Origin: Candidatus Moraniibacteriota bacterium
Lineage (GTDB): Bacteria; Patescibacteriota; Minisyncoccia; Moranbacterales; GCA-2747515
DNA length: 60,302 nucleotides
Assembly (NCBI GenBank): GCA_040772365.1
Contig: JAXGYI010000004.1
Span: 1 to 60,302, forward strand
Reading direction: 5' to 3'
In this document: one piece after another, positions 1 through 60,302 of the stretch
How the letters are laid out: the number at the start of each line of letters is the position of its first letter
Position numbering within the stretch: the stretch's first letter is position 1
Notes under the pieces: model-generated
Told to the model about the DNA's origin: nothing
Databases searched by the model: none
Seen by the model: only the letters and a program-made list of their open reading frames with translations
Translations under genes and position numbers: made by a program

Positions 1-415
1 CATCGGTGTTGAGGCGGGCAATGCGGTTAGCTGTGGTGCCGTTATATGTGGTGAAGTATCCGCCAATGAGGATTTTGCCGTCGGGTTGGAGGGTGGTGGT
101 GTAGATAATGCCATCTGCTCCCGTCCCCGTGGTAAATGTGGTGTCTAGTGTGTCGTCAGCGTTCAAGCGGGCGATACGGTTGGCTGTGGTGCCGTTGTAG
201 TTGGTGAACCATCCGCCGATGAGGATTTTGCCGTCGGGCTGGAGAGTGGTGGTGTTCACATAACTATCTGCACCCGCCGGCACACCCGTGAAAAAACTCG
301 GATCAATATCTCCTGCCTCTAGAGCATGGACGGTGTGGGCAAAAAATACAGTAGCGATGAAAATGGGGATAAGTGCTGAGGAATAAATTATACGTCGCAT
401 AGTGTTGAATGTCAT
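1..415 (-). CDS. Secreted delta-60-repeat (beta-propeller) protein, 5' part only; runs off the window edge
   Basis: Manual translation from ATG at 415: MTFNTMRRIIYSSALIPIFIATVFFAHTVHA (signal-like), then two copies of TTTLQPDGKILIGGxFTxYNGTTANRIARLN, 153 bp apart (anchors 68 and 221). No stop before base 1. Confidence 0.85.
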   Translation of the reverse strand, partial: MTFNTMRRIIYSSALIPIFIATVFFAHTVHALEAGDIDPSFFTGVPAGADSYVNTTTLQPDGKILIGGWFTNYNGTTANRIARLNADDTLDTTFTTGTGADGIIYTTTLQPDGKILIGGYFTTYNGTTANRIARLNTD

Positions 416-626
416 TTTTTATATTACTATGTATATTATATAGTGTGCACTAACATGTGAGCAATCAGAGCACATATGTAGACACCCTGATCACTGAAAT
501 GTTTTGCGATGAAAGTGCACTGCTTTTAGTATACACTGCTTTATTCATTTCTCAAAAACCACACTTGCATCAACGTCACTCTTGTAGCCCCTTCAAGTAA
601 CTGCACTATAAGCAGCGAGGTGCCTC

Positions 627-655
627 TTGAACAAACCACAACACCATGCTATAGT
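627..655 (+). promoter_or_regulatory. Putative sigma70 promoter of tRNA-His
   Basis: TTGAAC (627-632), 17 nt, TATAGT (650-655) preceded by TG (extended -10), ~33 nt upstream of the tRNA. Confidence 0.6.
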
Positions 656-688
656 GTACACGCACTGATGCAATACATGTTTTTTCAT

Positions 689-761
689 GGCGACTATAGT
701 TCAGCGGTTAGAACATCGGTTTGTGGTACCGAGGATCTGGGTTCGATTCCCAGTAGTCGCC
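689..761 (+). tRNA. tRNA-His(GTG)
   Basis: Acceptor stem GCGACTA/TAGTCGC with G-1 (689) opposite discriminator C761; anticodon arm TCGGT-TTGTGGT-ACCGA; T-loop GGTTCGATTCC. A full CCA is not encoded (CAT follows). Confidence 0.95.
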
Positions 762-766
762 CATAT

Positions 767-807
767 ACATACAAGCACCCTGTATTATGCGGTGCTTGTA
801 TGTTTTT
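767..807. terminator. Hairpin between tRNA-His and the convergent 766-aa gene
   Basis: 13-bp stem ACATACAAGCACC (767-779) / GGTGCTTGTATGT (791-803) followed by TTTT; the opposing gene's stop codon lies in the loop. Confidence 0.7.
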
Positions 808-3085
808 GGAGGTACGCTGCAATTACTGTCTGCATCTTCTCATAACCAGCTTCTGTGAGAATTGTGCCAAAGTAATCATTATGAACACCATTCTCTGCAA
901 AATTTTCACCAGGATCAATAATTTTATATATTTTGCGAAATTGTGCAAACGGTACACGGCGCCCTTCATGATCGTGACTAGCCTCATAAAATGTACGAAA
1001 CGCTTCTAGCATGCTACCACCATTAGCTAAAATCCAGTTTTCCACACCGATCCCGCCGATCCCGCCGATACGATCGGGGTGGCTGTCGCGCCACATGAGA
1101 TACACTTCATGCTCTTTCAGTATGCGCTTTGTTAGTAAAATATTAGCAATTGTCTGTTCATAAGCGTCTTGTGACACATGATCACGAATCCATGCGAGAC
1201 GCTCTGCTGCAGCATCATGTGATCCATAGCGCAGCAGCTCAGACTTTGGCATAATTGTCACATCCACATCACACTGCTCCTGATGACCAGATACTGATGC
1301 ACGACGCAATCGTAGTTGCGAGATATGTTCACCTGCCATACTACTACCAGCATCGCGCTCTTCACCGCCAAAGGCCTCTTTTAGCTGTGCAAGAATTGTC
1401 GGCGCCTTATCAAGATCTGCCGCATCAAGACGAATAGTAAAATCAAAATCATAGTCATATGGCGCATTTGTACCACGCGCCGTAGATCCTGTTTTAAAAA
1501 TATCTGCCCCCGTAATTGCGGTTTCTGATGGATTGTGCAGCACAATACCCTGCGCAGCAAGCGTCTGGGATAGCGTCTCATAAATTGCTGTTTGTAGCAT
1601 TTCCACACGTACGCGATCTTTTTGTATAGCATTACGCAATTGTAGCACATCTTCATAGTGCCTATCCCCTGGACGTGTTGGAACAATATGTGGTGTATCC
1701 CCACCGTAACGCTCAATACCGCTACAGAACTTCTGTCGGTACTGCCTATATTGTTCCGGCGTAAAAAGCAGTGTGCCATAGACATCTGTCACGGGAATAT
1801 AGCGCCCATTCTGCGCAATGGAAAAAAAGAGATGAGACTTCCGCTTCTCATTATCGACAATATGTTCCGTCGCAATCAATAGGTCAATTTCACTAGCTGG
1901 CGGCCCTGTACGAATACCCCACTGCGCAGAACGCCGCTCCTCAGACCGCGAAAAGATTTCCATTTTATCTGTTGTGTATCCCTGTGTGGATGCCGTTGTA
2001 TCATGAAACTGATCGCGATTACGAATCAAAAAGTACACATCCGCTTCCTCTGTCCCGCTATGCGCATCGGTATGCATGCGAATAACATCATCGATGCGTG
2101 GTGGCACTGCCCCCACCCGAATCACATCGTAATCATATGGTGATAGATCTGCAGTAGATGATGGCGCAAATAATTCCCGCGATACTGTCGCACCCTGCAA
2201 AATCGCCTCCATATCATCAGCATACACTCCACGCAACACATCGCCATCACCGACGGTAAAAAACTTCTCTTGCAATTGGTGTGCTGTTTCTATACCACGC
2301 TGATGTCCAGCCTCCCGCGCCGCATCCATTGCAGCAAGCGCATCTTCAATTGACGCATAACCCGCTGGCGCTAAAAACATACGTGCAAGACGCGCTGTTA
2401 TCGACTGTCCCTGCACAGCACCAATTGAAGACATGACTGCCGCATAACGATCCTCTAATGTTCCCTCTAGCTGAACGGGATCATGATCACGAAATCCATT
2501 ACGTGCATTATCTCGCAAGGTCATAACTTTTGCGCATACACGCTCTGCATGTTCACGCTGCTCTTCTGTTAATGTGGAAAATCCATGTGTGGCAATGTGA
2601 TCAAATACGTCTTGTCCATCACGAAATGTCTCTAAGTATTCACGTAAATGACGGTTATTGGATGCGATGTGTACACGTAGTAAGTCACGGTAAAGCATAG
2701 CGTACCGCCTGCGCGACGACGCCTCCCGTAGACACGGACTCAGATCATTACGCCCCTCCAAAATGCGTGCCATTTTTTCTGGAGGATTGAGGATGGTAAA
2801 AGCACGAAAATACTTTCCAACGGGTGGTAAATTATTTTTAATAAAAATCTCTTCAATATCCGCAAACCTCTCCTCCGGATGGTCAGCATGCAGCAACTGA
2901 TCAATCAGGGCATCTTTGATCGCCTGAATTTCCTGAGACGGACACTGCGCGATACGCCATTCCAAACGCTCACGCACACGCTCACGTTCCACGCTATGCT
3001 GTTCATTGTATTCTTCGTACGCACGACTCTCTTCTGTAGAGATTTTACGTGGTACTCGTTCAAAAACATGTATTGTCATAGACAT
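785..3085 (-). CDS. Large multidomain protein with a C-terminal Pol-beta-superfamily (class I) nucleotidyltransferase domain
   Basis: 766 aa; motif TGSTARGTNAPYDYDFDF (GS...DxD), third acidic strand CDVDVTI, helical lobe LLTKRILK...GGIGGIGVENWILANGGS...IIDPG. N-terminal ~500 aa unassigned. Confidence 0.75.
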   Translation of the reverse strand: MSMTIHVFERVPRKISTEESRAYEEYNEQHSVERERVRERLEWRIAQCPSQEIQAIKDALIDQLLHADHPEERFADIEEIFIKNNLPPVGKYFRAFTILNPPEKMARILEGRNDLSPCLREASSRRRYAMLYRDLLRVHIASNNRHLREYLETFRDGQDVFDHIATHGFSTLTEEQREHAERVCAKVMTLRDNARNGFRDHDPVQLEGTLEDRYAAVMSSIGAVQGQSITARLARMFLAPAGYASIEDALAAMDAAREAGHQRGIETAHQLQEKFFTVGDGDVLRGVYADDMEAILQGATVSRELFAPSSTADLSPYDYDVIRVGAVPPRIDDVIRMHTDAHSGTEEADVYFLIRNRDQFHDTTASTQGYTTDKMEIFSRSEERRSAQWGIRTGPPASEIDLLIATEHIVDNEKRKSHLFFSIAQNGRYIPVTDVYGTLLFTPEQYRQYRQKFCSGIERYGGDTPHIVPTRPGDRHYEDVLQLRNAIQKDRVRVEMLQTAIYETLSQTLAAQGIVLHNPSETAITGADIFKTGSTARGTNAPYDYDFDFTIRLDAADLDKAPTILAQLKEAFGGEERDAGSSMAGEHISQLRLRRASVSGHQEQCDVDVTIMPKSELLRYGSHDAAAERLAWIRDHVSQDAYEQTIANILLTKRILKEHEVYLMWRDSHPDRIGGIGGIGVENWILANGGSMLEAFRTFYEASHDHEGRRVPFAQFRKIYKIIDPGENFAENGVHNDYFGTILTEAGYEKMQTVIAAYLQKHTSTA

Positions 3086-3090
3086 TGCCG

Positions 3091-3936
3091 TTAAAGTGCG
3101 TCCCGTAACTCCACAATAGCATGTGCTTCCGCAAGAATACGTTCTTTGCGGCGCCCATGAATACCTGCCCGCGCTAGTGCATCTGGGCGATCCAGGACAT
3201 CTCTACACAACACGGCACCCTGTGCAACAAGCGCATCCTTATGATAATTCGACAGTGCCGTAATTGCCGTAATTGGATGCAACCCTGTTTCATCAATTAA
3301 CTCTGCTAAAGAATTTCCTGTAGGATGACGCCAGCTCATCATTTGGATCTGCATGCACTGTGCATATTCTATAGCCTGTGTCGTAAACTGCGTATTCGTG
3401 ACAATCCACAGCACGTGATGGTGCTCTCCGCGCCCTTCATGAACATGTTCCCAGCGTGCAACGATGTCATCAAATCGTGCCTTCATATAGAGTGCTGTTT
3501 GCACATCACTCTTAAAACCGAGATTGTTGTGAAATTTACACTCAAAAACAAAGTGCCGCTCATCCTTATATGCCATGACATCAATTTCATGCGTAATGCA
3601 CATGCCGCGCACAATACGATTTGTACTCGTATCATACCCCTTCGCATTTAAGATACGTGAAAAATATTGCTCAAACGGATAACCACTGGGCCCCAATGAC
3701 TGTAATGCGCGTTTCAGGTTATAGCGTGCGGCAACAGGCGGATGCTTTTCTTTTAACTTCGCAAAGGTCGCGCGATGGATGGCGCGCGATGTTGGTAGGT
3801 GCTGCGAAATCACCTCCTGTGCAACATCTCGTGCAAGATGAGGATCTGCGCCAGCACGCCGCATCGACTGCTCCAATTTGTCAGCAGAAAAAAGTTCACG
3901 ATCCCCTGTTGATTTGAAAATGCTGTATTCTGCCAT
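3091..3936 (-). CDS. ATP-cone domain fused to an Mrr-like PD-(D/E)xK restriction endonuclease domain
   Basis: N-terminus IFKSTGDRELFSADKLEQSMRRAG (ATP cone); then PSGYPFEQYF...HEIDVMA...FECKFHN (D...ExK). Confidence 0.8.
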   Translation of the reverse strand: MAEYSIFKSTGDRELFSADKLEQSMRRAGADPHLARDVAQEVISQHLPTSRAIHRATFAKLKEKHPPVAARYNLKRALQSLGPSGYPFEQYFSRILNAKGYDTSTNRIVRGMCITHEIDVMAYKDERHFVFECKFHNNLGFKSDVQTALYMKARFDDIVARWEHVHEGRGEHHHVLWIVTNTQFTTQAIEYAQCMQIQMMSWRHPTGNSLAELIDETGLHPITAITALSNYHKDALVAQGAVLCRDVLDRPDALARAGIHGRRKERILAEAHAIVELRDAL

Positions 3937-3964
3937 GGTGCGCCCTTATACAAATGAGATAGCT

Positions 3965-4732
3965 CTACTCTTGATCATCTAACGCCGTAGTAATATGCGA
4001 TGCATCAATCAGTGCATAGGCCTCCTCTGCTGTATCCACAAGTCGATAGAGATCCATATCCTCTTCAGAGATTGCACGATTATTTCCCCATACAACACCG
4101 CGTAGCCAGTCCAGAAGTGGCTGCCAAAATTCACGATTCACTAAAATTACAGGAATCTTACTCGTTTTTTCTGTTTGGATTAACGTTAGCATTTCAAAAA
4201 GCTCATCAAGCGTGCCAAATCCGCCTGGGAAAAAAATATATACCTGCGAAGCAAAAGAGAGAATCACTTTACGCGAAAAGAAAAAATCAAAAGATTCTGC
4301 ATCTGTTAAATAGGGGTTACGTCGCTCGCTAAAGCCATGTTCTGGTAAAGTGATATTGATGCCCACGCTACGCCCACCTGCCTCAAATGCTCCCTTATTT
4401 GCCGCCTCCATAATTCCAGGTCCGCCACCGGTAAAAACTGCAAAGCCTTTCGTGGCCAACATCGCAGCTAGTTTTTCCGCCTCACTGTAGATCTGCGACT
4501 TAAAATCCAATCGCGCACTGCCAAAAATACTAGCAGCTTTATCAAAACGCGTTAAAAAATCATGTCCCTTCACAAATTCTGACTGGATCTTCAGGATGCG
4601 CCACGATAAGCCGCTTGTATAGGATGCTGCGCCAGTAATTGTCGGCGACAGAAACTCTCGCTCGCGATTCAGGGGGATATGATACGTCTCACCATCAACA
4701 TTTAAAATGACATTTGTATTATGGGAGTGCAT
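3965..4732 (-). CDS. LOG-family (TIGR00730-like) nucleotide-processing protein
   Basis: Motifs SIFGSAR, TGGGPGIMEAANKGA, FFFSRK, PGGFGTLDELFE. Confidence 0.9.
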   Translation of the reverse strand: MHSHNTNVILNVDGETYHIPLNREREFLSPTITGAASYTSGLSWRILKIQSEFVKGHDFLTRFDKAASIFGSARLDFKSQIYSEAEKLAAMLATKGFAVFTGGGPGIMEAANKGAFEAGGRSVGINITLPEHGFSERRNPYLTDAESFDFFFSRKVILSFASQVYIFFPGGFGTLDELFEMLTLIQTEKTSKIPVILVNREFWQPLLDWLRGVVWGNNRAISEEDMDLYRLVDTAEEAYALIDASHITTALDDQE

Positions 4733-4744
4733 AGGTGTCTATGG

Positions 4745-6631
4745 TTACTTTTTTATTTTCTGTGTAATGACCTTTATTATAGCATGTGCATCAATCTTTT
4801 CATATGCGTACAATTCCTGTGCACTACCACTCCGTGGCATACGATCTACCGCACAGTGTACGATCGCATATGTACGCGGCACCACAGCACATGCTGCAAG
4901 CACCGCTTCACCCAAGCCGCCAGCACGATAGTGATCCTCCACAATTACTACAAGCGTGCTGCCTTTCATAGCTGCGTGGAGCGCCGTCACGTCCAATGGC
5001 GCAATCACCGCAACATCTACCACACGTGCAGCAATGCCCTCACGTGCCAGCGCCGCCGCTGCATCACATGCCTGTGCCACCGTCGTGCCTGTCGCAATAA
5101 TCGTTGCCTGCGGGCGCGCCGCATCACACACTACTGCACACGCATCAACGTGTGTTTCCGTTGTATGTGATAAGAGCGGTGTTTTTTCTCGTGCCGTACG
5201 AATATAGGTGATACCTTTTGTGCGATGTGCTTTTTTCACACACGCCACCGTTGCACGTGCATCTGCCGGTGATAGGACCGTTGCGCCATACACACTACGC
5301 ATCATTGCCACATCTTCCAATCCCATTTGTGATACGCCGTCCGCACCAGTCGCTACACCGGCATGTGATCCCACAATCGTCATGCGCACATCACTATATG
5401 CCGCCATACGTATTTGATCATGTGCACGCGTGAGAAATGCCGCAAAAGAAGAAATGAACGGGTGGTAGCCACAGCGTGCCAATCCTACCGCCACACCAAC
5501 CATATTCTGCTCTGCAATATACATTTCAAAAAAGCGCTCCGGAGCATAGAGCTGCGCAACTTCCGCCATTGTGGAATTACTCACCTCAGCGTCCAACACG
5601 ACAACGGTCGGATCATCCCGCATAATACGTACAAGTGCTGCACCATAGCTATCACGCGTCGCATAGTGCGCATACGGATCGTGCATCCATTTCTGCGTAG
5701 CACTAGACTGATCAGTGCTTTTACGTGTCCGACGCTCTTCCATCATGTTCTGTGGCACAGCAATTGTGCCACGCACATCAAAATCTACATACCCCAACTC
5801 TCCGACTGCCTGCAGAAATTCATCGTGCGATAACGTCTTACCATGCCACCCGTATTTATCTTCTAAGAAAGAAATGCCCTTGCCCTTATACGTCTGTGCA
5901 ATAATCATAAGCGGTGCATCTGCATCGTCATGTACCATATGTGTCAGTACACGTGAAATTTCTTCAATGTTGTGCCCATGAATAATGACCGTACGCCATC
6001 CACATGCACGCGCACGACGAGCGTACGCTTCCATGTGGTGCCCATCCATCGTTACGCCACGCTGCCCCAGTCGATTCACATCAACAATAGCCGTGAGGTT
6101 GCCTACCTCATAGTGAGCAGCAATCTGCATCGCCTCCCACACCTGCCCCTCTGCCATCTCGCTGTCACCGAGAAGAACGAAAGTGCGTGCCGTTGTTTTA
6201 TCTAATTTCTTCTGTGCAAGTGCCATGCCCAAACCCACAGAAAGACCCTGCCCCAATGACCCTGTCGCCGCCTCAGTAAAAGGGAAGGTCATTGTTGGAT
6301 GCCCCTCTAGAGCACTGTCAAACTGTCGATATGTGGATAGATCCTCAACACGAATCGCCCCCGCTGCTGCCCACAGTGCATAGAAGAGCGGTGTAGCATG
6401 TCCCTTGGAAAAAATCACGCGATCGTTATGTTTTTCACGTGGATGTTGCACATCATAGCGTAGTATTCCACCAAAAAAGAGCACTGTCATTATTTCCACT
6501 GCCGATAGTGATGATGTCGGATGCCCAGATCCCGCCGTCGTTGTAGTGTCAAGAATCCAATACCGTAACAATGTTGCGATACGTTCTAGGTGTTTTTTTG
6601 TATGCTGATCCATGGTGATGCTTATTACCAC
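4745..6631 (-). CDS. tkt: Transketolase
   Basis: GSGHPTSSLS, SKGHA, LEGHP, TGSLGQG, TPP motif GDSEMAEG...N, EMYIAEQN, THAG-like SHAG..GADGVSQ. Confidence 0.93.
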   Translation of the reverse strand: MVISITMDQHTKKHLERIATLLRYWILDTTTTAGSGHPTSSLSAVEIMTVLFFGGILRYDVQHPREKHNDRVIFSKGHATPLFYALWAAAGAIRVEDLSTYRQFDSALEGHPTMTFPFTEAATGSLGQGLSVGLGMALAQKKLDKTTARTFVLLGDSEMAEGQVWEAMQIAAHYEVGNLTAIVDVNRLGQRGVTMDGHHMEAYARRARACGWRTVIIHGHNIEEISRVLTHMVHDDADAPLMIIAQTYKGKGISFLEDKYGWHGKTLSHDEFLQAVGELGYVDFDVRGTIAVPQNMMEERRTRKSTDQSSATQKWMHDPYAHYATRDSYGAALVRIMRDDPTVVVLDAEVSNSTMAEVAQLYAPERFFEMYIAEQNMVGVAVGLARCGYHPFISSFAAFLTRAHDQIRMAAYSDVRMTIVGSHAGVATGADGVSQMGLEDVAMMRSVYGATVLSPADARATVACVKKAHRTKGITYIRTAREKTPLLSHTTETHVDACAVVCDAARPQATIIATGTTVAQACDAAAALAREGIAARVVDVAVIAPLDVTALHAAMKGSTLVVIVEDHYRAGGLGEAVLAACAVVPRTYAIVHCAVDRMPRSGSAQELYAYEKIDAHAIIKVITQKIKK

Positions 6632-7293
6632 TATAATTGCTTCTGTGCAAAAGCACGTAGCTGCTTATATGCCGTCACCGGATTTGCCGCGCGTGTAATT
6701 GCACTGCCCACGGCAATGCGATCTGCACCACTCGCCATCACGCGCGCAAGTGTCTCCTGTGTCACTCCACCATCTACTGCTACACAGAGGTCTGTACGCA
6801 CAGCACGCACCGCTGCAATTTTATCCAACATATCCGGTAAAAATGTACCTCCCTGCCGCCCCGGCACCACCGTCATGATCTGCACATCATCCACATGATC
6901 CAGATACGGTATAGCGTCATCCACACGTGTCTGCGGGGATAGCGAAAGTCCAAGTGTAAATGTATACGATGTCGCCGCATGAATAACGTATGACGGACTT
7001 TCCACTTCATTGACATGAAAATACACACGCTCCGCGCCCAGCGCCTCACAAGCATCAAAGTATTCCTCTGGATGCGTCGTCATCAGGTGCACCTCAATCT
7101 CCATCGCACCACACACACCAACAAGATCGTAGAGATCACACGTTGCCTGATCGGTCATGGTGCCGTCAGAAAAATCAATCTGCACTGCATCTGCTACTGT
7201 GCGCAGTTGTGCACAGAGCTGCACTACTGCGTCACAATCCTCCTCTAAAAGCGCTGGAAGAATTTTTACCATAGTAAAAAATACAATAGACAC
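6631..7293 (-). CDS. rpe: Ribulose-phosphate 3-epimerase
   Basis: EVHLM, YFHV, QIMTVVPGRQGGTF, VDGGV motifs; stop overlaps the tkt start. Confidence 0.88.
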   Translation of the reverse strand: MSIVFFTMVKILPALLEEDCDAVVQLCAQLRTVADAVQIDFSDGTMTDQATCDLYDLVGVCGAMEIEVHLMTTHPEEYFDACEALGAERVYFHVNEVESPSYVIHAATSYTFTLGLSLSPQTRVDDAIPYLDHVDDVQIMTVVPGRQGGTFLPDMLDKIAAVRAVRTDLCVAVDGGVTQETLARVMASGADRIAVGSAITRAANPVTAYKQLRAFAQKQL

Positions 7294-7346
7294 CTCTAGT
7301 ATACGTGTAATAATGCATTGTGACTAGATCTGTATCCAGAATAATG

Positions 7347-8084
7347 TCATCCACGCTGTACAGCGCCATATAATAAGGCTGCAACACTTGTCGCAAGATT
7401 CATACTAGACACACCTGGTTGCATTGGAATAGCAACGATACGATCGGCACGTTTTTTTAATGTCGCAGAGATACCGTTCCGCTCCGTGCCGAAAACTAGC
7501 ACACTATTTTTCTGCAGTTCTCCATCAGACATTGGTATGCCGTCAGCATCACAGGCATAAATTGTACGATGCTGCGCAATATCATCAATCGTTACTACAT
7601 GGAAAATTGGTATCGCCCACTGTAACCCTGCACCCGCACGAATTGCCGCAACATGCCACGGGCTTGTCGTGCCCGCACATGCTACTGCCGCCGCACCCCA
7701 CGCTGCCGCCACGCGGACTACTGCACCGACATTATTGATGTCGCGCGCATCTTCTACAAAAATAATCGGACTGTCGTCGCGCACATCTTGCACGACATAC
7801 GACGGCTTATGTGCAAGTGCTACAAGCCCTGTACGTACAGCAGGCGTTGTGCATGTGCGAAACAATGCTCCATCTACTTCTCGCACGTATTGCTCCACAG
7901 CCTCCACATCTTTCTCTGTGGCAATGCACTGCATCAGCTCTACGACAGCTGCTTTATCATCCGTTATCGCATCCACAAAATGCGCGCCGAATCGCGCTGC
8001 ATGTTTAAATGCATGCACACCTTCTACAACAACGGTGTCATCCGTGCCTCTGCGTGCATATTCGTACTGTTGCTGTATAGACAT
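7347..8084 (-). CDS. TrmH/SpoU-family RNA methyltransferase
   Basis: VEGVH, NNVGAVVRVAAAWG, LVFGTERNGIS, IPMQPGVSSMNLA (SPOUT motifs). Confidence 0.88.
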   Translation of the reverse strand: MSIQQQYEYARRGTDDTVVVEGVHAFKHAARFGAHFVDAITDDKAAVVELMQCIATEKDVEAVEQYVREVDGALFRTCTTPAVRTGLVALAHKPSYVVQDVRDDSPIIFVEDARDINNVGAVVRVAAAWGAAAVACAGTTSPWHVAAIRAGAGLQWAIPIFHVVTIDDIAQHRTIYACDADGIPMSDGELQKNSVLVFGTERNGISATLKKRADRIVAIPMQPGVSSMNLATSVAALLYGAVQRG

Positions 8085-8100
8085 AGGACACTACACTGAA

Positions 8101-8532
8101 TTACTCTCTATGGTAGGGATGTCCCGCAGTAATCGTTGCTGCACGATACAGCGCTTCTACTGCAAGAACCATTGCCACATCATGGGGAAAAGTCATCGCA
8201 CCAAAACTCCATAGGACATCTGCACGCTGCCGCACATCTGGCATCAACCCATCTGGTCCACCAATCACAACAGCAATGTCACTCACGCCGTGTACTGTCT
8301 TGTCTTCTAAAAAAGATGCGAATTCTCTACTCGTCATCTGTCGTCCATGCTGGTCAGCAGCAATACAGAAGCGCTGTCCTATTAGTGTTAGCACTTTTTG
8401 TGGTGTCACAGCGTCAGCACAGTGTACCACTGTCACCGTGTGAAAGGCACGTAATCGCTTTACATAAAATACCAATCCGTCCTTGACAAACTGTAAACGC
8501 GGTTTTCCAATTGTTATGAGTGTGATTTTCAT
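8101..8532 (-). CDS. rlmH: 23S rRNA m3Psi1915 methyltransferase RlmH
   Basis: MKITLITIGK, IGGPDG, TFPH...EALYRA...HPYHRE. Confidence 0.92.
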   Translation of the reverse strand: MKITLITIGKPRLQFVKDGLVFYVKRLRAFHTVTVVHCADAVTPQKVLTLIGQRFCIAADQHGRQMTSREFASFLEDKTVHGVSDIAVVIGGPDGLMPDVRQRADVLWSFGAMTFPHDVAMVLAVEALYRAATITAGHPYHRE

Positions 8533-9731
8533 GGAGATCGTACATCATTACATTGTAGCACTGTACCATACCGTGCAATTAATCTTTTGTACAGCCGACC
8601 GCTGTCGCGTAGTATGCGCTCCTGTGTCGCACGATGCACACCAACCATGCCAAAATGAAAATCGTAGCCGCTCGTCCACTCATACCCGTCACATAAGCTA
8701 TAGTGAAAATACCCCCGCACATCTGCACCGTCAGAAATCGCCTTACGCATCCATGCAAAGATCTCTGCAAGCATCACCTGCCGATCCGTGTCATGCACAA
8801 CATTATGTGTCGGCTTGCCGTTTTCCAAAATCATTACTGGTTTACCAAAGCGCTGCACCTCCATAAGTACGCGATACAGTCCTTTGGCAAATGTTCGCCA
8901 CACGTCGGGGCTATGCCAATCATTCGTGCCGTGCACACCCCATCGCCCGCCACTGTATCCGAAATAGAATGTGTCGCTTGTATAGTAATTAATTCCAATG
9001 AAATCGCTACTGCGTGCGAGAGAACGCACCATCCATGCCGTCGTCATACACCGCTTGGCACGCAAAAACAATTTCTGCGCAATCGTTCTATGCGCCGGCT
9101 GCTCATCATTCCATAGAAATGTTGATCCGATCGGCGTTGCTGGATAACGCGCCTTCCACACAGCGTACGTCTTACGATGCATCACATGTAAATGATATGC
9201 TGCGCGCACTGCGCGCAGGCGACTTGTGAGAAATGGTGGACGCTCCCCGCTGATATAGCCCATATGGAGAAACACATTTGGCTCATTGAGTGGCACAACA
9301 ATATCAATCACATCCCCACACGTCGTACAAATCTTATGTAAAAATCGCACATACTGATCTACAAATGCACGATGGTGGACTGGCGCACACCACGCGGGTA
9401 CACTCCAATGCCACAGACCAACAACCGTCTGCATACCGCGCGCACGAATATCTAAGAGCAGTGCACGGTAGTGCGCCACAGCAGCGTCATTAAAAACACC
9501 CTCCTCCGGTTCCACGCGTGACCACGCAATTGACACACGCAGTGCTGTGCACCCAAACGACTGCGCAATGGTATGATCTTCGGCATAGCGCTGCTCATAG
9601 GCGTTCGCTGTACCAATGTGTGGCACCAACGCACGACGCGCCCACAGCGTCCAATCACTATTCGCGTCACCACTTTCTGTCTGTTGGGCGATATTTACCA
9701 CGCCCCATAAAAAATTCCCTTGCATTGCCAT
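8529..9731 (-). CDS. Glycoside hydrolase family 1 (beta-glucosidase-like)
   Basis: RVSIAWSRVEP, acid/base LNEPN, GINYY, nucleophile ILENG, GYFHYSLCDGYEW. Confidence 0.88.
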   Translation of the reverse strand: MAMQGNFLWGVVNIAQQTESGDANSDWTLWARRALVPHIGTANAYEQRYAEDHTIAQSFGCTALRVSIAWSRVEPEEGVFNDAAVAHYRALLLDIRARGMQTVVGLWHWSVPAWCAPVHHRAFVDQYVRFLHKICTTCGDVIDIVVPLNEPNVFLHMGYISGERPPFLTSRLRAVRAAYHLHVMHRKTYAVWKARYPATPIGSTFLWNDEQPAHRTIAQKLFLRAKRCMTTAWMVRSLARSSDFIGINYYTSDTFYFGYSGGRWGVHGTNDWHSPDVWRTFAKGLYRVLMEVQRFGKPVMILENGKPTHNVVHDTDRQVMLAEIFAWMRKAISDGADVRGYFHYSLCDGYEWTSGYDFHFGMVGVHRATQERILRDSGRLYKRLIARYGTVLQCNDVRSP

Positions 9732-9783
9732 AGCACGTTGCTTGTATCATCTCCCCTATGGTCTCTATCATACACTATAACAA

Positions 9784-9804
9784 AAGCGCCCGAAATGGGC
9801 GCTT
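9784..9804 (-). terminator. Intrinsic terminator after the lysozyme-like gene
   Basis: AAGCGCCC-gaaat-GGGCGCTT; followed by TTG on the minus strand (TTTT in total with the stem end). Confidence 0.6.
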
Positions 9805-9817
9805 GTGCTGCTCTCTT

Positions 9818-10654
9818 TTATTGTCGTAATGTTAATTTTTGTGTTGTAATACCAATCGGGTTCAGCGGTTTTTGTGATGCATCCATCGCCATCACGCGAT
9901 TGTAATAGGTTTGCACGGCGCCAATCCAACGTGTCACGCTTTCCGGCGTATGCGATGCACAGCTACTGCCGCACTTCCACGGTGTCACCATTTTTGCCGG
10001 CGTGTCACGCCCCGTCTCATAGACATAACGATGCAATCGCGCGCCAACAACCGTCACAGCCTCCTCCGGTGAGCTAAAACATCCGTAATCGCCAGCGACC
10101 ACGCCACGCGTACCGGCTGTTTTAATGCCCCAATAATTATAGCAATCGAGTCCACCTTTGCGTGGTGCATACCGCCCCCACTTACTCTCAATGTGCGCAA
10201 TACCCACAATGAGTGCTGCCACCTTTTGGTCCTGCTGTGCAATGACTGATGCCATATCTGTCATTGGTGATCTGGCAAGTAATTCTTCTAGCTGCATGGC
10301 AAGTGATGTGGATTCCTCTGCGATGATGTACCCAGCATTACTACGCTGCACACACTCCGCATCTGCAGAAAAAAAATCATCACTCTGCACCTGCCCTTGC
10401 TCCGTCATCACTCCCTTGCTAAATACACATGCATTATAGCGCTGCACAACGGGCTCTTGCACAATTTTCTGTACAGGCGTCTCCTGTGCATTGCTATAGA
10501 GTACGCCAATGGCGATACCAATAACCACAAGGATAATGATCCTATACAGGTATCTTGTGTATCGTGTCATCTGTGTATGCAGTGGTGATAGTGTCACCTT
10601 AAGCGCATCTGCATCCGTGCGCAATCGCAATATCGGTTCTTCGTCGTTGATCAT
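9818..10654 (-). CDS. Membrane-anchored lysozyme-fold (GH73/glucosaminidase-like) protein
   Basis: Likely start MINDEEP at 10654 (ORF track extends to 10768); TM IIILVVIGIAIGVLY; IAHIESKWG...YNYWGIK motif; CGSSC. Confidence 0.6.
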   Translation of the reverse strand: MINDEEPILRLRTDADALKVTLSPLHTQMTRYTRYLYRIIILVVIGIAIGVLYSNAQETPVQKIVQEPVVQRYNACVFSKGVMTEQGQVQSDDFFSADAECVQRSNAGYIIAEESTSLAMQLEELLARSPMTDMASVIAQQDQKVAALIVGIAHIESKWGRYAPRKGGLDCYNYWGIKTAGTRGVVAGDYGCFSSPEEAVTVVGARLHRYVYETGRDTPAKMVTPWKCGSSCASHTPESVTRWIGAVQTYYNRVMAMDASQKPLNPIGITTQKLTLRQ

Positions 10655-10852
10655 ATGATCTGTTACGGATAAAACCCCCTTGCATACGTGACCCTCTTGA
10701 AAACACAAAAGTGTACCCAAAAAAGCACACGCAGATACGAGTATAGCGTATCCACATGTGCACGTCAAGTGTTTCTAGCTGTAAAACTACAAAAAACCTT
10801 GCTATTACAAGGTTTTTGTGCATCTTCTCCATTTGTCATTTTTACGCGTACA

Positions 10853-11470
10853 CTACTGACGTATCGCAGCAGAAAACTCTTCAACAATACTTTCCAACAC
10901 TGCCATTGGCGGATCATTATCCTCCGCAAGGGCCAACATGCGCGCGTAAATCATCGCCTGCTTCACCTCGATAATCTCATCAAATGCAGTATCACCTGCC
11001 ATCGTCTTAGCAAAAATCAAAATTGTATCACGTACAAATGTGATAAATTCGCGACATTCCGGATTTGGTGGCACAGCACCAGCATACGCCGTCAAGAGGC
11101 GGTCTGCTGTTTCTTGAATCGTCTGCACATTGCCACTCGCTGTCTTAAATTCATCGTAGATATGCAGAAACACCTCCTCATCTACACCAGATACCTGCGA
11201 CAGTAAATAGATTTCTGAACGAATCATTTCATCCTGTGTCTTTTCCACTGTCCAGTGATTTTTCAATGCAGCTGCAAAAACTTCCTCCACGCTGCGTAAG
11301 AATGCAATAAATGCCTTTGTTTCTCTGTAATCACCATATTTCTTCTCTAACATCTCCGCGGCAATATCCAATCGCTCAGTGTATGGCTTAAGTTCCATCA
11401 CCTCACGATAATGTTCATCAAATGTTTTCTCACGACGATCGCCGTGGTGGGGCGTTTGTGTATGTGTCAT
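10853..11470 (-). CDS. Hypothetical helical protein made of two related halves
   Basis: 205 aa, 11 bp downstream of gyrB; ETKAFIAFLRSVEEVF vs ECREFITFVRDTILIF. Confidence 0.8.
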   Translation of the reverse strand: MTHTQTPHHGDRREKTFDEHYREVMELKPYTERLDIAAEMLEKKYGDYRETKAFIAFLRSVEEVFAAALKNHWTVEKTQDEMIRSEIYLLSQVSGVDEEVFLHIYDEFKTASGNVQTIQETADRLLTAYAGAVPPNPECREFITFVRDTILIFAKTMAGDTAFDEIIEVKQAMIYARMLALAEDNDPPMAVLESIVEEFSAAIRQ

Positions 11471-11481
11471 AGATGATATAA

Positions 11482-13900
<2,419 letters not shown>

Positions 13901-14055
13901 AATACAACATTACTTTTCCTTTTACATCCCGTACCTGCGGGCCTCTATAGTATATCGTATTTCGTAAGAATTGACAACTATTTCATCGTCATTCATGACT
14001 CTTACGGGTATCCTGTGCTATACTATACATAGTGTAATTTTTTAAGTACTACACT

Positions 14056-14370
14056 ATGTCAAAAGACGTCGTCGACAACGATAAATCCCCGCTAATGGCA
14101 GCACTAGCAGAGCTCAGTGGGACACTCATCACAATGGCGCGCGATCGTATCTCTGAAAAAGTGGATAGTGTCGTTGAAGCAGCAATTCGCAAAGCTGTTA
14201 TCACTGTCGTTATTGTCCTGTGTACGCTTTTTGGATTGGGCTTTCTTGCTGTAGGCTTTGCACTGTGGCTTGGTGCAGCGAGTGGCATTGGTACGTGGTT
14301 TGGCCTAGTCATCACCGGGTGCATCCTCTTGTTTACAACAACTATTGTTGCTCTCGTCAATCGTCGCTAG
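14056..14370 (+). CDS. Small 2-TM membrane protein (holin-like/DUF1469-like)
   Basis: Amphipathic N-terminus, two TM helices, basic end; TGCTATACT at 14016-14024 upstream. Confidence 0.65.
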   Translation: MSKDVVDNDKSPLMAALAELSGTLITMARDRISEKVDSVVEAAIRKAVITVVIVLCTLFGLGFLAVGFALWLGAASGIGTWFGLVITGCILLFTTTIVALVNRR

Positions 14371-15119
14371 TCGTGATGCACGCACACATCCATCATCGCA
14401 TCCCCACCGTCGGGATGCGATTTTTCTTTGCGTACTGGTAACACAGCAACCACGAATTCCCCACGTACCATCTCAGCGTGCTCTAAGAAAAACGTCACTA
14501 CCTCATCCACCGATCCGCGTACAATCTGTTCGTGTATTTTTGTCAGTTCGCGCCCCACAATCACTTGCGCCGTCGGGCACATCTGCGCCAACAGTGCCAT
14601 ATTTTTCACAACACGATGTACACTGTCATAGTATATAACGGGCATCTGCGATGCCGCTATATTACGAAAGAAAGTCTGACGCCCTTTCTTGTGTGGTGGA
14701 TATCCCATAAAACAAAATTTCTGCATGTCATATCCTGCCACAGACACAAGCGCCCCAAGCGCTGTTACGCCCGGCACCGGTACAACAGTAATCCCTGCCG
14801 CCACGGCACGTGCAACGAGAATGTTGCCGGGATCACTGACGCCTGGCGTTCCCGCATCACTCACTACGGCAACTGCATCACCATTGACCATGTGATCCAC
14901 AATTCTCTGCAATTTACTCTCTGTAGTATGGTGATGACATGCAGTCGTTGGCGTTGCAATAGCATAGTGCCGCAAAAGCTTTGCCGTCACGCGCGTATCT
15001 TCACAGGCAATCAACTGCACGGCACGCAACACATCTAGCGCACGCATTGTAATATCGCCTAGATTACCAATCGGCGTTGCAACGACATAGAGTATGCCAC
15101 TCTTCTGTGTACCTACCAT
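14367..15119 (-). CDS. rsmI: 16S rRNA Cm1402 methyltransferase RsmI
   Basis: LYVVATPIGNLGDIT, ACEDTR, SDAGTPGVSDPG, GRELTKIHE. Confidence 0.95.
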   Translation of the reverse strand: MVGTQKSGILYVVATPIGNLGDITMRALDVLRAVQLIACEDTRVTAKLLRHYAIATPTTACHHHTTESKLQRIVDHMVNGDAVAVVSDAGTPGVSDPGNILVARAVAAGITVVPVPGVTALGALVSVAGYDMQKFCFMGYPPHKKGRQTFFRNIAASQMPVIYYDSVHRVVKNMALLAQMCPTAQVIVGRELTKIHEQIVRGSVDEVVTFFLEHAEMVRGEFVVAVLPVRKEKSHPDGGDAMMDVCVHHD

Positions 15120-15123
15120 AGAT

Positions 15124-15690
15124 TTACTTACGACCTAAATTTTTTAGTGCCAATCGCACGCACTCACCAACATCCGCAACATCTGTATCAACACCCTCCA
15201 CAGCAATCCGTGCTTCCGCCACACTATATCCCATAGATCGCAATGCTTCAATCGCATCAGCATGCATAGCAACATCCCGTGACGCCTCTGCTTCCGGCGC
15301 AACAACCTTGCCCGATAACTCCATAATGACTTTTTTCGCCGTCTTAGTACCAATACCAGAAACACTTGTCAGAATTGTCGTATCTTCACGTGCAATTGCC
15401 GCTTGTAGCGTTGCAACATCTGCAACATTTAAAATATTCATTGCCGCCTTTGGCCCAATGCCCGATACACTAATGAGTAGCTCAAACATCTCTTGTTCTG
15501 TCTGTGCTATAAACCCATACAGTGTCATCTCTTGCTCGCGCACATGTGTATAGATATGTAGTCCCATTGCGCCTTCGCAGCGCTCCAGTGTAGTTTCTGT
15601 TACTACAACACGATACCCCACGCCACGCACATCAAGAATCACAGCACCATTTTTCTTAGCGATGACAACCCCTTGTAAAAATCCAATCAT
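15124..15690 (-). CDS. ruvA: Holliday junction branch migration protein RuvA
   Basis: MIGFLQG, DVRGVGYRV, LISVSGIGPKAA, SGIGTKTAKKVIMEL, ALRSMGY. Confidence 0.95.
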   Translation of the reverse strand: MIGFLQGVVIAKKNGAVILDVRGVGYRVVVTETTLERCEGAMGLHIYTHVREQEMTLYGFIAQTEQEMFELLISVSGIGPKAAMNILNVADVATLQAAIAREDTTILTSVSGIGTKTAKKVIMELSGKVVAPEAEASRDVAMHADAIEALRSMGYSVAEARIAVEGVDTDVADVGECVRLALKNLGRK

Positions 15691-15754
15691 AGGCTATAAC
15701 TGACTACTCTATTATATCCCTTATGGTACTACGCCCGCCCCTAAGCGACAAGCA

Positions 15755-15783
15755 TTGCTTTTTCTCATGTCTTGTGCTATAAA
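15755..15783 (+). promoter_or_regulatory. Putative rpsT promoter
   Basis: TTGCTT (15755-60), 17 nt, TATAAA (15778-83) with TG extension. Confidence 0.5.
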
Positions 15784-15913
15784 AGAGAAACGGTACATTT
15801 AGCGGATTTCTCAGTTCCGCTGTGTGCTGTAGTGCTCATAATATATAACTCGTGCACAGTACACATCTCTCTCGTGCACAGCTTCTTATTACTAAATCTA
15901 CACATAGTATACT

Positions 15914-16183
15914 ATGCCTATTAAAGACTCTGCAAAAAAATACATGCGCGTCACAGCAAGAAAAACCGCAGCAAATAAAAAAACACGCGGTGACTATCGT
16001 GCAGCTATCAGAAATGTAGAAAAAGCTCTACAGGTCAATGATCTCAAAGCCGTGGAAACTTATTTTACACTCTCCCAAAAGACACTTGACAAGGCTGTGC
16101 AGAAAAATGTACTCTCAAAAAATGCCGCTGCACGTAAAAAATCTCGCCTCAGCAAAAAGGTTGTTGCAGCAAAAAAGAAATAA
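15914..16183 (+). CDS. rpsT: 30S ribosomal protein S20
   Basis: MPIKDSAKK...LDKAVQKNVLSKNAAARKKSRL. Confidence 0.95.
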   Translation: MPIKDSAKKYMRVTARKTAANKKTRGDYRAAIRNVEKALQVNDLKAVETYFTLSQKTLDKAVQKNVLSKNAAARKKSRLSKKVVAAKKK

Positions 16184-16204
16184 GTACACGTAGTCACATT
16201 GGTT

Positions 16205-16234
16205 AAAAACACCGCACACCATGCGGTGTTTTTT
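16205..16234. terminator. Bidirectional terminator between rpsT and holA
   Basis: AAAAACACCGCA-cacca-TGCGGTGTTTTTT between convergent genes. Confidence 0.8.
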
Positions 16235-16267
16235 GTGATGTCTATGTGTACACCGCACATCTACGCT

Positions 16268-17203
16268 CTACGCACCTAAAACTAGCAAATCCAATGCACT
16301 CTCACCATCACGTGTACCGACCTTCATGTCGCGATCAAACACCGCAAGCATATGGTGTACATTCTTGAGTCGCGCCAGTGAGGTGCGCTGCACAATCGCC
16401 AGCGCCTTGCGTACAACAAACGGCTTCATCCCCAGCAATCGGGCAATTGCGGCGACATCTCTCATCCCACCTTGCTCTACAGCACTTGCCACACGCAACA
16501 GCGTCCGTACCTGATAAGCGTACATGGCAAAAATATGGTGCACACTATCACCAGCAGCCTGTTGTGTGCGCAGCAATCGCATTGCCTCTGCGCGCTGTGC
16601 CGTGCATAACGCCTCGATCGTCGTAAACATATTTGCCTCTATCGCTCCGTGCACAAGCTTTTCAACATCTACCACCGTGCATACTCTGCCATGCGCATAT
16701 GTCGCAAGTTTTACGATCTCACTCTCTAGTCGCCACAGATCATCACCGACCGCACTAGCAAGCGCTCGTGCTGCGGCAGCATCAGATCGCATGCCATGGT
16801 GCTGCATCCGATCACGCATCCAACGATCAAACGCTGCCCCACGTAGTGGCTCATGCTGCTGTGCCACCGTGCCGTGCTTTACAAGCCATGTAAATAATGG
16901 TGCGTTTTTACGTGGTGTTTTTTCTTCTGTAAAAATGATGATGTCATCGGTTGGTCGCTCTACCACAGCTATCATCTCTCGTTGGTCCGCCGCCGATGCA
17001 TGAAGAAAAAAATGCGTAATCACGATCATGCGTTGCGATGCAAAAAGACTCTGTGCCTGTAGTGTATACAGCACATCTGCAAGATCATACTGCTCAGCAC
17101 AGTCATAGAATACCGTCTCATCATGCGTCGGATGCGTTGCGCGCACAGCACGCACAGCGCATGCCGTCTGAAATGTCTCCTCTCCGTAGTAAAAATATAT
17201 CAT
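16268..17203 (-). CDS. holA: DNA polymerase III delta subunit
   Basis: MIYFYYGEE, QSLFASQR, GDDLWRLESEIVKLATY, IFAMYAYQVRTLL, KPFVVRKA, DRDMKVG; TGCTATAAT at 17252-17244 upstream. Confidence 0.85.
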   Translation of the reverse strand: MIYFYYGEETFQTACAVRAVRATHPTHDETVFYDCAEQYDLADVLYTLQAQSLFASQRMIVITHFFLHASAADQREMIAVVERPTDDIIIFTEEKTPRKNAPLFTWLVKHGTVAQQHEPLRGAAFDRWMRDRMQHHGMRSDAAAARALASAVGDDLWRLESEIVKLATYAHGRVCTVVDVEKLVHGAIEANMFTTIEALCTAQRAEAMRLLRTQQAAGDSVHHIFAMYAYQVRTLLRVASAVEQGGMRDVAAIARLLGMKPFVVRKALAIVQRTSLARLKNVHHMLAVFDRDMKVGTRDGESALDLLVLGA

Positions 17204-17285
17204 ACCTACAATCACCACACACAAAAAACCCGCTTCATCGGCTATTATAGCATACTAGAGAACGGGCTCATGCTGTTGTAGATGA

Positions 17286-18575
17286 CTAGTGACTTTTTGT
17301 GTTCTGCAGTTCCTGTTCGCGCTCTGCCTTTTCTGCTGCACGATCCGCTTCTGTCCCCTCATCCCATTTCACCGTTTTGCCATTTGCCACAATCTCAATC
17401 CAAATCTGTCCCGGAACAAAATGGAGTTCTTTACCATGTGCATCATAGAAACGGAACGGCTGTTTGTCGCCCTTATCCTTTTTCCATGACCCGATAATCT
17501 CCTTGCCGTTCATGTAGAACTTCGCCTCACCCTCAAACTGCGTATCAAACCATGGGTCACCTAACTGAAAATTTGGATACTGCCCATTGTCATTCCGCTT
17601 GTGCGCTTCATCTATACCATCCCATGGATTACGCAAGCCTTGTCCGGCAAAATCTGTAGAGAGATAAAATGCATCTTTTTTCGTTTCAATCACAATAACA
17701 TTCTTTGGCGAAACGCGATCCTTTGTGACAAAATCATACTCCTCCTTGTTATTAAACAAGCGATCATAAGAGTTGGTATGCGGATTGTATTCATAGTGCA
17801 CACGAAATGGCTTATCAAAACCAACCGTCAACCTACCATATTCTGGGCGCTGATCTGGTGCAATCTCACCCTGATGTGCAAAACCTTTAAATGTGTTGAC
17901 ATTAGCATAGCCACGCTTTCCTGCTTCGGCAATCAGTTCCGGCATAGACGTAAATGCGCGATCCTCTAAATCAAGTGGAACCTCTGCCCTACTCTTACGG
18001 TAACAGGCACCACCGCCTGCCACCGGTCCGCCATCCGCACATGTCAGACTATCCATCACCCTGGCGTTCAACAAATTCTTTGTCACACTATCCCCACCCC
18101 ACAGCACGAACACCGCATCTACAGAATTTGCCACATTCATAAAGTCCACGCGCGCAGAGCGCATCGGTCCGATTTGATCTGGTGCATTGCACCCAAAAAC
18201 ACCCATCACACGTGTCCCGTCATGAATAGCGCGATGCGGCATCTCCATGACTAGGTCTGCTTTAGTAATATTGGAAAAATACGGACGCGTCTCCACGTCG
18301 CCGCTATACATCACAGCAAATGGCCTTTTGTCATAGTTCGCACATGACTGTCCCGTGATCGGACTAGCATCAGCGGGTCTCGTGTATGGCACAATCACCT
18401 CTCCGTGCACCACCTCTTCCTCTTGTGGTGTACCATCCTGTGATTTTTTCTTACACCCAAACCCGGCAATAGTAATTGCAATCACAAGACAGCATCCAAT
18501 GGCAATCCAATGCTTTTTCTGCAACTTCTTTATAAACGTCTCAATAAACGTCTTCATACGTGTCTGTGTTCTCAT
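17286..18575 (-). CDS. DUF3048-family (YerB-like) lipoprotein
   Basis: Lipobox-like AGFGC; SPITG, RPFAVM, ADLVMEM, IGPMRSAR, LHFVPGQIWIEIV. Confidence 0.8.
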   Translation of the reverse strand: MRTQTRMKTFIETFIKKLQKKHWIAIGCCLVIAITIAGFGCKKKSQDGTPQEEEVVHGEVIVPYTRPADASPITGQSCANYDKRPFAVMYSGDVETRPYFSNITKADLVMEMPHRAIHDGTRVMGVFGCNAPDQIGPMRSARVDFMNVANSVDAVFVLWGGDSVTKNLLNARVMDSLTCADGGPVAGGGACYRKSRAEVPLDLEDRAFTSMPELIAEAGKRGYANVNTFKGFAHQGEIAPDQRPEYGRLTVGFDKPFRVHYEYNPHTNSYDRLFNNKEEYDFVTKDRVSPKNVIVIETKKDAFYLSTDFAGQGLRNPWDGIDEAHKRNDNGQYPNFQLGDPWFDTQFEGEAKFYMNGKEIIGSWKKDKGDKQPFRFYDAHGKELHFVPGQIWIEIVANGKTVKWDEGTEADRAAEKAEREQELQNTKSH

Positions 18576-18672
18576 TAAGAAATTACTCTAATTCATGCTT
18601 TAGTGTAGCATGAAATGTCAAATGTGCAATATATATACATTACATGTAGCCCTTCTTTTCATGACACAGAAA

Positions 18673-19347
18673 CTATCTATGCGTCACGCATCCATTGAGC
18701 TTCTCCCATTCCTTTGCGCCAAACTGTTTTAGCGACGAAATAACCAAATCAGCGATAGCTGTCTGTGGATGATCTTTTACTGCGGTATCAGGCACGCACA
18801 CGCATGTCATACGCGCCGCTTTCGCAGCAATCACACCGTTGATGGAGTCTTCAAACACAAGACATGTCGTCGGATCAACGTCCAATTTTTTCGCCGTAGC
18901 CAAAAAAACTGCTGGATGCGGTTTACCGTAGAGTTCTTCCTGCGCGGAATGCACAACTGCCAGATACGGCGCGAGGTGCAATTTCTCCACAACAGCATCA
19001 ATCAGCACGCGATACGATGATGACGCAATTGCCATCGGCACACCTTGCGCGTGAAAAAACTGCACTACATCGTCTACGCCGGGCATCATGACGCCCTTTT
19101 CTCGCACCAAAGCAATAACCGCGTGCATAATCTCATCCACAACGACATCATGATCATGCATCATGCCCGGGTAGCGCACATCCCAATAACGTACAACTTC
19201 ATCAATGCGCATCCCCATTGTTTGACGACACATCGTGGGCGTAACCGGCACACCATGCGCAGTCAACACACGCGACTCTGCTTGCTGCCATAGCGGTTCA
19301 GAATCGATCAAAAGTCCATCCATGTCAAAAATTATTGCCTGTATCAT
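18673..19347 (-). CDS. HAD-superfamily sugar/hexitol phosphatase (HxpB/YniC-like)
   Basis: IFDMDGLLIDSEPLW, IASSS, GKPHPAVFL, FEDSINGVIAAKAA. Confidence 0.88.
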   Translation of the reverse strand: MIQAIIFDMDGLLIDSEPLWQQAESRVLTAHGVPVTPTMCRQTMGMRIDEVVRYWDVRYPGMMHDHDVVVDEIMHAVIALVREKGVMMPGVDDVVQFFHAQGVPMAIASSSYRVLIDAVVEKLHLAPYLAVVHSAQEELYGKPHPAVFLATAKKLDVDPTTCLVFEDSINGVIAAKAARMTCVCVPDTAVKDHPQTAIADLVISSLKQFGAKEWEKLNGCVTHR

Positions 19348-19377
19348 AAGTATAGTCGATTAAAAAGAGGTAAATCA

Positions 19378-22086
19378 TTATAACTCACTCCACCGTGTGC
19401 CGATCGCCGTTTCCACTACCAGTGGGATACGTAATGTGTAAATACTCTCCATGACAGCTGTAATACGTGCTGCAAAATCTTCAGCAAGTGACTCCGCTAC
19501 TTCAAAAATAATCTCGTCGTGCACCTGCAACACGGCACGCACATCGTCATCGGGCCACGTTTTGCACACATAGTCATCCGCCGCAATCATCGCCAGTTTC
19601 ATAATATCTGCAGCAAGCCCTTGGATGGGCATGTTGATTGCCATGCGCTCCCCCGCTGCGCGCAACTGAAAATTTTTGGAAGCAATTTCCGGTACGTAGC
19701 GTCGCCGCCCCAAAAGCGTCTCTACATAACCGTTGGCGCGTGCTGCTTTTTTCGTGTCGTCAATATATTTCTTCACACCAACAAACCTCTGAAAGTACGC
19801 CGCGATAAACGCCTCCGCCTCCTTGGCGTCAATCCCCGCCGCGCGCGCAAAACCATAACGCCCCATGCCGTAGATTAGCCCAAAGTTCAGTTCTTTAGCA
19901 CTACGTCGCTCCTCCTTTGTGATCGTCTCACTCTCTTTGCCTAGTACGCGCGCCGCCGTATAGGTGTGAATATCAGCGCCATCGCGAAATGCTTGAAGGA
20001 GTTCCGCATCACCGCTTACATGTGCCACACACCGCAAATCAATCTGCGAATAATCCGCACTCACTAGCACTGCACCCTCGCGCGCCACAAACCCCTCGCG
20101 TAGTCGTCGCCCATCTCGTGTGCGCGTCGGAATGTTTTGCAGATTGGGATCCGACGACGACAATCGCCCTGTCGTTGTCACCGCCTGATTGAACGTCGTG
20201 TGAATGCGCCCCGCTTCGTCCGCCAATTGCGGCAATACATCAGCATATGTTGTTTTGAGCTTGAAGAGTTCACGATACCGTTCCACCGCTTCCACAATAG
20301 GGTGTGCGTCGCGAATTTTTGCAAGTTCATCTGACGCTGTAGAATACCCTGTTTTATTTTTCTTAATGCCATCTGTAGAAATACGTAGCACATCAAATAG
20401 TATGTGTGCCAATTGCTGTGTAGAGTTGATATTAAATGTGCTACCAGCATGCGTCATGATCGCATCTGTCAATTGTGCAATTTCTTCATCAATCGCCTCA
20501 GCAATTTCGCCAAAACGCTCCTTGTCAATCGCCACACCAGCGCACTCCATGGCATACAGAATCGGCACTAACGGCAACTCCACCTCATCCAAGACGCGCC
20601 GCACATTTGTATCTTCCGTTTGCGTTTCCACCGTTGCATCCACTGCCGCACGGAAATACTGATACAGTTCACGCACATCGCGTGCACGAGTACATGCTGC
20701 CACCTGTGCCATCGTATCATCGCGCAACGCAAGCGCCATCTGCTTGTCACGTGCATCTTTCGCCGCCATACGACCCGTCACTGAAAACAGTAATGATGCA
20801 AAATCAAACTTTTGCGTTTTTTGTACGACATATGCTGCAAGCATGACATCATCCACAACACCACGCAGCACTATATCCGCATGTCCCAAAACATGTAACA
20901 GGTTTTTTGCATCAAAGCACACTTTTAGCGCGTGCGCATCGGCACAATACGCCGCAATATCGGCATGCGTGTCGCGTGTATGCGGCACATATAGCGGCGT
21001 GCTTGCACCCTCATCTGCCACCGCAAGAACAATGCCATGCACACTGCTATCCTGCGCGTCCACCGTCACTACTTGTCGAACTTTCGCGGCATCGCGCAAT
21101 ACACGCGCTACATCCGTAACGGCAATCATTGTATAGTGCTGCGCCATCTCTTCTGAGGCTGCAATCTGCTGTGGAGTGTTTTCCTGTGGTAATCGTTTGA
21201 GTAAGCTTGTGAAGTGCAAACGCTGAAACATGGCACGTGCAGCAGCAAGTGTCATGCGCTCCGTCTGTGCTGCTGTAAAATCTACGATATGGTCAAGCGG
21301 CACATCCGTTTTAATAGTCCCCAATTCCTTGGAGAGATACGCCTGCGCCTTGTCACGCTCCAGTTTGGCACGCACCCCCGGTGCCACATCATCCAAATGC
21401 GCATACACACCATCCAAATTTTGATGCACCGTTAGCAGAGCTACTGCCGTCTTCTCGCCCACACCCTTCACGCCAGGGATGTTGTCGCTGCTATCTCCGC
21501 GTAGACCTTTGTAGTCTGTCATCTGCGTCGGTAAAAGTCCCGTCTTGCTGTGTACCATCCCTACGTCATACAGCACCATATCGTGTATACCACGTGACAT
21601 TGTAAACACCGCGATGCGCTCATCCACTAATTGCAACGTGTCCTTGTCACCCGTCACGATCACCACATCATACCCATCACGCGCCGCTTGTTTCGCAACT
21701 GTGCCAATCACATCATCTGCCTCAAACCCCGCTTGTTCAATCTGTACAATGCCCAGTGCATCCACGACTTCTTTCACCAGCGCAAATTGCGGCACTAGGT
21801 CTTCCGGTGTCTCCTTGCGTGTCGCCTTATAGTTTGCATAGAGATCATTACGAAACGTCGGACCAGGTGGATCAAAGGCGGCAATAATATGTGTTGGTTG
21901 GAATCGCTCCAAAACCGAAAAAAGTGTCGTTGTAAAACCATATACGGCATTAGTTTGCACACCACTTGCTGTCGTCAATGGCGGTAAGGCATGGTAGGCG
22001 CGATGCACAATTGCATTGCTATCCAGCAGCAAAAGAAGCTTCTTCTTTTTCTGCGCTTGTGCCGGTCTTGGTGACTTTTGTGTCAT
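19378..22086 (-). CDS. polA: DNA polymerase I
   Basis: 5'-3' exonuclease (LDSNAIVHRAYHA, GFEADDVI, GDSSDNIPGVKGVGEKTA) and polymerase motifs (TTTGRLSS, ADYSQIDLR, QVHDE); proofreading domain looks degenerate. Confidence 0.97.
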   Translation of the reverse strand: MTQKSPRPAQAQKKKKLLLLLDSNAIVHRAYHALPPLTTASGVQTNAVYGFTTTLFSVLERFQPTHIIAAFDPPGPTFRNDLYANYKATRKETPEDLVPQFALVKEVVDALGIVQIEQAGFEADDVIGTVAKQAARDGYDVVIVTGDKDTLQLVDERIAVFTMSRGIHDMVLYDVGMVHSKTGLLPTQMTDYKGLRGDSSDNIPGVKGVGEKTAVALLTVHQNLDGVYAHLDDVAPGVRAKLERDKAQAYLSKELGTIKTDVPLDHIVDFTAAQTERMTLAAARAMFQRLHFTSLLKRLPQENTPQQIAASEEMAQHYTMIAVTDVARVLRDAAKVRQVVTVDAQDSSVHGIVLAVADEGASTPLYVPHTRDTHADIAAYCADAHALKVCFDAKNLLHVLGHADIVLRGVVDDVMLAAYVVQKTQKFDFASLLFSVTGRMAAKDARDKQMALALRDDTMAQVAACTRARDVRELYQYFRAAVDATVETQTEDTNVRRVLDEVELPLVPILYAMECAGVAIDKERFGEIAEAIDEEIAQLTDAIMTHAGSTFNINSTQQLAHILFDVLRISTDGIKKNKTGYSTASDELAKIRDAHPIVEAVERYRELFKLKTTYADVLPQLADEAGRIHTTFNQAVTTTGRLSSSDPNLQNIPTRTRDGRRLREGFVAREGAVLVSADYSQIDLRCVAHVSGDAELLQAFRDGADIHTYTAARVLGKESETITKEERRSAKELNFGLIYGMGRYGFARAAGIDAKEAEAFIAAYFQRFVGVKKYIDDTKKAARANGYVETLLGRRRYVPEIASKNFQLRAAGERMAINMPIQGLAADIMKLAMIAADDYVCKTWPDDDVRAVLQVHDEIIFEVAESLAEDFAARITAVMESIYTLRIPLVVETAIGTRWSEL

Positions 22087-22156
22087 AGGAAAGACAAAAG
22101 GATTGCTCCTTTTATCATACGGGTATTGTCTATTTTATGCAAAAAACGCGCAAATC

Positions 22157-22477
22157 TTATGCCTCGGTAGCACGAATCATGGTCAGTAGCATCTTGAATT
22201 GCTCTGGAGCACCCACAGCGTGCGGGCGATTAGCAGGCAACTCAATCATACCGCCTTCACGCACCATATACGCCTCACCATCAATAGACACGGTAGCAAC
22301 ACCTTCGATGATCTGCAGTAGTGCGGTAAATGGCGCCACATGCTCACTCAATCCCTGCCCCCTATCAAAAGCAAACAACGTCACCGTCCCCGCAGTGTTT
22401 TTGAGAATTTCCTTACTCACAATAGCACCTTGCTGATAGGCAATAGCCTCTTTAAGGATCAAAATATCTTGTTGCAT
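22157..22477 (-). CDS. Cupin-domain protein
   Basis: VTLFAFDRGQGLSEH...MIELPANRPHAV. Confidence 0.85.
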   Translation of the reverse strand: MQQDILILKEAIAYQQGAIVSKEILKNTAGTVTLFAFDRGQGLSEHVAPFTALLQIIEGVATVSIDGEAYMVREGGMIELPANRPHAVGAPEQFKMLLTMIRATEA

Positions 22478-22489
22478 TGTTTTGTTATG

Positions 22490-22840
22490 TTACTTTTTAG
22501 AGAGAAATTTTTTGAGGAGAACAGCATGATTAATGCGCGGATCTTTTGCCGCGTAGAGCAATGTAACCGTCTTATTCGTAGCGATAATATTACGCAGCTC
22601 ATCCACAGCATCATTGTGTGCAAGTTCCTTGGTATATTTCATGGCAAAGCTTTGAAAACGTTGCGGATCGTGCCCAAACCATGTACGCAAAGCCAGCGAC
22701 GGCGCAACATCTTTGAGCCAGTACTTTATGACAGCACGCTCCTTGGTGACACCTCGCGGCCATAATCGATCCACTAAAACGCGCACGCCATCCTGCTCCT
22801 GCGGTTCATCATAAATACGTTTCACTTGAAGACTCCTCAT
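22490..22840 (-). CDS. DUF488/YeaO-family protein
   Basis: VKRIYD, RVLVDRLWPRGV, WLKDVAPS, WFGHDP, TLLYAAKD...NHA. ATG 22840 chosen; the ORF track starts at 22870. Confidence 0.88.
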   Translation of the reverse strand: MRSLQVKRIYDEPQEQDGVRVLVDRLWPRGVTKERAVIKYWLKDVAPSLALRTWFGHDPQRFQSFAMKYTKELAHNDAVDELRNIIATNKTVTLLYAAKDPRINHAVLLKKFLSKK

Positions 22841-22886
22841 GCTACTTTTCTTAACATAATTTCTACACACATTCTACCAGAAAATT

Positions 22887-23435
22887 TTATGTTATCAAAG
22901 ATACCCAATCATAAAACACCGTAAGTTGTCTTACAATATCTTCTTGTATTTTTGCGCTAACCACATTACCATCTTCGTCAAAATCATCAGAAAATGCATG
23001 AGCAAATACTTCTGGCTGTGGTAGCACATAGAGATTTAAACATGTTGCCACTTGCCGTAAATGATATTGTGCACGTGAGCTCCCCATTCCCCCACCTGCA
23101 CCCATGATGGCTGCGGGTTTTTTAGAAAGCAAATAGTTATCTGGTTCGCGTGATGCCCAGTCTAGTGCATTTTTGAGCGCTGGCGCTATGGAATAGTTAT
23201 ACTCTGTAGCAGCAAAAAGAAATCCGCGCGCCTCATGCATGTGCGCAAAGAGTTTTTCTACAGACGCCGGTTTTTGTGCAATATCCTGATTATAAAACGG
23301 TATATCTGCTATATCAGCTATCACGATCTGCATGTCAGCAGGTGCATGTTCCTGTGCATAACGGAGCATCCCCTTGTTTGTTGATTTTTCTCGCAAACTG
23401 CCAGAAATTGCTAAAACTTTGAACATAGTACTCAC
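22887..23435 (-). CDS. NAD(P)H-dependent FMN reductase (ChrR/SsuE-like)
   Basis: ISGSLREKSTN, TEYNYSIAPALKNALDWASR, GSSRAQYHLRQ. Confidence 0.9.
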   Translation of the reverse strand: MSTMFKVLAISGSLREKSTNKGMLRYAQEHAPADMQIVIADIADIPFYNQDIAQKPASVEKLFAHMHEARGFLFAATEYNYSIAPALKNALDWASREPDNYLLSKKPAAIMGAGGGMGSSRAQYHLRQVATCLNLYVLPQPEVFAHAFSDDFDEDGNVVSAKIQEDIVRQLTVFYDWVSLIT

Positions 23436-23567
23436 TGTTTATTATACTTGATGCGTATTTCATAAAAATGTTACGCAAAATTTTCGCACGCAGTACACAC
23501 AACAAACGAAAATGTTCTCAGATAAGACGCTGGTTACATGATAGCATGATTCTATAATTGTGATAAT

Positions 23568-26500
23568 GCGAATAAAAGTAGAAATTCTATTAGTCTATTT
23601 GGCAGGCAAAGTATATTACCAATTGTACCGATCTACAAAAGTAGAAATTCTATTAGTCTATTTGGCGAACGTTGTACCGGCAGGAACGGTAGATCTACAA
23701 AAGTAGAAATTCTATTAGTCTATTTGGCCAATGAAATTTCTAAAAACGAATTATATCTACAAAAGTAGAAATTCTATTAGTCTATTTGGCGTGCGAGTCA
23801 GGTTGGAGCTTAATAATCTACAAAAGTAGAAATTCTATTAGTCTATTTGGCGGACTTACGGTTTCTTCAAAATAAAATCTACAAAAGTAGAAATTCTATT
23901 AGTCTATTTGGCTTTACTTAATACGAAAAGTAAATGTGATCTACAAAAGTAGAAATTCTATTAGTCTATTTGGCAAGGCACTATAATTTGATAATTTATA
24001 TCTACAAAAGTAGAAATTCTATTAGTCTATTTGGCTCGCTGGTGATAAGTTCCATATTTCCATATCTACAAAAGTAGAAATTCTATTAGTCTATTTGGCA
24101 TTTATCACCTACTTTCGCAAGAGTCATCTACAAAAGTAGAAATTCTATTAGTCTATTTGGCGGAAAAATTAAATGAGTTAAATATTGATCTACAAAAGTA
24201 GAAATTCTATTAGTCTATTTGGCTTGCCTAGTATAAAAAAACAAACTTAATCTACAAAAGTAGAAATTCTATTAGTCTATTTGGCGCGTAACCAGCCCCA
24301 GCCCCCTGAAAATCTACAAAAGTAGAAATTCTATTAGTCTATTTGGCGCATCGAACCAGACCTAATGAAGCGTATCTACAAAAGTAGAAATTCTATTAGT
24401 CTATTTGGCGATGGCAGGGATTAAAAGAAGACTTATCTACAAAAGTAGAAATTCTATTAGTCTATTTGGCCAACCAAGGCAACTAATCGTCAATCATCTA
24501 CAAAAGTAGAAATTCTATTAGTCTATTTGGCTGGCGTGGAAATTTTAGCTCTTTGTTATCTACAAAAGTAGAAATTCTATTAGTCTATTTGGCCTTCCTG
24601 ATGATGCAGTAAAGGCATTATCTACAAAAGTAGAAATTCTATTAGTCTATTTGGCAGGTAGAAAACTTCATCGTAAACGCTCGATCTACAAAAGTAGAAA
24701 TTCTATTAGTCTATTTGGCGATGAAACAAATAACTCTTGAAACAAATCTACAAAAGTAGAAATTCTATTAGTCTATTTGGCGAGTACGAATATCATAAAA
24801 GAATACAATCTACAAAAGTAGAAATTCTATTAGTCTATTTGGCATGAGAAGCTAGAGGAGCTAATTGACATCTACAAAAGTAGAAATTCTATTAGTCTAT
24901 TTGGCTAGCGGTTTTGGGGCTCCGCACAAAATCTACAAAAGTAGAAATTCTATTAGTCTATTTGGCCCTGTGGCTGACATAAAGAGGGAAATATCTACAA
25001 AAGTAGAAATTCTATTAGTCTATTTGGCCTAAAGGCGTTCACGTATTCTATTGATCTACAAAAGTAGAAATTCTATTAGTCTATTTGGCGGTGAGATAAC
25101 CAAATATGAAATTAATCTACAAAAGTAGAAATTCTATTAGTCTATTTGGCATGATCCATTGATACTAGTTGCCTTAATCTACAAAAGTAGAAATTCTATT
25201 AGTCTATTTGGCTTTATAGACACATGCTTGTAACAAATATCTACAAAAGTAGAAATTCTATTAGTCTATTTGGCAGGAAAAGGCGACACATGGTACGATA
25301 CATCTACAAAAGTAGAAATTCTATTAGTCTATTTGGCCTGTCTATATCATAAGTAAATGGCTACTATCTACAAAAGTAGAAATTCTATTAGTCTATTTGG
25401 CAGGCAAAGTATATTACCAATTGTACCGATCTACAAAAGTAGAAATTCTATTAGTCTATTTGGCGAACGTTGTACCGGCAGGAACGGTAGATCTACAAAA
25501 GTAGAAATTCTATTAGTCTATTTGGCCAATGAAATTTCTAAAAACGAATTATATCTACAAAAGTAGAAATTCTATTAGTCTATTTGGCTTTTTTATATCG
25601 CCGATCGTTTTTAATCTACAAAAGTAGAAATTCTATTAGTCTATTTGGCTGGCAATTGTATTAAGGGGTAAAAAGATCTACAAAAGTAGAAATTCTATTA
25701 GTCTATTTGGCACAGTTCTGGTGCAATATCTGCAGCATCTACAAAAGTAGAAATTCTATTAGTCTATTTGGCTTATTTGTTCCGTCCGACAATTTCATGA
25801 TCTACAAAAGTAGAAATTCTATTAGTCTATTTGGCTTGTAGAGGCAGTAAAGCCTATTCTGCAATCTACAAAAGTAGAAATTCTATTAGTCTATTTGGCT
25901 ATCGTAGAAAGCATTGCGATCACAATCTACAAAAGTAGAAATTCTATTAGTCTATTTGGCCATGCGGGAAAAAATGATTGAAAGTATCTACAAAAGTAGA
26001 AATTCTATTAGTCTATTTGGCTCGCCGTTCCATGGGGCGCTGGTAGAATCTACAAAAGTAGAAATTCTATTAGTCTATTTGGCATGCGGCGTATGATGCG
26101 AGTGTTATCATCTACAAAAGTAGAAATTCTATTAGTCTATTTGGCAAGAATACAGCGCGGGTATATAATAATCTACAAAAGTAGAAATTCTATTAGTCTA
26201 TTTGGCAGGCATTATGCGTATGGAGGTGCGAAATCTACAAAAGTAGAAATTCTATTAGTCTATTTGGCCCAATCTTAATTGATGACATAATGGGCATCTA
26301 CAAAAGTAGAAATTCTATTAGTCTATTTGGCATTTTTTTCATACTTATAAATCTCGATCTACAAAAGTAGAAATTCTATTAGTCTATTTGGCCAGAAGAG
26401 ATTGAACACTTACAATCCATCTACAAAAGTAGAAATTCTATTAGTCTATTTGGCTTGCTTTACATCTTGGAGATTTTCCGATCTACAAAAGTAGAAATTC

Positions 26501-28754
26501 TATTAGTCTATTTGGCCCGACAATCTCCAAGATATCAAACTAGCATCTACAAAAGTAGAAATTCTATTAGTCTATTTGGCACTCAAAAGTTTTGTCCTCT
26601 TGCTTATCTACAAAAGTAGAAATTCTATTAGTCTATTTGGCAATACATACGGCGCAAACGTCTTATGATCTACAAAAGTAGAAATTCTATTAGTCTATTT
26701 GGCCTGACACATCACGAATCCTTATACTGATAATCTACAAAAGTAGAAATTCTATTAGTCTATTTGGCAAGAAAACAAAAAACAAAACATATAAATCTAC
26801 AAAAGTAGAAATTCTATTAGTCTATTTGGCATATATAAGTACGAAAAAAGAATAATATCTACAAAAGTAGAAATTCTATTAGTCTATTTGGCAAGTAGCC
26901 ATTTAATGATGATATACACAATCTACAAAAGTAGAAATTCTATTAGTCTATTTGGCTGGAATTCTATTACTGCCAAATATTATCTACAAAAGTAGAAATT
27001 CTATTAGTCTATTTGGCGAATGAGCACCGTATTGGCAGATACATCTACAAAAGTAGAAATTCTATTAGTCTATTTGGCGATTATTTTTGGGCTAACAAGT
27101 CGCATCTACAAAAGTAGAAATTCTATTAGTCTATTTGGCATTTATCTGTAGCTTCCGCGACCTTTGATCTACAAAAGTAGAAATTCTATTAGTCTATTTG
27201 GCACGACGAAAATTTATATCTATCATATATCTACAAAAGTAGAAATTCTATTAGTCTATTTGGCTTAAGTTATGATTAAAATATAATTTAACATCTACAA
27301 AAGTAGAAATTCTATTAGTCTATTTGGCGCAGAGCTAGTATAATTAACCTTTGTATCTACAAAAGTAGAAATTCTATTAGTCTATTTGGCAAGCTCGCTG
27401 GAAAATCCACCTATTATCTACAAAAGTAGAAATTCTATTAGTCTATTTGGCTTCCAAGAAGACGGTGTGACTCCTTTAATCTACAAAAGTAGAAATTCTA
27501 TTAGTCTATTTGGCGTGGCGAAAAAATCTTCAGAAGGAAATCTACAAAAGTAGAAATTCTATTAGTCTATTTGGCAGGCATGCTTCAGCTTATGAGTTAT
27601 TTATCTACAAAAGTAGAAATTCTATTAGTCTATTTGGCCTGAAATGTATGCTTACATTTTGAAGATCTACAAAAGTAGAAATTCTATTAGTCTATTTGGC
27701 AATCCCGAGCCACGTGTAATAGATTATCTACAAAAGTAGAAATTCTATTAGTCTATTTGGCTATAAAGGGCACCATGAAAAATACTCGATCTACAAAAGT
27801 AGAAATTCTATTAGTCTATTTGGCCCTGTGGCTGTATCCGCCTGTGAAATATCTACAAAAGTAGAAATTCTATTAGTCTATTTGGCCTTCGTATGATTTT
27901 TCTCTATCAATTTATCTACAAAAGTAGAAATTCTATTAGTCTATTTGGCGATCATCATCGGCGAACCTCAAGCCCATCTACAAAAGTAGAAATTCTATTA
28001 GTCTATTTGGCGTGCGTTTTATCCTGAAGATTATCGTGAATCTACAAAAGTAGAAATTCTATTAGTCTATTTGGCAGGTGTTAGATGGAATTGAACTAAA
28101 TATCTACAAAAGTAGAAATTCTATTAGTCTATTTGGCCTGCTTAATTATTTGCTGCCCCCTCTATCTACAAAAGTAGAAATTCTATTAGTCTATTTGGCC
28201 CCAACATAAAAAGCAGAATTAGAAATCTACAAAAGTAGAAATTCTATTAGTCTATTTGGCATATGCAACTATACGGCATGTGTCCATCTACAAAAGTAGA
28301 AATTCTATTAGTCTATTTGGCATGTTGGAAGTACGGATTTTATATGAATCTACAAAAGTAGAAATTCTATTAGTCTATTTGGCCTTTTTTAGCCGCGCCT
28401 TGTCTGCCCATCTACAAAAGTAGAAATTCTATTAGTCTATTTGGCGCACACATATGGCACTCTAATCTGTATCTACAAAAGTAGAAATTCTATTAGTCTA
28501 TTTGGCCTTCAAAAATTGATCAAGATATTAAATCTACAAAAGTAGAAATTCTATTAGTCTATTTGGCTGGCATTACGGGTTTTATAAAATTAAATCTACA
28601 AAAGTAGAAATTCTATTAGTCTATTTGGCGAAAACACAAACAGGAATTATCATCAATCTACAAAAGTAGAAATTCTATTAGTCTATTTGGCAAATATGAC
28701 TACTCTTGCAAACTCAATATCTACAAAAGTAGAAATTCTATTAGTCTATTTGGC
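23568..28754 (-). CRISPR. Type V-A CRISPR array: 84 repeats (trailer copy truncated) and 83 spacers of 25-29 nt
   Basis: 36-nt repeat, minus strand GCCAAATAGACTAATAGAATTTCTACTTTTGTAGAT, ending in the Cas12a handle AATTTCTAC-TTTT-GTAGAT. The 23568-23603 copy lacks the final GTAGAT (trailer); leader side at 28755 next to cas2. Counts are by hand; 80 unique spacers. Confidence 0.98.
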
Positions 28755-28917
28755 TGCAGAAACCTTATATTTAAGCCAAAAAGATGCAAACTGGCCACAG
28801 GGGGCGCAACGACTTTTTGGCTTAAATACTACAAACCCCCAATACCGATGGTGGGGTTTTGCATTTTTTTCAATAGGCTGATAAGAATTTATACCTTTAC
28901 ATAATTGTAAAAGTGCT
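28755..28917 (-). promoter_or_regulatory. CRISPR leader with inverted repeats
   Basis: Non-coding 163 bp between cas2 and the first repeat; perfect 16-bp IR at 28768-28783/28813-28828 and an imperfect hairpin at ~28832-28861. Confidence 0.8.
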
Positions 28918-29199
28918 TCAGGAAATACAGATAAGATCCGACTCTTCATGCTTTGCATACCCATACCGCCTCACCTTACCGTCGCACCCCTTGCATGTGT
29001 GAAAAATCACTATACTATCCGCGCCAGTAAAATGTTTCTTATACTTCAATTCTACCTCTGTCATGATATTTTGCAAGACCCTATTGCTATCGCGTACCTG
29101 CCACACGGAATACTGAATGCGATTGCCATATTTTTCCAAAAATCTTGCAAAATGTGTTCGTGTTTTGTCGTTTTCAAAATCATACGATACGATGAGCAT
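28918..29199 (-). CDS. cas2: CRISPR-associated endoribonuclease Cas2
   Basis: MLIVSYD...RTHFARFLEKYGNRIQYSVW, 93 aa. Confidence 0.95.
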   Translation of the reverse strand: MLIVSYDFENDKTRTHFARFLEKYGNRIQYSVWQVRDSNRVLQNIMTEVELKYKKHFTGADSIVIFHTCKGCDGKVRRYGYAKHEESDLICIS

Positions 29200-29212
29200 A
29201 GTGCGTTGTTAA

Positions 29213-30181
29213 TTAGCGAATAACAAATGGTGCGACCTCACCCTCATCGTTCAAAATGAGATAGTAGTGATCGCGTACGTAGTGATAGATGTCTTCTTTG
29301 TAGCGCAAAATTTCCGTGAGAAAAATGCGCGCATACTTTCCACTTGCTTTGTAAGATAAATAGTATTGCCCCTGCCGGCACCCAAAATCCCTGGAGTCAA
29401 ATTGCCCTAGTGTGTGCATCTTCACCACTGCACGATCAATGATGCACCGAAACGGCTCCATCATATCACAGGCAAGTGATTTTCTCTGAAAAAAGAGCTG
29501 GTGGTAGATACCTTTGTATGTATCAAATCCATAAACGCGCAAAATGGCATCGGTGAAATGAAACAGAAAACTATACCCCATGTCCAGCAAAATATTGTTT
29601 TCATCGACTTTGCCGCGCGGCACACGCCTATACCAATCAATCTGCGCAAAATACGCCGCAAAATAGTCCTTGGAGATCACACCTTCCACACCGCGCAATG
29701 ACGCCAGATCTTTTGCGGCGGTAATTTTTTGCACCATCAATCGCTTGTACGCGATACGTGTCTTGCCTGCAATGGTGTTGATCCCGCTTCCGCGCAACAA
29801 TGCCAAGCTATTGCGCAACTTGTTTGCTACAATATGTTTTGCCATTGCCAACGCCTGCGCATCATCCACGGCATACTGCTGTTGACGCAAAAGGTAATTT
29901 CCCTCCGCATACGATGAGACACTTGCATAAGTTTCGCAATTTCTCTTGAGAAAATAGACAGATGCGCCTGCGCGCGTGATCTTCTGCAACAATTTGCTTG
30001 TCATCGTGAAATCCCCAATCACAAAAATTGCGATAAGTTTTGCAATAGGAATTTTATCTTTTGTTTTTCCGTCCACAGTGATAAGCACATTTTCATTGCG
30101 TAAACTCAATGCGCATCCGCTCAGCGCAGAAGCGTCCAAAAGAAAGATCTGCTTTTGACGAAAATCTGGTAATTGTATCAT
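29213..30181 (-). CDS. cas1: CRISPR-associated integrase Cas1 (type V-A/PREFRAN-like)
   Basis: LRGVEG, NILLDMGYSFLF, GIYHQLFFQRKSLACDMMEPFRCIID. Confidence 0.95.
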   Translation of the reverse strand: MIQLPDFRQKQIFLLDASALSGCALSLRNENVLITVDGKTKDKIPIAKLIAIFVIGDFTMTSKLLQKITRAGASVYFLKRNCETYASVSSYAEGNYLLRQQQYAVDDAQALAMAKHIVANKLRNSLALLRGSGINTIAGKTRIAYKRLMVQKITAAKDLASLRGVEGVISKDYFAAYFAQIDWYRRVPRGKVDENNILLDMGYSFLFHFTDAILRVYGFDTYKGIYHQLFFQRKSLACDMMEPFRCIIDRAVVKMHTLGQFDSRDFGCRQGQYYLSYKASGKYARIFLTEILRYKEDIYHYVRDHYYLILNDEGEVAPFVIR

Positions 30182-30726
30182 ATGGCTTTCTTACATAGTT
30201 CACGATAAATACAGTTCTCACACTGCGCGGCATACGCCGTCTTTGCAACATGTAATGGATGGAAGCCACGCATGCGTACAAGCGTTTCTTCAAAACGCGC
30301 GCAACTCTCCGTGTCCATGGTGACATCGTATTTTTTGTTATCCGTCAACGAATGTAACGTCATTTTTTGCACACGATGTCCCATTTCCTCCAAGCAACAC
30401 TTCTGTGCCCACAGCTGAAATCGATAGCCTTCATGCACCTTTTTAATTGTGCGTTTTCGCTCTATGAGCTCACCTGTTTTTGTGTCAAACAGATCAATTT
30501 TTCCAACAATGCCGTATTGTTCTGAAAAAACCTCAATGCCCTGTAAGAGTGTTTTTCTTCCCTCCGCCGTCTTGCAATCCACGGTGGCATGAGCCAATCG
30601 CCCTGCAATTTGTGGCCGCGCCTTGTAGTGCCCGTCATCAAAACCTTCATAGACACTGTGAAAATATAGCGAATGTGGACAAAACAGAAAATCATTGATT
30701 TTGGAAATTTGGATATAATCGTACAT
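30178..30726 (-). CDS. cas4: CRISPR-associated protein Cas4 (type V-A)
   Basis: MYDYIQISKINDFLFCPHSLYFH, GKIDLFD, LIERK, C-terminal CENCIYRELC. Start placed at ATG 30726 because a consensus promoter lies at 30758-30786. Confidence 0.93.
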   Translation of the reverse strand: MYDYIQISKINDFLFCPHSLYFHSVYEGFDDGHYKARPQIAGRLAHATVDCKTAEGRKTLLQGIEVFSEQYGIVGKIDLFDTKTGELIERKRTIKKVHEGYRFQLWAQKCCLEEMGHRVQKMTLHSLTDNKKYDVTMDTESCARFEETLVRMRGFHPLHVAKTAYAAQCENCIYRELCKKAI

Positions 30727-30747
30727 AAAACATGCCACAAAAATACA

Positions 30748-30786
30748 AAAACAGCGCATTATATCATATATACGCTGTTTTGTCAA
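30748..30786 (-). promoter_or_regulatory. Consensus sigma70 promoter of cas4-cas1-cas2, overlapped by a 9-bp inverted repeat
   Basis: Minus strand TTGACA (30786-30781), 17 nt, TATAAT (30763-30758) with TG extension; AAAACAGCG (30748-56) / CGCTGTTTT (30773-81) flank the -10. Confidence 0.8.
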
Positions 30787-30802
30787 TATTCCTCTTTTCG
30801 CC

Positions 30803-33800
30803 CTACCTTCTTGTACAATTTTCCACGATAAATGCATCCCACTCTTCATTTTTAATAAAGAGATCTGGATTTGTTTTGTCTCTTTTTTCAGACTTACTCC
30901 ACGTATTAATTCTCTCCAAAATCAAAACTCCCTTACGTGCAATATTATACGCTCCATTAGCATCCCCGTTTTTTGGTAAATTTTTATCAAACTGCTCTGC
31001 TTTGCGACTGTCAAAAAACGGTTCCACAGGAGAAAGAATAAAATCTTCATCAGAAATTTTTTGCGCAGTTTTTTGATCCTGACAATCAAAGTTTCCAGAT
31101 TCTTTCAATGTGCGTATTTCCTTGTGTAAGTTGCCGTCGGTGTTTCTTATTTGGCATATCAAACGAAAATAGAAAACGATGCCTTCTAAGAGATCTTTTG
31201 AAGAATTTTCATTGATCTGGCTAATGATATTTTGTGAGATGTCAATTTTTTCAGCAATAAATAATTTTCTTAGGTTCTTGGTAATACTTCCATCACCTGC
31301 TGCAGGAAATTTTTTGTACTCCCATTGATTATTGCTTTCTTGATTGCGATAACCCTTCCATCGTTCAACATTGCTGCATACACGCCACTGTCTTCCTTCA
31401 TAAGTATATACAAAATCAAATCGCTGATTCTCATCACTCCATTCAATCGCATCTAGCTTTTCTTTTAACATCTTGCTTGTCAATTTTGCATTTTCATAAC
31501 GCAAGTACAAATGTGGTCGCCATCCACTCACAGGATCAATTTGAGAAGTATAGGCTGCTGTCGTATAAAAGATCATTCCCGTTTGCTTCCCCATCTCTTT
31601 GAGAGTTTTCACGGGAGCAGTGAGTTGATGTGCATTAAGCACTCCGCCGACTTCGGCTGGTTCTTTCGTTTTATCCACACAAAAATTTAATTTATCCAAG
31701 AGCGCCTTCTCCAACTGTTGGTATGTTGATTTTTCAATGCCACCACGCACTTGTTTAAAGCGCATATTTAAATCCTCAAAAACGATGATTGCATTATTCT
31801 CTATCGCAAGTTTTGCAATTTTATGTACGACGTGTGAAATATAGCCTTTTTTCAAATCCTTGATCTCATCCACTTTTTCCCAATCTCTCCTCTGCTGTTC
31901 GCGATTTTTTGCCCTCTTCTCTAACTCCCAATGATAATCTTTACCATTGATCACGTTCAAGGAATTACTCTCAAGAATTTTTCCTTTCTGATTAATCAAG
32001 GAATAGTAGACTAAGTGTTTTTCACCACGATCAATGCCCAAAATATTGATGTGTGGATTTTTTGCCAAAAATGCATTAACTTCCTGGTTAAACTGAAATG
32101 GCGTTTTTTCTCCCGCTGTCCTATTGATCGTAATTGGCACATGGAAAAAACTCTTGTCTTCCGTATAACGCTTTTTAGCTATAATGCCCCGCGTAAAATT
32201 GCGCTTCTCCTCTACCCTTGCGATTGATTTCGGTCTATGGAAGAGTTCCGCTTCTCCATTGAGTTTAAAGATGAAACTACGCAATGCATTTTCCTTAGAA
32301 AAAACATTTTCAAAATACATCGTATGCACGTTTTTCGTTCCACTTCTCTTCTTGCCAATATTCCAATCTCTGTTTTTTATATGGAAAAGATACAAATCAC
32401 CTGACTGATTCTTCTCATCAATATATTGTTCCGAAACATTTTGCCAAGAAATTTTATAGCCTTGATTAGATAAGTCATTTGTAAATTGTAAAAAATCTTC
32501 ATACTGACTTGTACTTTTTAACGTAAAATCAAAATCAAAATAGACCAGTCTTTCTTTATAGTAATCTATAAACTTGTGAAGATCTTTTATATTAAAAGCT
32601 TCACTAGATTTTAAGTATGTTTTTTGAACCCTAATTTCATTTATTTCCCGTGGAAGATATTTATTTTTAAAATATTCAAGAATTTTGTTTTCTCCATCAA
32701 AATCTCCTAGACTATCTATAGGAATATTGTTTTTCGAACAGAAGTTATTCCACTTTAGATCTCCCTTACCACCAGTCTTTCTAACCGTTTTTCCATTTAT
32801 AGCAATTAGATTCTGAATATCTTTTGAAGCATCTGAAATTTGCTTATATTCCATTTTTTCATAACCCGTCCCCTCGAAATTATTTCTGTATTTATCATCG
32901 AAAATCTTGTTTGCACCACCAGATTTTTTCATCACTCCCAAAAAGTAGTTGCCATTTTTTCTGAGAATCACCGCCGTATTATCAGACTCTTTGTTTTTAT
33001 CCCAACCATTCGCCAGAGTTGGATTCTCAAAATTCAACTTCCATTTTTGCACTTCCTCCCATGGCTTTTTGGTCAAATAGTTCCGCAAGCGATTATAGGG
33101 CTGCACAATTTTTTCATACGCCTCCGCAAAAAAATCGTTATAATATTTCTCATAAAAAGCGTCATCTGTTTCCAAAAAATCCACGTTCCAACGATTTTTG
33201 TACTCCAGAGAAAAATACTTTGCAAATTGATAAATTGACAAAAGATTGTCTGCAAACAACTTCACCGTTGCCGTGAGTTCTTTTGTTTTTTTCAACTCAT
33301 CTTTACGAAGCTCCTCGTCCAATTTTTGTGCAAAAATTTTATAACCCTGCACTTCCCCATTTCCTGATTTTGCGAGAAGCTCTGAGAATTCTTGCAATAA
33401 AATATGCAAAAACTGCTGCCAAACATTATCCGCTGTTGTACGCTCTTGGTGATACTTCTCTTTCCAAAAAACAGCAGTGCCGTCAAAACCCGCAGTAATT
33501 TTCTCCAAAGATGCCTGAACATACGCCACCTTGATATGATTGGGAAATGTGTATCTTTCCTGCTTCTTGTCATACCGTGCCGACTTGTCTTTGTTTTCCT
33601 TGAATACCTCAAACAATTGTTCCTCCCATAGTCTTATATCCACAGAATATTTGCGTGACAATGTCTCGAATCCTTTTTTGGTAAAATAGATCCTTGTTAG
33701 ATCAAAGTCGGAGTTATGGTACGCAAAATCCTCAAAAAGTTTTTTCAAAACTACCACCGATGCATTACCTGTCTGCAACAACTCTGTCAATTCCTTTTTC

Positions 33801-34780
33801 AGTTGTTCCTCACTGTCAATTTCGTCAATGAATTTCTCCTTTGGACTTAAAATTTGTTTGTCCAATGTTTTGAGGTGCTGTATTTTGATTTTTTTTCTCT
33901 GCTTAAACAGGTTTGCTTCTTTTTTAATGTGCCCAACGACTTGGTTATATCCATCGATACCCGTGCCAAGATCGCTGCCACTGCCTTTCTTGCCCTGCAA
34001 AACGAAGTCGCCAAAATTCCCCGCATTTTTTATCATATCACAATACTTCTCCGGCAACGTCTCCAAAAATTCTTTTGGGTATTTTTCCAACAACCATCGA
34101 TTTTCAAAACATCGCCTAAGATTATCCGTAATTCTTGTGGCAATAGCAGTTGCTGTCCCATCTGCCTTATAGAAATTTGCACGCGTTTCAAAGAATTTTT
34201 TAAAATAGCCTATAAAGCCCTTCCAGCCTTCAAAAATAGAAATGGTTTCTTCTATCACTTCACCGGTCTTTTGATCTGTTCTGCTAATCACCTCAATTGT
34301 ATCTTCGTTATATGTGCCATCATCATTTCTTCCATATCGTGGCAAAAGCACATTTTCAAAAACACCCTCCTCGGACAAAAAGCCGATATTTTTATTTTTC
34401 AATCCTGTATATTTTTCTGTTGCCCATTTTTTTGCTTGTGCATTTAAAGCTATAACAACTTCTCTCCGTAACACCCCCTCTTTATCTTCCACAGTGTTTC
34501 TAAGAGTCTTATTTTTTCTATCATCCATAAACTTCTTCAGCGCTGCCTCATACTCTCTCAAATCGGAAAATACAAAACCCTCTAGCCCTGCCTGAATAAA
34601 CTCTCGATGCAGTCTGTCAAAAAATGGTTTTGTTTTAATATATTTTTCACGAATTGCGCGATCAATATCAAAAACATTGTTTTCTTTCAGCATCTCCTGT
34701 GTCTTCCCCACCGGCTTCAACTCAAAACGCAACGTTTTGGAAAGGCTATACTTGTTTGTAAATTGATCAAAAACGCTCAT
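30803..34780 (-). CDS. cas12a: Type V-A effector Cas12a (Cpf1), 1325 aa
   Basis: YSLSKTLRFELKPVG, KLNFENPTLANGWDKNKE, NVHTMYF, RuvC motifs GIDRGEKHL / FEDLN / GDANGAYNIARKG all intact. Confidence 0.97.
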   Translation of the reverse strand: MSVFDQFTNKYSLSKTLRFELKPVGKTQEMLKENNVFDIDRAIREKYIKTKPFFDRLHREFIQAGLEGFVFSDLREYEAALKKFMDDRKNKTLRNTVEDKEGVLRREVVIALNAQAKKWATEKYTGLKNKNIGFLSEEGVFENVLLPRYGRNDDGTYNEDTIEVISRTDQKTGEVIEETISIFEGWKGFIGYFKKFFETRANFYKADGTATAIATRITDNLRRCFENRWLLEKYPKEFLETLPEKYCDMIKNAGNFGDFVLQGKKGSGSDLGTGIDGYNQVVGHIKKEANLFKQRKKIKIQHLKTLDKQILSPKEKFIDEIDSEEQLKKELTELLQTGNASVVVLKKLFEDFAYHNSDFDLTRIYFTKKGFETLSRKYSVDIRLWEEQLFEVFKENKDKSARYDKKQERYTFPNHIKVAYVQASLEKITAGFDGTAVFWKEKYHQERTTADNVWQQFLHILLQEFSELLAKSGNGEVQGYKIFAQKLDEELRKDELKKTKELTATVKLFADNLLSIYQFAKYFSLEYKNRWNVDFLETDDAFYEKYYNDFFAEAYEKIVQPYNRLRNYLTKKPWEEVQKWKLNFENPTLANGWDKNKESDNTAVILRKNGNYFLGVMKKSGGANKIFDDKYRNNFEGTGYEKMEYKQISDASKDIQNLIAINGKTVRKTGGKGDLKWNNFCSKNNIPIDSLGDFDGENKILEYFKNKYLPREINEIRVQKTYLKSSEAFNIKDLHKFIDYYKERLVYFDFDFTLKSTSQYEDFLQFTNDLSNQGYKISWQNVSEQYIDEKNQSGDLYLFHIKNRDWNIGKKRSGTKNVHTMYFENVFSKENALRSFIFKLNGEAELFHRPKSIARVEEKRNFTRGIIAKKRYTEDKSFFHVPITINRTAGEKTPFQFNQEVNAFLAKNPHINILGIDRGEKHLVYYSLINQKGKILESNSLNVINGKDYHWELEKRAKNREQQRRDWEKVDEIKDLKKGYISHVVHKIAKLAIENNAIIVFEDLNMRFKQVRGGIEKSTYQQLEKALLDKLNFCVDKTKEPAEVGGVLNAHQLTAPVKTLKEMGKQTGMIFYTTAAYTSQIDPVSGWRPHLYLRYENAKLTSKMLKEKLDAIEWSDENQRFDFVYTYEGRQWRVCSNVERWKGYRNQESNNQWEYKKFPAAGDGSITKNLRKLFIAEKIDISQNIISQINENSSKDLLEGIVFYFRLICQIRNTDGNLHKEIRTLKESGNFDCQDQKTAQKISDEDFILSPVEPFFDSRKAEQFDKNLPKNGDANGAYNIARKGVLILERINTWSKSEKRDKTNPDLFIKNEEWDAFIVENCTRR

Positions 34781-34980
34781 AAGATTATTTCACAAAATAT
34801 ATATCTATGTGTATCTTACTGTGTTTTCAATAAAATGACAAACACTGTTTAAGGCCATCATGAAAACCACCACATGCATAGTTTTGTATATCATAGATTT
34901 ATGCTTCGTTAACAATGACTGCAGAACACCTATACACCGCTCAGATAGGAGAGCAGTAAAGAAATGAGGAGAGGAATAGT

Positions 34981-35018
34981 AAAAACCCCATTCGCAAAAT
35001 ATCGCGAACGGGGTTTTT
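34981..35018 (-). terminator. Intrinsic terminator separating the spermidine-synthase-like gene from cas12a
   Basis: Minus strand AAAAACCCCGTTCGC-gatatttt-GCGAATGGGGTTTTT. Confidence 0.75.
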
Positions 35019-35061
35019 CTTTGCGAAAGAATATGCATCTTCTCACTTTATGCTACATTTG

Positions 35062-36570
35062 CTACTGGTTTACGCGCATGTAGTAATCCACCGGTGCATA
35101 ATCATCAGTGAGAATCGGCATATCGGATGGAATAGTAGCAGTCCATTGATGACGTAAGTAGCCATTCAGTGTGGCGTCATCGGAAGAAAGCGGTGGCGCC
35201 TGTGATGATTTTGTTGCAATAATCATGATATTTTGCACAACATCACCATCATGTGCGCTGTCTACAGGAAACACCAACACGTGTGGAAACACCGCCTTGT
35301 ACGTTGCGTATTCCGCACGAAAGAAGCGTCCCGCATCTCCATAGATCGATCCAATCACATTTGCAATCACCACACCATTCGGTGTCAGCGCATCACGCAT
35401 CTGTTCCACTGCTTGTCGAGTAGTGAGATGATGTGGTATGGAATACCGCTCTGAAAATGCATCACACAGAATTGCATCGTATAGCACATCTGTCTGTGCA
35501 AGAACCACACGTCCATCAGTATGAAAAACACGCAATTGTGGATGTGTGCGGTCGAGAGAAAAATATTTTTGCGCCAAGGCGGTCACACCAGGGTCAATTT
35601 CCACAACATCAATGTATTTTTCTGGATACTGTGCAAGGTAGTCCCGAGGAAAGGAATAGCCGGCACCACCAAGCATCAACACGTGCGAAAAATGCGGCGT
35701 AAAATGCCGGATAAGGTGGTAGTAGCGCGTATACGTGTTGACGAGCAGATCGCTATCGAGCGCCATTGCGGACTGATTGCTATTGTTCATACTCATAATG
35801 CGCACACGCAGATCGCCGTGCTCTGCATCTTTTTTTACAGCATCAAAAATCCACACACGACTGTATGCCGTATCCACATCTGCGATAATATTGCGTGAGT
35901 GGAGTGGCACAACATTGAAAAACACTGCCATGCCGATAATTGTCATGATCACCGTGCGAGGAAAAAACTTTTTCAGCGAAAGAATATATGACAGACCTGC
36001 TGTGACTGCAAAGATCATAATCATAATTCGCTGTGTACCGATGTGCGGAATCAGCACAAGCCCGGCAAGAAATGTTCCAATGATACTACCACATGTGGAA
36101 ATCGCATAGAGGCGGCCTACGACTTTTCCACTTGTGTCTGCAGACTGCAATCGCAGTCGTACTGCATACGGAGATACTGCGCCCAAAAAAATACTTGCTG
36201 GTGCAAAGAGGATGCTGCAACCAATCAATAGCCCTGTTGTACTGCTACCAAAAATATCAAGTACTGTTGTCAGGATGCTGTCTTTGATGATTGTTGTGAT
36301 GCCCAAAAATACCGCTGCAAGAAAAACAATCGATGCTAAACCATTGATCCGCGGCACACGATCTGCAATGCTGCCGCCAATATAGTATCCCGCACTCAAA
36401 CTTCCCATAATCACCCCAATCATCACCGTCCACACGAGTGTCGATGAGCCGAAATAGGGACTACAGATGCGCGATCCCACAATTTCAAAAATCATTACCA
36501 CTGCCCCGCAGATAAAAACGGCGCAATATATGGCAATACGCTCCATCCACTGTCGTCGCATACAATTCAC
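35062..36570 (-). CDS. Fused membrane-domain/spermidine-synthase-like SAM methyltransferase
   Basis: ~6-7 TM N-terminus (EIVGSR...PYFGSS..VWT); C-terminal MLGGAGYS, VVEIDPGV, DGR, DAF, LTDDYAPVD. Confidence 0.85.
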   Translation of the reverse strand: MNCMRRQWMERIAIYCAVFICGAVVMIFEIVGSRICSPYFGSSTLVWTVMIGVIMGSLSAGYYIGGSIADRVPRINGLASIVFLAAVFLGITTIIKDSILTTVLDIFGSSTTGLLIGCSILFAPASIFLGAVSPYAVRLRLQSADTSGKVVGRLYAISTCGSIIGTFLAGLVLIPHIGTQRIMIMIFAVTAGLSYILSLKKFFPRTVIMTIIGMAVFFNVVPLHSRNIIADVDTAYSRVWIFDAVKKDAEHGDLRVRIMSMNNSNQSAMALDSDLLVNTYTRYYHLIRHFTPHFSHVLMLGGAGYSFPRDYLAQYPEKYIDVVEIDPGVTALAQKYFSLDRTHPQLRVFHTDGRVVLAQTDVLYDAILCDAFSERYSIPHHLTTRQAVEQMRDALTPNGVVIANVIGSIYGDAGRFFRAEYATYKAVFPHVLVFPVDSAHDGDVVQNIMIIATKSSQAPPLSSDDATLNGYLRHQWTATIPSDMPILTDDYAPVDYYMRVNQ

Positions 36571-36585
36571 GCACTACACACGAAG

Positions 36586-36792
36586 TTATCCTTCCAGTTC
36601 TTTTTTTACTTCCTCAAATTCGTTTTCAATATCCGCAAGACGTTTTTTGGATGCTTTGATCAGTGCTGCACCTGCTTTAACCTTCTCAATTCCTTCCTCC
36701 ACATCCACTTCATCTTGTGATTCAAACCACGCCACAATCTGCTCGATATCTTTCAAATTTTTTGTAAGATTGATTTTTTGCTGTCCTGCCAT
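36586..36792 (-). CDS. xseB: Exodeoxyribonuclease VII small subunit
   Basis: LKDIEQIVAWFE...DVEEGIEKVKAG...LADIENEF; directly downstream of xseA. Confidence 0.88.
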   Translation of the reverse strand: MAGQQKINLTKNLKDIEQIVAWFESQDEVDVEEGIEKVKAGAALIKASKKRLADIENEFEEVKKELEG

Positions 36793-36861
36793 ATGTTTAT
36801 ACGTTAAAAATAGAATACATGTGTTTATGCTAGAACATTATCACCACAGTGTAAAGCAATG

Positions 36862-38751
36862 CTACCGTGTTGTTGCAGCAATGTCACCATCTGCGACGCG
36901 CACGGTAATTGATTGGGCTGACGTGACATCATGAATGCTACGAATGATCTTACCCTGTGGATCGCGCGTAATGCTATAGCCAAGTGCTAGCTGCCGCTCA
37001 GGATCGTGCTGCGTAAGTGCAGCATGGAGCTCTGTTGTCTTACGTTTTGATCGTACTATCGCTTCGCGTACTGTACGAACTTCGCGTGTTAGCTGCATGC
37101 ACGCACGAGCACTGTGCTGCGCATGCTGCTGTGCACTCAGAATCTGTGCACTCTGCTCGCACAAATGCGTATCTACCGTACGTAGTGCAAAGCCAAGATG
37201 CGCACTGCATCGTTCAAGCTGTCGTACGCGTCCGTCAAATGCCTCCCTGATGTCGCCAAAACGTGCAACCATTACATGCACCGTATGTGCAAGCGTATGT
37301 GTCACACCGTGCACCGCTGCATCCATCTGTGTTGTAAGAATATAATGTGCACGCGCCGTAGCATTCGCCGCGGCGTGCACATGTGCCTGCAAACGATCTA
37401 CCGTACGCAGAAAATTCTGGTGAGTGCTACGCACATGTGCAACGATACCAACCATGGCGTGCTCTAGCACCGTAACTTGTGTGCCAAGGTTGTGGCGTGT
37501 CATCGAGAGTGTTGTGGTAAATGTAGTGTGGAGACGATGCGCTGCACTGTGTAGTGTTGCGACGTACGTATCCCAGCTCTCACGTACCGCACGTGCAGCA
37601 GCAGTTGGCGTACTCACCCCCACATCTGCTACAAGCGTTGCCAGCGTTTCATCTTGATCGTGTCCCACACCCACAACAACCGGTACGGGAAAGTTGCGAA
37701 TCATACGAACGATAGTCTCATTGTTAAAGGCTTGCAGGCTTTCCAAGCTTCCGCCACCGCGCACGATGACTAGCACATCAAGATCTTCTTGTGCCATAGC
37801 ACGCAGTGCGGCGCGTAGTTCCATGAGTGCGTTTGCACCCTCCACGCTCGTATGGTGAAAGCGAATCGTATAGCCATACTGTCCGACATTACTCCTAAAA
37901 TCACCAATTGCCGCACCTGTACGTGACGTAATCAATCCAATGCGTGTTGGTAGCATTGGTAGTGGTCGTTTGACTTCTTGTGCAAGTAGCCCCTCAGTGG
38001 TTAATTTTTTCTTGAGTGCGTCATAGGCTTTTTTGAGTGCACCCTCACCAGCAAGTGATACTGTGCGCCCAATAAAACTAAAGCCGTACCGATTATGATA
38101 ACTGGGGTGTCCCATCAGTACAATTTCCATCCCGTCAGAAAGTTCTACACCCGACATGTCGTACACATCACAAAATACCATACACCGCAACACACTCTGC
38201 TCATCCTTGATCTCAAAATACACGTGCCCACTTGCACTGCGCTTAAACCCCACCACTTCACCGCGCACACGCACATCGCGAAACTGCGCACCCAGTGCCG
38301 TATCAATCATCGTCACCAATGTCGTCACTGATAGGATGTGATCATCAGATGTATCATCGCGGACTTCACCAGTGGCATAATCCACGGTGTGTGTATTCAA
38401 GAGATGGCGCGATGCGTTTTGTGCAGCGTGATTGACCTCCTGCGCTTCTGTAAAGAGGTCTTGCGTCCTCTCCTGCCCTGCAGCGGACATACGCTGTGAC
38501 ACACCACCTCCGCCGGCAAGGGTACTCTCACGCACCATGCGCACAATCGTATCACCATATTTGCGCACCTTAATCGGTCCCATGCCCTTAATTTTTAAAA
38601 GCTCCGTTGTTGTTTTCGGTTGCACGCGTGCAATTTCTTTGAGTACAGCAAACTGCAGTACCATGTACGGCTCAATGTATTCTTTCGCAGCTTGTTCTTT
38701 CTGCCATGTGGCAAGTTTTTGGAGAAGTGTCATATAGTGCCATTGTGCCAT
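36862..38751 (-). CDS. xseA: Exodeoxyribonuclease VII large subunit with an N-terminal HRDC-like domain
   Basis: First ~75 aa LATWQKEQAAKEYIEPYMVL...LKEIARVQPKTTTELLKIKGMGPIKVRKYG (HRDC); then OB fold GHVYFEIKD, VIVRGGGS, VGVGHDQD, STPTAAA, PERQLALGYSI. Confidence 0.92.
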   Translation of the reverse strand: MAQWHYMTLLQKLATWQKEQAAKEYIEPYMVLQFAVLKEIARVQPKTTTELLKIKGMGPIKVRKYGDTIVRMVRESTLAGGGGVSQRMSAAGQERTQDLFTEAQEVNHAAQNASRHLLNTHTVDYATGEVRDDTSDDHILSVTTLVTMIDTALGAQFRDVRVRGEVVGFKRSASGHVYFEIKDEQSVLRCMVFCDVYDMSGVELSDGMEIVLMGHPSYHNRYGFSFIGRTVSLAGEGALKKAYDALKKKLTTEGLLAQEVKRPLPMLPTRIGLITSRTGAAIGDFRSNVGQYGYTIRFHHTSVEGANALMELRAALRAMAQEDLDVLVIVRGGGSLESLQAFNNETIVRMIRNFPVPVVVGVGHDQDETLATLVADVGVSTPTAAARAVRESWDTYVATLHSAAHRLHTTFTTTLSMTRHNLGTQVTVLEHAMVGIVAHVRSTHQNFLRTVDRLQAHVHAAANATARAHYILTTQMDAAVHGVTHTLAHTVHVMVARFGDIREAFDGRVRQLERCSAHLGFALRTVDTHLCEQSAQILSAQQHAQHSARACMQLTREVRTVREAIVRSKRKTTELHAALTQHDPERQLALGYSITRDPQGKIIRSIHDVTSAQSITVRVADGDIAATTR

Positions 38752-38778
38752 CAGATGCCTTCTTTGGCAAAATACACA

Positions 38779-39507
38779 TTATACTATGGGCTCGCGAATC
38801 TCATTTGCGCCATATTGTCGGATGTGGCGCCGCTCTGTACGGTTGCAAGCACCCCATGTAAGGAGTGGTTGGTTTTTTTCATGTGTGCGTCGTGGATCGC
38901 CATAGCGTGCAAGATACGATGCCCGTACCACAAAAAAATCTGGCGCAAAACCGCTTACACGTAGAAACACAGATGCACCCCACCGCTTTGCTGTAGCAAT
39001 AACAGGATGGTTTTCAGGATAGTCGCTGCAGTGATATCCTACTGCAACCTGTGACATGCGCCGCTTGATAGCGCACGCAAGAAATGCATCAAAGGATGAG
39101 ATGCTGTACGGTCCATCATAGCGTGCAAGCACCTGCACAAGTGCGCTTACGAACTGTGCACGATGTGTATAGCGGGGTTTTATTTCCAAAAGCAGCGGCA
39201 CACGCCCACCTACTGTCTGCAAGACATCCTGCAACGATGGGATGTGATATTTTGTACGCTGTAGATCCAATGTGTGCAGATACGCCATCGTCTGCGCATC
39301 AACTCTCCCCGCGCAACCGGTCATGCGCATAGCTGTTGTGTCGTGAAACACAAAAGGCACCCCGTCCACACTCATGCGCACGTCGCACTCAATGCCGTAT
39401 CCCGCAGCGACTGCACGGGCAAACGCGCCGAGAGAATTTTCCGGATGCTGCGCATCCCATAGTCCGCGATGAATAAAAGTGCTGTGTGTCAACATAGTGC
39501 GCGACAT
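38779..39507 (-). CDS. Glycerophosphodiester phosphodiesterase family protein
   Basis: IHRGL, PENSLGAF, IECDVRMSVDG..VFHD, LLEIK. Confidence 0.88.
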   Translation of the reverse strand: MSRTMLTHSTFIHRGLWDAQHPENSLGAFARAVAAGYGIECDVRMSVDGVPFVFHDTTAMRMTGCAGRVDAQTMAYLHTLDLQRTKYHIPSLQDVLQTVGGRVPLLLEIKPRYTHRAQFVSALVQVLARYDGPYSISSFDAFLACAIKRRMSQVAVGYHCSDYPENHPVIATAKRWGASVFLRVSGFAPDFFVVRASYLARYGDPRRTHEKNQPLLTWGACNRTERRHIRQYGANEIREPIV

Positions 39508-39512
39508 AGATC

Positions 39513-39716
39513 TTAGATCAACCCGCTATACACATTACCCATCACTGATAAAAACCACGGGATGGCAAAAAGTAGTCCAATAACTGGCAGCGCAAACGCC
39601 ACAATGGAAATACCAACCATCGCAAGAAATAACTTGCGCGTCTGCTCCACACTTTTATAAATTGCAGTAAGCTTTTCTTCGTGTACGTCCAACCTTTGCC
39701 GTATATCGTGTTCCAT
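39513..39716 (-). CDS. Small coiled-coil plus TM membrane protein
   Basis: MEHDIRQRLDVHEEKLTAIYKSVEQTRKLF followed by a hydrophobic segment; start placed at ATG 39716. Confidence 0.7.
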   Translation of the reverse strand: MEHDIRQRLDVHEEKLTAIYKSVEQTRKLFLAMVGISIVAFALPVIGLLFAIPWFLSVMGNVYSGLI

Positions 39717-39732
39717 AAAAGATAGTGTGTTA

Positions 39733-40413
39733 CTATGTAATCTTTTTGTGACAAATATCAGCAAGTACGCATGTTGCACAGCGCGGCGTGCGCACACACA
39801 CCGCGCGCCCATGCGTAATGAGGTGCTCATTCCACGCAAGATAATCCTGTGGTGCGACAATGTGATCTAGCTCCCCACTCATCGCCGTCGGCGTTTTTGC
39901 CGTGCTCATCCCAAAGCGACGACATAAACGAAAGACGTGCGTGTCCACTGCTACGCCGGCGTTGATGCCGCACGCTTTTGCAAGTACAATGTATGCCGTT
40001 TTTTTGGACACGCCCCGCAACGTCAGCAGTTCCGCAAGTGTACACGGTACCTTACCATCAAACTGCTCATCAATAATCCGCCCCGTTTCTTTGAGCGCCT
40101 GTGCTTTGGATTTATAGAAACCTGTGGAATAAATCTCTTGTTCCAATGTTGCAATATCAGCATCAGCATAGGCACGTGCCGTACGATATTTGCGAAACAG
40201 TGTTTTAGTAACGGTATTGACGCGTGCGTCCGTGCACTGCGCCGACAAAATCGTGCCCACCACAAGCTCCAACGGCGTCGTCCACAGTACAAACGGCCCC
40301 GTGACGGGATAGGTTACGCGCAGACGCCGCAAAATTTCCCGCGCCCACACCACCTTATCTTTCATAATCGCTGTATTCATTTTCATACACGCATTGTCCC
40401 ACACAGTCTGCAA
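39733..40413 (-). CDS. nth: Endonuclease III
   Basis: ILSAQCTDARVN, STGFYKSKA, HhH LRGVSKKTA, VDTHV, CVRTPRCATCVLADIC (4Fe-4S). The true start may be a little downstream. Confidence 0.95.
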   Translation of the reverse strand: MQTVWDNACMKMNTAIMKDKVVWAREILRRLRVTYPVTGPFVLWTTPLELVVGTILSAQCTDARVNTVTKTLFRKYRTARAYADADIATLEQEIYSTGFYKSKAQALKETGRIIDEQFDGKVPCTLAELLTLRGVSKKTAYIVLAKACGINAGVAVDTHVFRLCRRFGMSTAKTPTAMSGELDHIVAPQDYLAWNEHLITHGRAVCVRTPRCATCVLADICHKKIT

Positions 40414-40484
40414 AAAATCAAAACATCACACCGCTACTCCTAGACAGTGCATGTTTTTACTGCTACACTTGTAATGTTTTATTG

Positions 40485-40567
40485 GCTGGGGTGGCGGAAT
40501 GGTAGACGCACCAGGTTTAGGCCCTGGCGGGAGCAATCCTGTGGAGGTTCAAGTCCTCTCCCCAGCA
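40485..40567 (+). tRNA. tRNA-Leu(TAG)
   Basis: Acceptor GCTGGGG/CCCCAGC plus discriminator A; anticodon arm CCAGG-TTTAGGC-CCTGG; long variable arm; no encoded CCA; TGCTACACT at 40461 upstream. Confidence 0.95.
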
Positions 40568-40578
40568 CAAATTTTGCA

Positions 40579-40607
40579 GACTCTCGCGTCAAATAGGCGC
40601 GAGAGTC
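40579..40607. terminator. Hairpin between tRNA-Leu and the convergent large gene
   Basis: GACTCTCGCG (40579-88) / CGCGAGAGTC (40598-607). Confidence 0.65.
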
Positions 40608-40629
40608 ATTGCGCTCTGCGAAACACACG

Positions 40630-43140
40630 CTACTGCGCAGATGTTGTAGTGGTGCGTACGGTAGGACAAAACACATATGTGCCACCGACAAGCATTTTGA
40701 CTTTGATACGGTATGCTGTGTTTGGCTGCAAGTCTTCCATCGCCATTTGCACACGCCCATCAGATGCCGGTGTGCCATAGAGTTTGGCAAAAACGCGCTC
40801 GCCAGTTTTCACGTTCTCCGCCTCTGCCTTGAATTTCATCTCCGTGCCGCTATGTGCCTTACCGGCAGAAATACGCATAGTTGCCGCTGTTGTTCCAATA
40901 TCGGCAATTGCCTCAAGCGCACAGCGATCAGATGATCCTTTTTCGAGTATACCGTTCTGTGTGCGTTGTGCAGATACTGTGGATTGTGCCGCCGCCACAA
41001 CTGGACGCGCACGCAAGCGATGACGTTCACGCGTCGCAGTACACTCTGCCACGTGCACAGTACCACGACACTGCCAATATACCGCTTCATCACTATCAGG
41101 AAATTGCGGTACTGTGTCTACTACACCATCAGCACATAAAGCACCTTCGAATGCCGTAGCATCAGGAGTATAGACACGTGCTGCGTCACCACACGCCCCA
41201 TCACGCACGGCGTGACGTACATGATATGTAACCTGCACAGCATGTAGTGTTGGCATGCGATGTGCATCGCCCTTGTACAGCTGCGCACGCCACCGTAGAC
41301 CCTGTGGCTCCTGCTCAAACACAATATCCGTATCACGCTGGACGCGATGCCACGTTGTGCCACCATCACCTGAGAGTGCATATGTGATACGCGTTCCTTT
41401 TGGTATATCTGCATCCGCTGTGATCGTTGCGCGCACAATGCCCGCTGCTCCGCCACTGACATCATGTGATTGTACCGTACGGGGTGACTGAATCACTGTT
41501 GGTACAAAAGCATATTGCACACGATCTTCCTGCTGTTGCGACTGCACCCACAGCAACGCTGGATCACCATGTGAGGTTGCGGCAAGAACAAACGATCTAA
41601 CACCTCGTGTTGCTACACGGTCCTGCTCTGGCGAGAACCGATCCATTGCCGTCCACTGCGTGCCGTTCCAGCGCATTGTGTAGAGATTGCCACTGTGATT
41701 TTCCACCCATGCGACAACCGGTGCCTGCTCCGCATCACGAATCATTGCAACACGCTGTACACCGCCGCGACGTACGGATACAATGTCATCCATGCCTGGT
41801 GCTATACCATCTAGTGTGATAATTTCCACACCCGTCCACGTACCAATCATCACGCGACTCGGCTGTGTGCCCGCACCATAGCACAGTACCAATGGCATAT
41901 GCGTATCTGTGAAATCTATTTGTACGCGATCTTCTCCGTGTGTCAGTGGCAGTGAATATGTATTCCACCGCTCATCCCAGTACTGCATGTGTAATTCTGT
42001 TGTCCCATCGGCTTTTTGCATAACCACTGCTACCACTGGCATATGCTGTGCATCATACGCAACAGCGCTATCACGCACATGTCCTTCATCCTCTGTAACA
42101 AAGGTATTGTCTTGTAGAGGTTGCCACTGCTGATCACGCCATACGACATGCTTTACATTACCGCTTTGCATAACAGCGGAAATTGTCGGTACATCAGCAG
42201 GAAGATCGTAATCCACGAACACACGCTGTACATGCCCATAATCATTCTCCGCAAAAAGAGTATCGTGTCCAACATCACCACTCATCGTTACCCACTGCGT
42301 ACCATCCCAACGCGTGAAAAGTACAGATGCGGCATCGTGATCTACAGTCACAACTGTAGGCTGTCCCGCGTTATTGCGAACCATTTTGAGCTGGAAATCG
42401 ACTGTATCACTCTGCCCTGCTCGCGCCATTATTCCCTGATCACTCCCATCGATCATGAGCCACGCCTGTCCATTCCACCGCACAACAAAAATCGCCTGCA
42501 CACCATCGCGCACACCAATCCATGCAACAATCGGCATATTGTCACCATCTATAATGATCTGCGGTGATGCCACTTGACACATCGCCGCGGTATCACATGC
42601 CATCGCACTGTAGGCAATCTCATCCCATACTGCATCTGTGCCATGTGCACGCCAAGATCCATTCTGCCACCGACTCACAAAGAGATGCGCTGCTCTATCT
42701 GTCCATACAGCATAGGGATGTCCATCGCGATCATATGTCATCACAGCATCTGCTATATGCGCACCACGTGCAATAAGATCCTCTCCGGCCTTCTTCCCAT
42801 TCGCATGCATCCATGCACCCGTTTCATCAACCATAGTAAAACTCCCCTCCTGCTCATTCCATGCTGCATCTGTTGCCTCTAAGTCAATGCGTGTACGCGT
42901 TGTCAATTGATCCTCGCTACGTACCTGCTCCACAACCTCATACACATGATCGCCGTGCTCCTGGGCCTCCACCACATCACGCGGATGGTCAATAACGATC
43001 GTTTTCGGCACTTGCCGTATAAACAATTCCCTGACCATATCCACAACACCCGCATCCGCGCACAGCGGTACAAAGATAAGACTTGACAGAACCCCCACCC
43101 CACTATAAAAAAAACGTCGCCACAAAAAATGATATCGCAT
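40630..43140 (-). CDS. Large secreted repeat protein (probable beta-propeller, Cys-rich module, FN3-like end)
   Basis: Signal-like FFYSGVGVLSSLIFVPLCADA; recurrent RW(N/D)GxxW repeats; GACG...LCADG...WQC module; LQPNTAYRIKV. Start at 43140 is supported by TGGTACAAT at 43191-43183. Confidence 0.75.
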   Translation of the reverse strand: MRYHFLWRRFFYSGVGVLSSLIFVPLCADAGVVDMVRELFIRQVPKTIVIDHPRDVVEAQEHGDHVYEVVEQVRSEDQLTTRTRIDLEATDAAWNEQEGSFTMVDETGAWMHANGKKAGEDLIARGAHIADAVMTYDRDGHPYAVWTDRAAHLFVSRWQNGSWRAHGTDAVWDEIAYSAMACDTAAMCQVASPQIIIDGDNMPIVAWIGVRDGVQAIFVVRWNGQAWLMIDGSDQGIMARAGQSDTVDFQLKMVRNNAGQPTVVTVDHDAASVLFTRWDGTQWVTMSGDVGHDTLFAENDYGHVQRVFVDYDLPADVPTISAVMQSGNVKHVVWRDQQWQPLQDNTFVTEDEGHVRDSAVAYDAQHMPVVAVVMQKADGTTELHMQYWDERWNTYSLPLTHGEDRVQIDFTDTHMPLVLCYGAGTQPSRVMIGTWTGVEIITLDGIAPGMDDIVSVRRGGVQRVAMIRDAEQAPVVAWVENHSGNLYTMRWNGTQWTAMDRFSPEQDRVATRGVRSFVLAATSHGDPALLWVQSQQQEDRVQYAFVPTVIQSPRTVQSHDVSGGAAGIVRATITADADIPKGTRITYALSGDGGTTWHRVQRDTDIVFEQEPQGLRWRAQLYKGDAHRMPTLHAVQVTYHVRHAVRDGACGDAARVYTPDATAFEGALCADGVVDTVPQFPDSDEAVYWQCRGTVHVAECTATRERHRLRARPVVAAAQSTVSAQRTQNGILEKGSSDRCALEAIADIGTTAATMRISAGKAHSGTEMKFKAEAENVKTGERVFAKLYGTPASDGRVQMAMEDLQPNTAYRIKVKMLVGGTYVFCPTVRTTTTSAQ

Positions 43141-43281
43141 AATTCTGTAACACCGAACATCCATATTACTGTGTTTATGTGTATTGTACCATAGAACATT
43201 TGCGAGGAATGCTATGCGCCTGTGCATAACTTTTCGATACACTCATCGCATCCACACAATCCGTACATCCAATATCTCTTC

Positions 43282-44322
43282 TCAAAAATCCCAGCTGCCA
43301 TTCATACTGCTGGATTGCGTGTAATTCACTACCGTCGATTCAAAGAAGTTGCTTTTATCACTATTAGTATCCTGCAAGCGATCCAAGTGTTTATATGGAT
43401 TACGCACAGCAGTGCTATAGAGTGGTGCAAGTCCCAGAAGTTCCAGTCGTTGATTAGCCAACCAGTGCGTATATTCCTGTGTTGTTTTTTTATTCATGCC
43501 AGGAATCTTATTCCCTACAATATGCGTGCCCCAAGCAATCTCTTGCATAACAGCTTCCTCCATCATTGTCCGAATCACATGCTCATCATAGATCGCAGGA
43601 AACTCTCCCTTGATTTCCTTGATAAGATGTGCAAATAATGTCACATGTGTAAGTTCATCGCGCCGAATATACGAAATCATCCGCCCTGTAGCAAGCATCT
43701 TCATCTGATCCACTAGTGTGTCAAAAAATGCAAAACCGTTGTAGAAGTACAGTGACTCCAAAAGATAATTCGCAACAATACCGCGGAAGAAATTCTTGTC
43801 CGTTGGATTGTCAATAAAATCTTGATAGATATCGCCAATGTATTTATTGCGTGCCAAGAGAATCTTATCATCACGCCAAAAATAATAAATTTCATCACGT
43901 TCCTTAGAATCTACCACTGTCTCCAAAATTGTGGCATACGACTGCGAATGAATCGCCTCCTGATATGCCTGAATAGATAAGATAAGCTTGACCTCCGGGC
44001 TTGTTACGTAGTCCGAAAAGTGTGGCAGATTTACAGTTTGTACAGAGTCCAAAAAAATGAGAAATGAGAGGATGCCTTTGTAAGCGCGCTGCTCTTCCGC
44101 TGTAAGCACTGTCGTAAACATCCGTGCATCATCTTTCAATCCCGATACCTTTTCCGGGACCCAGAAGTTTCCGATCATGACATGGTATAGCGCTGTCGCC
44201 CATGAATACTTTGTTGCATTGAGTTGAAATAGTCCCGTCGGATTACCTTTGATGATTGTACGTGCAGCAACATCATCGGTGCCTTTTGGATTAAATAATG
44301 CACTATAATTCATCTTCATCAT
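43282..44322 (-). CDS. nrdB: Class I ribonucleotide reductase small subunit
   Basis: NFWVPE, FLDSVQ, EAIHSQSY (radical Tyr), LESLYFYNGF, RRDELTHV. Confidence 0.95.
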   Translation of the reverse strand: MMKMNYSALFNPKGTDDVAARTIIKGNPTGLFQLNATKYSWATALYHVMIGNFWVPEKVSGLKDDARMFTTVLTAEEQRAYKGILSFLIFLDSVQTVNLPHFSDYVTSPEVKLILSIQAYQEAIHSQSYATILETVVDSKERDEIYYFWRDDKILLARNKYIGDIYQDFIDNPTDKNFFRGIVANYLLESLYFYNGFAFFDTLVDQMKMLATGRMISYIRRDELTHVTLFAHLIKEIKGEFPAIYDEHVIRTMMEEAVMQEIAWGTHIVGNKIPGMNKKTTQEYTHWLANQRLELLGLAPLYSTAVRNPYKHLDRLQDTNSDKSNFFESTVVNYTQSSSMNGSWDF

Positions 44323-44344
44323 TGCTATTGTTCTTACTACTTAA

Positions 44345-46963
44345 CTAACCACTACAACTCACACATACAGGCGCGCTTTGTTGCACCTCGCCAGACAAGC
44401 TGCGCACATAGTAGATCGTCTTAATCTTCCTCTCCCACGCATACATGTAGTAATCATAGAGCTGCTTTGGGCTGGTGCGCGCAGGATTAATCATCCACTC
44501 AAAGCTGATAGACTGATCCACCCATTGATAAATCACCGCCATCATCGCGATCACATCCATCATGTCCATGGACACATATTCCTTATAGTACCAATAGTTG
44601 TCCTTAGTCAGGTGCGGTGCAACGCGCACAGTTGGCGCGGAAAGATTAGTCTCTACAAAATAGCGTTTATAGATCGGCAACAGTGCCGCCGTCGTACCAA
44701 CGACGCCCGCCGTTGACGTGTTTGGTGCAGGCGCTGTGTGATAACCAAAACGCACGCCGTATTTCTTCATATCAGCAAAAAGCTTTTTCCACTGTGCAGG
44801 ACGTGTAGTGTTCTTGGTATACCATGACACTGAACGTCCCAAGAGTACGCCCTTACTGTAATCACTACCAGGAAACAATGCGTAGGCACCACGCTCACGC
44901 GCCAGATTCACCGATGCGCGATACGTATAATAGGCGTACTTCTCAAAAAGCGTATTCACTACTGCGCGCGCCTTCTCACTCTCATAGGCAATCTTACGCG
45001 TCGCTAAATACTCCGCCAAGCCCAAGTAGCCCACCCCTACACTACGATAGCGCAACGCGGTACGCTCTGCCTCCTTGATGGGATAGTAGTTCAGTGTAAT
45101 CACATTATCCAAAACACGCATCATTACCGGCATTACCGCGGCAATCGTTGTATTATCATGCACCTTTGCCACATTGATAGATGCAAGATTGCACACTACA
45201 AAATCTCCCGGCTCATAGCGAATCACGATTGTACCGTCCTCCAGGGACTCTTCAATAAATGTCGTTGGTGATGTGTTTTGACAAATTTCCGTGCACAGTT
45301 GCGAACTGTAGATACTACCGACATGACGATTGGGATTAACGGCATTAACGGTGTCGCGAAAAAACGTATAAGGCATACCCGTTTCCACAACCGTCTTCAT
45401 GAATTTCTTAAACAGATCCCGCGCTTTGACAACTTTCTTCAGCATGATGTCGTCACCCTCCAGCTGCTCATAGAACGTCTCAAATTCTTTACCAAAGTGA
45501 TCTTGCAATTTTTTGCCATACTTTTTTTCCACCTCGTGTGGATCAAACAGTGTCCACACACCATCATCTTGGACACGACGCATGAACAGATCCGGCATAG
45601 AAACGGCAGGAAAAACATCAAATGCCTTGGCACGAATATCGCCGGTCTCCGTCTGCAAGTCCAAGAAGTCATAGATGTCTGCGTGCCACACATCCAGTGT
45701 CACCGAAATAGCACCAAGTCGTGATCCTAACTGGTTGACGGCCACTGCCGTATCGTTAATGATCTTGACCCATGGATTCACACCGCCACTAGCTCCATAT
45801 ACACCACGAATTGCCGCACCACGTGCACGAATATTACCCAGATATACACCTACTCCGCCGCCAAACTTAGAAATCTGTGCCATGTTTTCAATGCCGTGAT
45901 AAATGGCACGTAAGTCATCATCAATATTCACTTTGAAGCAACTAGACAGCTGGTGATAATTTGTTCGCGCATTGAGCAATGTCGGCGTTGGTAGCGAAAT
46001 GCGTTGTTCAGAACAGTGCTTGTATAACTCTAGCGCAAATGCTAAACGGCGATCATCCTTTTCAGGGATGGCCAGGAAAAGCGCTACAGACATGTACATC
46101 TCCTGTGGCAGCTCTCGTGTCACGCCATTGGGATTGAGTAAGTATCGTGTATCTAGTGATAACACCGTCGTATACTCATACGATTGATCCGTTGCCTTAC
46201 ACAGGTGCTTCCCTGCTTCCAAAATATCCTCTTCAGAATAGTATGTGTAAAAATCTTTGTAGTATAAGCCCTCTGCAATATACGTGTCAAACAGATTTTT
46301 ATATGCTGCCGGCGTATAGAGTTCCTGCATCGTCATCGCACGATGACGCATTGCTTTTTTATACAAATTTCCTACAAAAATCCGTGCTGCCACATGCTGC
46401 CAGTGCGTGTTTTCCACGCTCACTAAATCAATGCATGTTTTCACAATCAGTGCTGTGATATCTGCTGTCTTGAGATCCTCCACGATGTTTTTAGCAAAGG
46501 CCTTCTCAAAAACTGTAAACGGGCATTGGCGCTTATATCCAACCGTTGCGCGATCCAAAACTTTTTTGATTTTGATCATATCAAATTTCTCGCGTCGCCC
46601 GTTATCCTTCACCACGGTTAGGGTATTGCGCGCAAATTTTTCTTGCAGACGCTTCTCCTGTTTCGCACGCTCGTCACTGCGTGCAGATCGATATAAAATA
46701 TACGCCTTTGCCACAGCAAAGCGATTGACACGCACGAGGTGTCGCTCCACAATATCCTGCACCTCTTCCACTGTTGGTATGCTTGTCTCCGCATCATCGT
46801 CATATGCTGTCACAATTTCTGCAACAATTGCATCCGTCAGATCCGTAATAAACACCTTATCAGTCTCACCAACTTCATCACATGCTCGTTCTACTGCACG
46901 CGCAATGCGCGTGGGATCAAACGGCACAATGACACCATTACGTTTTTCAATGTGTTGCACCAT
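44345..46963 (-). CDS. nrdA: Class I ribonucleotide reductase large subunit with two N-terminal ATP cones
   Basis: PTPTLLNA, LSSCF, GGGVG, SSQLCTEI, VCNLAS, APAPNTST, C-terminal CVSC. Start placed at ATG 46963; the ORF track starts at 47032. Confidence 0.96.
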   Translation of the reverse strand: MVQHIEKRNGVIVPFDPTRIARAVERACDEVGETDKVFITDLTDAIVAEIVTAYDDDAETSIPTVEEVQDIVERHLVRVNRFAVAKAYILYRSARSDERAKQEKRLQEKFARNTLTVVKDNGRREKFDMIKIKKVLDRATVGYKRQCPFTVFEKAFAKNIVEDLKTADITALIVKTCIDLVSVENTHWQHVAARIFVGNLYKKAMRHRAMTMQELYTPAAYKNLFDTYIAEGLYYKDFYTYYSEEDILEAGKHLCKATDQSYEYTTVLSLDTRYLLNPNGVTRELPQEMYMSVALFLAIPEKDDRRLAFALELYKHCSEQRISLPTPTLLNARTNYHQLSSCFKVNIDDDLRAIYHGIENMAQISKFGGGVGVYLGNIRARGAAIRGVYGASGGVNPWVKIINDTAVAVNQLGSRLGAISVTLDVWHADIYDFLDLQTETGDIRAKAFDVFPAVSMPDLFMRRVQDDGVWTLFDPHEVEKKYGKKLQDHFGKEFETFYEQLEGDDIMLKKVVKARDLFKKFMKTVVETGMPYTFFRDTVNAVNPNRHVGSIYSSQLCTEICQNTSPTTFIEESLEDGTIVIRYEPGDFVVCNLASINVAKVHDNTTIAAVMPVMMRVLDNVITLNYYPIKEAERTALRYRSVGVGYLGLAEYLATRKIAYESEKARAVVNTLFEKYAYYTYRASVNLARERGAYALFPGSDYSKGVLLGRSVSWYTKNTTRPAQWKKLFADMKKYGVRFGYHTAPAPNTSTAGVVGTTAALLPIYKRYFVETNLSAPTVRVAPHLTKDNYWYYKEYVSMDMMDVIAMMAVIYQWVDQSISFEWMINPARTSPKQLYDYYMYAWERKIKTIYYVRSLSGEVQQSAPVCVSCSG

Positions 46964-47057
46964 AGAGTGTGTGTTTACACTATTTTTTACTGCACGCAAG
47001 ATACTGCTGTTGAATAAAATACGGACTTTCATTGTAGCATGTCACTCATTGTCGTCA

Positions 47058-47116
47058 ACGCCACAACTTGTATATCAAAATGGCAAAAGAATACTACATA
47101 TTGTAGTATTCTTTTG
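47058..47116. promoter_or_regulatory. Putative tandem NrdR boxes upstream of nrdA
   Basis: ATACTACATATTGTAG (47091-47106) fits acaCwAtATaTwGtgt at all strong positions; weaker ACGCCACAACTTGTAT at 47058-47073 (33-bp spacing). Confidence 0.6.
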
Positions 47117-47184
47117 ATTCTGTCCTGCCTCTTACGCCACGTCAGCCATTACCTTCCAGGTCTATGCAGCCCAAAAATTCTATC

Positions 47185-48503
47185 TTATTGTGCACTGTAG
47201 TACTCTCCAATAACCTCACACCAACTCTGCGCCATTGCAATCGTTTCGCCATCCACAACAATCTTGTTTAGCGTTTCACCATTGCCGTACACAGCCTCAG
47301 CTCCAACATAATCACGATCCCACAGCCTCAGCGTCTCTGATTTATCAGTAAGCGCCACAGTGTCTCCGGAAGTAAGGTGTTTTTTATAGTAGCGCCATTT
47401 CTGCGCGTGACCACAGCGATCTTCTTTATCCCACGGCTTTGCTGCACGATAGAGCACTTCGCTACCATCTGGAGAAAAAGCAAGTACGAAAATACTTTCA
47501 CTCTTTCCATCAATCACGCCACGCACGTCACCTGAGACCGGATCAACAACATTGTACGCACTAGGCGATGTACCAGAGAGATGATTACAGATGTCCGTGA
47601 TCGTATTTTTCACAATCGCCATCATCATGCCATTATCACTCATCGGACCGGCAGACGCATTCACTGGTGTTTTTTTCATATGGCCACTTTTGACATCCAT
47701 AGACCATAACCCGGAAGTTTCGCCCATTAACTCAGCCACGATAACTTTTCCATCGCTTCTCCATGATAAAAGGTGAAACATACTTGTGTCATGGCTTTTT
47801 CTAATAACATGTCCCGTTTTTGTCGCCAAGTCAAAAATATGCACATAGGATCTCTGATCATCCTCTTCAGGAACGTTTTTTTGATCCCAGATCATCAGTT
47901 GAGCACCATCCGGAGAAAAGATAACGTTACGCACCTCTTTTTTTGGGATAAATATATCCGTAAGCTTTTTTGTTGCTATATCAAGCATCTGTAGCTTACT
48001 CTCAAGATTAATTAGGAGGAAGCGAGATCCGGACTCATGAGAAAGCCCGAGGGATACTCTCCTATCTTTCCGACATCCGCCAACATCTCCGGATTTCCGG
48101 ATCCCACTTTTCTAAAAATTCTCACTGTAGGCCATGCACGATGGCGTTTAGTTTCTTCAGATATCTGCTCAAAATATAGAATCACTGGAACCTTTTCTGC
48201 GACAGCATCGTGCTGCTGCACTGCATCATCATGACTTGTGCCGTGCTGCTCTACTATGACGTCTTGTGTAGCGTAATCTACAGCCTGGTCTACATCCTGC
48301 TCTACAGCAACATCACCGCCACGGTTATCATCACTACTCGTATCATTGTCTTGCATGTGAGAAAAGTAGTAATACATTCCCCCAAATAACCCACCAAAAA
48401 TCACAACGACCCCCGCAGCGATCCACAGAAAAATTTTCCACTTCTTCTTTTTACTGTACACATCATCATCAACAACTACTTGCGCATGTACACCTTTACG
48501 CAT
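47185..48503 (-). pseudogene. Membrane-anchored WD40/TolB-like beta-propeller gene split by a 1-nt frameshift (ORFs 48012-48503 and 47185-47988)
   Basis: Minus strand AGT CCG GAT CT CGC TTC CTC CTA ATT AAT...: adding one base at ~48025 gives SPDxRFLLINLESKLQMLDIATKK, joining both ORFs; FSPDG repeats downstream. Confidence 0.7.
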
Positions 48504-48743
48504 ATCCCCGTTATTACAGTTTAGAAGCTATTGTTAGTATAGCACACCACATCTACCACATCACCCCCCGTGTCACAATGTGCGCAACATCACGAAATAA
48601 AAAATACTACCTGTGGTAGCATCCTTACTTATGTTGATTTTATGATTTTTCCTCCTCCGTGGAAGAATAAAAGAACAATGTCACCCAACATGCATATGCC
48701 ATAGCACATTTTCACATCCTGTACAATCACACCACAGCTCACA

Positions 48744-49559
48744 TTACCACCCAAAAACTTTTTTAGCGTTTTTCATCGTAGCGTGTGCTACGTCTTCCAC
48801 GGATATACCGCGCACGTCCGCAATTTTGCAGGCAACCAGCACCACATCTTTCGGTTCGCAGCGACTGTCGCGCGGCAAAGGGCGCGGCGGTAAATACGGA
48901 CAATCCGTTTCTATAAGAAGCATCTCTAACGGTACCGTACGTATGAGTTTGTCATAGGAATCCCCATACGTCACAATTCCATTTAATCCGATCATGTAGC
49001 CCTCATCCACAAACTTCTGTGCTGTTTTCCATCCGCCTACAAAACTATGAATCACGCCGCGCTGTGTCACAGGCTTTTGTTGTAAGATTTCCAATACGTC
49101 ATCATAGGCATCCCAACAGTGCACGACGATTGGCTTGCCTACTGCATTACACACATCAATGCACCCGCGAAACACCTCTTTTTGTTTCTCTTTGATCGCC
49201 GCAACATCATCCGTATCTCCAAAATGATGGTAGTCCAATCCCACTTCACCAATCGCCACTACTTTGGCATCATGCGCCAACGCCGTATAAAACGCCGCAT
49301 CAAACACTTCCACGACACGCTCCCCTGGCGCCGCCTGTGCCGTAGCTGCGGCATGCAACGGGTGCATCCCAACCGTTGCCCACACATCGTGGTACGCATG
49401 CGCCACATCCACAGCGCACTGCGACGTGTGGCGATTTGTTCCCACCGTTACCATTGCCACAAGTCCCGCATCGCGCGCCCGCTTCACCACATCCGCCCTA
49501 TCTGCATCAAATTGTGCGTCATGCACGTGTGCATGCACATCGCAATATACCATAGACAT
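48744..49559 (-). CDS. tatD: TatD-family nuclease/hydrolase
   Basis: DVHAH, GMHP, AIGEVGLDY, VHCWDA, VIHSF, IETDCPYL; ATG 49559 overlaps the upstream stop (TGATG). Confidence 0.93.
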   Translation of the reverse strand: MSMVYCDVHAHVHDAQFDADRADVVKRARDAGLVAMVTVGTNRHTSQCAVDVAHAYHDVWATVGMHPLHAAATAQAAPGERVVEVFDAAFYTALAHDAKVVAIGEVGLDYHHFGDTDDVAAIKEKQKEVFRGCIDVCNAVGKPIVVHCWDAYDDVLEILQQKPVTQRGVIHSFVGGWKTAQKFVDEGYMIGLNGIVTYGDSYDKLIRTVPLEMLLIETDCPYLPPRPLPRDSRCEPKDVVLVACKIADVRGISVEDVAHATMKNAKKVFGW

Positions 49560-49996
49560 CATCGTGTTTTTTTGGCACACTTTTCCCGCAATGTCATCAC
49601 AGCAAACATGCCGAGGCTGATGATGACGAAGAGGCTGCCCATCCATGTGGAAACTTCTTCTTTGGAGGTTGGTATCACTGAGGGAAATCCCGTAGAACGT
49701 ACGGATGCTTGTGAAATCCATAGAGCTGCCAATATCATCCATATAGTGGAAAAGATGATCCATCGTTTGAATGTTTTGGTAGAGATGAAGAAGGTGAAGA
49801 GGGATGTGAAAAGAATACTGAGAGACATAAGAAATAATGGTTCTGAAAATGATTTACGCCATCCTACAAAAATACATTCCTTACCAGATATACAGAGATG
49901 ATACACATAGGGATCAAATGTAATATATCCAATGACCGTACTGATTAGAGATAACACAACAATCAAGATTTTATACTTCATTTTTTTCAGATTCAT
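49559..49996 (-). CDS. Small multi-TM membrane protein, paralog 2
   Basis: 145 aa, ~4 hydrophobic segments; C-terminal two-thirds nearly identical to 50053-50499. Confidence 0.8.
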   Translation of the reverse strand: MNLKKMKYKILIVVLSLISTVIGYITFDPYVYHLCISGKECIFVGWRKSFSEPLFLMSLSILFTSLFTFFISTKTFKRWIIFSTIWMILAALWISQASVRSTGFPSVIPTSKEEVSTWMGSLFVIISLGMFAVMTLREKCAKKTR

Positions 49997-50576
49997 AATG
50001 GTGAAACACTAGTTATTTAAAAAGAAACTCAACATCGATCTTCTTTGCCGCCCTATCGGCTTTTATGTTGGGGTTTTGTATATTTCTCTCGCAATGTCAT
50101 CACGGCAAACATGCCGAGGCTGATGATGACAAAGAGACTGCCCATCCAGATGGAGATCTCTCCCTTTGAAGCGGGTAAAATTGTGGGAAAGCCAACGGGG
50201 CGTACGGATGCTTGTGAAATCCATAGAGCTGCCAATATCATCCATATAGTGGAAAAGATGATCCACTGTTTGAATGTTTTGGTAGAGATGAAGAAGGTGA
50301 AGAGGGATGTGAAAAGAATAGCACTGATTAAAAACATCATTGGCTTAATAACAGTTAATTGATATTGCAACAACCAGCATTGCTTTGTGTATTGTAATAC
50401 TTGAAACCTTTCGTATGGACACAGAAACGTATTATACAGAACATACAGCGTTAAAATTACTACACTCCACACTATGATAGTCATTTTTACTATTTTCATA
50501 TTTTTTATTTAATAAAAAAATGCAACATCGATCTTCTTTGCCGCTTTGTCGGCTTTTGTGCTGGGGTTTTGCACAG
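49595..50576. repeat. ~500-bp tandem duplication (lipase 3' tail plus membrane gene)
   Basis: 49698-49817 matches 50201-50320 at 118/120 nt (period 503); CAACATCGATCTTCTTTGCCGC occurs at 50030 and 50523. Confidence 0.9.
50053..50499 (-). CDS. Small multi-TM membrane protein, paralog 1
   Basis: 148 aa, starts 9 bp after the lipase stop. Confidence 0.8.
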   Translation of the reverse strand: MKIVKMTIIVWSVVILTLYVLYNTFLCPYERFQVLQYTKQCWLLQYQLTVIKPMMFLISAILFTSLFTFFISTKTFKQWIIFSTIWMILAALWISQASVRPVGFPTILPASKGEISIWMGSLFVIISLGMFAVMTLREKYTKPQHKSR

Positions 50577-53500
50577 TGATGGAGCGCAGAGGATTGGTTT
50601 TGATGGCACGTAGATCCGTGACACAAAATGTGGCAGTGGTTTTTTTGCTGTTGTAGTGCGTGACATTCTTTGCCTTTGTCCCACCAATCCGCACAATCGC
50701 ATCCTTGTCAAAGTGCTTACCAAAAAGCGTCACGTCAATCTTCTCCGGACATTTTGTACTTGAGGTCATGCGCCGCGATGCCGTCCACCGATCAATGGAT
50801 GCTTTTGTGGGTGCTTTCTTTTGCTTTTTCTGCTGTTGCTGGGTCGGCTGCGCATCTGCCGCGTCTTCTTCCACGATCTGCGGCACATCCTCCGTCCCCG
50901 TAAGGCGAGCTACGCCATTGAGTCGCGGCGCAAGTGTATAGTCATCGGTGCCGTCGCCGTCATAATCCGCCGTAAGCGATGTCATGTCAGAAAGGTCACC
51001 ATGTGGCACAGAGAAGCGCACAGTTGTCAGATCGGATGTGGGTAGATCGGCAAAAGTAGCATGTCCCACAGTTTTTTCCCCCGTACCAGTCACTGCAATC
51101 TCTTGTAATTCTACCGTGTACACACCCGCACCGTAACCATCCAATTCTACACGCACATCACTGTCTGCACCCCACCCAACATAGGTACGCCCATCAAAGA
51201 CATCATAGTAACTGTTGGGAATGGCGGTTTCAATGACTTTGTTTTTTTTACCATCTTGCATGATAGTGGTGGGTCCGGTGTGGTTGCCGTCTTGATCATA
51301 GAGATGTACATGAAGCGGTGAGTAGAGTGCCATGCGGATGCGCTGAGGATTTTTCATTTTATCCGATTCCGATGGGCGTTTGTCTGAAATATATTGTGGC
51401 AAGTCTTGTGGCGGATAGCGGTTGACAATAATTTCCTTAATAAAATTCCTAACCTGCCTTACCTCTAAAATATCTGAATGTTTATTTTGTTTAGTTACAG
51501 AAGTATCTTGATTAAACAAATCCACCCAATACCTCTTCACATTCCGTGCACCCTTCATCATCAGCGCACTTGGGGTCACTACCACATCATCGCCATCAAC
51601 CGTATACCGCGGCTCATAGAACGGTTGATTTTCCCGTGCGCAATCCACGCCCTCAATATCAAAAGTGTCCACTGTTTTTTGACAATCTTTATGATTACCC
51701 TCTCGATAGTGTACGCCCTGAATTGTATCCAATCCCCACCCAGCAATTTGGATCACAGCAATATCACCCGACGGCATCCAAGCATCAATAGCCCTGTGTA
51801 AAATATCCGCCCGCTTCAGCAAGTTCTTATTGATCACATTCTCTGCATGCACTGCATCGCGATCTGGCTTTACACGATGGTCCCTTTCCCCTGTCATGAA
51901 TTGCACAAAAGTATCATAATCATCAATACGTGATCCATAGGCATCTGCATATTTTTTGTACGGCTCTGCATTTGTACGAAAGCGGATCACAGCATCCTGC
52001 GCGCGTTGAAAATACTCCGCCGACGGCAATAGCCCATATGCACCTGGCATCGTATTAATAAGCACTCGCGCCTTTGCACCGTCCATCAGCCATGGAATAC
52101 TAAGCTTCTCATCATAGCCGTAGAGAAACGATAGGATAGACTTCGGTGTACCCATTTGTGGAGACCCTACCAAGACAACATTGTCTACTAGGTGACCTTT
52201 GCCCTGTATTTCCAGCTCACGTACAAGCGCCTTTGCTAAAAGCCCTCCATTGGAATGTCCTATAACCGTCACTTTGCCGCTATGAGATGTCGCCGCCAAT
52301 CTCTCAGTCTCCACAACCAGTTTTTTCCGCTCCCCATCAGGGTACCTCGTGCCGTTAAAAAGAATATCATTGAGACCATAGCGCCAGTCATAGGCATAGA
52401 GGAGATAATCGGTAATACTATTGTGTTCCTTCATCTTTTTGATATCACCGATCAATGATTTATAGATATTACTACCAATGATTGGTATGCCGATCTCATC
52501 AATAACATCTTTTGTATAGATCCCATCGTCCATCTGCGGTGTACCGTCTTTGCGGAATTGCAGCCAATCCGTTTCAAAGCGATTACTTGGCTCCCACACT
52601 TTGACACTTTTCCCTTCTGCATTATCTCCGTAGAGACGGCTCGCCTTAATGCCAGGAAGAAAAAGTACATTGGAGCCCCGCTGCGTATTGGGACCAGATC
52701 TCCATCCATCAAGAATGACGTCACCCAAAACAAACTCCCCAGTATTGCGCCACTCCCCGTGTATGCGCTCCGGCCCATCTGCGTGTCCATACCAATTATT
52801 CACAAGCTGTACGCGGTTAGAGCTCAAAAGCTCCGCATCACCTGAGACCTCTCCCCAGCAAAAGCTTCTGCATCGCAGAAAATCTGCGTTGTCGGCTATT
52901 TGTATTTTGTCTGTATCCATACCCGTGCAGTTTTTCATGCACTGGGGGATAACGTGTGTGAGACTGTCTTTGCCCTCCACGCGAGATACGATCGCAATGT
53001 GGTTTGCTGTATTATAAAAATCCGTATTCGCAATGCGTAGAGACGATGCATTATTGTGCGTGTATAAGCGAACCTCAATATTTGCAAAAATCCCATTGCG
53101 AAAAACGGATCGATCAATGGCTACATGACCCCTGTGTAGCAAAAAACTTCCTTTATAGGTGAGGTCACGATATTCGTTGATTGGCAGCGGCGACAGTGGT
53201 GACGTCATGCCCTCAAGACGTTTCATGTTGTGACTATAGGGAGCAGCAATACACAGACGAAGATGTGTAACAGAATCACGGGCACCATCAAAAATAACAT
53301 GTGAAAATGTTGATGCTGGTGCACCAGCCGCGGTATCAAAATATATACTACCCCTATAGTACATACAATCGGATCCTGGAGAAAGAACGTGGGGACTGTA
53401 TACGATCGTAATCGGTTGTTCTACTGTGCCCTGTGCCACAATATGCGCTTTGTCATAAATCATCACTGAGGATATGGTAATGTGCGCGCCCGGTGTAATC

Positions 53501-53679
53501 ATCACTGTTGCATGATCGCGAATCTCAACCCAATCATAGTGACTAAGGTCCATCGTGCCGCTCCATGTTGTGTCTCGATCAATAACAAAAAACTCCCTTG
53601 CGTGTGTGGAAGTGGGAGTGAATAAAAAAAGCGCTATACCCACCACGATAATACCGCTCTTTGCAAAAAAAGATTTCAT
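50509..53679 (-). CDS. Secreted multidomain alpha/beta-hydrolase (LCAT/PGAP1-like lipase/phospholipase), 1056 aa
   Basis: Signal peptide; beta-helix-like N-terminus; FLPGIKASRL, YDWRY, GHSNGG (Ser), GSPQMGTPKS, VDGDDVV (Asp), KHSDIL (His); IPT/TIG-like C-terminus. Confidence 0.8.
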   Translation of the reverse strand: MKSFFAKSGIIVVGIALFLFTPTSTHAREFFVIDRDTTWSGTMDLSHYDWVEIRDHATVMITPGAHITISSVMIYDKAHIVAQGTVEQPITIVYSPHVLSPGSDCMYYRGSIYFDTAAGAPASTFSHVIFDGARDSVTHLRLCIAAPYSHNMKRLEGMTSPLSPLPINEYRDLTYKGSFLLHRGHVAIDRSVFRNGIFANIEVRLYTHNNASSLRIANTDFYNTANHIAIVSRVEGKDSLTHVIPQCMKNCTGMDTDKIQIADNADFLRCRSFCWGEVSGDAELLSSNRVQLVNNWYGHADGPERIHGEWRNTGEFVLGDVILDGWRSGPNTQRGSNVLFLPGIKASRLYGDNAEGKSVKVWEPSNRFETDWLQFRKDGTPQMDDGIYTKDVIDEIGIPIIGSNIYKSLIGDIKKMKEHNSITDYLLYAYDWRYGLNDILFNGTRYPDGERKKLVVETERLAATSHSGKVTVIGHSNGGLLAKALVRELEIQGKGHLVDNVVLVGSPQMGTPKSILSFLYGYDEKLSIPWLMDGAKARVLINTMPGAYGLLPSAEYFQRAQDAVIRFRTNAEPYKKYADAYGSRIDDYDTFVQFMTGERDHRVKPDRDAVHAENVINKNLLKRADILHRAIDAWMPSGDIAVIQIAGWGLDTIQGVHYREGNHKDCQKTVDTFDIEGVDCARENQPFYEPRYTVDGDDVVVTPSALMMKGARNVKRYWVDLFNQDTSVTKQNKHSDILEVRQVRNFIKEIIVNRYPPQDLPQYISDKRPSESDKMKNPQRIRMALYSPLHVHLYDQDGNHTGPTTIMQDGKKNKVIETAIPNSYYDVFDGRTYVGWGADSDVRVELDGYGAGVYTVELQEIAVTGTGEKTVGHATFADLPTSDLTTVRFSVPHGDLSDMTSLTADYDGDGTDDYTLAPRLNGVARLTGTEDVPQIVEEDAADAQPTQQQQKKQKKAPTKASIDRWTASRRMTSSTKCPEKIDVTLFGKHFDKDAIVRIGGTKAKNVTHYNSKKTTATFCVTDLRAIKTNPLRSITVQNPSTKADKAAKKIDVAFFY

Positions 53680-53785
53680 AATAAATAATGAATGATGCCT
53701 ACATCAGTAGTTATTGCAGATGCACAAAGCCTGATCACAGTATAACACATGTGCCGCTGATTAAAACTACGCACAGCCCCTCTCT

Positions 53786-55219
53786 CTACGCAACACGCTG
53801 AAACAAGATCACGCGCTCACGTGTAGCAATTGCATGGAGAATCTTCTGCGAGGTGTCCGGCAAGAATGGCGCCAATGCAATACCCAGTGCATGCAACTCT
53901 TGCAGTAGTTCACTAATGATGTTTTCAAACGCCTGCTGGTCACTTTTGCGCAATTCCCACGGCTTAGTATCTTCAATACGCTTATTTGCGGCACGCACGC
54001 GCGCCCACAAGATCTCCAACGCACCCTGCATTTCCATACGCTCCACCGCATCACCAACACCACCATCATCCACATGCTCCTGCGGCGTAAATGCCATATC
54101 TCCCGCCAACGCAATAATACGCGATGTGAGGTTGCCCAATCCATTGGCGAGATCAGCATTGTACGTAGCGTCCATCTTGTCCCATGAAATATCGGAATCC
54201 TCCCCAAAAGCGCCCTTGGTCAAAAGTATATACCGCGTCCCGTCCACGCCGTAGCGTGCCACCATTTCCGCCGGCGCGATGACATTGCCCAGCGACTTGC
54301 TCATCTTCTGTCCGTCCACACCGATAAATCCGTTGATGAAAATCTGTCGACTCGTCGGCAGTCCCGCCGCCAAAAGCATCGCCTGCCACATGGCGCTTTG
54401 TTGACGCACGTTATCTTTGCCGGCAATTTGTACGGCACGCGGCGCATCCGCCGTGCCCCAGAAACGCGCAAAATACGCATCGTCTTCCGGCCACCCCAAT
54501 GTGGACACATAATTTGTCAACGCATCAAACCACACATACATCACCTGCGTCTCGTCGCCCGGTACCGGCACGCCCCACGGCATTTTTTCCTTCAACCGTG
54601 AAATAGAAAAATCCTGCAATCCCTTTTCCACAAATGTGCGAATTTCATTGAGGCGCTTCTGGGGTACGACAAAATCGGGATAGGCATCATACAGCGCAAG
54701 CAATTGATCCCTGAACGCACTAAAACGAAAAAAGTAATTTTCCTCATCAATGGTCTCCAGTGGTTTACCGGGGTGAAATGGACACTCGCCGTGCACCAAC
54801 TCACTGTCGGTCTTTTCTAACTCGCACCCCACGCAATACTTCACACTGTATTTTTTCTTATAGATATAACCGCCCGCGTCCACGCGCCGCCACATCTCCT
54901 GCGCCGCCGCCTTGTGGTGGGAATTCGTGGTGCGGATAAAATGCGTATAAGAAAGATTGAGGAGCGTCTTCAGATCGTCGAACTTCGCTGCATAACCGTC
55001 CACATAGTCTTGCGCGCCCATATCCGCTTCCTGCGCCTTCTGCCAAATCTTGATGCCGTGTTCGTCCGTACCAGTATTAAACACTACATCCTTACCGCAC
55101 GCCGCTTCCATACGAGCACGCACATCAGCAAGCACAATTTCACTGGCAAAGCCAATGTGCGGCGCCGCATTGACATATGGTAGTGTCGTCGTGATATAGA
55201 ATGACTGCCTTGGTACCAT
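53786..55219 (-). CDS. metG: Methionine--tRNA ligase (short form)
   Basis: YITTTLPYVNAAPHIG, TGTDEHG, YVWFDALTNY, GKDNVR, QKMSKSLGN. Confidence 0.96.
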   Translation of the reverse strand: MVPRQSFYITTTLPYVNAAPHIGFASEIVLADVRARMEAACGKDVVFNTGTDEHGIKIWQKAQEADMGAQDYVDGYAAKFDDLKTLLNLSYTHFIRTTNSHHKAAAQEMWRRVDAGGYIYKKKYSVKYCVGCELEKTDSELVHGECPFHPGKPLETIDEENYFFRFSAFRDQLLALYDAYPDFVVPQKRLNEIRTFVEKGLQDFSISRLKEKMPWGVPVPGDETQVMYVWFDALTNYVSTLGWPEDDAYFARFWGTADAPRAVQIAGKDNVRQQSAMWQAMLLAAGLPTSRQIFINGFIGVDGQKMSKSLGNVIAPAEMVARYGVDGTRYILLTKGAFGEDSDISWDKMDATYNADLANGLGNLTSRIIALAGDMAFTPQEHVDDGGVGDAVERMEMQGALEILWARVRAANKRIEDTKPWELRKSDQQAFENIISELLQELHALGIALAPFLPDTSQKILHAIATRERVILFQRVA

Positions 55220-55477
55220 AAGGAAATGTTGTGTACAATTATACGTGCAGTGTACTCTAAAAAACGTTCCTCATCAAGATCAAGAGAACCATTGCATAAA
55301 TTCTTCATCCATGCTATGCTCATGGTAACAACATGAAAGCCCATCGCATCCCGCCGCTACACACGGTACGCGGAAAGGATGCGGCATTTTCCGCCCATCA
55401 TGCGGAAAGTGTCCGTGTTATGCGGAAACTTTCACGTTGAGGACGGTTTTTATTAATTCATTATTATATAACCCACC

Positions 55478-55909
55478 ATGGAGTACGAACTGATGTTCCT
55501 GATTGCGGAATCCAAAAAACCGGAGTTGGACACGATCAAGTCCAAAATCCGCGCAATTGTGGAGGGTGCCGGCGGGACCTATACCGACGCAGCACTGGAG
55601 TTTGATCGCAAACTAGCCTATAAGATCAAGCATAACTGGCGCGGTACCTATTGCGTACAACGCTTTACGCTTCCCGACGCAGATGCGCGCGATGAAGACA
55701 GTAACGTGAGTGATGCTATTGCAGAGATGACGCGACAACTCAATCTCCACAAAGATCTCCTCCGCTATATTATCGTTGACGCCACAGAGCTTCCACCACT
55801 TGCCGACTTTGCAAAGCAATTTGACAAGTCACAGCGTGAGGGTAAGAAGCAGCTCAAAGAAACCAGCCGAAAAATTGACGAAAAACTCGAAGAAGCACTC
55901 AATATTTAA
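55478..55909 (+). CDS. rpsF: 30S ribosomal protein S6
   Basis: MEYELMFLI...RKLAYKIK...DLLRYIIV; first gene of rpsF-ssb-rpsR. Confidence 0.92.
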   Translation: MEYELMFLIAESKKPELDTIKSKIRAIVEGAGGTYTDAALEFDRKLAYKIKHNWRGTYCVQRFTLPDADARDEDSNVSDAIAEMTRQLNLHKDLLRYIIVDATELPPLADFAKQFDKSQREGKKQLKETSRKIDEKLEEALNI

Positions 55910-55966
55910 TACACAGTAAACTATGGTTTTGTGATGACATGATCCTCACATTAACCTCAAAATCCT

Positions 55967-56452
55967 ATGAATGTCAACAAAGTCATCATTGTCGGACGCC
56001 TCACGCGCGATCCAGAACTCCGTACTACAACTAGTGGGCAAACTGTTGCAAATCTCTCCGTTGCAACATCGCGTCAGTGGAAGGATCAGAGCGGACAAAA
56101 ACAAGAAAAGACCGAATTTCACAATGTTGTTGCATGGGGGCGCCAGGGCGAAGTGATTGGACAATACTTCATCAAGGGACAAGAGATCTATGTGGAAGGC
56201 CGCTTGGAAACGCGTAGTTGGGATGACAAGGAAACTGGTAAAAAAATGTACCGCACAGAGATTATTTTGGAAAAGTTTGAATTTGGCGCAAAGCCATCAG
56301 GTGGCGGTCAAGGTGGTAGCTATAGCGGCGGACACCAACAGCAGTCTCGACCAGCGGCACGCCCAGCAGCGCAAGAAAAGAAAGAAGAAGAGATCCCCAC
56401 GATCAATCTGGATGACGAACAAGAAATCCGCATTGAGGATGTCCCTTTTTAG
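55967..56452 (+). CDS. ssb: Single-stranded DNA-binding protein
   Basis: MNVNKVIIVGRLTRDPELR, TEFHNVVAWGR, acidic tail EDVPF. Confidence 0.97.
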   Translation: MNVNKVIIVGRLTRDPELRTTTSGQTVANLSVATSRQWKDQSGQKQEKTEFHNVVAWGRQGEVIGQYFIKGQEIYVEGRLETRSWDDKETGKKMYRTEIILEKFEFGAKPSGGGQGGSYSGGHQQQSRPAARPAAQEKKEEEIPTINLDDEQEIRIEDVPF

Positions 56453-56505
56453 GGACCCCGCGCAACGACATTGCGCACGATAATTGATGTAATTCTATAC
56501 ACACT

Positions 56506-56712
56506 ATGGCACAACGTAAAATCCGTGTCGGCGACAAAGCGTACGACACCATTGACTACAAGGATGCGGCATTTCTTCGTCGCTTCCAAAACTCACAAGC
56601 AAAGATCTATCCACCAAAGCGTCATGATGTAGATACGTACTCTCAGCGCCACATCGCTCGTGCTATCAAGCGCGCACGTTATATGGCACTACTTCCGTTT
56701 ACCGTAAAATAA
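56506..56712 (+). CDS. rpsR: 30S ribosomal protein S18 (Cys-free form)
   Basis: IDYKD...QRHIARAIKRARYMALLPF. Confidence 0.93.
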   Translation: MAQRKIRVGDKAYDTIDYKDAAFLRRFQNSQAKIYPPKRHDVDTYSQRHIARAIKRARYMALLPFTVK

Positions 56713-56791
56713 ATTGCAATACCCTTTCGGCGCCGCATGCAAAAACATATCATCAATATGTTTTTTGCCTGTGCCGCAGATCCACATACTT

Positions 56792-57358
56792 ATGTTGAGC
56801 ATTAGTGATATCAAAACTGGTAAAAAAATCGTCTTGGATGGCGAACCATTTGCCGTAACCTACAGCGAGCACTCTAAGATGGGGCGCGCCGGTGCAGTAC
56901 TACGCACCAAACTGCGCAATATGGCAACTGGTGCCGTAATCGACAAGACATTTCAGGGCGCAGACAAAGTGAAAGAGGCCGATATCTCCAAGTCCACCGC
57001 GCAGTTCCTCTATGCTGAAGGCGATGACTATCACTTTATGGACGACGCTACCTATGAACAGTTTATTCTTGGCGCTAACGCCATCGGCGATGCCCACCGC
57101 TATCTCACTGAAGGACTGCCCGTGACCATGCTCAACTACAATGGTGCACCGATTAACATTGAACTTCCCATCAAAGTTACTCTCACTGTCACCGATGCGC
57201 CGCCAGGAATCAAGGGTGACACACGATCCGGCGGTGGCGGAAAAGTCGTCACTGTGGAAACCGGCGCCACTGTGAGTGCACCGCTTTTCATCAACGTGGG
57301 CGATCGCATCATCATCAACACTGAACGCGGCGAATACGTCAGTAAGGCGCAGGAATAG
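56792..57358 (+). CDS. efp: Elongation factor P
   Basis: MLSISDIKTG, HSKMGRAGAVLRTKL, AQFLY, PPGIKGDT, ETGA...PLFIN..D.I.INT..GEYVSK. Confidence 0.95.
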   Translation: MLSISDIKTGKKIVLDGEPFAVTYSEHSKMGRAGAVLRTKLRNMATGAVIDKTFQGADKVKEADISKSTAQFLYAEGDDYHFMDDATYEQFILGANAIGDAHRYLTEGLPVTMLNYNGAPINIELPIKVTLTVTDAPPGIKGDTRSGGGGKVVTVETGATVSAPLFINVGDRIIINTERGEYVSKAQE

Positions 57359-57681
57359 ACGCTGCGATACTTTTTCACACCGCACACTTCCACTGGTATC
57401 GCCATGTATTGTCCCGCGGTGAAAATTTTTCAATGATGTGCCGTAAGTAAAAGTGAGAATAGTCCCACACACTTCTTGTACATCAGGCAACTCGGAGAAC
57501 TCAATCTCCTCGCTAACCTGAACCATCTGACCACTGCCATCAGCAAAAAGGGTGTTCGGAACCATAAATTCCCTTACCCAGGATAGTTTTTTTAACTATC
57601 GTTTCATAGCAATTTCAACGTGCCTTGAGTACTGGTAAAAAGTTACACAGATAGCACCTGTAAGTTACAACTTGCTGTAAC

Positions 57682-58443
57682 TTACAGTTCTTTTTCAATA
57701 AACTCAAATAACGGCTGCATATATTCATCAAACACAACATCATCTTGCGCAAAAAATGTGCTAATGGCATTTTTGTCTTTTTCAAGAGTGATCAATTTCT
57801 CAAATTCTGGCACTTCGCTCTGTGTTTTGAGATTTTCCACAAACTGATCGTATTTCTCAAGAAAATCATCTTTTATTTCATTAAGAATCACTTTGTAAAT
57901 GACTGTCATTTTGTCGGTTGGACCGCCTTCTTTAAAATAGGCTTCATCGAAGGATGTAACACGCGATGTGTCAGCAACATCAATATTTAGCTCTTCTTGA
58001 AGCTCCTTGGTAATATTATGCGTGAAGTCAAAATAGTCACCACGCAAATCGTCATTATCAATGCCGCCACCACAAAGTTGATGCACACCAGCACGCGATG
58101 TCTGATGACCCATTTCTCCAAAGACGAAATATCCATCTGATGTTTCTACCAGCGCAGCCGTATGAATAATGTGTACGCCATACTCACCCAAACCACCAAC
58201 ATTCTGGGAGTAGAGATAGTGTGCATAATCTGTTTTCTCTACAAGAATACTGATCGCGTCATCAGTAATTTCTTTCTGTGTCACAGTGAAAACTTCTCCG
58301 CGCGTCAGTGATTTGCCACTGGCGATTAATTCATTCCAGTATGTATCAATTTTATCTTGAACCTCCTGCGGCAACACAACCTCCTTACCGCTAAAACGTA
58401 CATTGAGATCTTTGGTGATTGGTGTAACGATAAATGGTTTCAT
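57682..58443 (-). CDS. Nudix-like hydrolase, AT-rich accessory gene
   Basis: ALVETSDGYFVFG, QLCGGGIDNDD...HNITKELQEELNI (degenerate Nudix box). Confidence 0.6.
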   Translation of the reverse strand: MKPFIVTPITKDLNVRFSGKEVVLPQEVQDKIDTYWNELIASGKSLTRGEVFTVTQKEITDDAISILVEKTDYAHYLYSQNVGGLGEYGVHIIHTAALVETSDGYFVFGEMGHQTSRAGVHQLCGGGIDNDDLRGDYFDFTHNITKELQEELNIDVADTSRVTSFDEAYFKEGGPTDKMTVIYKVILNEIKDDFLEKYDQFVENLKTQSEVPEFEKLITLEKDKNAISTFFAQDDVVFDEYMQPLFEFIEKEL

Positions 58444-58510
58444 AACTCTTTTTCTAATGGAAGTGAAAACAACGCTGATAAGGTTTACATGGCCATGTTT
58501 AATGACACAG

Positions 58511-58538
58511 GAAAACCGCCAGATATCGGGCGGTTTTC
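58511..58538. terminator. Terminator after tRNA-Asn
   Basis: GAAAACCGCC-agatatcg-GGCGGTTTTC. Confidence 0.75.
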
Positions 58539-58555
58539 ACAATATGTTCTACAAG

Positions 58556-58627
58556 CTCCGCGAATAGGATTCGAACCTATGACCAATTGGTTAACAGCCA
58601 ACTGCTCTACCGCTGAGCTATCGCGGA
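58556..58627 (-). tRNA. tRNA-Asn(GTT)
   Basis: Minus strand TCCGCGATAGCTCAGCGGTAGAGCAGTTGGCTGTTAACCAATTGGTCATAGGTTCGAATCCTATTCGCGGAG; no encoded CCA. Confidence 0.95.
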
Positions 58628-58692
58628 ATAGCGTGCATCATGAAATGCACAACCTGATTGTAGAGGAAAATACGAAAAGATGCAAGCAGCTT

Positions 58693-59103
58693 CTAGTTCG
58701 TAGCACTATGCGCCGAACGTCCCCTATCACGAATATCCTGCATGGCACGCGCAATGCGATCCTCATCAATAAACTCTACGTAGTCCATCGTCTGTGCCGT
58801 ACCGTCAGCTACTGCCTGTGCAGCAAATGCTTCTAAATACTCCTCTACAGTGGCCTCTGGTATATTATCAAGACGTGCATACGTACGCACAATTTCGGAA
58901 AAATTATTGATGTTGTGCTGTACAATGTTCTTCTTCATCTCACCATCTTCGCCGATCAGGCTTTCTCGAGATCCATCAACGACAAACGTCATGCCATCCT
59001 CTTCCCCAATGCGCATCATCTCTTCTATTTCCTTGTGACCCTCGTGCGGTGTGTCCGCAAAAAAATCTTCACTACTGTTTTTCATAATACAATCATTTAC
59101 CAT
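58693..59103 (-). CDS. Acidic hypothetical protein downstream of rpoD
   Basis: 136-aa ORF (likely start MKNSSEDFF), 6 bp after the rpoD stop. Confidence 0.7.
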   Translation of the reverse strand: MVNDCIMKNSSEDFFADTPHEGHKEIEEMMRIGEEDGMTFVVDGSRESLIGEDGEMKKNIVQHNINNFSEIVRTYARLDNIPEATVEEYLEAFAAQAVADGTAQTMDYVEFIDEDRIARAMQDIRDRGRSAHSATN

Positions 59104-59109
59104 GTACCA

Positions 59110-60302
59110 TTAGTAGTCCTTGAGTTTGTCAATCATTTTATTATCGCGGATTTTTTCCAATGCCTTTGCCTCAATTTGACGAATACGTTCGCGCGTCACA
59201 CCAAATTCCTGTCCCACCTCTTCCAGAGTATGCGTTACACCATCATCCAAACCAAAACGAATCTTGAGAATTTTTTGCTCACGCGGCGACAATTGCGACA
59301 GTACCTCCGCAACATGCTCAGAAAGCAATGTACGCGACGCGCCCTGCTGCGGCGCAATAGACTCCGTATCTTCAATAAAGTCGCCAAGTACGCTGTCATC
59401 ATCACTATCCCCCACTGACGTTTCTAGCGACACCGTTTCTTGTGAAATCTTTTGAATGTGGCGCACCTTGTCAATATCCAACTCCATTTCCGCGGCAATC
59501 TCTTCTGGCAATGGTTCGCGACCAAGCTCCTGAACCAATCGCCGTACAATTTGAATGTACTTATTGATCGTTTCTACCATATGCACAGGAATGCGAATTG
59601 TGCGCGACTGATCGGCAAGTGCACGTGTAATTGCTTGGCGAATCCACCACGTTGCATACGTGGAGAACTTAAATCCTTTCGTATAGTCAAATTTTTCCAC
59701 AGCGCGAAAAAGTCCGATGTTGCCTTCCTGAATGAGATCTAGAAGCGATAGATTTGTAGATCGTCCAACATATTTTTTGGCAATGGATACCACTAAACGT
59801 AAGTTTGACTCTGTTAAACGCTGTCGCGCTGCCTCATCACCGTTAGCAACAGCCTTTGCCACGGCAACTTCTTCCTCTGTTGTGAGAAGTGGCACGCGCC
59901 CAATTTCTTTTAAATACATCTGCACTAAATCCGCCGTATTACCCTCATTTGCCGCTGCCTCTTCCACCAAAAGCACATCCTTTTGTTGCTGAATGCGCTT
60001 GCTCTGTGCACGGCCCCGCGCAATATCCCCCTCCTCCGTATCCACTTGCAAAATATCATCCGAATGCACAATGGCGATGCCGTAGCCCTCCAATGCATCA
60101 TAAAACGCCTCCAATTCCGCTACATCGTTTTCAATGTCTGGCACAGCATGCATGATCTCATCTTCCGTCACAAAACCACGCTGCTTACCGCGTTTCATGA
60201 GCATCTCCAACTCCTCCGTCACATCGTATACGTGATCAATTTTTTTCGTCTTTTTTGCTGCTGTCTTCTTCTTTTGTAGAGATTTTTTTGCAGTGGATTT
60301 CT
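59110..60302 (-). CDS. rpoD: Primary sigma factor RpoD, 5'-truncated by the window edge
   Basis: [60 protein letters not shown]. The frame stays open upstream of 60222 to the edge ([20 protein letters not shown]). Confidence 0.97.

Follow-up and report, generated by a model that had tools for sequence, protein, structure and literature searches.

The archaeal class I CCA enzyme (A. fulgidus; PDB 1uet, 3ovs, 4x4p; TIGR03671) is built from a Pol-beta core with a GS...DxD motif and a third Asp, followed by a helical lobe, and it also has a body and a tail that hold the tRNA. The eukaryotic RNA-tailing enzymes Cid1, TbTUT4 and GLD-2 (TENT2) have a bilobal nucleotidyltransferase with a PAP-associated lobe, an N-terminal helix and basic RNA grooves. 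CD-NTases, cGLRs and OAS (SMODS) belong to the same fold class without a body or tail, and OAS adenylates NAD+ and ADP-ribose in vitro. Among the ADP-ribosyltransferases (ARTs), Tpt1/KptA and DarT have a split-sheet fold, and DSR2-type single-protein defence enzymes combine an NAD+-using (SIR2) domain with a helical-repeat sensor. Here we analysed a gene in a window of 60,302 nucleotides (the whole stretch of DNA studied) from a Candidatus Moraniibacteriota bacterium, and found that its product is a soluble, acidic, three-domain protein, in which a helical domain comes first, then a divergent domain with a predicted ART fold, and last a bilobal Pol-beta nucleotidyltransferase of class I. AlphaFold modelling and Foldseek delimited these three conserved domains, and the predicted structures support the fold assignments.

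The coding sequence (785..3085, minus strand, ATG start, 766 aa plus stop) was taken from the open reading frame listing and represents the core-only (short) form of its family. The earlier note, made from the DNA letters, had called it an unassigned protein and named no strand; the frame is real and single, and the label was appropriate, since the sole Pfam match was NTP_transf_2 (residues 526-556) with 20.9 bits, under the cut-off of 21. All motif strings quoted in that note were found in the translation, namely LRGV...EAILQGATVSRELF (residues 284-306), GSTARGT...DYDFDF (residues 533-549, window 1442-1489), DVD (residues 606-608, window 1262-1270), LLTKRILKEHEVY (residues 650-662), GIGGIGVENWILANGGSMLEAF (residues 675-696) and IIDPG (residues 722-726), and the two catalytic strings were checked by translating the window positions. 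The AF2 model of the whole protein had a pLDDT of 79.9 and a pTM of 0.81. Domain-wise searches with Pfam, NCBIfam, PADLOC and PHROGs (the protein plus 19-35 members per domain) and with PDB sequence profiles returned only weak NTP_transf_2 and cca_archaeal matches, and zero matches for the helical or the ART-like domain; PADLOC gave nothing significant for the protein itself. A signal peptide and a transmembrane segment were looked for in the protein, and none was found.

The nucleotidyltransferase occupies residues 477-763 (minus strand), as judged from Foldseek and motifs. Foldseek of the AlphaFold model showed that a Pol-beta fold is present, and the C-terminal region matched Cid1, the archaeal CCA enzyme, TUT4, CdnE, GLD-2, cGLR and CdnD with probability 1.0, at E 2e-4 to 2e-2 over about 300-380 columns (Cid1 4fh3, E 2.3e-4; archaeal CCA 1uet, E 6e-4; CdnE 6wt9, E 4e-3), so the class I nucleotidyltransferase that the earlier note had placed at the C-terminus was recovered in the model. 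According to DSSP, a long "spine" helix (residues 477-511; 1553..1657, minus strand) leads into it; this helix has a counterpart in OAS, cGAS, Cid1 and CCA enzymes and lies inside the region matched by Cid1, CCA and CdnE. The catalytic core (residues 521-613; 1247..1525, minus strand), assigned from NTP_transf_2, motifs and strands, contains G533-S534, D546-F-D548 after 11 residues, and D606-V-D608 on the adjoining strand, and it satisfies the Pol-beta motif hG[GS]-x9-13-Dh[DE]h. Its strands in the model are 527-532, 546-553 and 604-613, the last of which includes D608. The helical second lobe of the PAP/OAS/CCA-neck type (residues 622-763; 797..1222, minus strand), assigned by Foldseek and conservation, carries N648, K653, K657, Y662, GG.GG.G.E (674-682), N728 and H735. 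Across 201 sequences of the family, and likewise in each of the two deep clades, conservation of G533, S534, D546, D548, D608, K653 and Y662 was 99-100%; among the 201 sequences the GS-x11-DxD motif reached 100% and the third Asp D608 99%. Judged by this sequence conservation, the motifs are not due to chance. The protein ends right behind the helical lobe (last helix 745-763), so the body and tail domains of a CCA enzyme are absent, as had been read from the sequence before, and the end of the family profile showed that this absence holds across the family.

At the sequence level, the archaeal CCA enzyme was the only family that matched repeatedly. NCBIfam cca_archaeal (TIGR03671) matched the 766-aa protein with E 0.037 and covered residues 521-662, where only the head and neck (model positions 36-166) aligned, and the scores in the family, 12.8-15.5 bits, did not reach the cut-off of 281.3 bits. 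Of 24 diverse family members, 11 showed this weak match, with E 3e-4 as the best value. The head-plus-neck layout is the same, with the core described above and then a helical lobe that shows the pattern K..LK....Y / GxxGxxxE..L in both proteins. However, the 766-aa protein has no tRNA-holding body and tail, about 470 conserved residues (helical and ART-like) precede its nucleotidyltransferase, and it is acidic, accessory and bacterial. For the last 300 residues, the closest structural match overall came from Cid1, TbTUT4 and GLD-2 (Cid1 4fh3, TM about 0.4-0.53 normalised to the target), and the two lobes, including the PAP-associated one, and the N-terminal helix are common to all of them. 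But the identity was only 12-14%, no Pfam PAP_assoc or NTP_transf_2 match was above threshold, and these eukaryotic enzymes have basic RNA grooves.

The likeness to CD-NTases, cGLRs and OAS lies in the fold class and in the missing body and tail, and it raises the first option of the earlier note, a reading as a nucleotide second-messenger or CD-NTase/OAS/cGAS-like oligonucleotide synthase, which would make a cyclic or linear oligonucleotide, possibly primed by NAD+ or ADP-ribose, with the ART-like and helical domains as a built-in sensor or regulator. We consider this unlikely. The Foldseek matches to CdnE 6wt9, cGLR 8gjw, CdnD 6p82, EfCdnE and RmCdnE (E 4e-3 to 2e-2 for CdnE, CdnD and cGLR) speak for it, together with the weak profile matches (PADLOC "Cyclase", E 0.028; SMODS in 1 of 24 members, E 0.007; CBASS_cyclase_b in 1 of 24), the patchy distribution, and a layout without body or tail whose acidic surfaces suit small-molecule substrates. 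But no effector or receptor gene was conserved nearby across 80 loci, unlike CBASS, and no CBASS-type operon was seen. The sequence signal was weaker than that to the CCA enzyme, since 11 of the 24 members leaned to archaeal CCA and only one to SMODS, and the cGAS profile reached only E 1.3. The receptor domains SAVED, STING and CARF were not detected in the protein, and the large conserved N-terminal domains are a further difference from CD-NTases.

The middle domain (residues 276-470; 1676..2260, minus strand) was modelled separately with AF2 (pLDDT 84.2), and its best Foldseek match was Tpt1 7yw4 (E 5.7e-3, probability 1.0, TM 0.62). DarT matched at E 0.02-0.4 (TM about 0.4, roughly 210 columns), and further matches were EcPltA, the cholera and pertussis toxin A subunits and Rhs TreX, whose probabilities (0.1-0.7) were below those of Tpt1 and DarT. 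ARTs made up most of the top 50 matches of the isolated domain, none of them at E <= 1e-3. The loose resemblance to an ADP-ribosyltransferase that the earlier note had seen in this segment held for the modelled fold, which supports a tentative assignment to the ART fold, at the above E value at best. Pfam matches of 35 ART-like domain sequences at E <= 10 contained no ART family (PF01885, DarT, toxin families), and a PDB sequence search with the domain found no match.

By its predicted fold the middle domain resembles the split-sheet ARTs Tpt1/KptA and DarT; it matches the NAD+ lobe of yeast Tpt1, and its strand 1 carries a basic residue and its strand 5 a Glu where ARTs usually have catalytic residues. 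It differs from them in lacking PF01885 or any other ART sequence match, the N-terminal RNA lobe of Tpt1, and the strand-1 His, and in having Lys instead of Arg on strand 1 in 97% of the family. In the candidate site, strand 1 contributes R285 (the position of the Lys in the family) and G286, strand 2 D318/D320 and strand 5 E376, and Q388, G390, R392, T393 and G394 follow. Conservation of this site, like that of the nucleotidyltransferase site, extends to both deep clades. The canonical triads H-Y-E, R-S-E and H-H-h are absent, with equivalence taken from secondary-structure order and topology, and by the same topology-based comparison both the strand-1 His and the S-T-S motif are missing. To our knowledge, the acid-rich D-x-T-P-x-D-x-D segment and the H-x-G-x-R-T-G strand of this domain have a counterpart in no other system. 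The domain could have a non-catalytic, ligand-binding or scaffold role. At position 388, His is found in 95% of the family and Gln in the 766-aa protein, and this replacement of a near-invariant residue suggests, from the sequence, that the ART-like chemistry is changed or reduced in this copy.

KptA/Tpt1 is an established RNA-repair ART (PMC9503650), which we counted in favour of the second option of the earlier note, an RNA 3'-end enzyme, in which the Tpt1-like domain would remove or modify a terminal phosphate with NAD+ and the CCA/TUTase-like domain would then extend the RNA (tRNA). The best structural matches of both domains (Tpt1 and DarT; Cid1, CCA, TUT4 and GLD-2) act on nucleic acids, the cca_archaeal match recurs among the members, and a Tpt1 of its own was searched for in the genome and not found. 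However, the tRNA body and tail domains are missing, as are the Tpt1 RNA lobe and the PF01885 signature, and both domains are acidic on average, with a net charge in the family of -9.9 +/- 3.2 for the ART-like domain and -9.0 +/- 4.5 for the nucleotidyltransferase. A class II CCA/PolyA_pol enzyme is already encoded in the genome, and a conserved partner of the RNA ligase, 2H or RtcB kind was not found near the gene in the 80 loci. The gene occurs in only about 3% of the phylum genomes, which would be odd for repair. On balance this reading appears rather improbable.

The N-terminal all-helical domain (residues 17-272; 2270..3037, minus strand) was defined by the secondary structure of the model and by family conservation, and could be placed in no known family by Pfam and PDB sequence searches, neither of which gave a match. 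Residues P70, F81, N84, P87, K91, F96, S116, L119, D134, G242 and R263 are kept family-wide.

The 766-aa protein belongs to a family that has no name, is very large and consists mostly of giant proteins. An exhaustive profile search collected 1,216 clusters with E <= 1e-3, 833 of them with E <= 1e-30, and a search seeded with a long member gave 541 proteins. An impression of an orphan with about 10 homologues was rejected as an artefact of a length filter. The 730-aa module forms the C-terminal end of proteins in over 1,200 clusters from Patescibacteria and gut Bacilli, with lengths of mostly 1,200-3,000 aa; every member is annotated "hypothetical", and none belongs to a Pfam family. The order helical/ART-like/nucleotidyltransferase was kept in 205 of 207 sequences, and an N-terminal extension (median 744 aa) was missing in only about 10 of 206. 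Pfam found nothing real in the N-terminal extensions of nine giant members. No homologue of the family was found in phage, plasmid and viral collections, the BFVD fold search gave no significant match, and the full-text literature did not describe an ART-nucleotidyltransferase family in these bacteria.

The variable N-terminal regions, the host-dependent, reduced-genome bacteria in which the family lives, and the resemblance of the ART fold to toxin A subunits (EcPltA, cholera, pertussis, Rhs TreX) would fit a delivered effector or toxin of an episymbiont, whose two "warheads", the ART and the nucleotidyltransferase, would attach ADP-ribose and nucleotides, respectively, to proteins of the host; an immunity gene would be unneeded if the producer has no target. 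We regard this as very unlikely. No signal peptide or transmembrane segment was found in 174 of 183 extensions or in the 766-aa protein, no secretion-system or immunity neighbour was conserved (80 loci), and the toxin fold matches were of low probability, under Tpt1 and DarT. In addition, conservation lies at the C-terminus and variability at the N-terminus, which is the reverse of polymorphic toxins.

The genomic context was then compared. A tRNA-His(GTG) gene (690..762, plus strand; ARAGORN and Rfam) lies 23 nt past the stop codon, convergent with the 766-aa gene, and serves as a marker of the insertion site; in all short-form loci tRNA-His has this convergent position. The upstream neighbour is an ATP-cone plus Mrr-type nuclease gene (3091..3936, minus strand; Pfam), whose end lies 5 nt before the start codon. 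It belongs, with a LOG gene, to a group of three co-oriented genes with gaps of 28 and 5 nt, in which a promoter-like site is located upstream of LOG and no terminator-like site between the genes, and relatives at 65-99% identity show the same gene arrangement. These features would suit a LOG/ATP-cone-nuclease/nucleotidyltransferase operon for signalling or defence with the 766-aa gene as its third member. But of 11 genus genomes, 10 have the ATP-cone/Mrr gene; 9 of these 10 lack the nucleotidyltransferase gene, and there the ATP-cone/Mrr gene is directly followed by tRNA-His in the same orientation (the insertion site is empty in G006 and G009), and LOG or Mrr neighbours are found beside none of the distant homologues. 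The linkage at the locus is thus explained by insertion behind a core operon, and the LOG/Mrr/nucleotidyltransferase module was rejected, being largely refuted by the distribution of the neighbour genes and, in our estimate, extremely unlikely. The ATP-cone/Mrr neighbour is context, not a partner.

The 766-aa gene was found in 2 of 12 genus genomes and 9 of 301 phylum genomes, and is accessory; it stands alone, at an insertion site flanked by a core gene and tRNA-His. When 1,123 neighbour ORFs were clustered, no conserved partner gene emerged in 80 loci, where the commonest neighbour family was generic ABC ATPases (8 of 80), and nine annotated loci agreed in showing no shared neighbour. IS, DGR and methyltransferase neighbours were occasionally seen beside family genes.

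The 766-aa copy represents a short, derived form in which the variable N-terminal extension is absent, and the short-form clade has a long stem branch (0.95) in the tree. The gene is under purifying selection: dN/dS against close relatives was 0.085-0.115, and comparison with a 99% relative gave 27 synonymous and 8 non-synonymous differences (dN/dS 0.085). The constraint acts on all three domains.

We consider the best explanation to be a conserved helical/ART-like/nucleotidyltransferase module, accessory in nature and with the following mechanism, and as a whole we give it about an even chance. The nucleotidyltransferase is probably active; G533/S534, D546/D548/D608 and K653/Y662 would hold NTP-Mg2+, and NMP would pass to an acceptor hydroxyl. 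The ART-like domain, which is tightly packed, has a non-canonical, acid-rich site that would bind or use NAD+ or a ligand similar to ADP-ribose, and the domain may supply or modify the same substrate or gate the transferase. A protein or small nucleotide is probably a likelier acceptor than long RNA, because both domains are acidic, the RNA-binding body and tail are absent and there is no partner gene. However, net charge is a weak guide to acceptor type, and the closest structural relatives (Cid1, the CCA enzyme and TUT4; Tpt1 and DarT) speak for an RNA or DNA substrate. The role of the family may be conflict-type (defence-like) rather than housekeeping, which is suggested only, by the patchy distribution, the insertion site and the occasional IS, DGR and methyltransferase neighbours, and in the long forms the N-terminal extension may be the regulatory or sensor part. 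By analogy, DSR2-type enzymes are also large, stand-alone and patchy, with an NAD+-related domain, a long variable helical region and no partner gene, but they have a SIR2 fold instead of an ART-like domain plus nucleotidyltransferase, and the 766-aa copy has no variable region.

A new class of autonomous two-step enzyme, in which the non-canonical ART-fold domain would place NAD+-derived ADP-ribose on a target or release it and the rigidly attached nucleotidyltransferase would extend a ribose hydroxyl of that ADP-ribose with NMPs, is a long shot in our opinion. If it were true, the reaction would yield an oligonucleotide primed on ADP-ribose, a tag or signal not known to have been described, and the two steps would be uncoupled naturally in the short form, which lacks His388.

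The natural substitution of the near-invariant His makes the 766-aa copy a convenient entry for biochemistry, and as a minimal natural form it is far easier to express or crystallise than its relatives of 1,200-3,000 aa. More than 1,200 clusters of this conserved two-enzyme module, with no name, no Pfam family and no paper found on them, occur in Patescibacteria and reduced gut Bacilli, two groups with a largely uncharted biology. An ART fold paired with a CCA/cGAS-type nucleotidyltransferase would join NAD+ and NTP chemistry in one polypeptide, and a so far unseen modification of macromolecules or a new nucleotide signal might come to light through it.

The minus-strand ORF 785..3085 comprises 766 codons from an ATG start, with another ATG two codons on, and every motif string of the earlier note was located in its translation: LRGV...ILQGATVSRELF at residues 284-306, GSTARGT...DYDFDF at residues 533-549 (window 1442-1489), DVD at residues 606-608, LLTKRILKEHEVY at residues 650-662, GIGGIGVENWILANGGSMLEAF at residues 675-696 and IIDPG at residues 722-726. 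The curated libraries left this protein without a family assignment: the sole Pfam match, NTP_transf_2, fell just under its cut-off (20.9 versus 21 bits), NCBIfam gave cca_archaeal (E 0.037), PADLOC gave 'Cyclase' (E 0.028), and neither PHROGs nor a sequence search of the PDB gave a match. An AlphaFold2 model built from 11 homologues was confident (pLDDT 79.9, pTM 0.81). In it, residues 17-272 form an all-helical domain and residues 283-455 an alpha/beta one, followed by a helix of 35 residues (477-511), a beta-sheet core with the GS, DxD and D motifs (527-613) and a helical lobe (622-763). The high pTM suggests that the assembly is rigid. The N-terminal helical domain had no recognisable relative in sequence searches.

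Foldseek analysis against the PDB showed that the C-terminal 300 residues matched bilobal Pol-beta nucleotidyltransferases with probability 1.0, which supported the class I nucleotidyltransferase fold proposed in the earlier note. The best matches were Cid1 (E 2.3e-4), the archaeal CCA-adding enzyme 1uet (5.7e-4) and CdnE (4e-3), followed by TbTUT4, NF90/NF45, GLD-2, a cGLR and CdnD, and these matches did not tell RNA-tailing enzymes apart from CD-NTases. The sole recurrent signal at the sequence level was the head and neck shared with the archaeal CCA-adding enzyme, which 11 of 24 diverse members of the family showed, at E 3e-4 for the best of them; other profile matches among the 24 were NTP_transf_2 (eight), GlnD (two), CBASS cyclase (one) and SMODS (one), and a PDB-sequence profile search gave cGAS alone, at E 1.3. 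The genome of the window carries its own class II CCA/PolyA_pol enzyme. The nucleotidyltransferase motifs of the 766-aa protein are intact, and the domain is probably active.

The middle domain (residues 270-476), modelled separately with 35 homologues (pLDDT 84.2), gave a Foldseek list that consisted mostly of ADP-ribosyltransferases (ARTs). Yeast Tpt1 matched at E 5.7e-3 with probability 1.0 and a target-based TM of 0.62, five DarT entries matched at E 0.02-0.4 with TM of about 0.4 over roughly 210 columns, and EcPltA, the A subunits of cholera, heat-labile and pertussis toxins, a diphtheria-toxin homologue, Rhs TreX and CteC were also present, while the rest were GNATs with probability below 0.05. 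No match reached E 1e-3 or better and sequence searches found no ART family, so we infer the ART assignment, which is consistent, from the fold; at that level the ART-like middle segment suspected earlier gained support. No Tpt1 was found in the genome of the window. Conserved residues placed by strand order were K/R285-G286 in strand 1, D313-x-T315-P316-x-D318-x-D320 leading into strand 2, E376 in strand 5 and H388-x-G390-x-R392-T393-G394 in strand 6, but they did not match the canonical ART triads H-Y-E, R-S-E and H-H-h. A putative site of this domain, acid-rich and non-canonical, may bind or use NAD+ or a ligand akin to it.

The initial homology search had presented the protein as a near-orphan with 10 homologues, which we rejected as an artefact of a length filter. 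When 1.84 billion representatives were searched exhaustively with a profile, 1,216 clusters matched at E <= 1e-3, and 833 still matched at <= 1e-30. Proteins of 1,200-3,000 aa whose C-terminus aligned to the entire 766-aa protein made up almost all of them. A long member used as query yielded a list of 541 proteins. The named members among the matches were all 'hypothetical protein' of Patescibacteria, with labels that included Parcubacteria, Uhr-, Magasanik-, Zambryski-, Taylor-, Vogel-, Levy-, Davies-, Roizman-, Collier-, Peri-, Gracili- and Saccharibacteria, and a second deep clade came from MAGs of gut Bacilli and Erysipelotrichaceae. Identical module sequences occurred in MAGs labelled Daviesbacteria and Rikenellaceae (loci L042 and L054), and several small-genome MAGs with family members were labelled Gammaproteobacteria or Micavibrio; the taxon labels of these bins are unreliable. 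The order helical/ART-like/nucleotidyltransferase was kept in 205 of 207 sequences, and none of the members examined carried a Pfam domain. The N-terminal extension (median 744 aa, rich in Leu, Glu and Lys) was missing in just about 10 of 206 sequences, and 174 of 183 extensions had no hydrophobic segments. Over 201 sequences, 58 positions across all three domains were at least 95% conserved, the putative catalytic residues of the ART-like and nucleotidyltransferase domains were retained in both the Bacillota and CPR clades, and these two domains were acidic across the family (net charge -9.9 +/- 3.2 and -9.0 +/- 4.5, respectively). Known folds are here joined in a new architecture; the family is large and undescribed, and our literature search found no publication on it.

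The 766-aa protein is a derived short form of this family. It groups in one clade with its four close relatives (757-772 aa, at 65-99% identity); the stem branch of this clade is long, at 0.95 changes per site, and lies within a Moraniibacteria/Parcubacteria-type subclade. The same subclade holds the sister genome's second copy (L047, G007:C30), a long form split into overlapping frames of 771 and 646 aa (1143-3458 and 3425-5365) by either a frameshift that made it a pseudogene or an assembly error. Another apparent short form, P0167 (793 aa), was rejected as a truncation by IS3 insertion; at its locus L102, IS3-family transposase genes (HTH_Tnp_1, rve; 4957-6020) precede it and overlap its start. 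The short form is under purifying selection: comparison with the 99% relative gave 27 synonymous and 8 non-synonymous differences (dN/dS 0.085), the 77% and 68% relatives gave 0.09 and 0.115, and constraint was seen in all three domains. Six of the at least 95% conserved positions were substituted in the 766-aa protein, all within the ART-like domain (K285R, G299A, G307A, T315S, G348A and H388Q), and among 80 species Gln at His388 and Ser at Thr315 occurred in the short-form clade only. The nucleotidyltransferase site had no such departures.

The gene is accessory: 2 of 12 genomes of the genus and 9 of 301 sampled genomes of the phylum carry it, and 49 further genomes of the order lack it. The listed genomes among the 301 were all 0.5-1.4 Mb, in keeping with a Patescibacteria-type organism, and that of the window, 99% complete, measures 0.92 Mb. 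Five nucleotides separate the start codon of the 766-aa gene from an upstream gene (3091-3936, minus strand, 281 aa) for an ATP-cone and Mrr-type PD-(D/E)XK nuclease with a weak AF1548-like C-terminal match and weak PADLOC matches to the nuclease parts of CARF-PDDEXK and ZorD, and this is preceded in the same direction by a LOG/SLOG-cluster-4 gene (3965-4732, minus strand; Lysine_decarbox, E 2e-31) with a promoter-like site upstream at 4803-4776. With 10 of 11 genus genomes carrying it, the nuclease gene has the distribution of a core gene, an unusual one for a nuclease of restriction type, and a module of the LOG, nuclease and 766-aa genes was not supported. In genus genomes that lack the 766-aa gene (G006 and G009; tRNA-His at 4355-4427 in L113 and 2646-2718 in L114), a co-oriented tRNA-His directly follows the nuclease gene, whereas in all short-form loci (window, L002, L003, L016 and L116) the gene sits between the nuclease gene and a convergent tRNA-His 20-50 nt past its stop (tRNA-His at 690-762 (+) in the window). 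Thus the short-form gene was inserted behind a core operon, beside a tRNA, and the change in orientation indicates that acquisition was accompanied by inversion or replacement of the tRNA gene. An inverted repeat, CAAGCACC-N11-GGTGCTTG (about 775-803, minus strand), spans the stop before the convergent tRNA-His and may be a terminator or processing hairpin.

Distant homologues had unrelated, mostly housekeeping neighbours. When the 1,123 ORFs lying up to 4 kb from the gene in 80 species were clustered, no neighbour family recurred in more than 8 of 80 loci, and generic ABC ATPases were the commonest family, which showed that the gene is autonomous. No homologues were found in phage, plasmid and IMG/VR collections, and a BFVD fold search gave nothing significant. 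The region downstream of the gene is variable. L001 carries bAvd and reverse-transcriptase genes of a diversity-generating retroelement (16599-17464) about 4 kb downstream of homologue P0004, and L003 has an IS1595 transposase downstream of its homologue. Elsewhere in the window, G+C falls from about 0.48 to 0.32-0.40 at about 23,000-35,000, with a 1,325-aa ORF at 30803-34780, and the N-terminal part of a DUF5122 beta-propeller repeat protein (2-415, minus strand) has a hydrophobic leader before the repeats, so it is probably exported.

The ART-like domain and the nucleotidyltransferase might act on a common substrate or regulate each other. An RNA-end enzyme is a serious rival, since the closest structural relatives of both domains work on nucleic acids, and a CD-NTase/OAS-like synthase is another. 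We lean, weakly in view of those same relatives, to a protein or small nucleotide as acceptor and to a conflict-type role for the family, because both domains are acidic, neither RNA-holding domains nor a partner gene accompany them, the distribution is patchy, the gene was inserted beside a tRNA and the long forms have helical extensions that vary. The 766-aa copy is the most tractable member of the family.

Follow-up and report, generated by a model that had tools for sequence, protein, structure and literature searches.

How do two neighbouring spacers of a CRISPR array come to be near reverse complements of each other? The question is raised by a type V-A array of a Candidatus Moraniibacteriota bacterium (host genome of 918,769 bases, 99.4% complete), which lies in a stretch of 60,302 nucleotides referred to here as the window. 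A sequence-only reading of the window had singled out spacers 37 and 36, counted from the leader, and had proposed that they were taken from homologous sites of two gene variants on opposite strands, by primed-like or co-infection acquisition, and that they might pair in the pre-crRNA. The locus comprises the following features:

23568..28754, minus strand: CRISPR array, 83 exact repeats (23631-28754) and a degenerate trailer repeat (23568-23603)
28755..28917, minus strand: leader region, between cas2 and the first repeat, assigned by position
28918..29199, minus strand: cas2, 93 aa; in locus L011 a 93-aa PF09827 gene comes after an identical Cas1
29213..30181, minus strand: type V cas1, 322 aa; TIGR04329, 306 bits, over the cut-off
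30178..30849, minus strand: type V cas4, longest ORF; TIGR04328, 191 bits, residues 46-221
30803..34780, minus strand: cas12a, 1325 aa, intact; TIGR04330, 742 bits (cut-off 300)
26455..26480, minus strand: spacer 37, 26 nt, the older of the pair
26481..26516, minus strand: intervening type V-A repeat, 36 nt, whose 3' 19 nt are the Cas12a handle with its 5-bp stem
26517..26544, minus strand: spacer 36, 28 nt, the newer of the pair

The module has the gene order of type V-A, with cas12a, cas4, cas1 and cas2 followed by the leader and the array, and Cas12a, Cas4 and Cas1 all scored above their type V family cut-offs. Cas12a contains the RuvC D-E-D motifs and the RNase-site histidine motif NVHTMYF, as judged from the sequence and an alignment to solved Cas12a, and the true start of cas4 probably lies about 40 codons inside the longest ORF. 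The 36-nt repeat carries a handle with a 5-bp stem at its 3' end and the terminal repeat is degenerate, again as in type V-A. All 83 repeats are invariant, and they are accompanied by 83 spacers of 25-29 nt (80 of them unique), with the leader end on the right side; the duplicated spacers, at the trailer end, are also exact copies. No convincing sigma-70 promoter was found on the array strand of the leader region. The same population is represented by a second assembly, GCA_040769235.1, which has long-read-type indel errors and a nearly identical array with one additional spacer at the right-hand (leader) end; this addition fixes the polarity of the array, indicates that acquisition was recent and makes spacer 37 older than spacer 36. 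Since both spacers are letter-identical and adjacent in that assembly, the pair is not an assembly artefact.

The two spacers had been described correctly: they flank one exact repeat, and 26455-26480, read as its reverse complement, agrees with 26517-26542 at 20 of 26 positions without gaps, including a perfectly matching 12-nt core. When real spacers from different V-A arrays were set against each other, none of the 72,118 comparisons gave a whole-overlap score of at least 14, and only 2 of 137 dinucleotide shuffles contained such a score at any place in the array. Neighbour comparisons make up only 158 of the 6,320 within the array, so that a chance match between neighbours would be even rarer. 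The flanks outside the core also match (8 of 14 positions, p=0.02), as homology predicts. The similarity of spacers 36 and 37 is real and beyond chance.

We found two more opposite-strand pairs in the same array, offset by 1 nt (spacers 30 and 55) and by 5 nt (spacers 31 and 39), together with a candidate third match to the DNLQD motif encoded by spacer 36:

26893..26920, minus strand: spacer 30, 24/27 as reverse complement of spacer 55; VYIIIKWL / VYIISKWL in the best frame
25338..25365, minus strand: spacer 55, pairs with spacer 30; first spacer in the older array block
26831..26856, minus strand: spacer 31, 17/21 as reverse complement of spacer 39, a weaker and AT-rich pair; IYKYEKR / IYKYEKN in the best frame
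26332..26356, minus strand: spacer 39, pairs with spacer 31
28012..28039, minus strand: spacer 12, borderline, 17/26 to spacer 37 on the same strand

Spacer 12 also encodes DNLQD; chance alone would give 0.08 matches of this kind. We parsed 18 other V-A arrays, of which one (L012) contains a same-strand pair (21/26) and another (L014) an opposite-strand pair (18/22). The rate of such pairs did not differ between this array and the others (3 per 6,320 comparisons versus 2 per 6,796, p=0.68). The 36/37 pair is not unique, and homologous overlaps recur at a similar rate in other V-A arrays. No spacers shared with arrays of other species were found. A crude model with uniform sampling converts the three overlaps among 80 spacers into an effective target pool of about 14 kb (95% interval 5-66 kb), so that much of the array would have come from a single family of invaders of small or moderate size.

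We then considered the codon-like pattern reported for the pair. In the best frame the two spacers do read ENLQDVKQ and DNLQDIKL. The description of the changes as mostly synonymous or conservative was borne out in part: four of the six fall at third codon positions, but the L/Q exchange is not conservative and the pattern of this pair is not significant alone (best-frame conservation p=0.16; codon-position clustering p=0.22). It is only suggestive. Under alternative genetic codes another frame opens (YLGDC / HLGDF) but conserves less. Each of the five pairs from this array, L012 and L014 has an open frame in which the changes are mostly silent or conservative, with a combined p=0.025 (p=0.11 for the three pairs of this array only). 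This five-pair pattern supports homologous coding DNA as the likely shared source.

These observations are best explained, in our judgement with moderate confidence, by separate ordinary acquisitions from related invaders on opposite strands. Spacers 37 and 36 would be the products of two separate, ordinary Cas4-Cas1-Cas2 acquisitions at homologous coding sites in two different members of an invader family (about 77% identical there), one from each strand. The array would have sampled such a family repeatedly, so that homologous overlaps recur (three pairs among the 80 unique spacers), and the neighbouring position would reflect infections close in time, or luck. Co-infection and successive infections are both compatible with the pair. 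A point against this explanation is that, once one PAM is given, a second would fall in register on the opposite strand only about 11% of the time. The central proposal of the sequence-only reading, homologous sites of two gene variants hit from opposite strands, thus remains the best one, backed by the two further pairs here and the two in other V-A arrays.

For the sources of spacers 36 and 37, we infer an invader origin, a coding frame and PAMs. Searches of IMG/VR, JGI metagenomes, GenBank phages, PLSDB plasmids, the host genome and related genomes yielded no protospacer for any spacer; the best matches were at chance level and had no PAM. Spacers 36 and 37 were searched as exact degenerate patterns in IMG/VR and JGI metagenomes and with up to 3 mismatches in 60 same-order genomes, and neither search gave a match; BLAST against phages and plasmids returned chance or repeat matches only. 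The host genome contained only chance-level matches at up to 6 mismatches and no self-target, and we rejected self-targeting. Scans with the 30/55 and 31/39 pairs gave only weak matches lacking a PAM, the weak matches in family genomes also lacked PAMs, and the array repeat was not found in metagenome and viral contigs. A scan with the back-translated motif returned 30 loci in many unrelated proteins, the best with at most 21 matches, too scattered to point to any target family. One candidate, unproven, is an HNH endonuclease motif (L070, L085). Several individual matches were rejected. Looser patterns gave chance matches: one (L017) lies antisense to a metallo-hydrolase-like gene, and two loci matching spacer 37 at 22/26 (L031, L035) have no TTTV PAM and fall within a carbamoyltransferase-like gene, in antisense, in a phage unlinked to the host. 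Reading ENLQDVK as the NLQDVVYK stretch of Francisella Cas12a requires a two-residue gap, and the DNA matches no fetched cas12a locus.

We next weighed whether the older spacer had directed the acquisition of the newer one. Cas12a carrying crRNA 37 would have bound or nicked the mismatched variant and focused Cas4-Cas1-Cas2 there, yielding spacer 36. Spacer 36 was indeed acquired directly after spacer 37, and distances within the pairs are shorter than in random order (p=0.017). Moreover, Hille et al. (PMC13034035) reported that Cas12a, its nuclease residue and crRNA raise the efficiency of naive V-A acquisition in vivo, results that leave room for target-stimulated uptake without demonstrating it. 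However, the distance effect weakens when 36/37 is removed (p=0.15); the other two pairs lie 8 and 25 spacers apart, and at least one adjacent pair among three is expected in random order with p=0.07. Time-clustered infections would shorten pair distances with or without priming. Counted from the PAM end, crRNA 37 mismatches the source of spacer 36 at positions 2, 5, 18, 20, 23 and 25, of which 2 and 5 lie in the seed, and these six differences point to a distinct relative rather than an escape mutant. Judging from Cas12a cut positions, cleavage within the protospacer would also tend to ruin the 26-28 bp that were acquired intact. Finally, type V-A was tested directly for priming by Wu et al. 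(PMC9419969) and none was seen. The suggestion of primed-like acquisition is thus unsupported, given the seed mismatches, the adjacency statistic and that negative test, and we regard it as unlikely. The compound reading, in which the pair records Cas12a-stimulated acquisition at a mismatched target and the new spacer also pairs with and silences the old one, is improbable too.

The flush register of the pair suggested another route, in which a prespacer with a single PAM was integrated correctly from one variant and backwards from another, leaving one spacer non-functional. Consistent with such flipping, 36/37 is flush at one end, 30/55 is offset by only 1 nt, and all three pairs of the array have opposite orientation (p=0.125 for three of three). 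Type I-E systems flip spacers pervasively, and natural arrays have also been reported to contain complementary pairs (PMC4027179). The register itself carries little information, however, since at 77% identity only overlaps of at least 24 nt (near-flush) are detectable and a flush register is therefore a precondition for noticing the pair. In addition, cas4 is intact here, V-A Cas4 makes new spacers PAM-correct by enforcing a 5' TTTN PAM (PMC13034035), and flipping would still require two variants, as the spacers differ at six sites. We give this route a small chance. Taken one at a time, orientation, register and adjacency could all result from sampling one family of related invaders repeatedly and at random, the reading that we prefer.

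A chance likeness of two unrelated AT-rich spacers also has some evidence on its side: 3 of 40 whole-array shuffles reach the 36/37 level under a more permissive local score, the codon test for the pair is not significant, no source was found, and the pair was chosen by eye post hoc. The cross-array and shuffle comparisons and the small share of neighbours among all comparisons nonetheless argue against it, and the clearly non-chance 30/55 pair shows that the array samples homologous sites, so we assign coincidence a low probability. An origin within the array is very unlikely. In this scenario part of spacer 37 would have been copied onto its neighbour by inversion or template switching, or spacer 36 would have been re-acquired from the array and then mutated. 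The inverted neighbours with their perfect core would fit this origin, as would the recombination evident in the duplicated trailer spacers, but the flanks match above chance and the differences are scattered. Six mutations after acquisition are implausible in an array whose repeats are invariant and whose duplicated spacers are exact copies, and an origin of this kind cannot produce the non-adjacent pairs.

Whatever its origin, the complementarity would have consequences in the transcript. The claim that the two spacers could pair around the intervening repeat agrees with RNA folding, which predicts about 21 bp between them (against a median of 1.2) and makes them the strongest neighbour pair, with the lowest minimum free energy of 81 (-41.7 kcal/mol, z=-3.7). 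In both guides, the first 20 nt are predicted to be only 12-19% unpaired. The companion claim of altered processing finds no support in the folding: the handle of the intervening repeat is predicted to stay formed, with a pairing probability of 0.80 (array median 0.88; 26 of the 81 neighbour pairs are lower), and to remain folded in the loop with longer context and at lower temperature. A folded handle makes sequestered guides likelier than blocked processing, and sequestration of guides 36 and 37 is plausible on these predictions. As a by-product of the two ordinary acquisitions, the pairing would then probably weaken both guides mutually, and a loss of guide activity is what we infer from the folding. 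That this pairing is an antisense control under selection, with spacer 36 kept to silence a harmful guide 37 or the reverse, is highly implausible despite the extent of the predicted pairing, because the genome has no self-target and nothing thus points to selection, the duplex trimmed to 23 nt (-19.5 kcal/mol) ranks only sixth among the array's spacer pairs, and no spacers are shared with arrays of other species.

The pair is most likely an ordinary outcome of repeated infection rather than evidence for a new immune mechanism. It indicates that an ultrasmall bacterium has been repeatedly attacked by a family of diverged, uncatalogued invaders. It also offers a natural test case of whether two complementary spacers side by side neutralise one another if the handle remains folded. 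If mapping showed priming, the pair would matter more, because priming in V-A has been tested and not seen.

Compared with known systems, 36/37 is a new instance of known phenomena. The locus resembles the type V-A system of Francisella novicida U112 (cas12a-cas4-cas1-cas2 and array; PMC9419969, PMC13034035) in gene order, in family matches over the cut-offs, in a 36-nt repeat ending in the Cas12a handle and in spacers of 25-29 nt, and differs from it in its divergent Cas12a and repeat 5' half, its Patescibacteria host and its much longer array. Shmakov et al. 2014 (PMC4027179) reported flips in the type I-E system of E. coli, and naturally occurring pairs in S. agalactiae, gut metagenomes and Sulfolobus, which likewise place two spacers over one stretch in opposite orientation and nearly flush. 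Whereas flips are exact complements from one protospacer, spacers 36 and 37 match at only 20 of 26 positions in a type V-A array, and the six differences mean that they derive from two variants. Spacer-spacer interference in Cas12a arrays is already known, and 36/37 would add a predicted instance. Liao et al. 2019 (PMC6610086) found that a hairpin bridging spacers can abolish Cas12a activity when the handle is disrupted, and effects of array context in Cas12a arrays are also described in PMC8478413. As in the former study, an imperfect hairpin joins two neighbouring spacers over one repeat; there the array was synthetic, the handle was disrupted and clearance was abolished, whereas here the array is natural and the handle is predicted to be kept (P ~0.8). 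Primed adaptation in type I and II-A, in which an existing mismatched spacer leads to a new one from the vicinity of its target, is similar in that respect, but the overlap here is complete rather than nearby, no clustering has been mapped, and priming has not been demonstrated for V-A (PMC9419969).

Spacers 52-54, numbered from the leader, recur at the trailer, within 23568-25552 at the old end of the type V-A array, which looks like two blocks with a common trailer. In L045, the locus of a second assembly from the same population (GCA_040769235.1) with nearly the same array, six spacers (49-54) recur at 9588-9922, versus three (52-54) in the window, and window spacers 78-80 are absent. Compared between these two loci, the old end of the array is variable within the population.

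The L045 array also carries one additional spacer at its leader end (4786-4807), read as 22 nt and adjoining a variant repeat, which indicates that acquisition was recent. The leader region of the window contains a perfect 16-bp inverted repeat (28768-28828) with arms 29 nt apart. This inverted repeat is shared with the related locus L046, where the array is down to one spacer and the 5' half of the repeat is unlike that of the window.

Within the window array, spacers 5 and 6 (28446-28531 region) are expected from folding predictions to pair with each other over about 11 bp, reducing the handle between them, the 3' 19 nt of the repeat, to a predicted pairing probability of 0.61. This predicted probability falls below 0.8 in 26 of the 81 neighbour pairs, and several lie below 0.3. 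No other spacer of the array matches the repeat over as long a stretch as spacer 29 (26957-26981), which has 10 nt in common with it on one strand and 8 nt on the opposite one; the likeness may be coincidental or may reflect acquisition from an element resembling the repeat. Spacer 24 (27265-27292) is a partial palindrome, with a score of 14 when aligned to its reverse complement, and at the trailer end of L014, a related V-A array, spacers 48-49 are a tandem duplicate of a partly self-complementary spacer.

Two microvirus genomes, L043 (MG945527.1) and L044 (MK496751.1), each contain a solitary exact 19-nt Cas12a handle. It lies near locus position 1510-1540, within intergenic DNA or close to it.

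In MG945527.1, the bases that follow the handle match positions 3-14 of crRNA 56 of the window array in register; the sample sources are not the same. Both solitary handles resemble repeat-mimic elements.

Follow-up and report, generated by a model that had tools for sequence, protein, structure and literature searches.

Why should the gene for an exported lipase be followed by tandem genes for variable membrane proteins? The question is raised by a cassette in a 60,302-nt stretch of DNA (the window) from Candidatus Moraniibacteriota bacterium (GCA_040772365.1 JAXGYI010000004.1:1-60302), for which a sequence-only reading had proposed an effector/immunity system. The present analysis partly supports that interpretation, and a docking or lipid-acceptor role for the membrane proteins fits most of the same data. 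No published description of the lipase/transmembrane (TM) module was found in the literature, and the pair offers a testable lead as to how bacteria of the candidate phyla radiation (CPR) may attack or harvest foreign membranes without self-harm.

Organization of the locus and its products

The genes lie on the minus strand in the order metG (53786-55219), lipase (50509-53679), TM1 (50053-50499), TM2 (49559-49996) and tatD (48744-49562). The lipase ORF encodes 1056 aa, and the TM1 ORF (148 aa, predicted to form four TM helices) begins 9 nt past the lipase stop codon; TM2 (145 aa) is likewise a predicted 4-TM protein. The real start of tatD is M68 of its long ORF (49562), which gives a 4-nt overlap (ATGA) with the stop codon of TM2 and couples the translation of tatD to that of TM2. 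The gap between metG and the lipase gene (106 nt) contains an extended -10-like string, TGTTATACT (53739-53747, minus strand), which had earlier been taken as a promoter belonging to the cassette. The string is present, but no -35 element accompanies it, and a consensus promoter scan of the region did not pick it up and returned no more hits than shuffled sequence, so that the string is at most a possible promoter of the cassette. The common adjacency of metG and tatD, also claimed earlier, holds within the family, in that the two genes lie on the same strand and 0.4-0.8 kb apart in three genomes (G057, G113 and G141), the gap being occupied by the lipase module only in the species of the window and in G085.

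The lipase matches the Pfam LCAT profile (PF02450) over residues 403-738 (E 9e-12; 45.3 bits, cut-off 21), contains a GxSxG nucleophile elbow (GHSNG) and presents its triad in the order Ser-Asp-His. Across 28 homologs GHS476NGG, D695/D697, H734 and W39 are invariant, which agrees with the earlier description of an exported LCAT-like hydrolase with an intact triad. Codons for the nucleophile S476 and for H734 lie at 52252-52254 and 51478-51480, respectively (minus strand, as for all features below); the catalytic Asp is probably D695 (51595-51597) or D697, and C666 and C680 (51682-51684 and 51640-51642) form an invariant Cys pair. Because W39 precedes M43, the start chosen by the gene caller, the long ORF with a signal peptide is the right one. 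This Sec-type signal peptide, MKSFFAKSGIIVVGIALFLFTPTSTHA, was recognized by eye at residues 1-27 (53599-53679), and its cleavage after THA was likewise placed by eye rather than by a signal-peptide predictor; residues 2-20 are helical in the AF2 model (pLDDT 78).

The strand pattern of the model and the Pfam Beta_helix/NosD matches in homologs indicate a right-handed beta-helix N-domain at residues ~30-330 (52690-53592). In one pair of lipases (L017 and L022), this domain is 25 % identical and the catalytic domain 88 % identical, and the beta-helix is a swappable, adhesin-like module. The alpha/beta-hydrolase catalytic domain (residues ~335-755; 51415-52677) is followed by a modelled beta-sandwich (residues 779-925; 50905-51345), a Q/K-rich disordered linker and a C-terminal Ig-like domain (residues 961-1051; 50527-50799); in homologs PG_binding_1 can take the place of the latter. 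More than 1130 lipase homologs were found, mostly in Moranbacteria/Parcubacteria. The closest folds retrieved by Foldseek were LPLA2 (4x97/4x90; E 5e-10, TM-score 0.66-0.69) and LCAT (4x96; E 1.5e-8), and Tle4 (4r1d_A) ranked sixth (E 5e-8, TM-score 0.45). Tle4 was also the best sequence match of the lipase-family profile in the PDB, over the nucleophile region only (E 2e-4). Profile, motif and modelled fold together argue for a member of the LCAT-like alpha/beta hydrolases and a putative phospholipase-like enzyme. The model also matched weakly a Burkholderia glumae foldase-lipase entry (2es4_B; E 0.02, TMt 0.33), the chain of which may be the lipase rather than the foldase.

Identity between TM1 and TM2 is 56 % overall, rising to 83 % in the core and falling to 21 % in the ~57 aa at the N-terminus, and nine of the 11 core differences fall in the second extracytoplasmic loop. 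TM1 has a loop of the 'CPYE...C' type, and TM2 one of the 'FDPYVYxxCxxxxxC' type. The sequence-only reading was therefore right in describing two paralogous TM proteins, 9 nt behind the lipase, with a similar core and divergent loops. In its AF2 model (pLDDT 83) TM1 consists of helices 2-26, 44-68, 73-96 and 112-141, and it has no match in Pfam, NCBIfam, PADLOC, PHROGs or PDB. The positive-inside pattern suggests an N-in/C-in topology, which would place the variable segments outside as loops, one of them with a Cys pair; the loops so exposed span only about 20-30 and 15 residues. Purifying selection acts on the helices (dN/dS about 0.16; core dS 0.44, dN 0.07), the extracytoplasmic loops being, as had been anticipated, the fast-changing parts. 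Helices and cytoplasmic loop are highly conserved, and core motifs such as FTFFISDKIFKKW and PTKExVSIWMGSLFVIISL exceed the enzyme in conservation.

Traces of duplication are evident in the array. The final 63 nt of the lipase gene (50509-50571) recur as an orphan copy at 50016-50078 (84 % identical), which marks a tandem duplication unit of ~500 nt, comprising the lipase 3' end and a TM gene; the last eight codons of TM1 are copied lipase 3' end in another reading frame. A 247-nt repeat at 49571-49817, covering the core from helix TM2 to helix TM4, is 87 % identical to 50074-50320 in TM1 and could serve as a substrate for unequal crossing over. Within one array the TM helices are alike and copy number varies, and it appears that the helices are homogenized by gene conversion and that copies are gained or lost through unequal crossing over.

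Pairing and variation of lipase and TM genes

Recurrence of the linkage, which the sequence-only reading had left to a neighbourhood survey, is clear. All 23 TM-seeded genome loci had the lipase gene immediately upstream and in the same orientation, and a small multi-TM gene stood right behind the lipase in about 71 of the 72 evaluable lipase-seeded metagenome loci. In about 65 of these 72 the TM gene, which starts -33 to +154 nt from the lipase stop, is recognized by the family HMM, and six further lipase-seeded loci have a divergent small multi-TM ORF at the same position. Apparent whole-genome exceptions proved to be pairs once inspected, and none of the genome loci surveyed had a TM gene that lacked its lipase. 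The pairing is therefore close to obligate, and it recurs across many different genomic contexts. Paralog counts do vary, as had been expected: arrays hold one, two, three or five TM copies, up to eight copies occur in one genome, some with internal stops, and a second module of a lipase and two TM genes is present in the genome from which the window comes.

The distribution of the module is patchy and accessory. It is present in 35 of the 151 genomes of the order (about 25 %) and in seven of the nine genomes of the genus, and in essentially none from sister genera of the same family. In a sister subfamily of the lipase the partner is an unrelated 3-TM protein of ~95 aa; taken together, the two subfamilies account for about 40 % of the order's genomes.

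Comparison of close strains revealed the replacement of three hot spots between near-identical flanks, which is new here. Three related strains (L007, L114 and L115) match the window at 99-100 % identity over 3.6-12 kb, the exceptions being lipase residues 722-779 (51343-51516), the whole of TM1 and the TM2 N-terminus. In the lipase, the hypervariable patch takes in the loop that leads to the catalytic His, the exposed side of the helix behind it and the linker. Of the 48 aa differences that separate the lipases of the window and L007, 33 lie in this patch, where nucleotide identity is 60-87 % as opposed to 99-100 % elsewhere. L114 and L115 carry a single hybrid TM gene and a ~503-nt deletion; such single-copy alleles could be an assembly collapse of the repeat.

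Among nine independent close pairs, the patch was a hot spot in all nine (43-81 % identical, against 89-99 % for the remaining catalytic domain) and the TM N-terminus in eight. Divergence of the patch correlated with that of the TM N-terminus when the catalytic domain was controlled for (partial Mantel r = 0.24, p about 0.004, a significance overstated by the relatedness of the sequences), and a control domain gave r = -0.02. Lipase and partner thus co-diversify rapidly between close strains, with one exception (L070/L081), in which the patch changed and the TM protein is identical.

Possible functions of the pair

Neither a ketoacyl synthase nor PlsY was found in the window's genome, in which one PlsC-like gene was seen; the membrane lipids must therefore come from outside, and the producer appears to be a lipid-auxotrophic, ultrasmall CPR bacterium of the Moranbacteria type. 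The leading reading, to which we assign a probability of roughly 0.45, is by analogy one of effector and immunity, in that a membrane-attacking or lipid-harvesting surface enzyme would be accompanied by a cognate, diversifying membrane protector. Exposed at the cell surface, the lipase would act as a phospholipase A/transacylase and cut or strip lipids of host or rival cells. The producer membrane would be made of the same scavenged lipids, and the 4-TM partner residing in it would contact the lipase near the active-site entrance via its extracytoplasmic loops and keep it off the producer membrane in an immunity-like role. Lock-and-key diversification of this interface, together with extra partner copies, would then lead to strain-specific protection.

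A protector is favoured by the pairing, the copy number of the arrays, the decaying copies, the shared hot spots, the correlation of patch with TM N-terminus, the Tle4 fold match, the patchy distribution and the outside lipid supply. Patch and TM protein seem to be hypervariable together as toxin/immunity interfaces are, and the unrelated partner of the sister subfamily resembles the situation in toxin subfamilies, which pair with unrelated immunity proteins. On the other hand, the partner's loops are short in comparison with the known lipase immunity proteins (Tli and TilA), which have sizeable soluble domains; no orphan TM gene was found in the surveyed loci, although toxin systems often include orphan immunity genes; and in L070/L081 the patch changed without the TM protein. 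A partner core more conserved than the enzyme is also unusual for an immunity protein and points to a conserved function that concerns the membrane or lipids.

One such function would be lipid acquisition, the main alternative though a less likely one, in which the lipase would strip acyl chains or lysolipids from the host and the 4-TM partner would dock the enzyme and accept the product into the symbiont membrane, the variable interface merely ensuring cognate docking. This would suit a genome that lacks fatty-acid synthesis and PlsY and has kept a PlsC-like lysolipid acyltransferase, and it is consistent with the best fold matches, LCAT and LPLA2, being transacylases, with the strong conservation of the partner's helices and cytoplasmic loop, and with a near-obligate pairing in which no orphan partners were found. 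Moreover, a 2024 perspective states that Patescibacteria have no known mechanism of lipid uptake and names lysolipids as the suspected source (PMC11665869). However, a module confined to about 25 % of the order (about 40 % with the sister subfamily) and absent from sister genera is too patchy to be a general lipid route, plain docking gives no reason for strain hypervariability, five-partner arrays or decaying copies, and a four-helix protein of 135 aa is small for a lipid conduit.

It is improbable that the partner serves as a dedicated helper in maturing, anchoring or activating the lipase, holding the cleaved enzyme at the surface or switching it on. The tight coupling of an enzyme gene to a small membrane protein gene does recall lipase/foldase operons, the C-terminal domain of the lipase varies (Ig-like or PG-binding) with a constant partner, and a preprint reports that a Tli immunity protein activates its own Tle lipase (bioRxiv 10.1101/2023.03.28.534661). 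Nevertheless, the partner lacks an extracytoplasmic domain sizeable enough for foldase action, the sole foldase-related match, 2es4_B, is weak and came from the model of the enzyme and not of the partner, and helpers are not normally present in five copies or hypervariable between strains. Still less credible is the idea that the shared hypervariability reflects outside pressure, such as phage receptors or host-made inhibitors, on two exposed molecules that do not interact, their linkage having another cause. Both variable regions would indeed be extracellular, and independent change is what L070/L081 displays, but such pressure does not account for the nearly obligate way in which the genes are adjacent and coupled in more than 90 loci, or for the variable patch lying around the catalytic His and not in the outermost beta-helix; the partial correlation between patch and TM N-terminus, weak evidence though it is, points to coupling.

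Relation to known systems

With LCAT/LPLA2 (PLA2G15, PF02450) the lipase shares the profile match, the GHSNG elbow, the Ser-Asp-His order and the best fold match, although sequence identity is only 12-15 % and the core is here set in a 1056-aa bacterial surface protein with beta-helix, beta-sandwich and Ig-like tail and paired with a 4-TM protein. The gene order resembles lipA-lif of Pseudomonas and Burkholderia, in which the gene of a membrane-anchored partner directly follows that of the lipase. Lif consists of one anchor helix and a helical periplasmic domain of ~300 aa, and identity of the TM partner with Lif foldases was rejected on account of its four helices, loops of at most 30 residues and lack of a Pfam match.

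The likeness to the Tle/Tli pairs of type VI secretion systems (T6SS), which the sequence-only reading had stressed, holds in part. As in Tle4-Tli4 (PDB 4r1d), a lipase gene precedes a small, often multicopy cognate gene, and Tle4 is among the closest folds after LPLA2 and LCAT. The module is nevertheless not a Tle/Tli member, since the lipase has a Sec signal peptide and metG/tatD as neighbours, the 99 %-complete genome yielded neither TssC/VipB nor Hcp, in line with the earlier remark on the missing T6SS, and the partner is an integral, polytopic four-helix protein and not a periplasmic protein or lipoprotein like Tli. The TM-score to Tle4 is only 0.45.

Small polytopic proteins acting in the producer's membrane are known from the TsaI array of TspA and from the 3-4-TM immunity proteins of pore-forming colicins, which the TM partner resembles in this respect. 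[quoted passage not shown] These T7SS toxins and colicins are unrelated to the module in sequence and fold; it has no T7SS targeting domain and, unlike the pore formers, its enzyme has an alpha/beta-hydrolase fold. From polymorphic toxins (Zhang et al. 2012, PMC3482391) the module differs in that what is exchanged is a patch inside the catalytic domain and not a C-terminal toxin domain, in that the remnant measures merely 63 nt and in that no orphan partner genes were found. It shares with them a conserved scaffold of which one segment is rapidly replaced, a cognate gene further downstream, a 3' remnant of the toxin gene between partner genes, recombination-driven strain variation and a patchy distribution.

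The locus, its gene calls and the two protein families

The lipase module lies on the minus strand, where metG (53786-55219), the first in gene order, is followed after a gap of 106 nt by a lipase ORF of 1056 aa (50509-53679), by TM1, an ORF of 148 aa (50053-50499) that starts 9 nt past the lipase stop, and by TM2, an ORF of 145 aa (49559-49996) that starts 56 nt after TM1. The true start of tatD, on the same strand, is the ATG at 49562, so that its first 4 nt (ATGA) are shared with the end of TM2. The ORFs, their order and their coordinates were read directly in the window and are as the sequence-only reading had described them. The string TGTTATACT, proposed as the promoter of the module, is present at 53747-53739 and is regarded as a candidate promoter only; a scan of the region for promoter consensus sequences was uninformative.

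The start chosen for the lipase by a gene caller is M43, which yields a protein of 1014 aa and removes the signal peptide (window 53553-53679). Since a conserved DTTW motif and W39, which is invariant in an alignment of 28 homologues, both precede M43, the 1056-aa reading is considered real. The predicted signal peptide is MKSFFAKSGIIVVGIALFLFTPTSTHA, with cleavage after THA judged by eye rather than by a predictor. The 1056-aa protein matches the Pfam LCAT profile (E 9e-12, 45 bits versus a cut-off of 21) and belongs to the LCAT-like family (PF02450). The GHS476NGG motif, D695/D697, H734 and the C666/C680 pair are invariant among the 28 homologues, so that the Ser/Asp/His triad (S476, D695/D697, H734) is intact, as had been claimed. 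In an AlphaFold2 model built with the 28-sequence alignment (pLDDT 78), an N-terminal signal helix is followed by a right-handed beta-helix (residues ~30-330), an alpha/beta-hydrolase domain (~335-755), a beta-sandwich (779-925), a disordered Q/K-rich linker and an Ig-like tail (961-1051). The top Foldseek match of this model in the PDB is lysosomal phospholipase A2 (LPLA2; E 5e-10, TM 0.66-0.69), followed by LCAT (1.5e-8) and by the T6SS effector Tle4 from the Tle4-Tli4 complex (5e-8, TM 0.45), the latter also being the sole notable PDB sequence match of the lipase family profile (E 2e-4). An active LCAT/LPLA2-type serine hydrolase working outside the cytoplasm is well supported, with a substrate that we infer.

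The model of TM1 (pLDDT 83) consists of four helices (2-26, 44-68, 73-96 and 112-141), an architecture on which identity with a lipase-specific foldase (Lif) was rejected. No structural relatives of TM1 were found in the PDB by fold, and no match to the partner was found in Pfam, NCBIfam, PADLOC or PHROGs; it therefore cannot be assigned to a known family. A profile search covering 1.84 billion representatives, clustered at 50 % identity, returned 1157 clusters at E <= 1e-3 and 320 at E <= 1e-10, and the partner family is undescribed. Both termini of TM1 and its 68-73 loop carry positive charges, a pattern that would place the loop carrying the Cys pair (~27-43) and the loop 97-111 outside the cell.

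Pairing, copy number and distribution of the module

The lipase and partner genes are close to certain to form one functional unit. In a scan seeded with the TM family, which used one genome per species and returned 23 loci, a family lipase was found directly upstream and on the same strand in all 22 loci with upstream sequence; locus L027 begins at a contig edge and overlaps the lipase-bearing L001 at 99.9 % identity. A set of 80 metagenome loci seeded with the lipase included ~72 with at least 450 nt beyond the lipase stop, among which a TM gene was recognized by the family HMM in ~65, starting between -33 and +154 nt from the stop, and a divergent small multi-TM ORF occupied the partner position in 6 more, the partner being absent only from L064. 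The proposed linkage is therefore recurrent from both sides (22/22 and ~71/72). The module occurs in varied contexts, including metG/tatD, RadC/PEMT, YkuD/glycosyltransferase, PBP2 and uvrA/uvrC, which indicates that the pair travels as a unit. The number of partner genes per locus, expected to vary among homologous neighbourhoods, is mostly one, with two, three (L009 and L011) and five (L010) also observed, while whole genomes carry up to eight TM copies, some with internal stops.

Among 151 genomes from the organism's order, 35 contain the TM family and ~37 a lipase with the catalytic domain. The seemingly unpaired cases in this survey were either pairs in which a member had diverged or loci cut by contig ends: on inspection, the apparent orphan TM genes or partner-less lipases of G083, G104, G040:C7, G030, G073, G101 and G150 were of the former kind, and the G147 lipase runs into a contig end. 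The module is present in 7 of 9 genomes of the genus and in no more than 1 of the 12 genomes from the family's other genera. The genes metG and tatD, said to be commonly adjacent, are indeed spaced by 0.4-0.8 kb in three relatives; the module separates them in the window's species and in G085 only, and other members of the genus carry it at other sites. This patchy presence and these differing sites characterize the module as an accessory element of shifting location, and an essential, universal role in lipid uptake was rejected on account of the patchy distribution.

The window's own genome (G000; 919 kb, 99.4 % complete) contains a second module between uvrA and uvrC (C8:47461-51519; 5330-9526 in L006), in which a lipase 48 % identical to that of the window precedes two TM genes whose loop types match, in order, those of TM1 and TM2. 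Beta-helix/LCAT-like lipases of a sister subfamily (890-957 aa; L123-L127, from genomes G130, G060, G080, G084 and G045) are paired with an unrelated protein of ~95 aa, which seems, judging from its sequence, to have three TM segments. Its gene generally lies immediately upstream of the lipase, but downstream in L127. Locus L116 carries both a ~95-aa protein upstream (5140-5427) and an A2-family partner downstream.

Joint replacement of the catalytic patch and the partner loops

TM1 and TM2 are 56 % identical overall; identity is 21 % in the first ~57 residues and 83 % in the remainder, where 9 of the 11 differences fall in the second extracytoplasmic loop. The near-identical membrane cores and diverged loops noticed earlier are thus borne out. 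In other arrays the cores (transmembrane segments TM2-TM4) are likewise alike and the N-terminal parts differ, with core and N-terminal identities of 93 and 36 % in the second module of G000 (C8) and of 79-89 and 9-28 % in L011; the two partner cores of L012 are also nearly identical in alignment. Between TM1 and TM2 lies a copy, 84 % identical, of the final 63 nt of the lipase gene, and it encodes the last codons of TM1 in a different frame, which indicates tandem duplication of a unit of ~500 nt comprising the lipase 3' end and a TM gene. A simple recent tandem duplication was rejected as the explanation of the paralogues, because the N-termini are only 21 % identical versus 84 % for the neutral remnant and because the core dS is 0.44. 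It is also at odds with loop types that recur both in C8 and in distant genomes: the 'FDPYVYxxCxxxxxC' type is shared by TM2, the second partner of C8 (TMb) and the second partner of L011, and the 'CPYE..F....C.LL.Y' type by TM1 and the first partner of L012. The core dS is 0.04 in C8, and dN/dS is ~0.15; these values indicate that the partner helices are under purifying selection and were homogenized at different times.

Contigs of near-identical strains (L007 and L008 from one strain, L114 and L115) share 99-100 % nucleotide identity with the window across the S6, SSB, S18, metG and tatD genes and most of the lipase gene. In L007, identity falls to 36-87 % at lipase codons 722-779, across the entire TM1 and in the 5' third of TM2. 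Residues 722-779, the patch around the catalytic His, hold 33 of the 48 lipase differences between L007 and the window, affecting the 12 residues preceding H734, the helix after H734 at i, i+4, i+7/8 and i+11, and the linker; the changed helix positions are consistent with a single, presumably exposed face. The L007 TM1 resembles the lone partner encoded in L001, a more distant locus (core 85 %), and not the window TM1 (61 %). In L114 and L115, the lipase patch is of the window type but there is a single TM gene, whose 5' part is of the TM1 type and whose 3' end is of the TM2 type. This hybrid carries a deletion of ~503 nt, as would be expected from unequal crossing over between the 247-nt repeats; alternatively, it may be an assembly collapse. 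A search of G000 and of every fetched locus revealed no donor of the window's lipase patch.

The same pattern was observed among 44 non-redundant lipase-partner pairs, nine close pairs of which were informative, with catalytic domains 89-99 % identical outside the patch. Patch identity is only 43-81 % in all nine, and in eight the partner N-terminal part is 29-40 % identical while the core is mostly at 80-94 %; in L070/L081, the patch is changed and the partner unchanged. A partial Mantel correlation between patch distance and partner N-terminus distance given the catalytic domain is 0.24 (permutation p ~0.004), versus -0.02 for the adjacent beta-sandwich as a control; since kinship of the sequences inflates such a test, it is weak evidence. 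The lipases of L017 and L022 are 25 % identical in the beta-helix domain and 88 % in the catalytic domain, which implies that the adhesin-like N-domain is a module exchanged separately from the patch. In L011 (G085:C7), a run of N at ~6530-6740 covers lipase residues ~717-790, the strain-hypervariable segment, and may represent a scaffolding gap due to strain heterogeneity or masking by the data provider.

Because the patch beside the catalytic His and the partner loops are replaced together, recurrently and at the strain level, these sequence patterns are best explained by a physical interface, formed by the patch and the extracytoplasmic parts of the partner, under diversifying selection. 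The paired hypervariable surfaces would predict where lipase and partner touch. Outside pressure acting independently on two surface molecules is a most unlikely source of the patterns. New here are the hot spots that differ between strains, the finding that the cores evolve in concert, the alleles with one TM copy and the prevalence across the order.

Possible roles of the partner

Ketoacyl synthase and PlsY are absent from G000, and the lack of the former means that the organism cannot make fatty acids; its membrane is probably built from foreign lipids or lysolipids, and its one PlsC-type acyltransferase (C2:48823-49245) fits re-acylation of scavenged lysolipids. In Patescibacteria/CPR, a mechanism of lipid uptake or breakdown has not been identified according to a 2024 perspective (PMC11665869). 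For lipid acquisition and host damage by CPR cells, the module constitutes a concrete, widespread and experimentally tractable candidate.

The partner arrays, decaying copies, patchy distribution and unrelated partner of the sister lipases point to an immunity-like partner, acting in conflict and self-protection, a reading to which we assign a probability of roughly 0.45; a producer whose membrane consists of scavenged lipids would need protection from its own lipase. Its main rival, possible but less probable, is that the partner serves for docking or as the acceptor in a device that harvests lipids, which would fit the very conserved partner helices and the absence of orphan partners but poorly explains the hypervariability, the arrays and the patchiness. 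A helper or activator function of the partner is unlikely. The immunity-like and acceptor functions may also be combined in a strain-specific lock and key, although this composite is doubtful: a Sec-exported LCAT-type transacylase at the CPR surface would strip the membranes of hosts or rivals of lipids, the 4-TM partner would shield the producer and receive the product, and the His-loop patch and partner loops would privatize the enzyme, so that only the cognate variant would be tolerated or served. Such a module would unite bacteriocin-like competition and lipid harvest in a system without a dedicated secretion machine. If the partner is a protector, the module would represent a lipase/immunity system needing no specialized secretion apparatus, in a phylum whose antagonism between bacteria is scarcely charted; an acceptor role would instead make the module the first piece of a route for harvesting lipids.

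Small polytopic immunity proteins encoded in arrays and directed against membrane-acting toxins include TsaI and the immunity proteins of pore-forming colicins. Staphylococcal lipase toxins with tandem immunity genes are also known (PMC10730906). The likeness to T6SS lipase effector/immunity pairs (Tle/Tli) suggested from the sequence extends to a possible way of working, by analogy, and not to membership, which was rejected on the absence of a T6SS and on the different type of partner. As the sequence-only reading had it, no T6SS was detected, with both the sheath and Hcp absent from the 99.4 %-complete genome; unlike Tle/Tli pairs, the module uses Sec export and a polytopic partner, and its similarity to Tle4 is distant. 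TsaI, the colicin immunity proteins and the staphylococcal lipase toxins are not homologous to the present module, and full-text literature searches found no account of it.

Downstream of tatD, the window segment 48300-48620 is a further site of difference between the near-identical strains. Near 48300, L114 shows 85 % identity to the window and a 12-nt indel, and L007 diverges from 48616 through to its contig end. The start of a membrane-anchored ORF of 163 aa (48012-48503) falls within this variable region.
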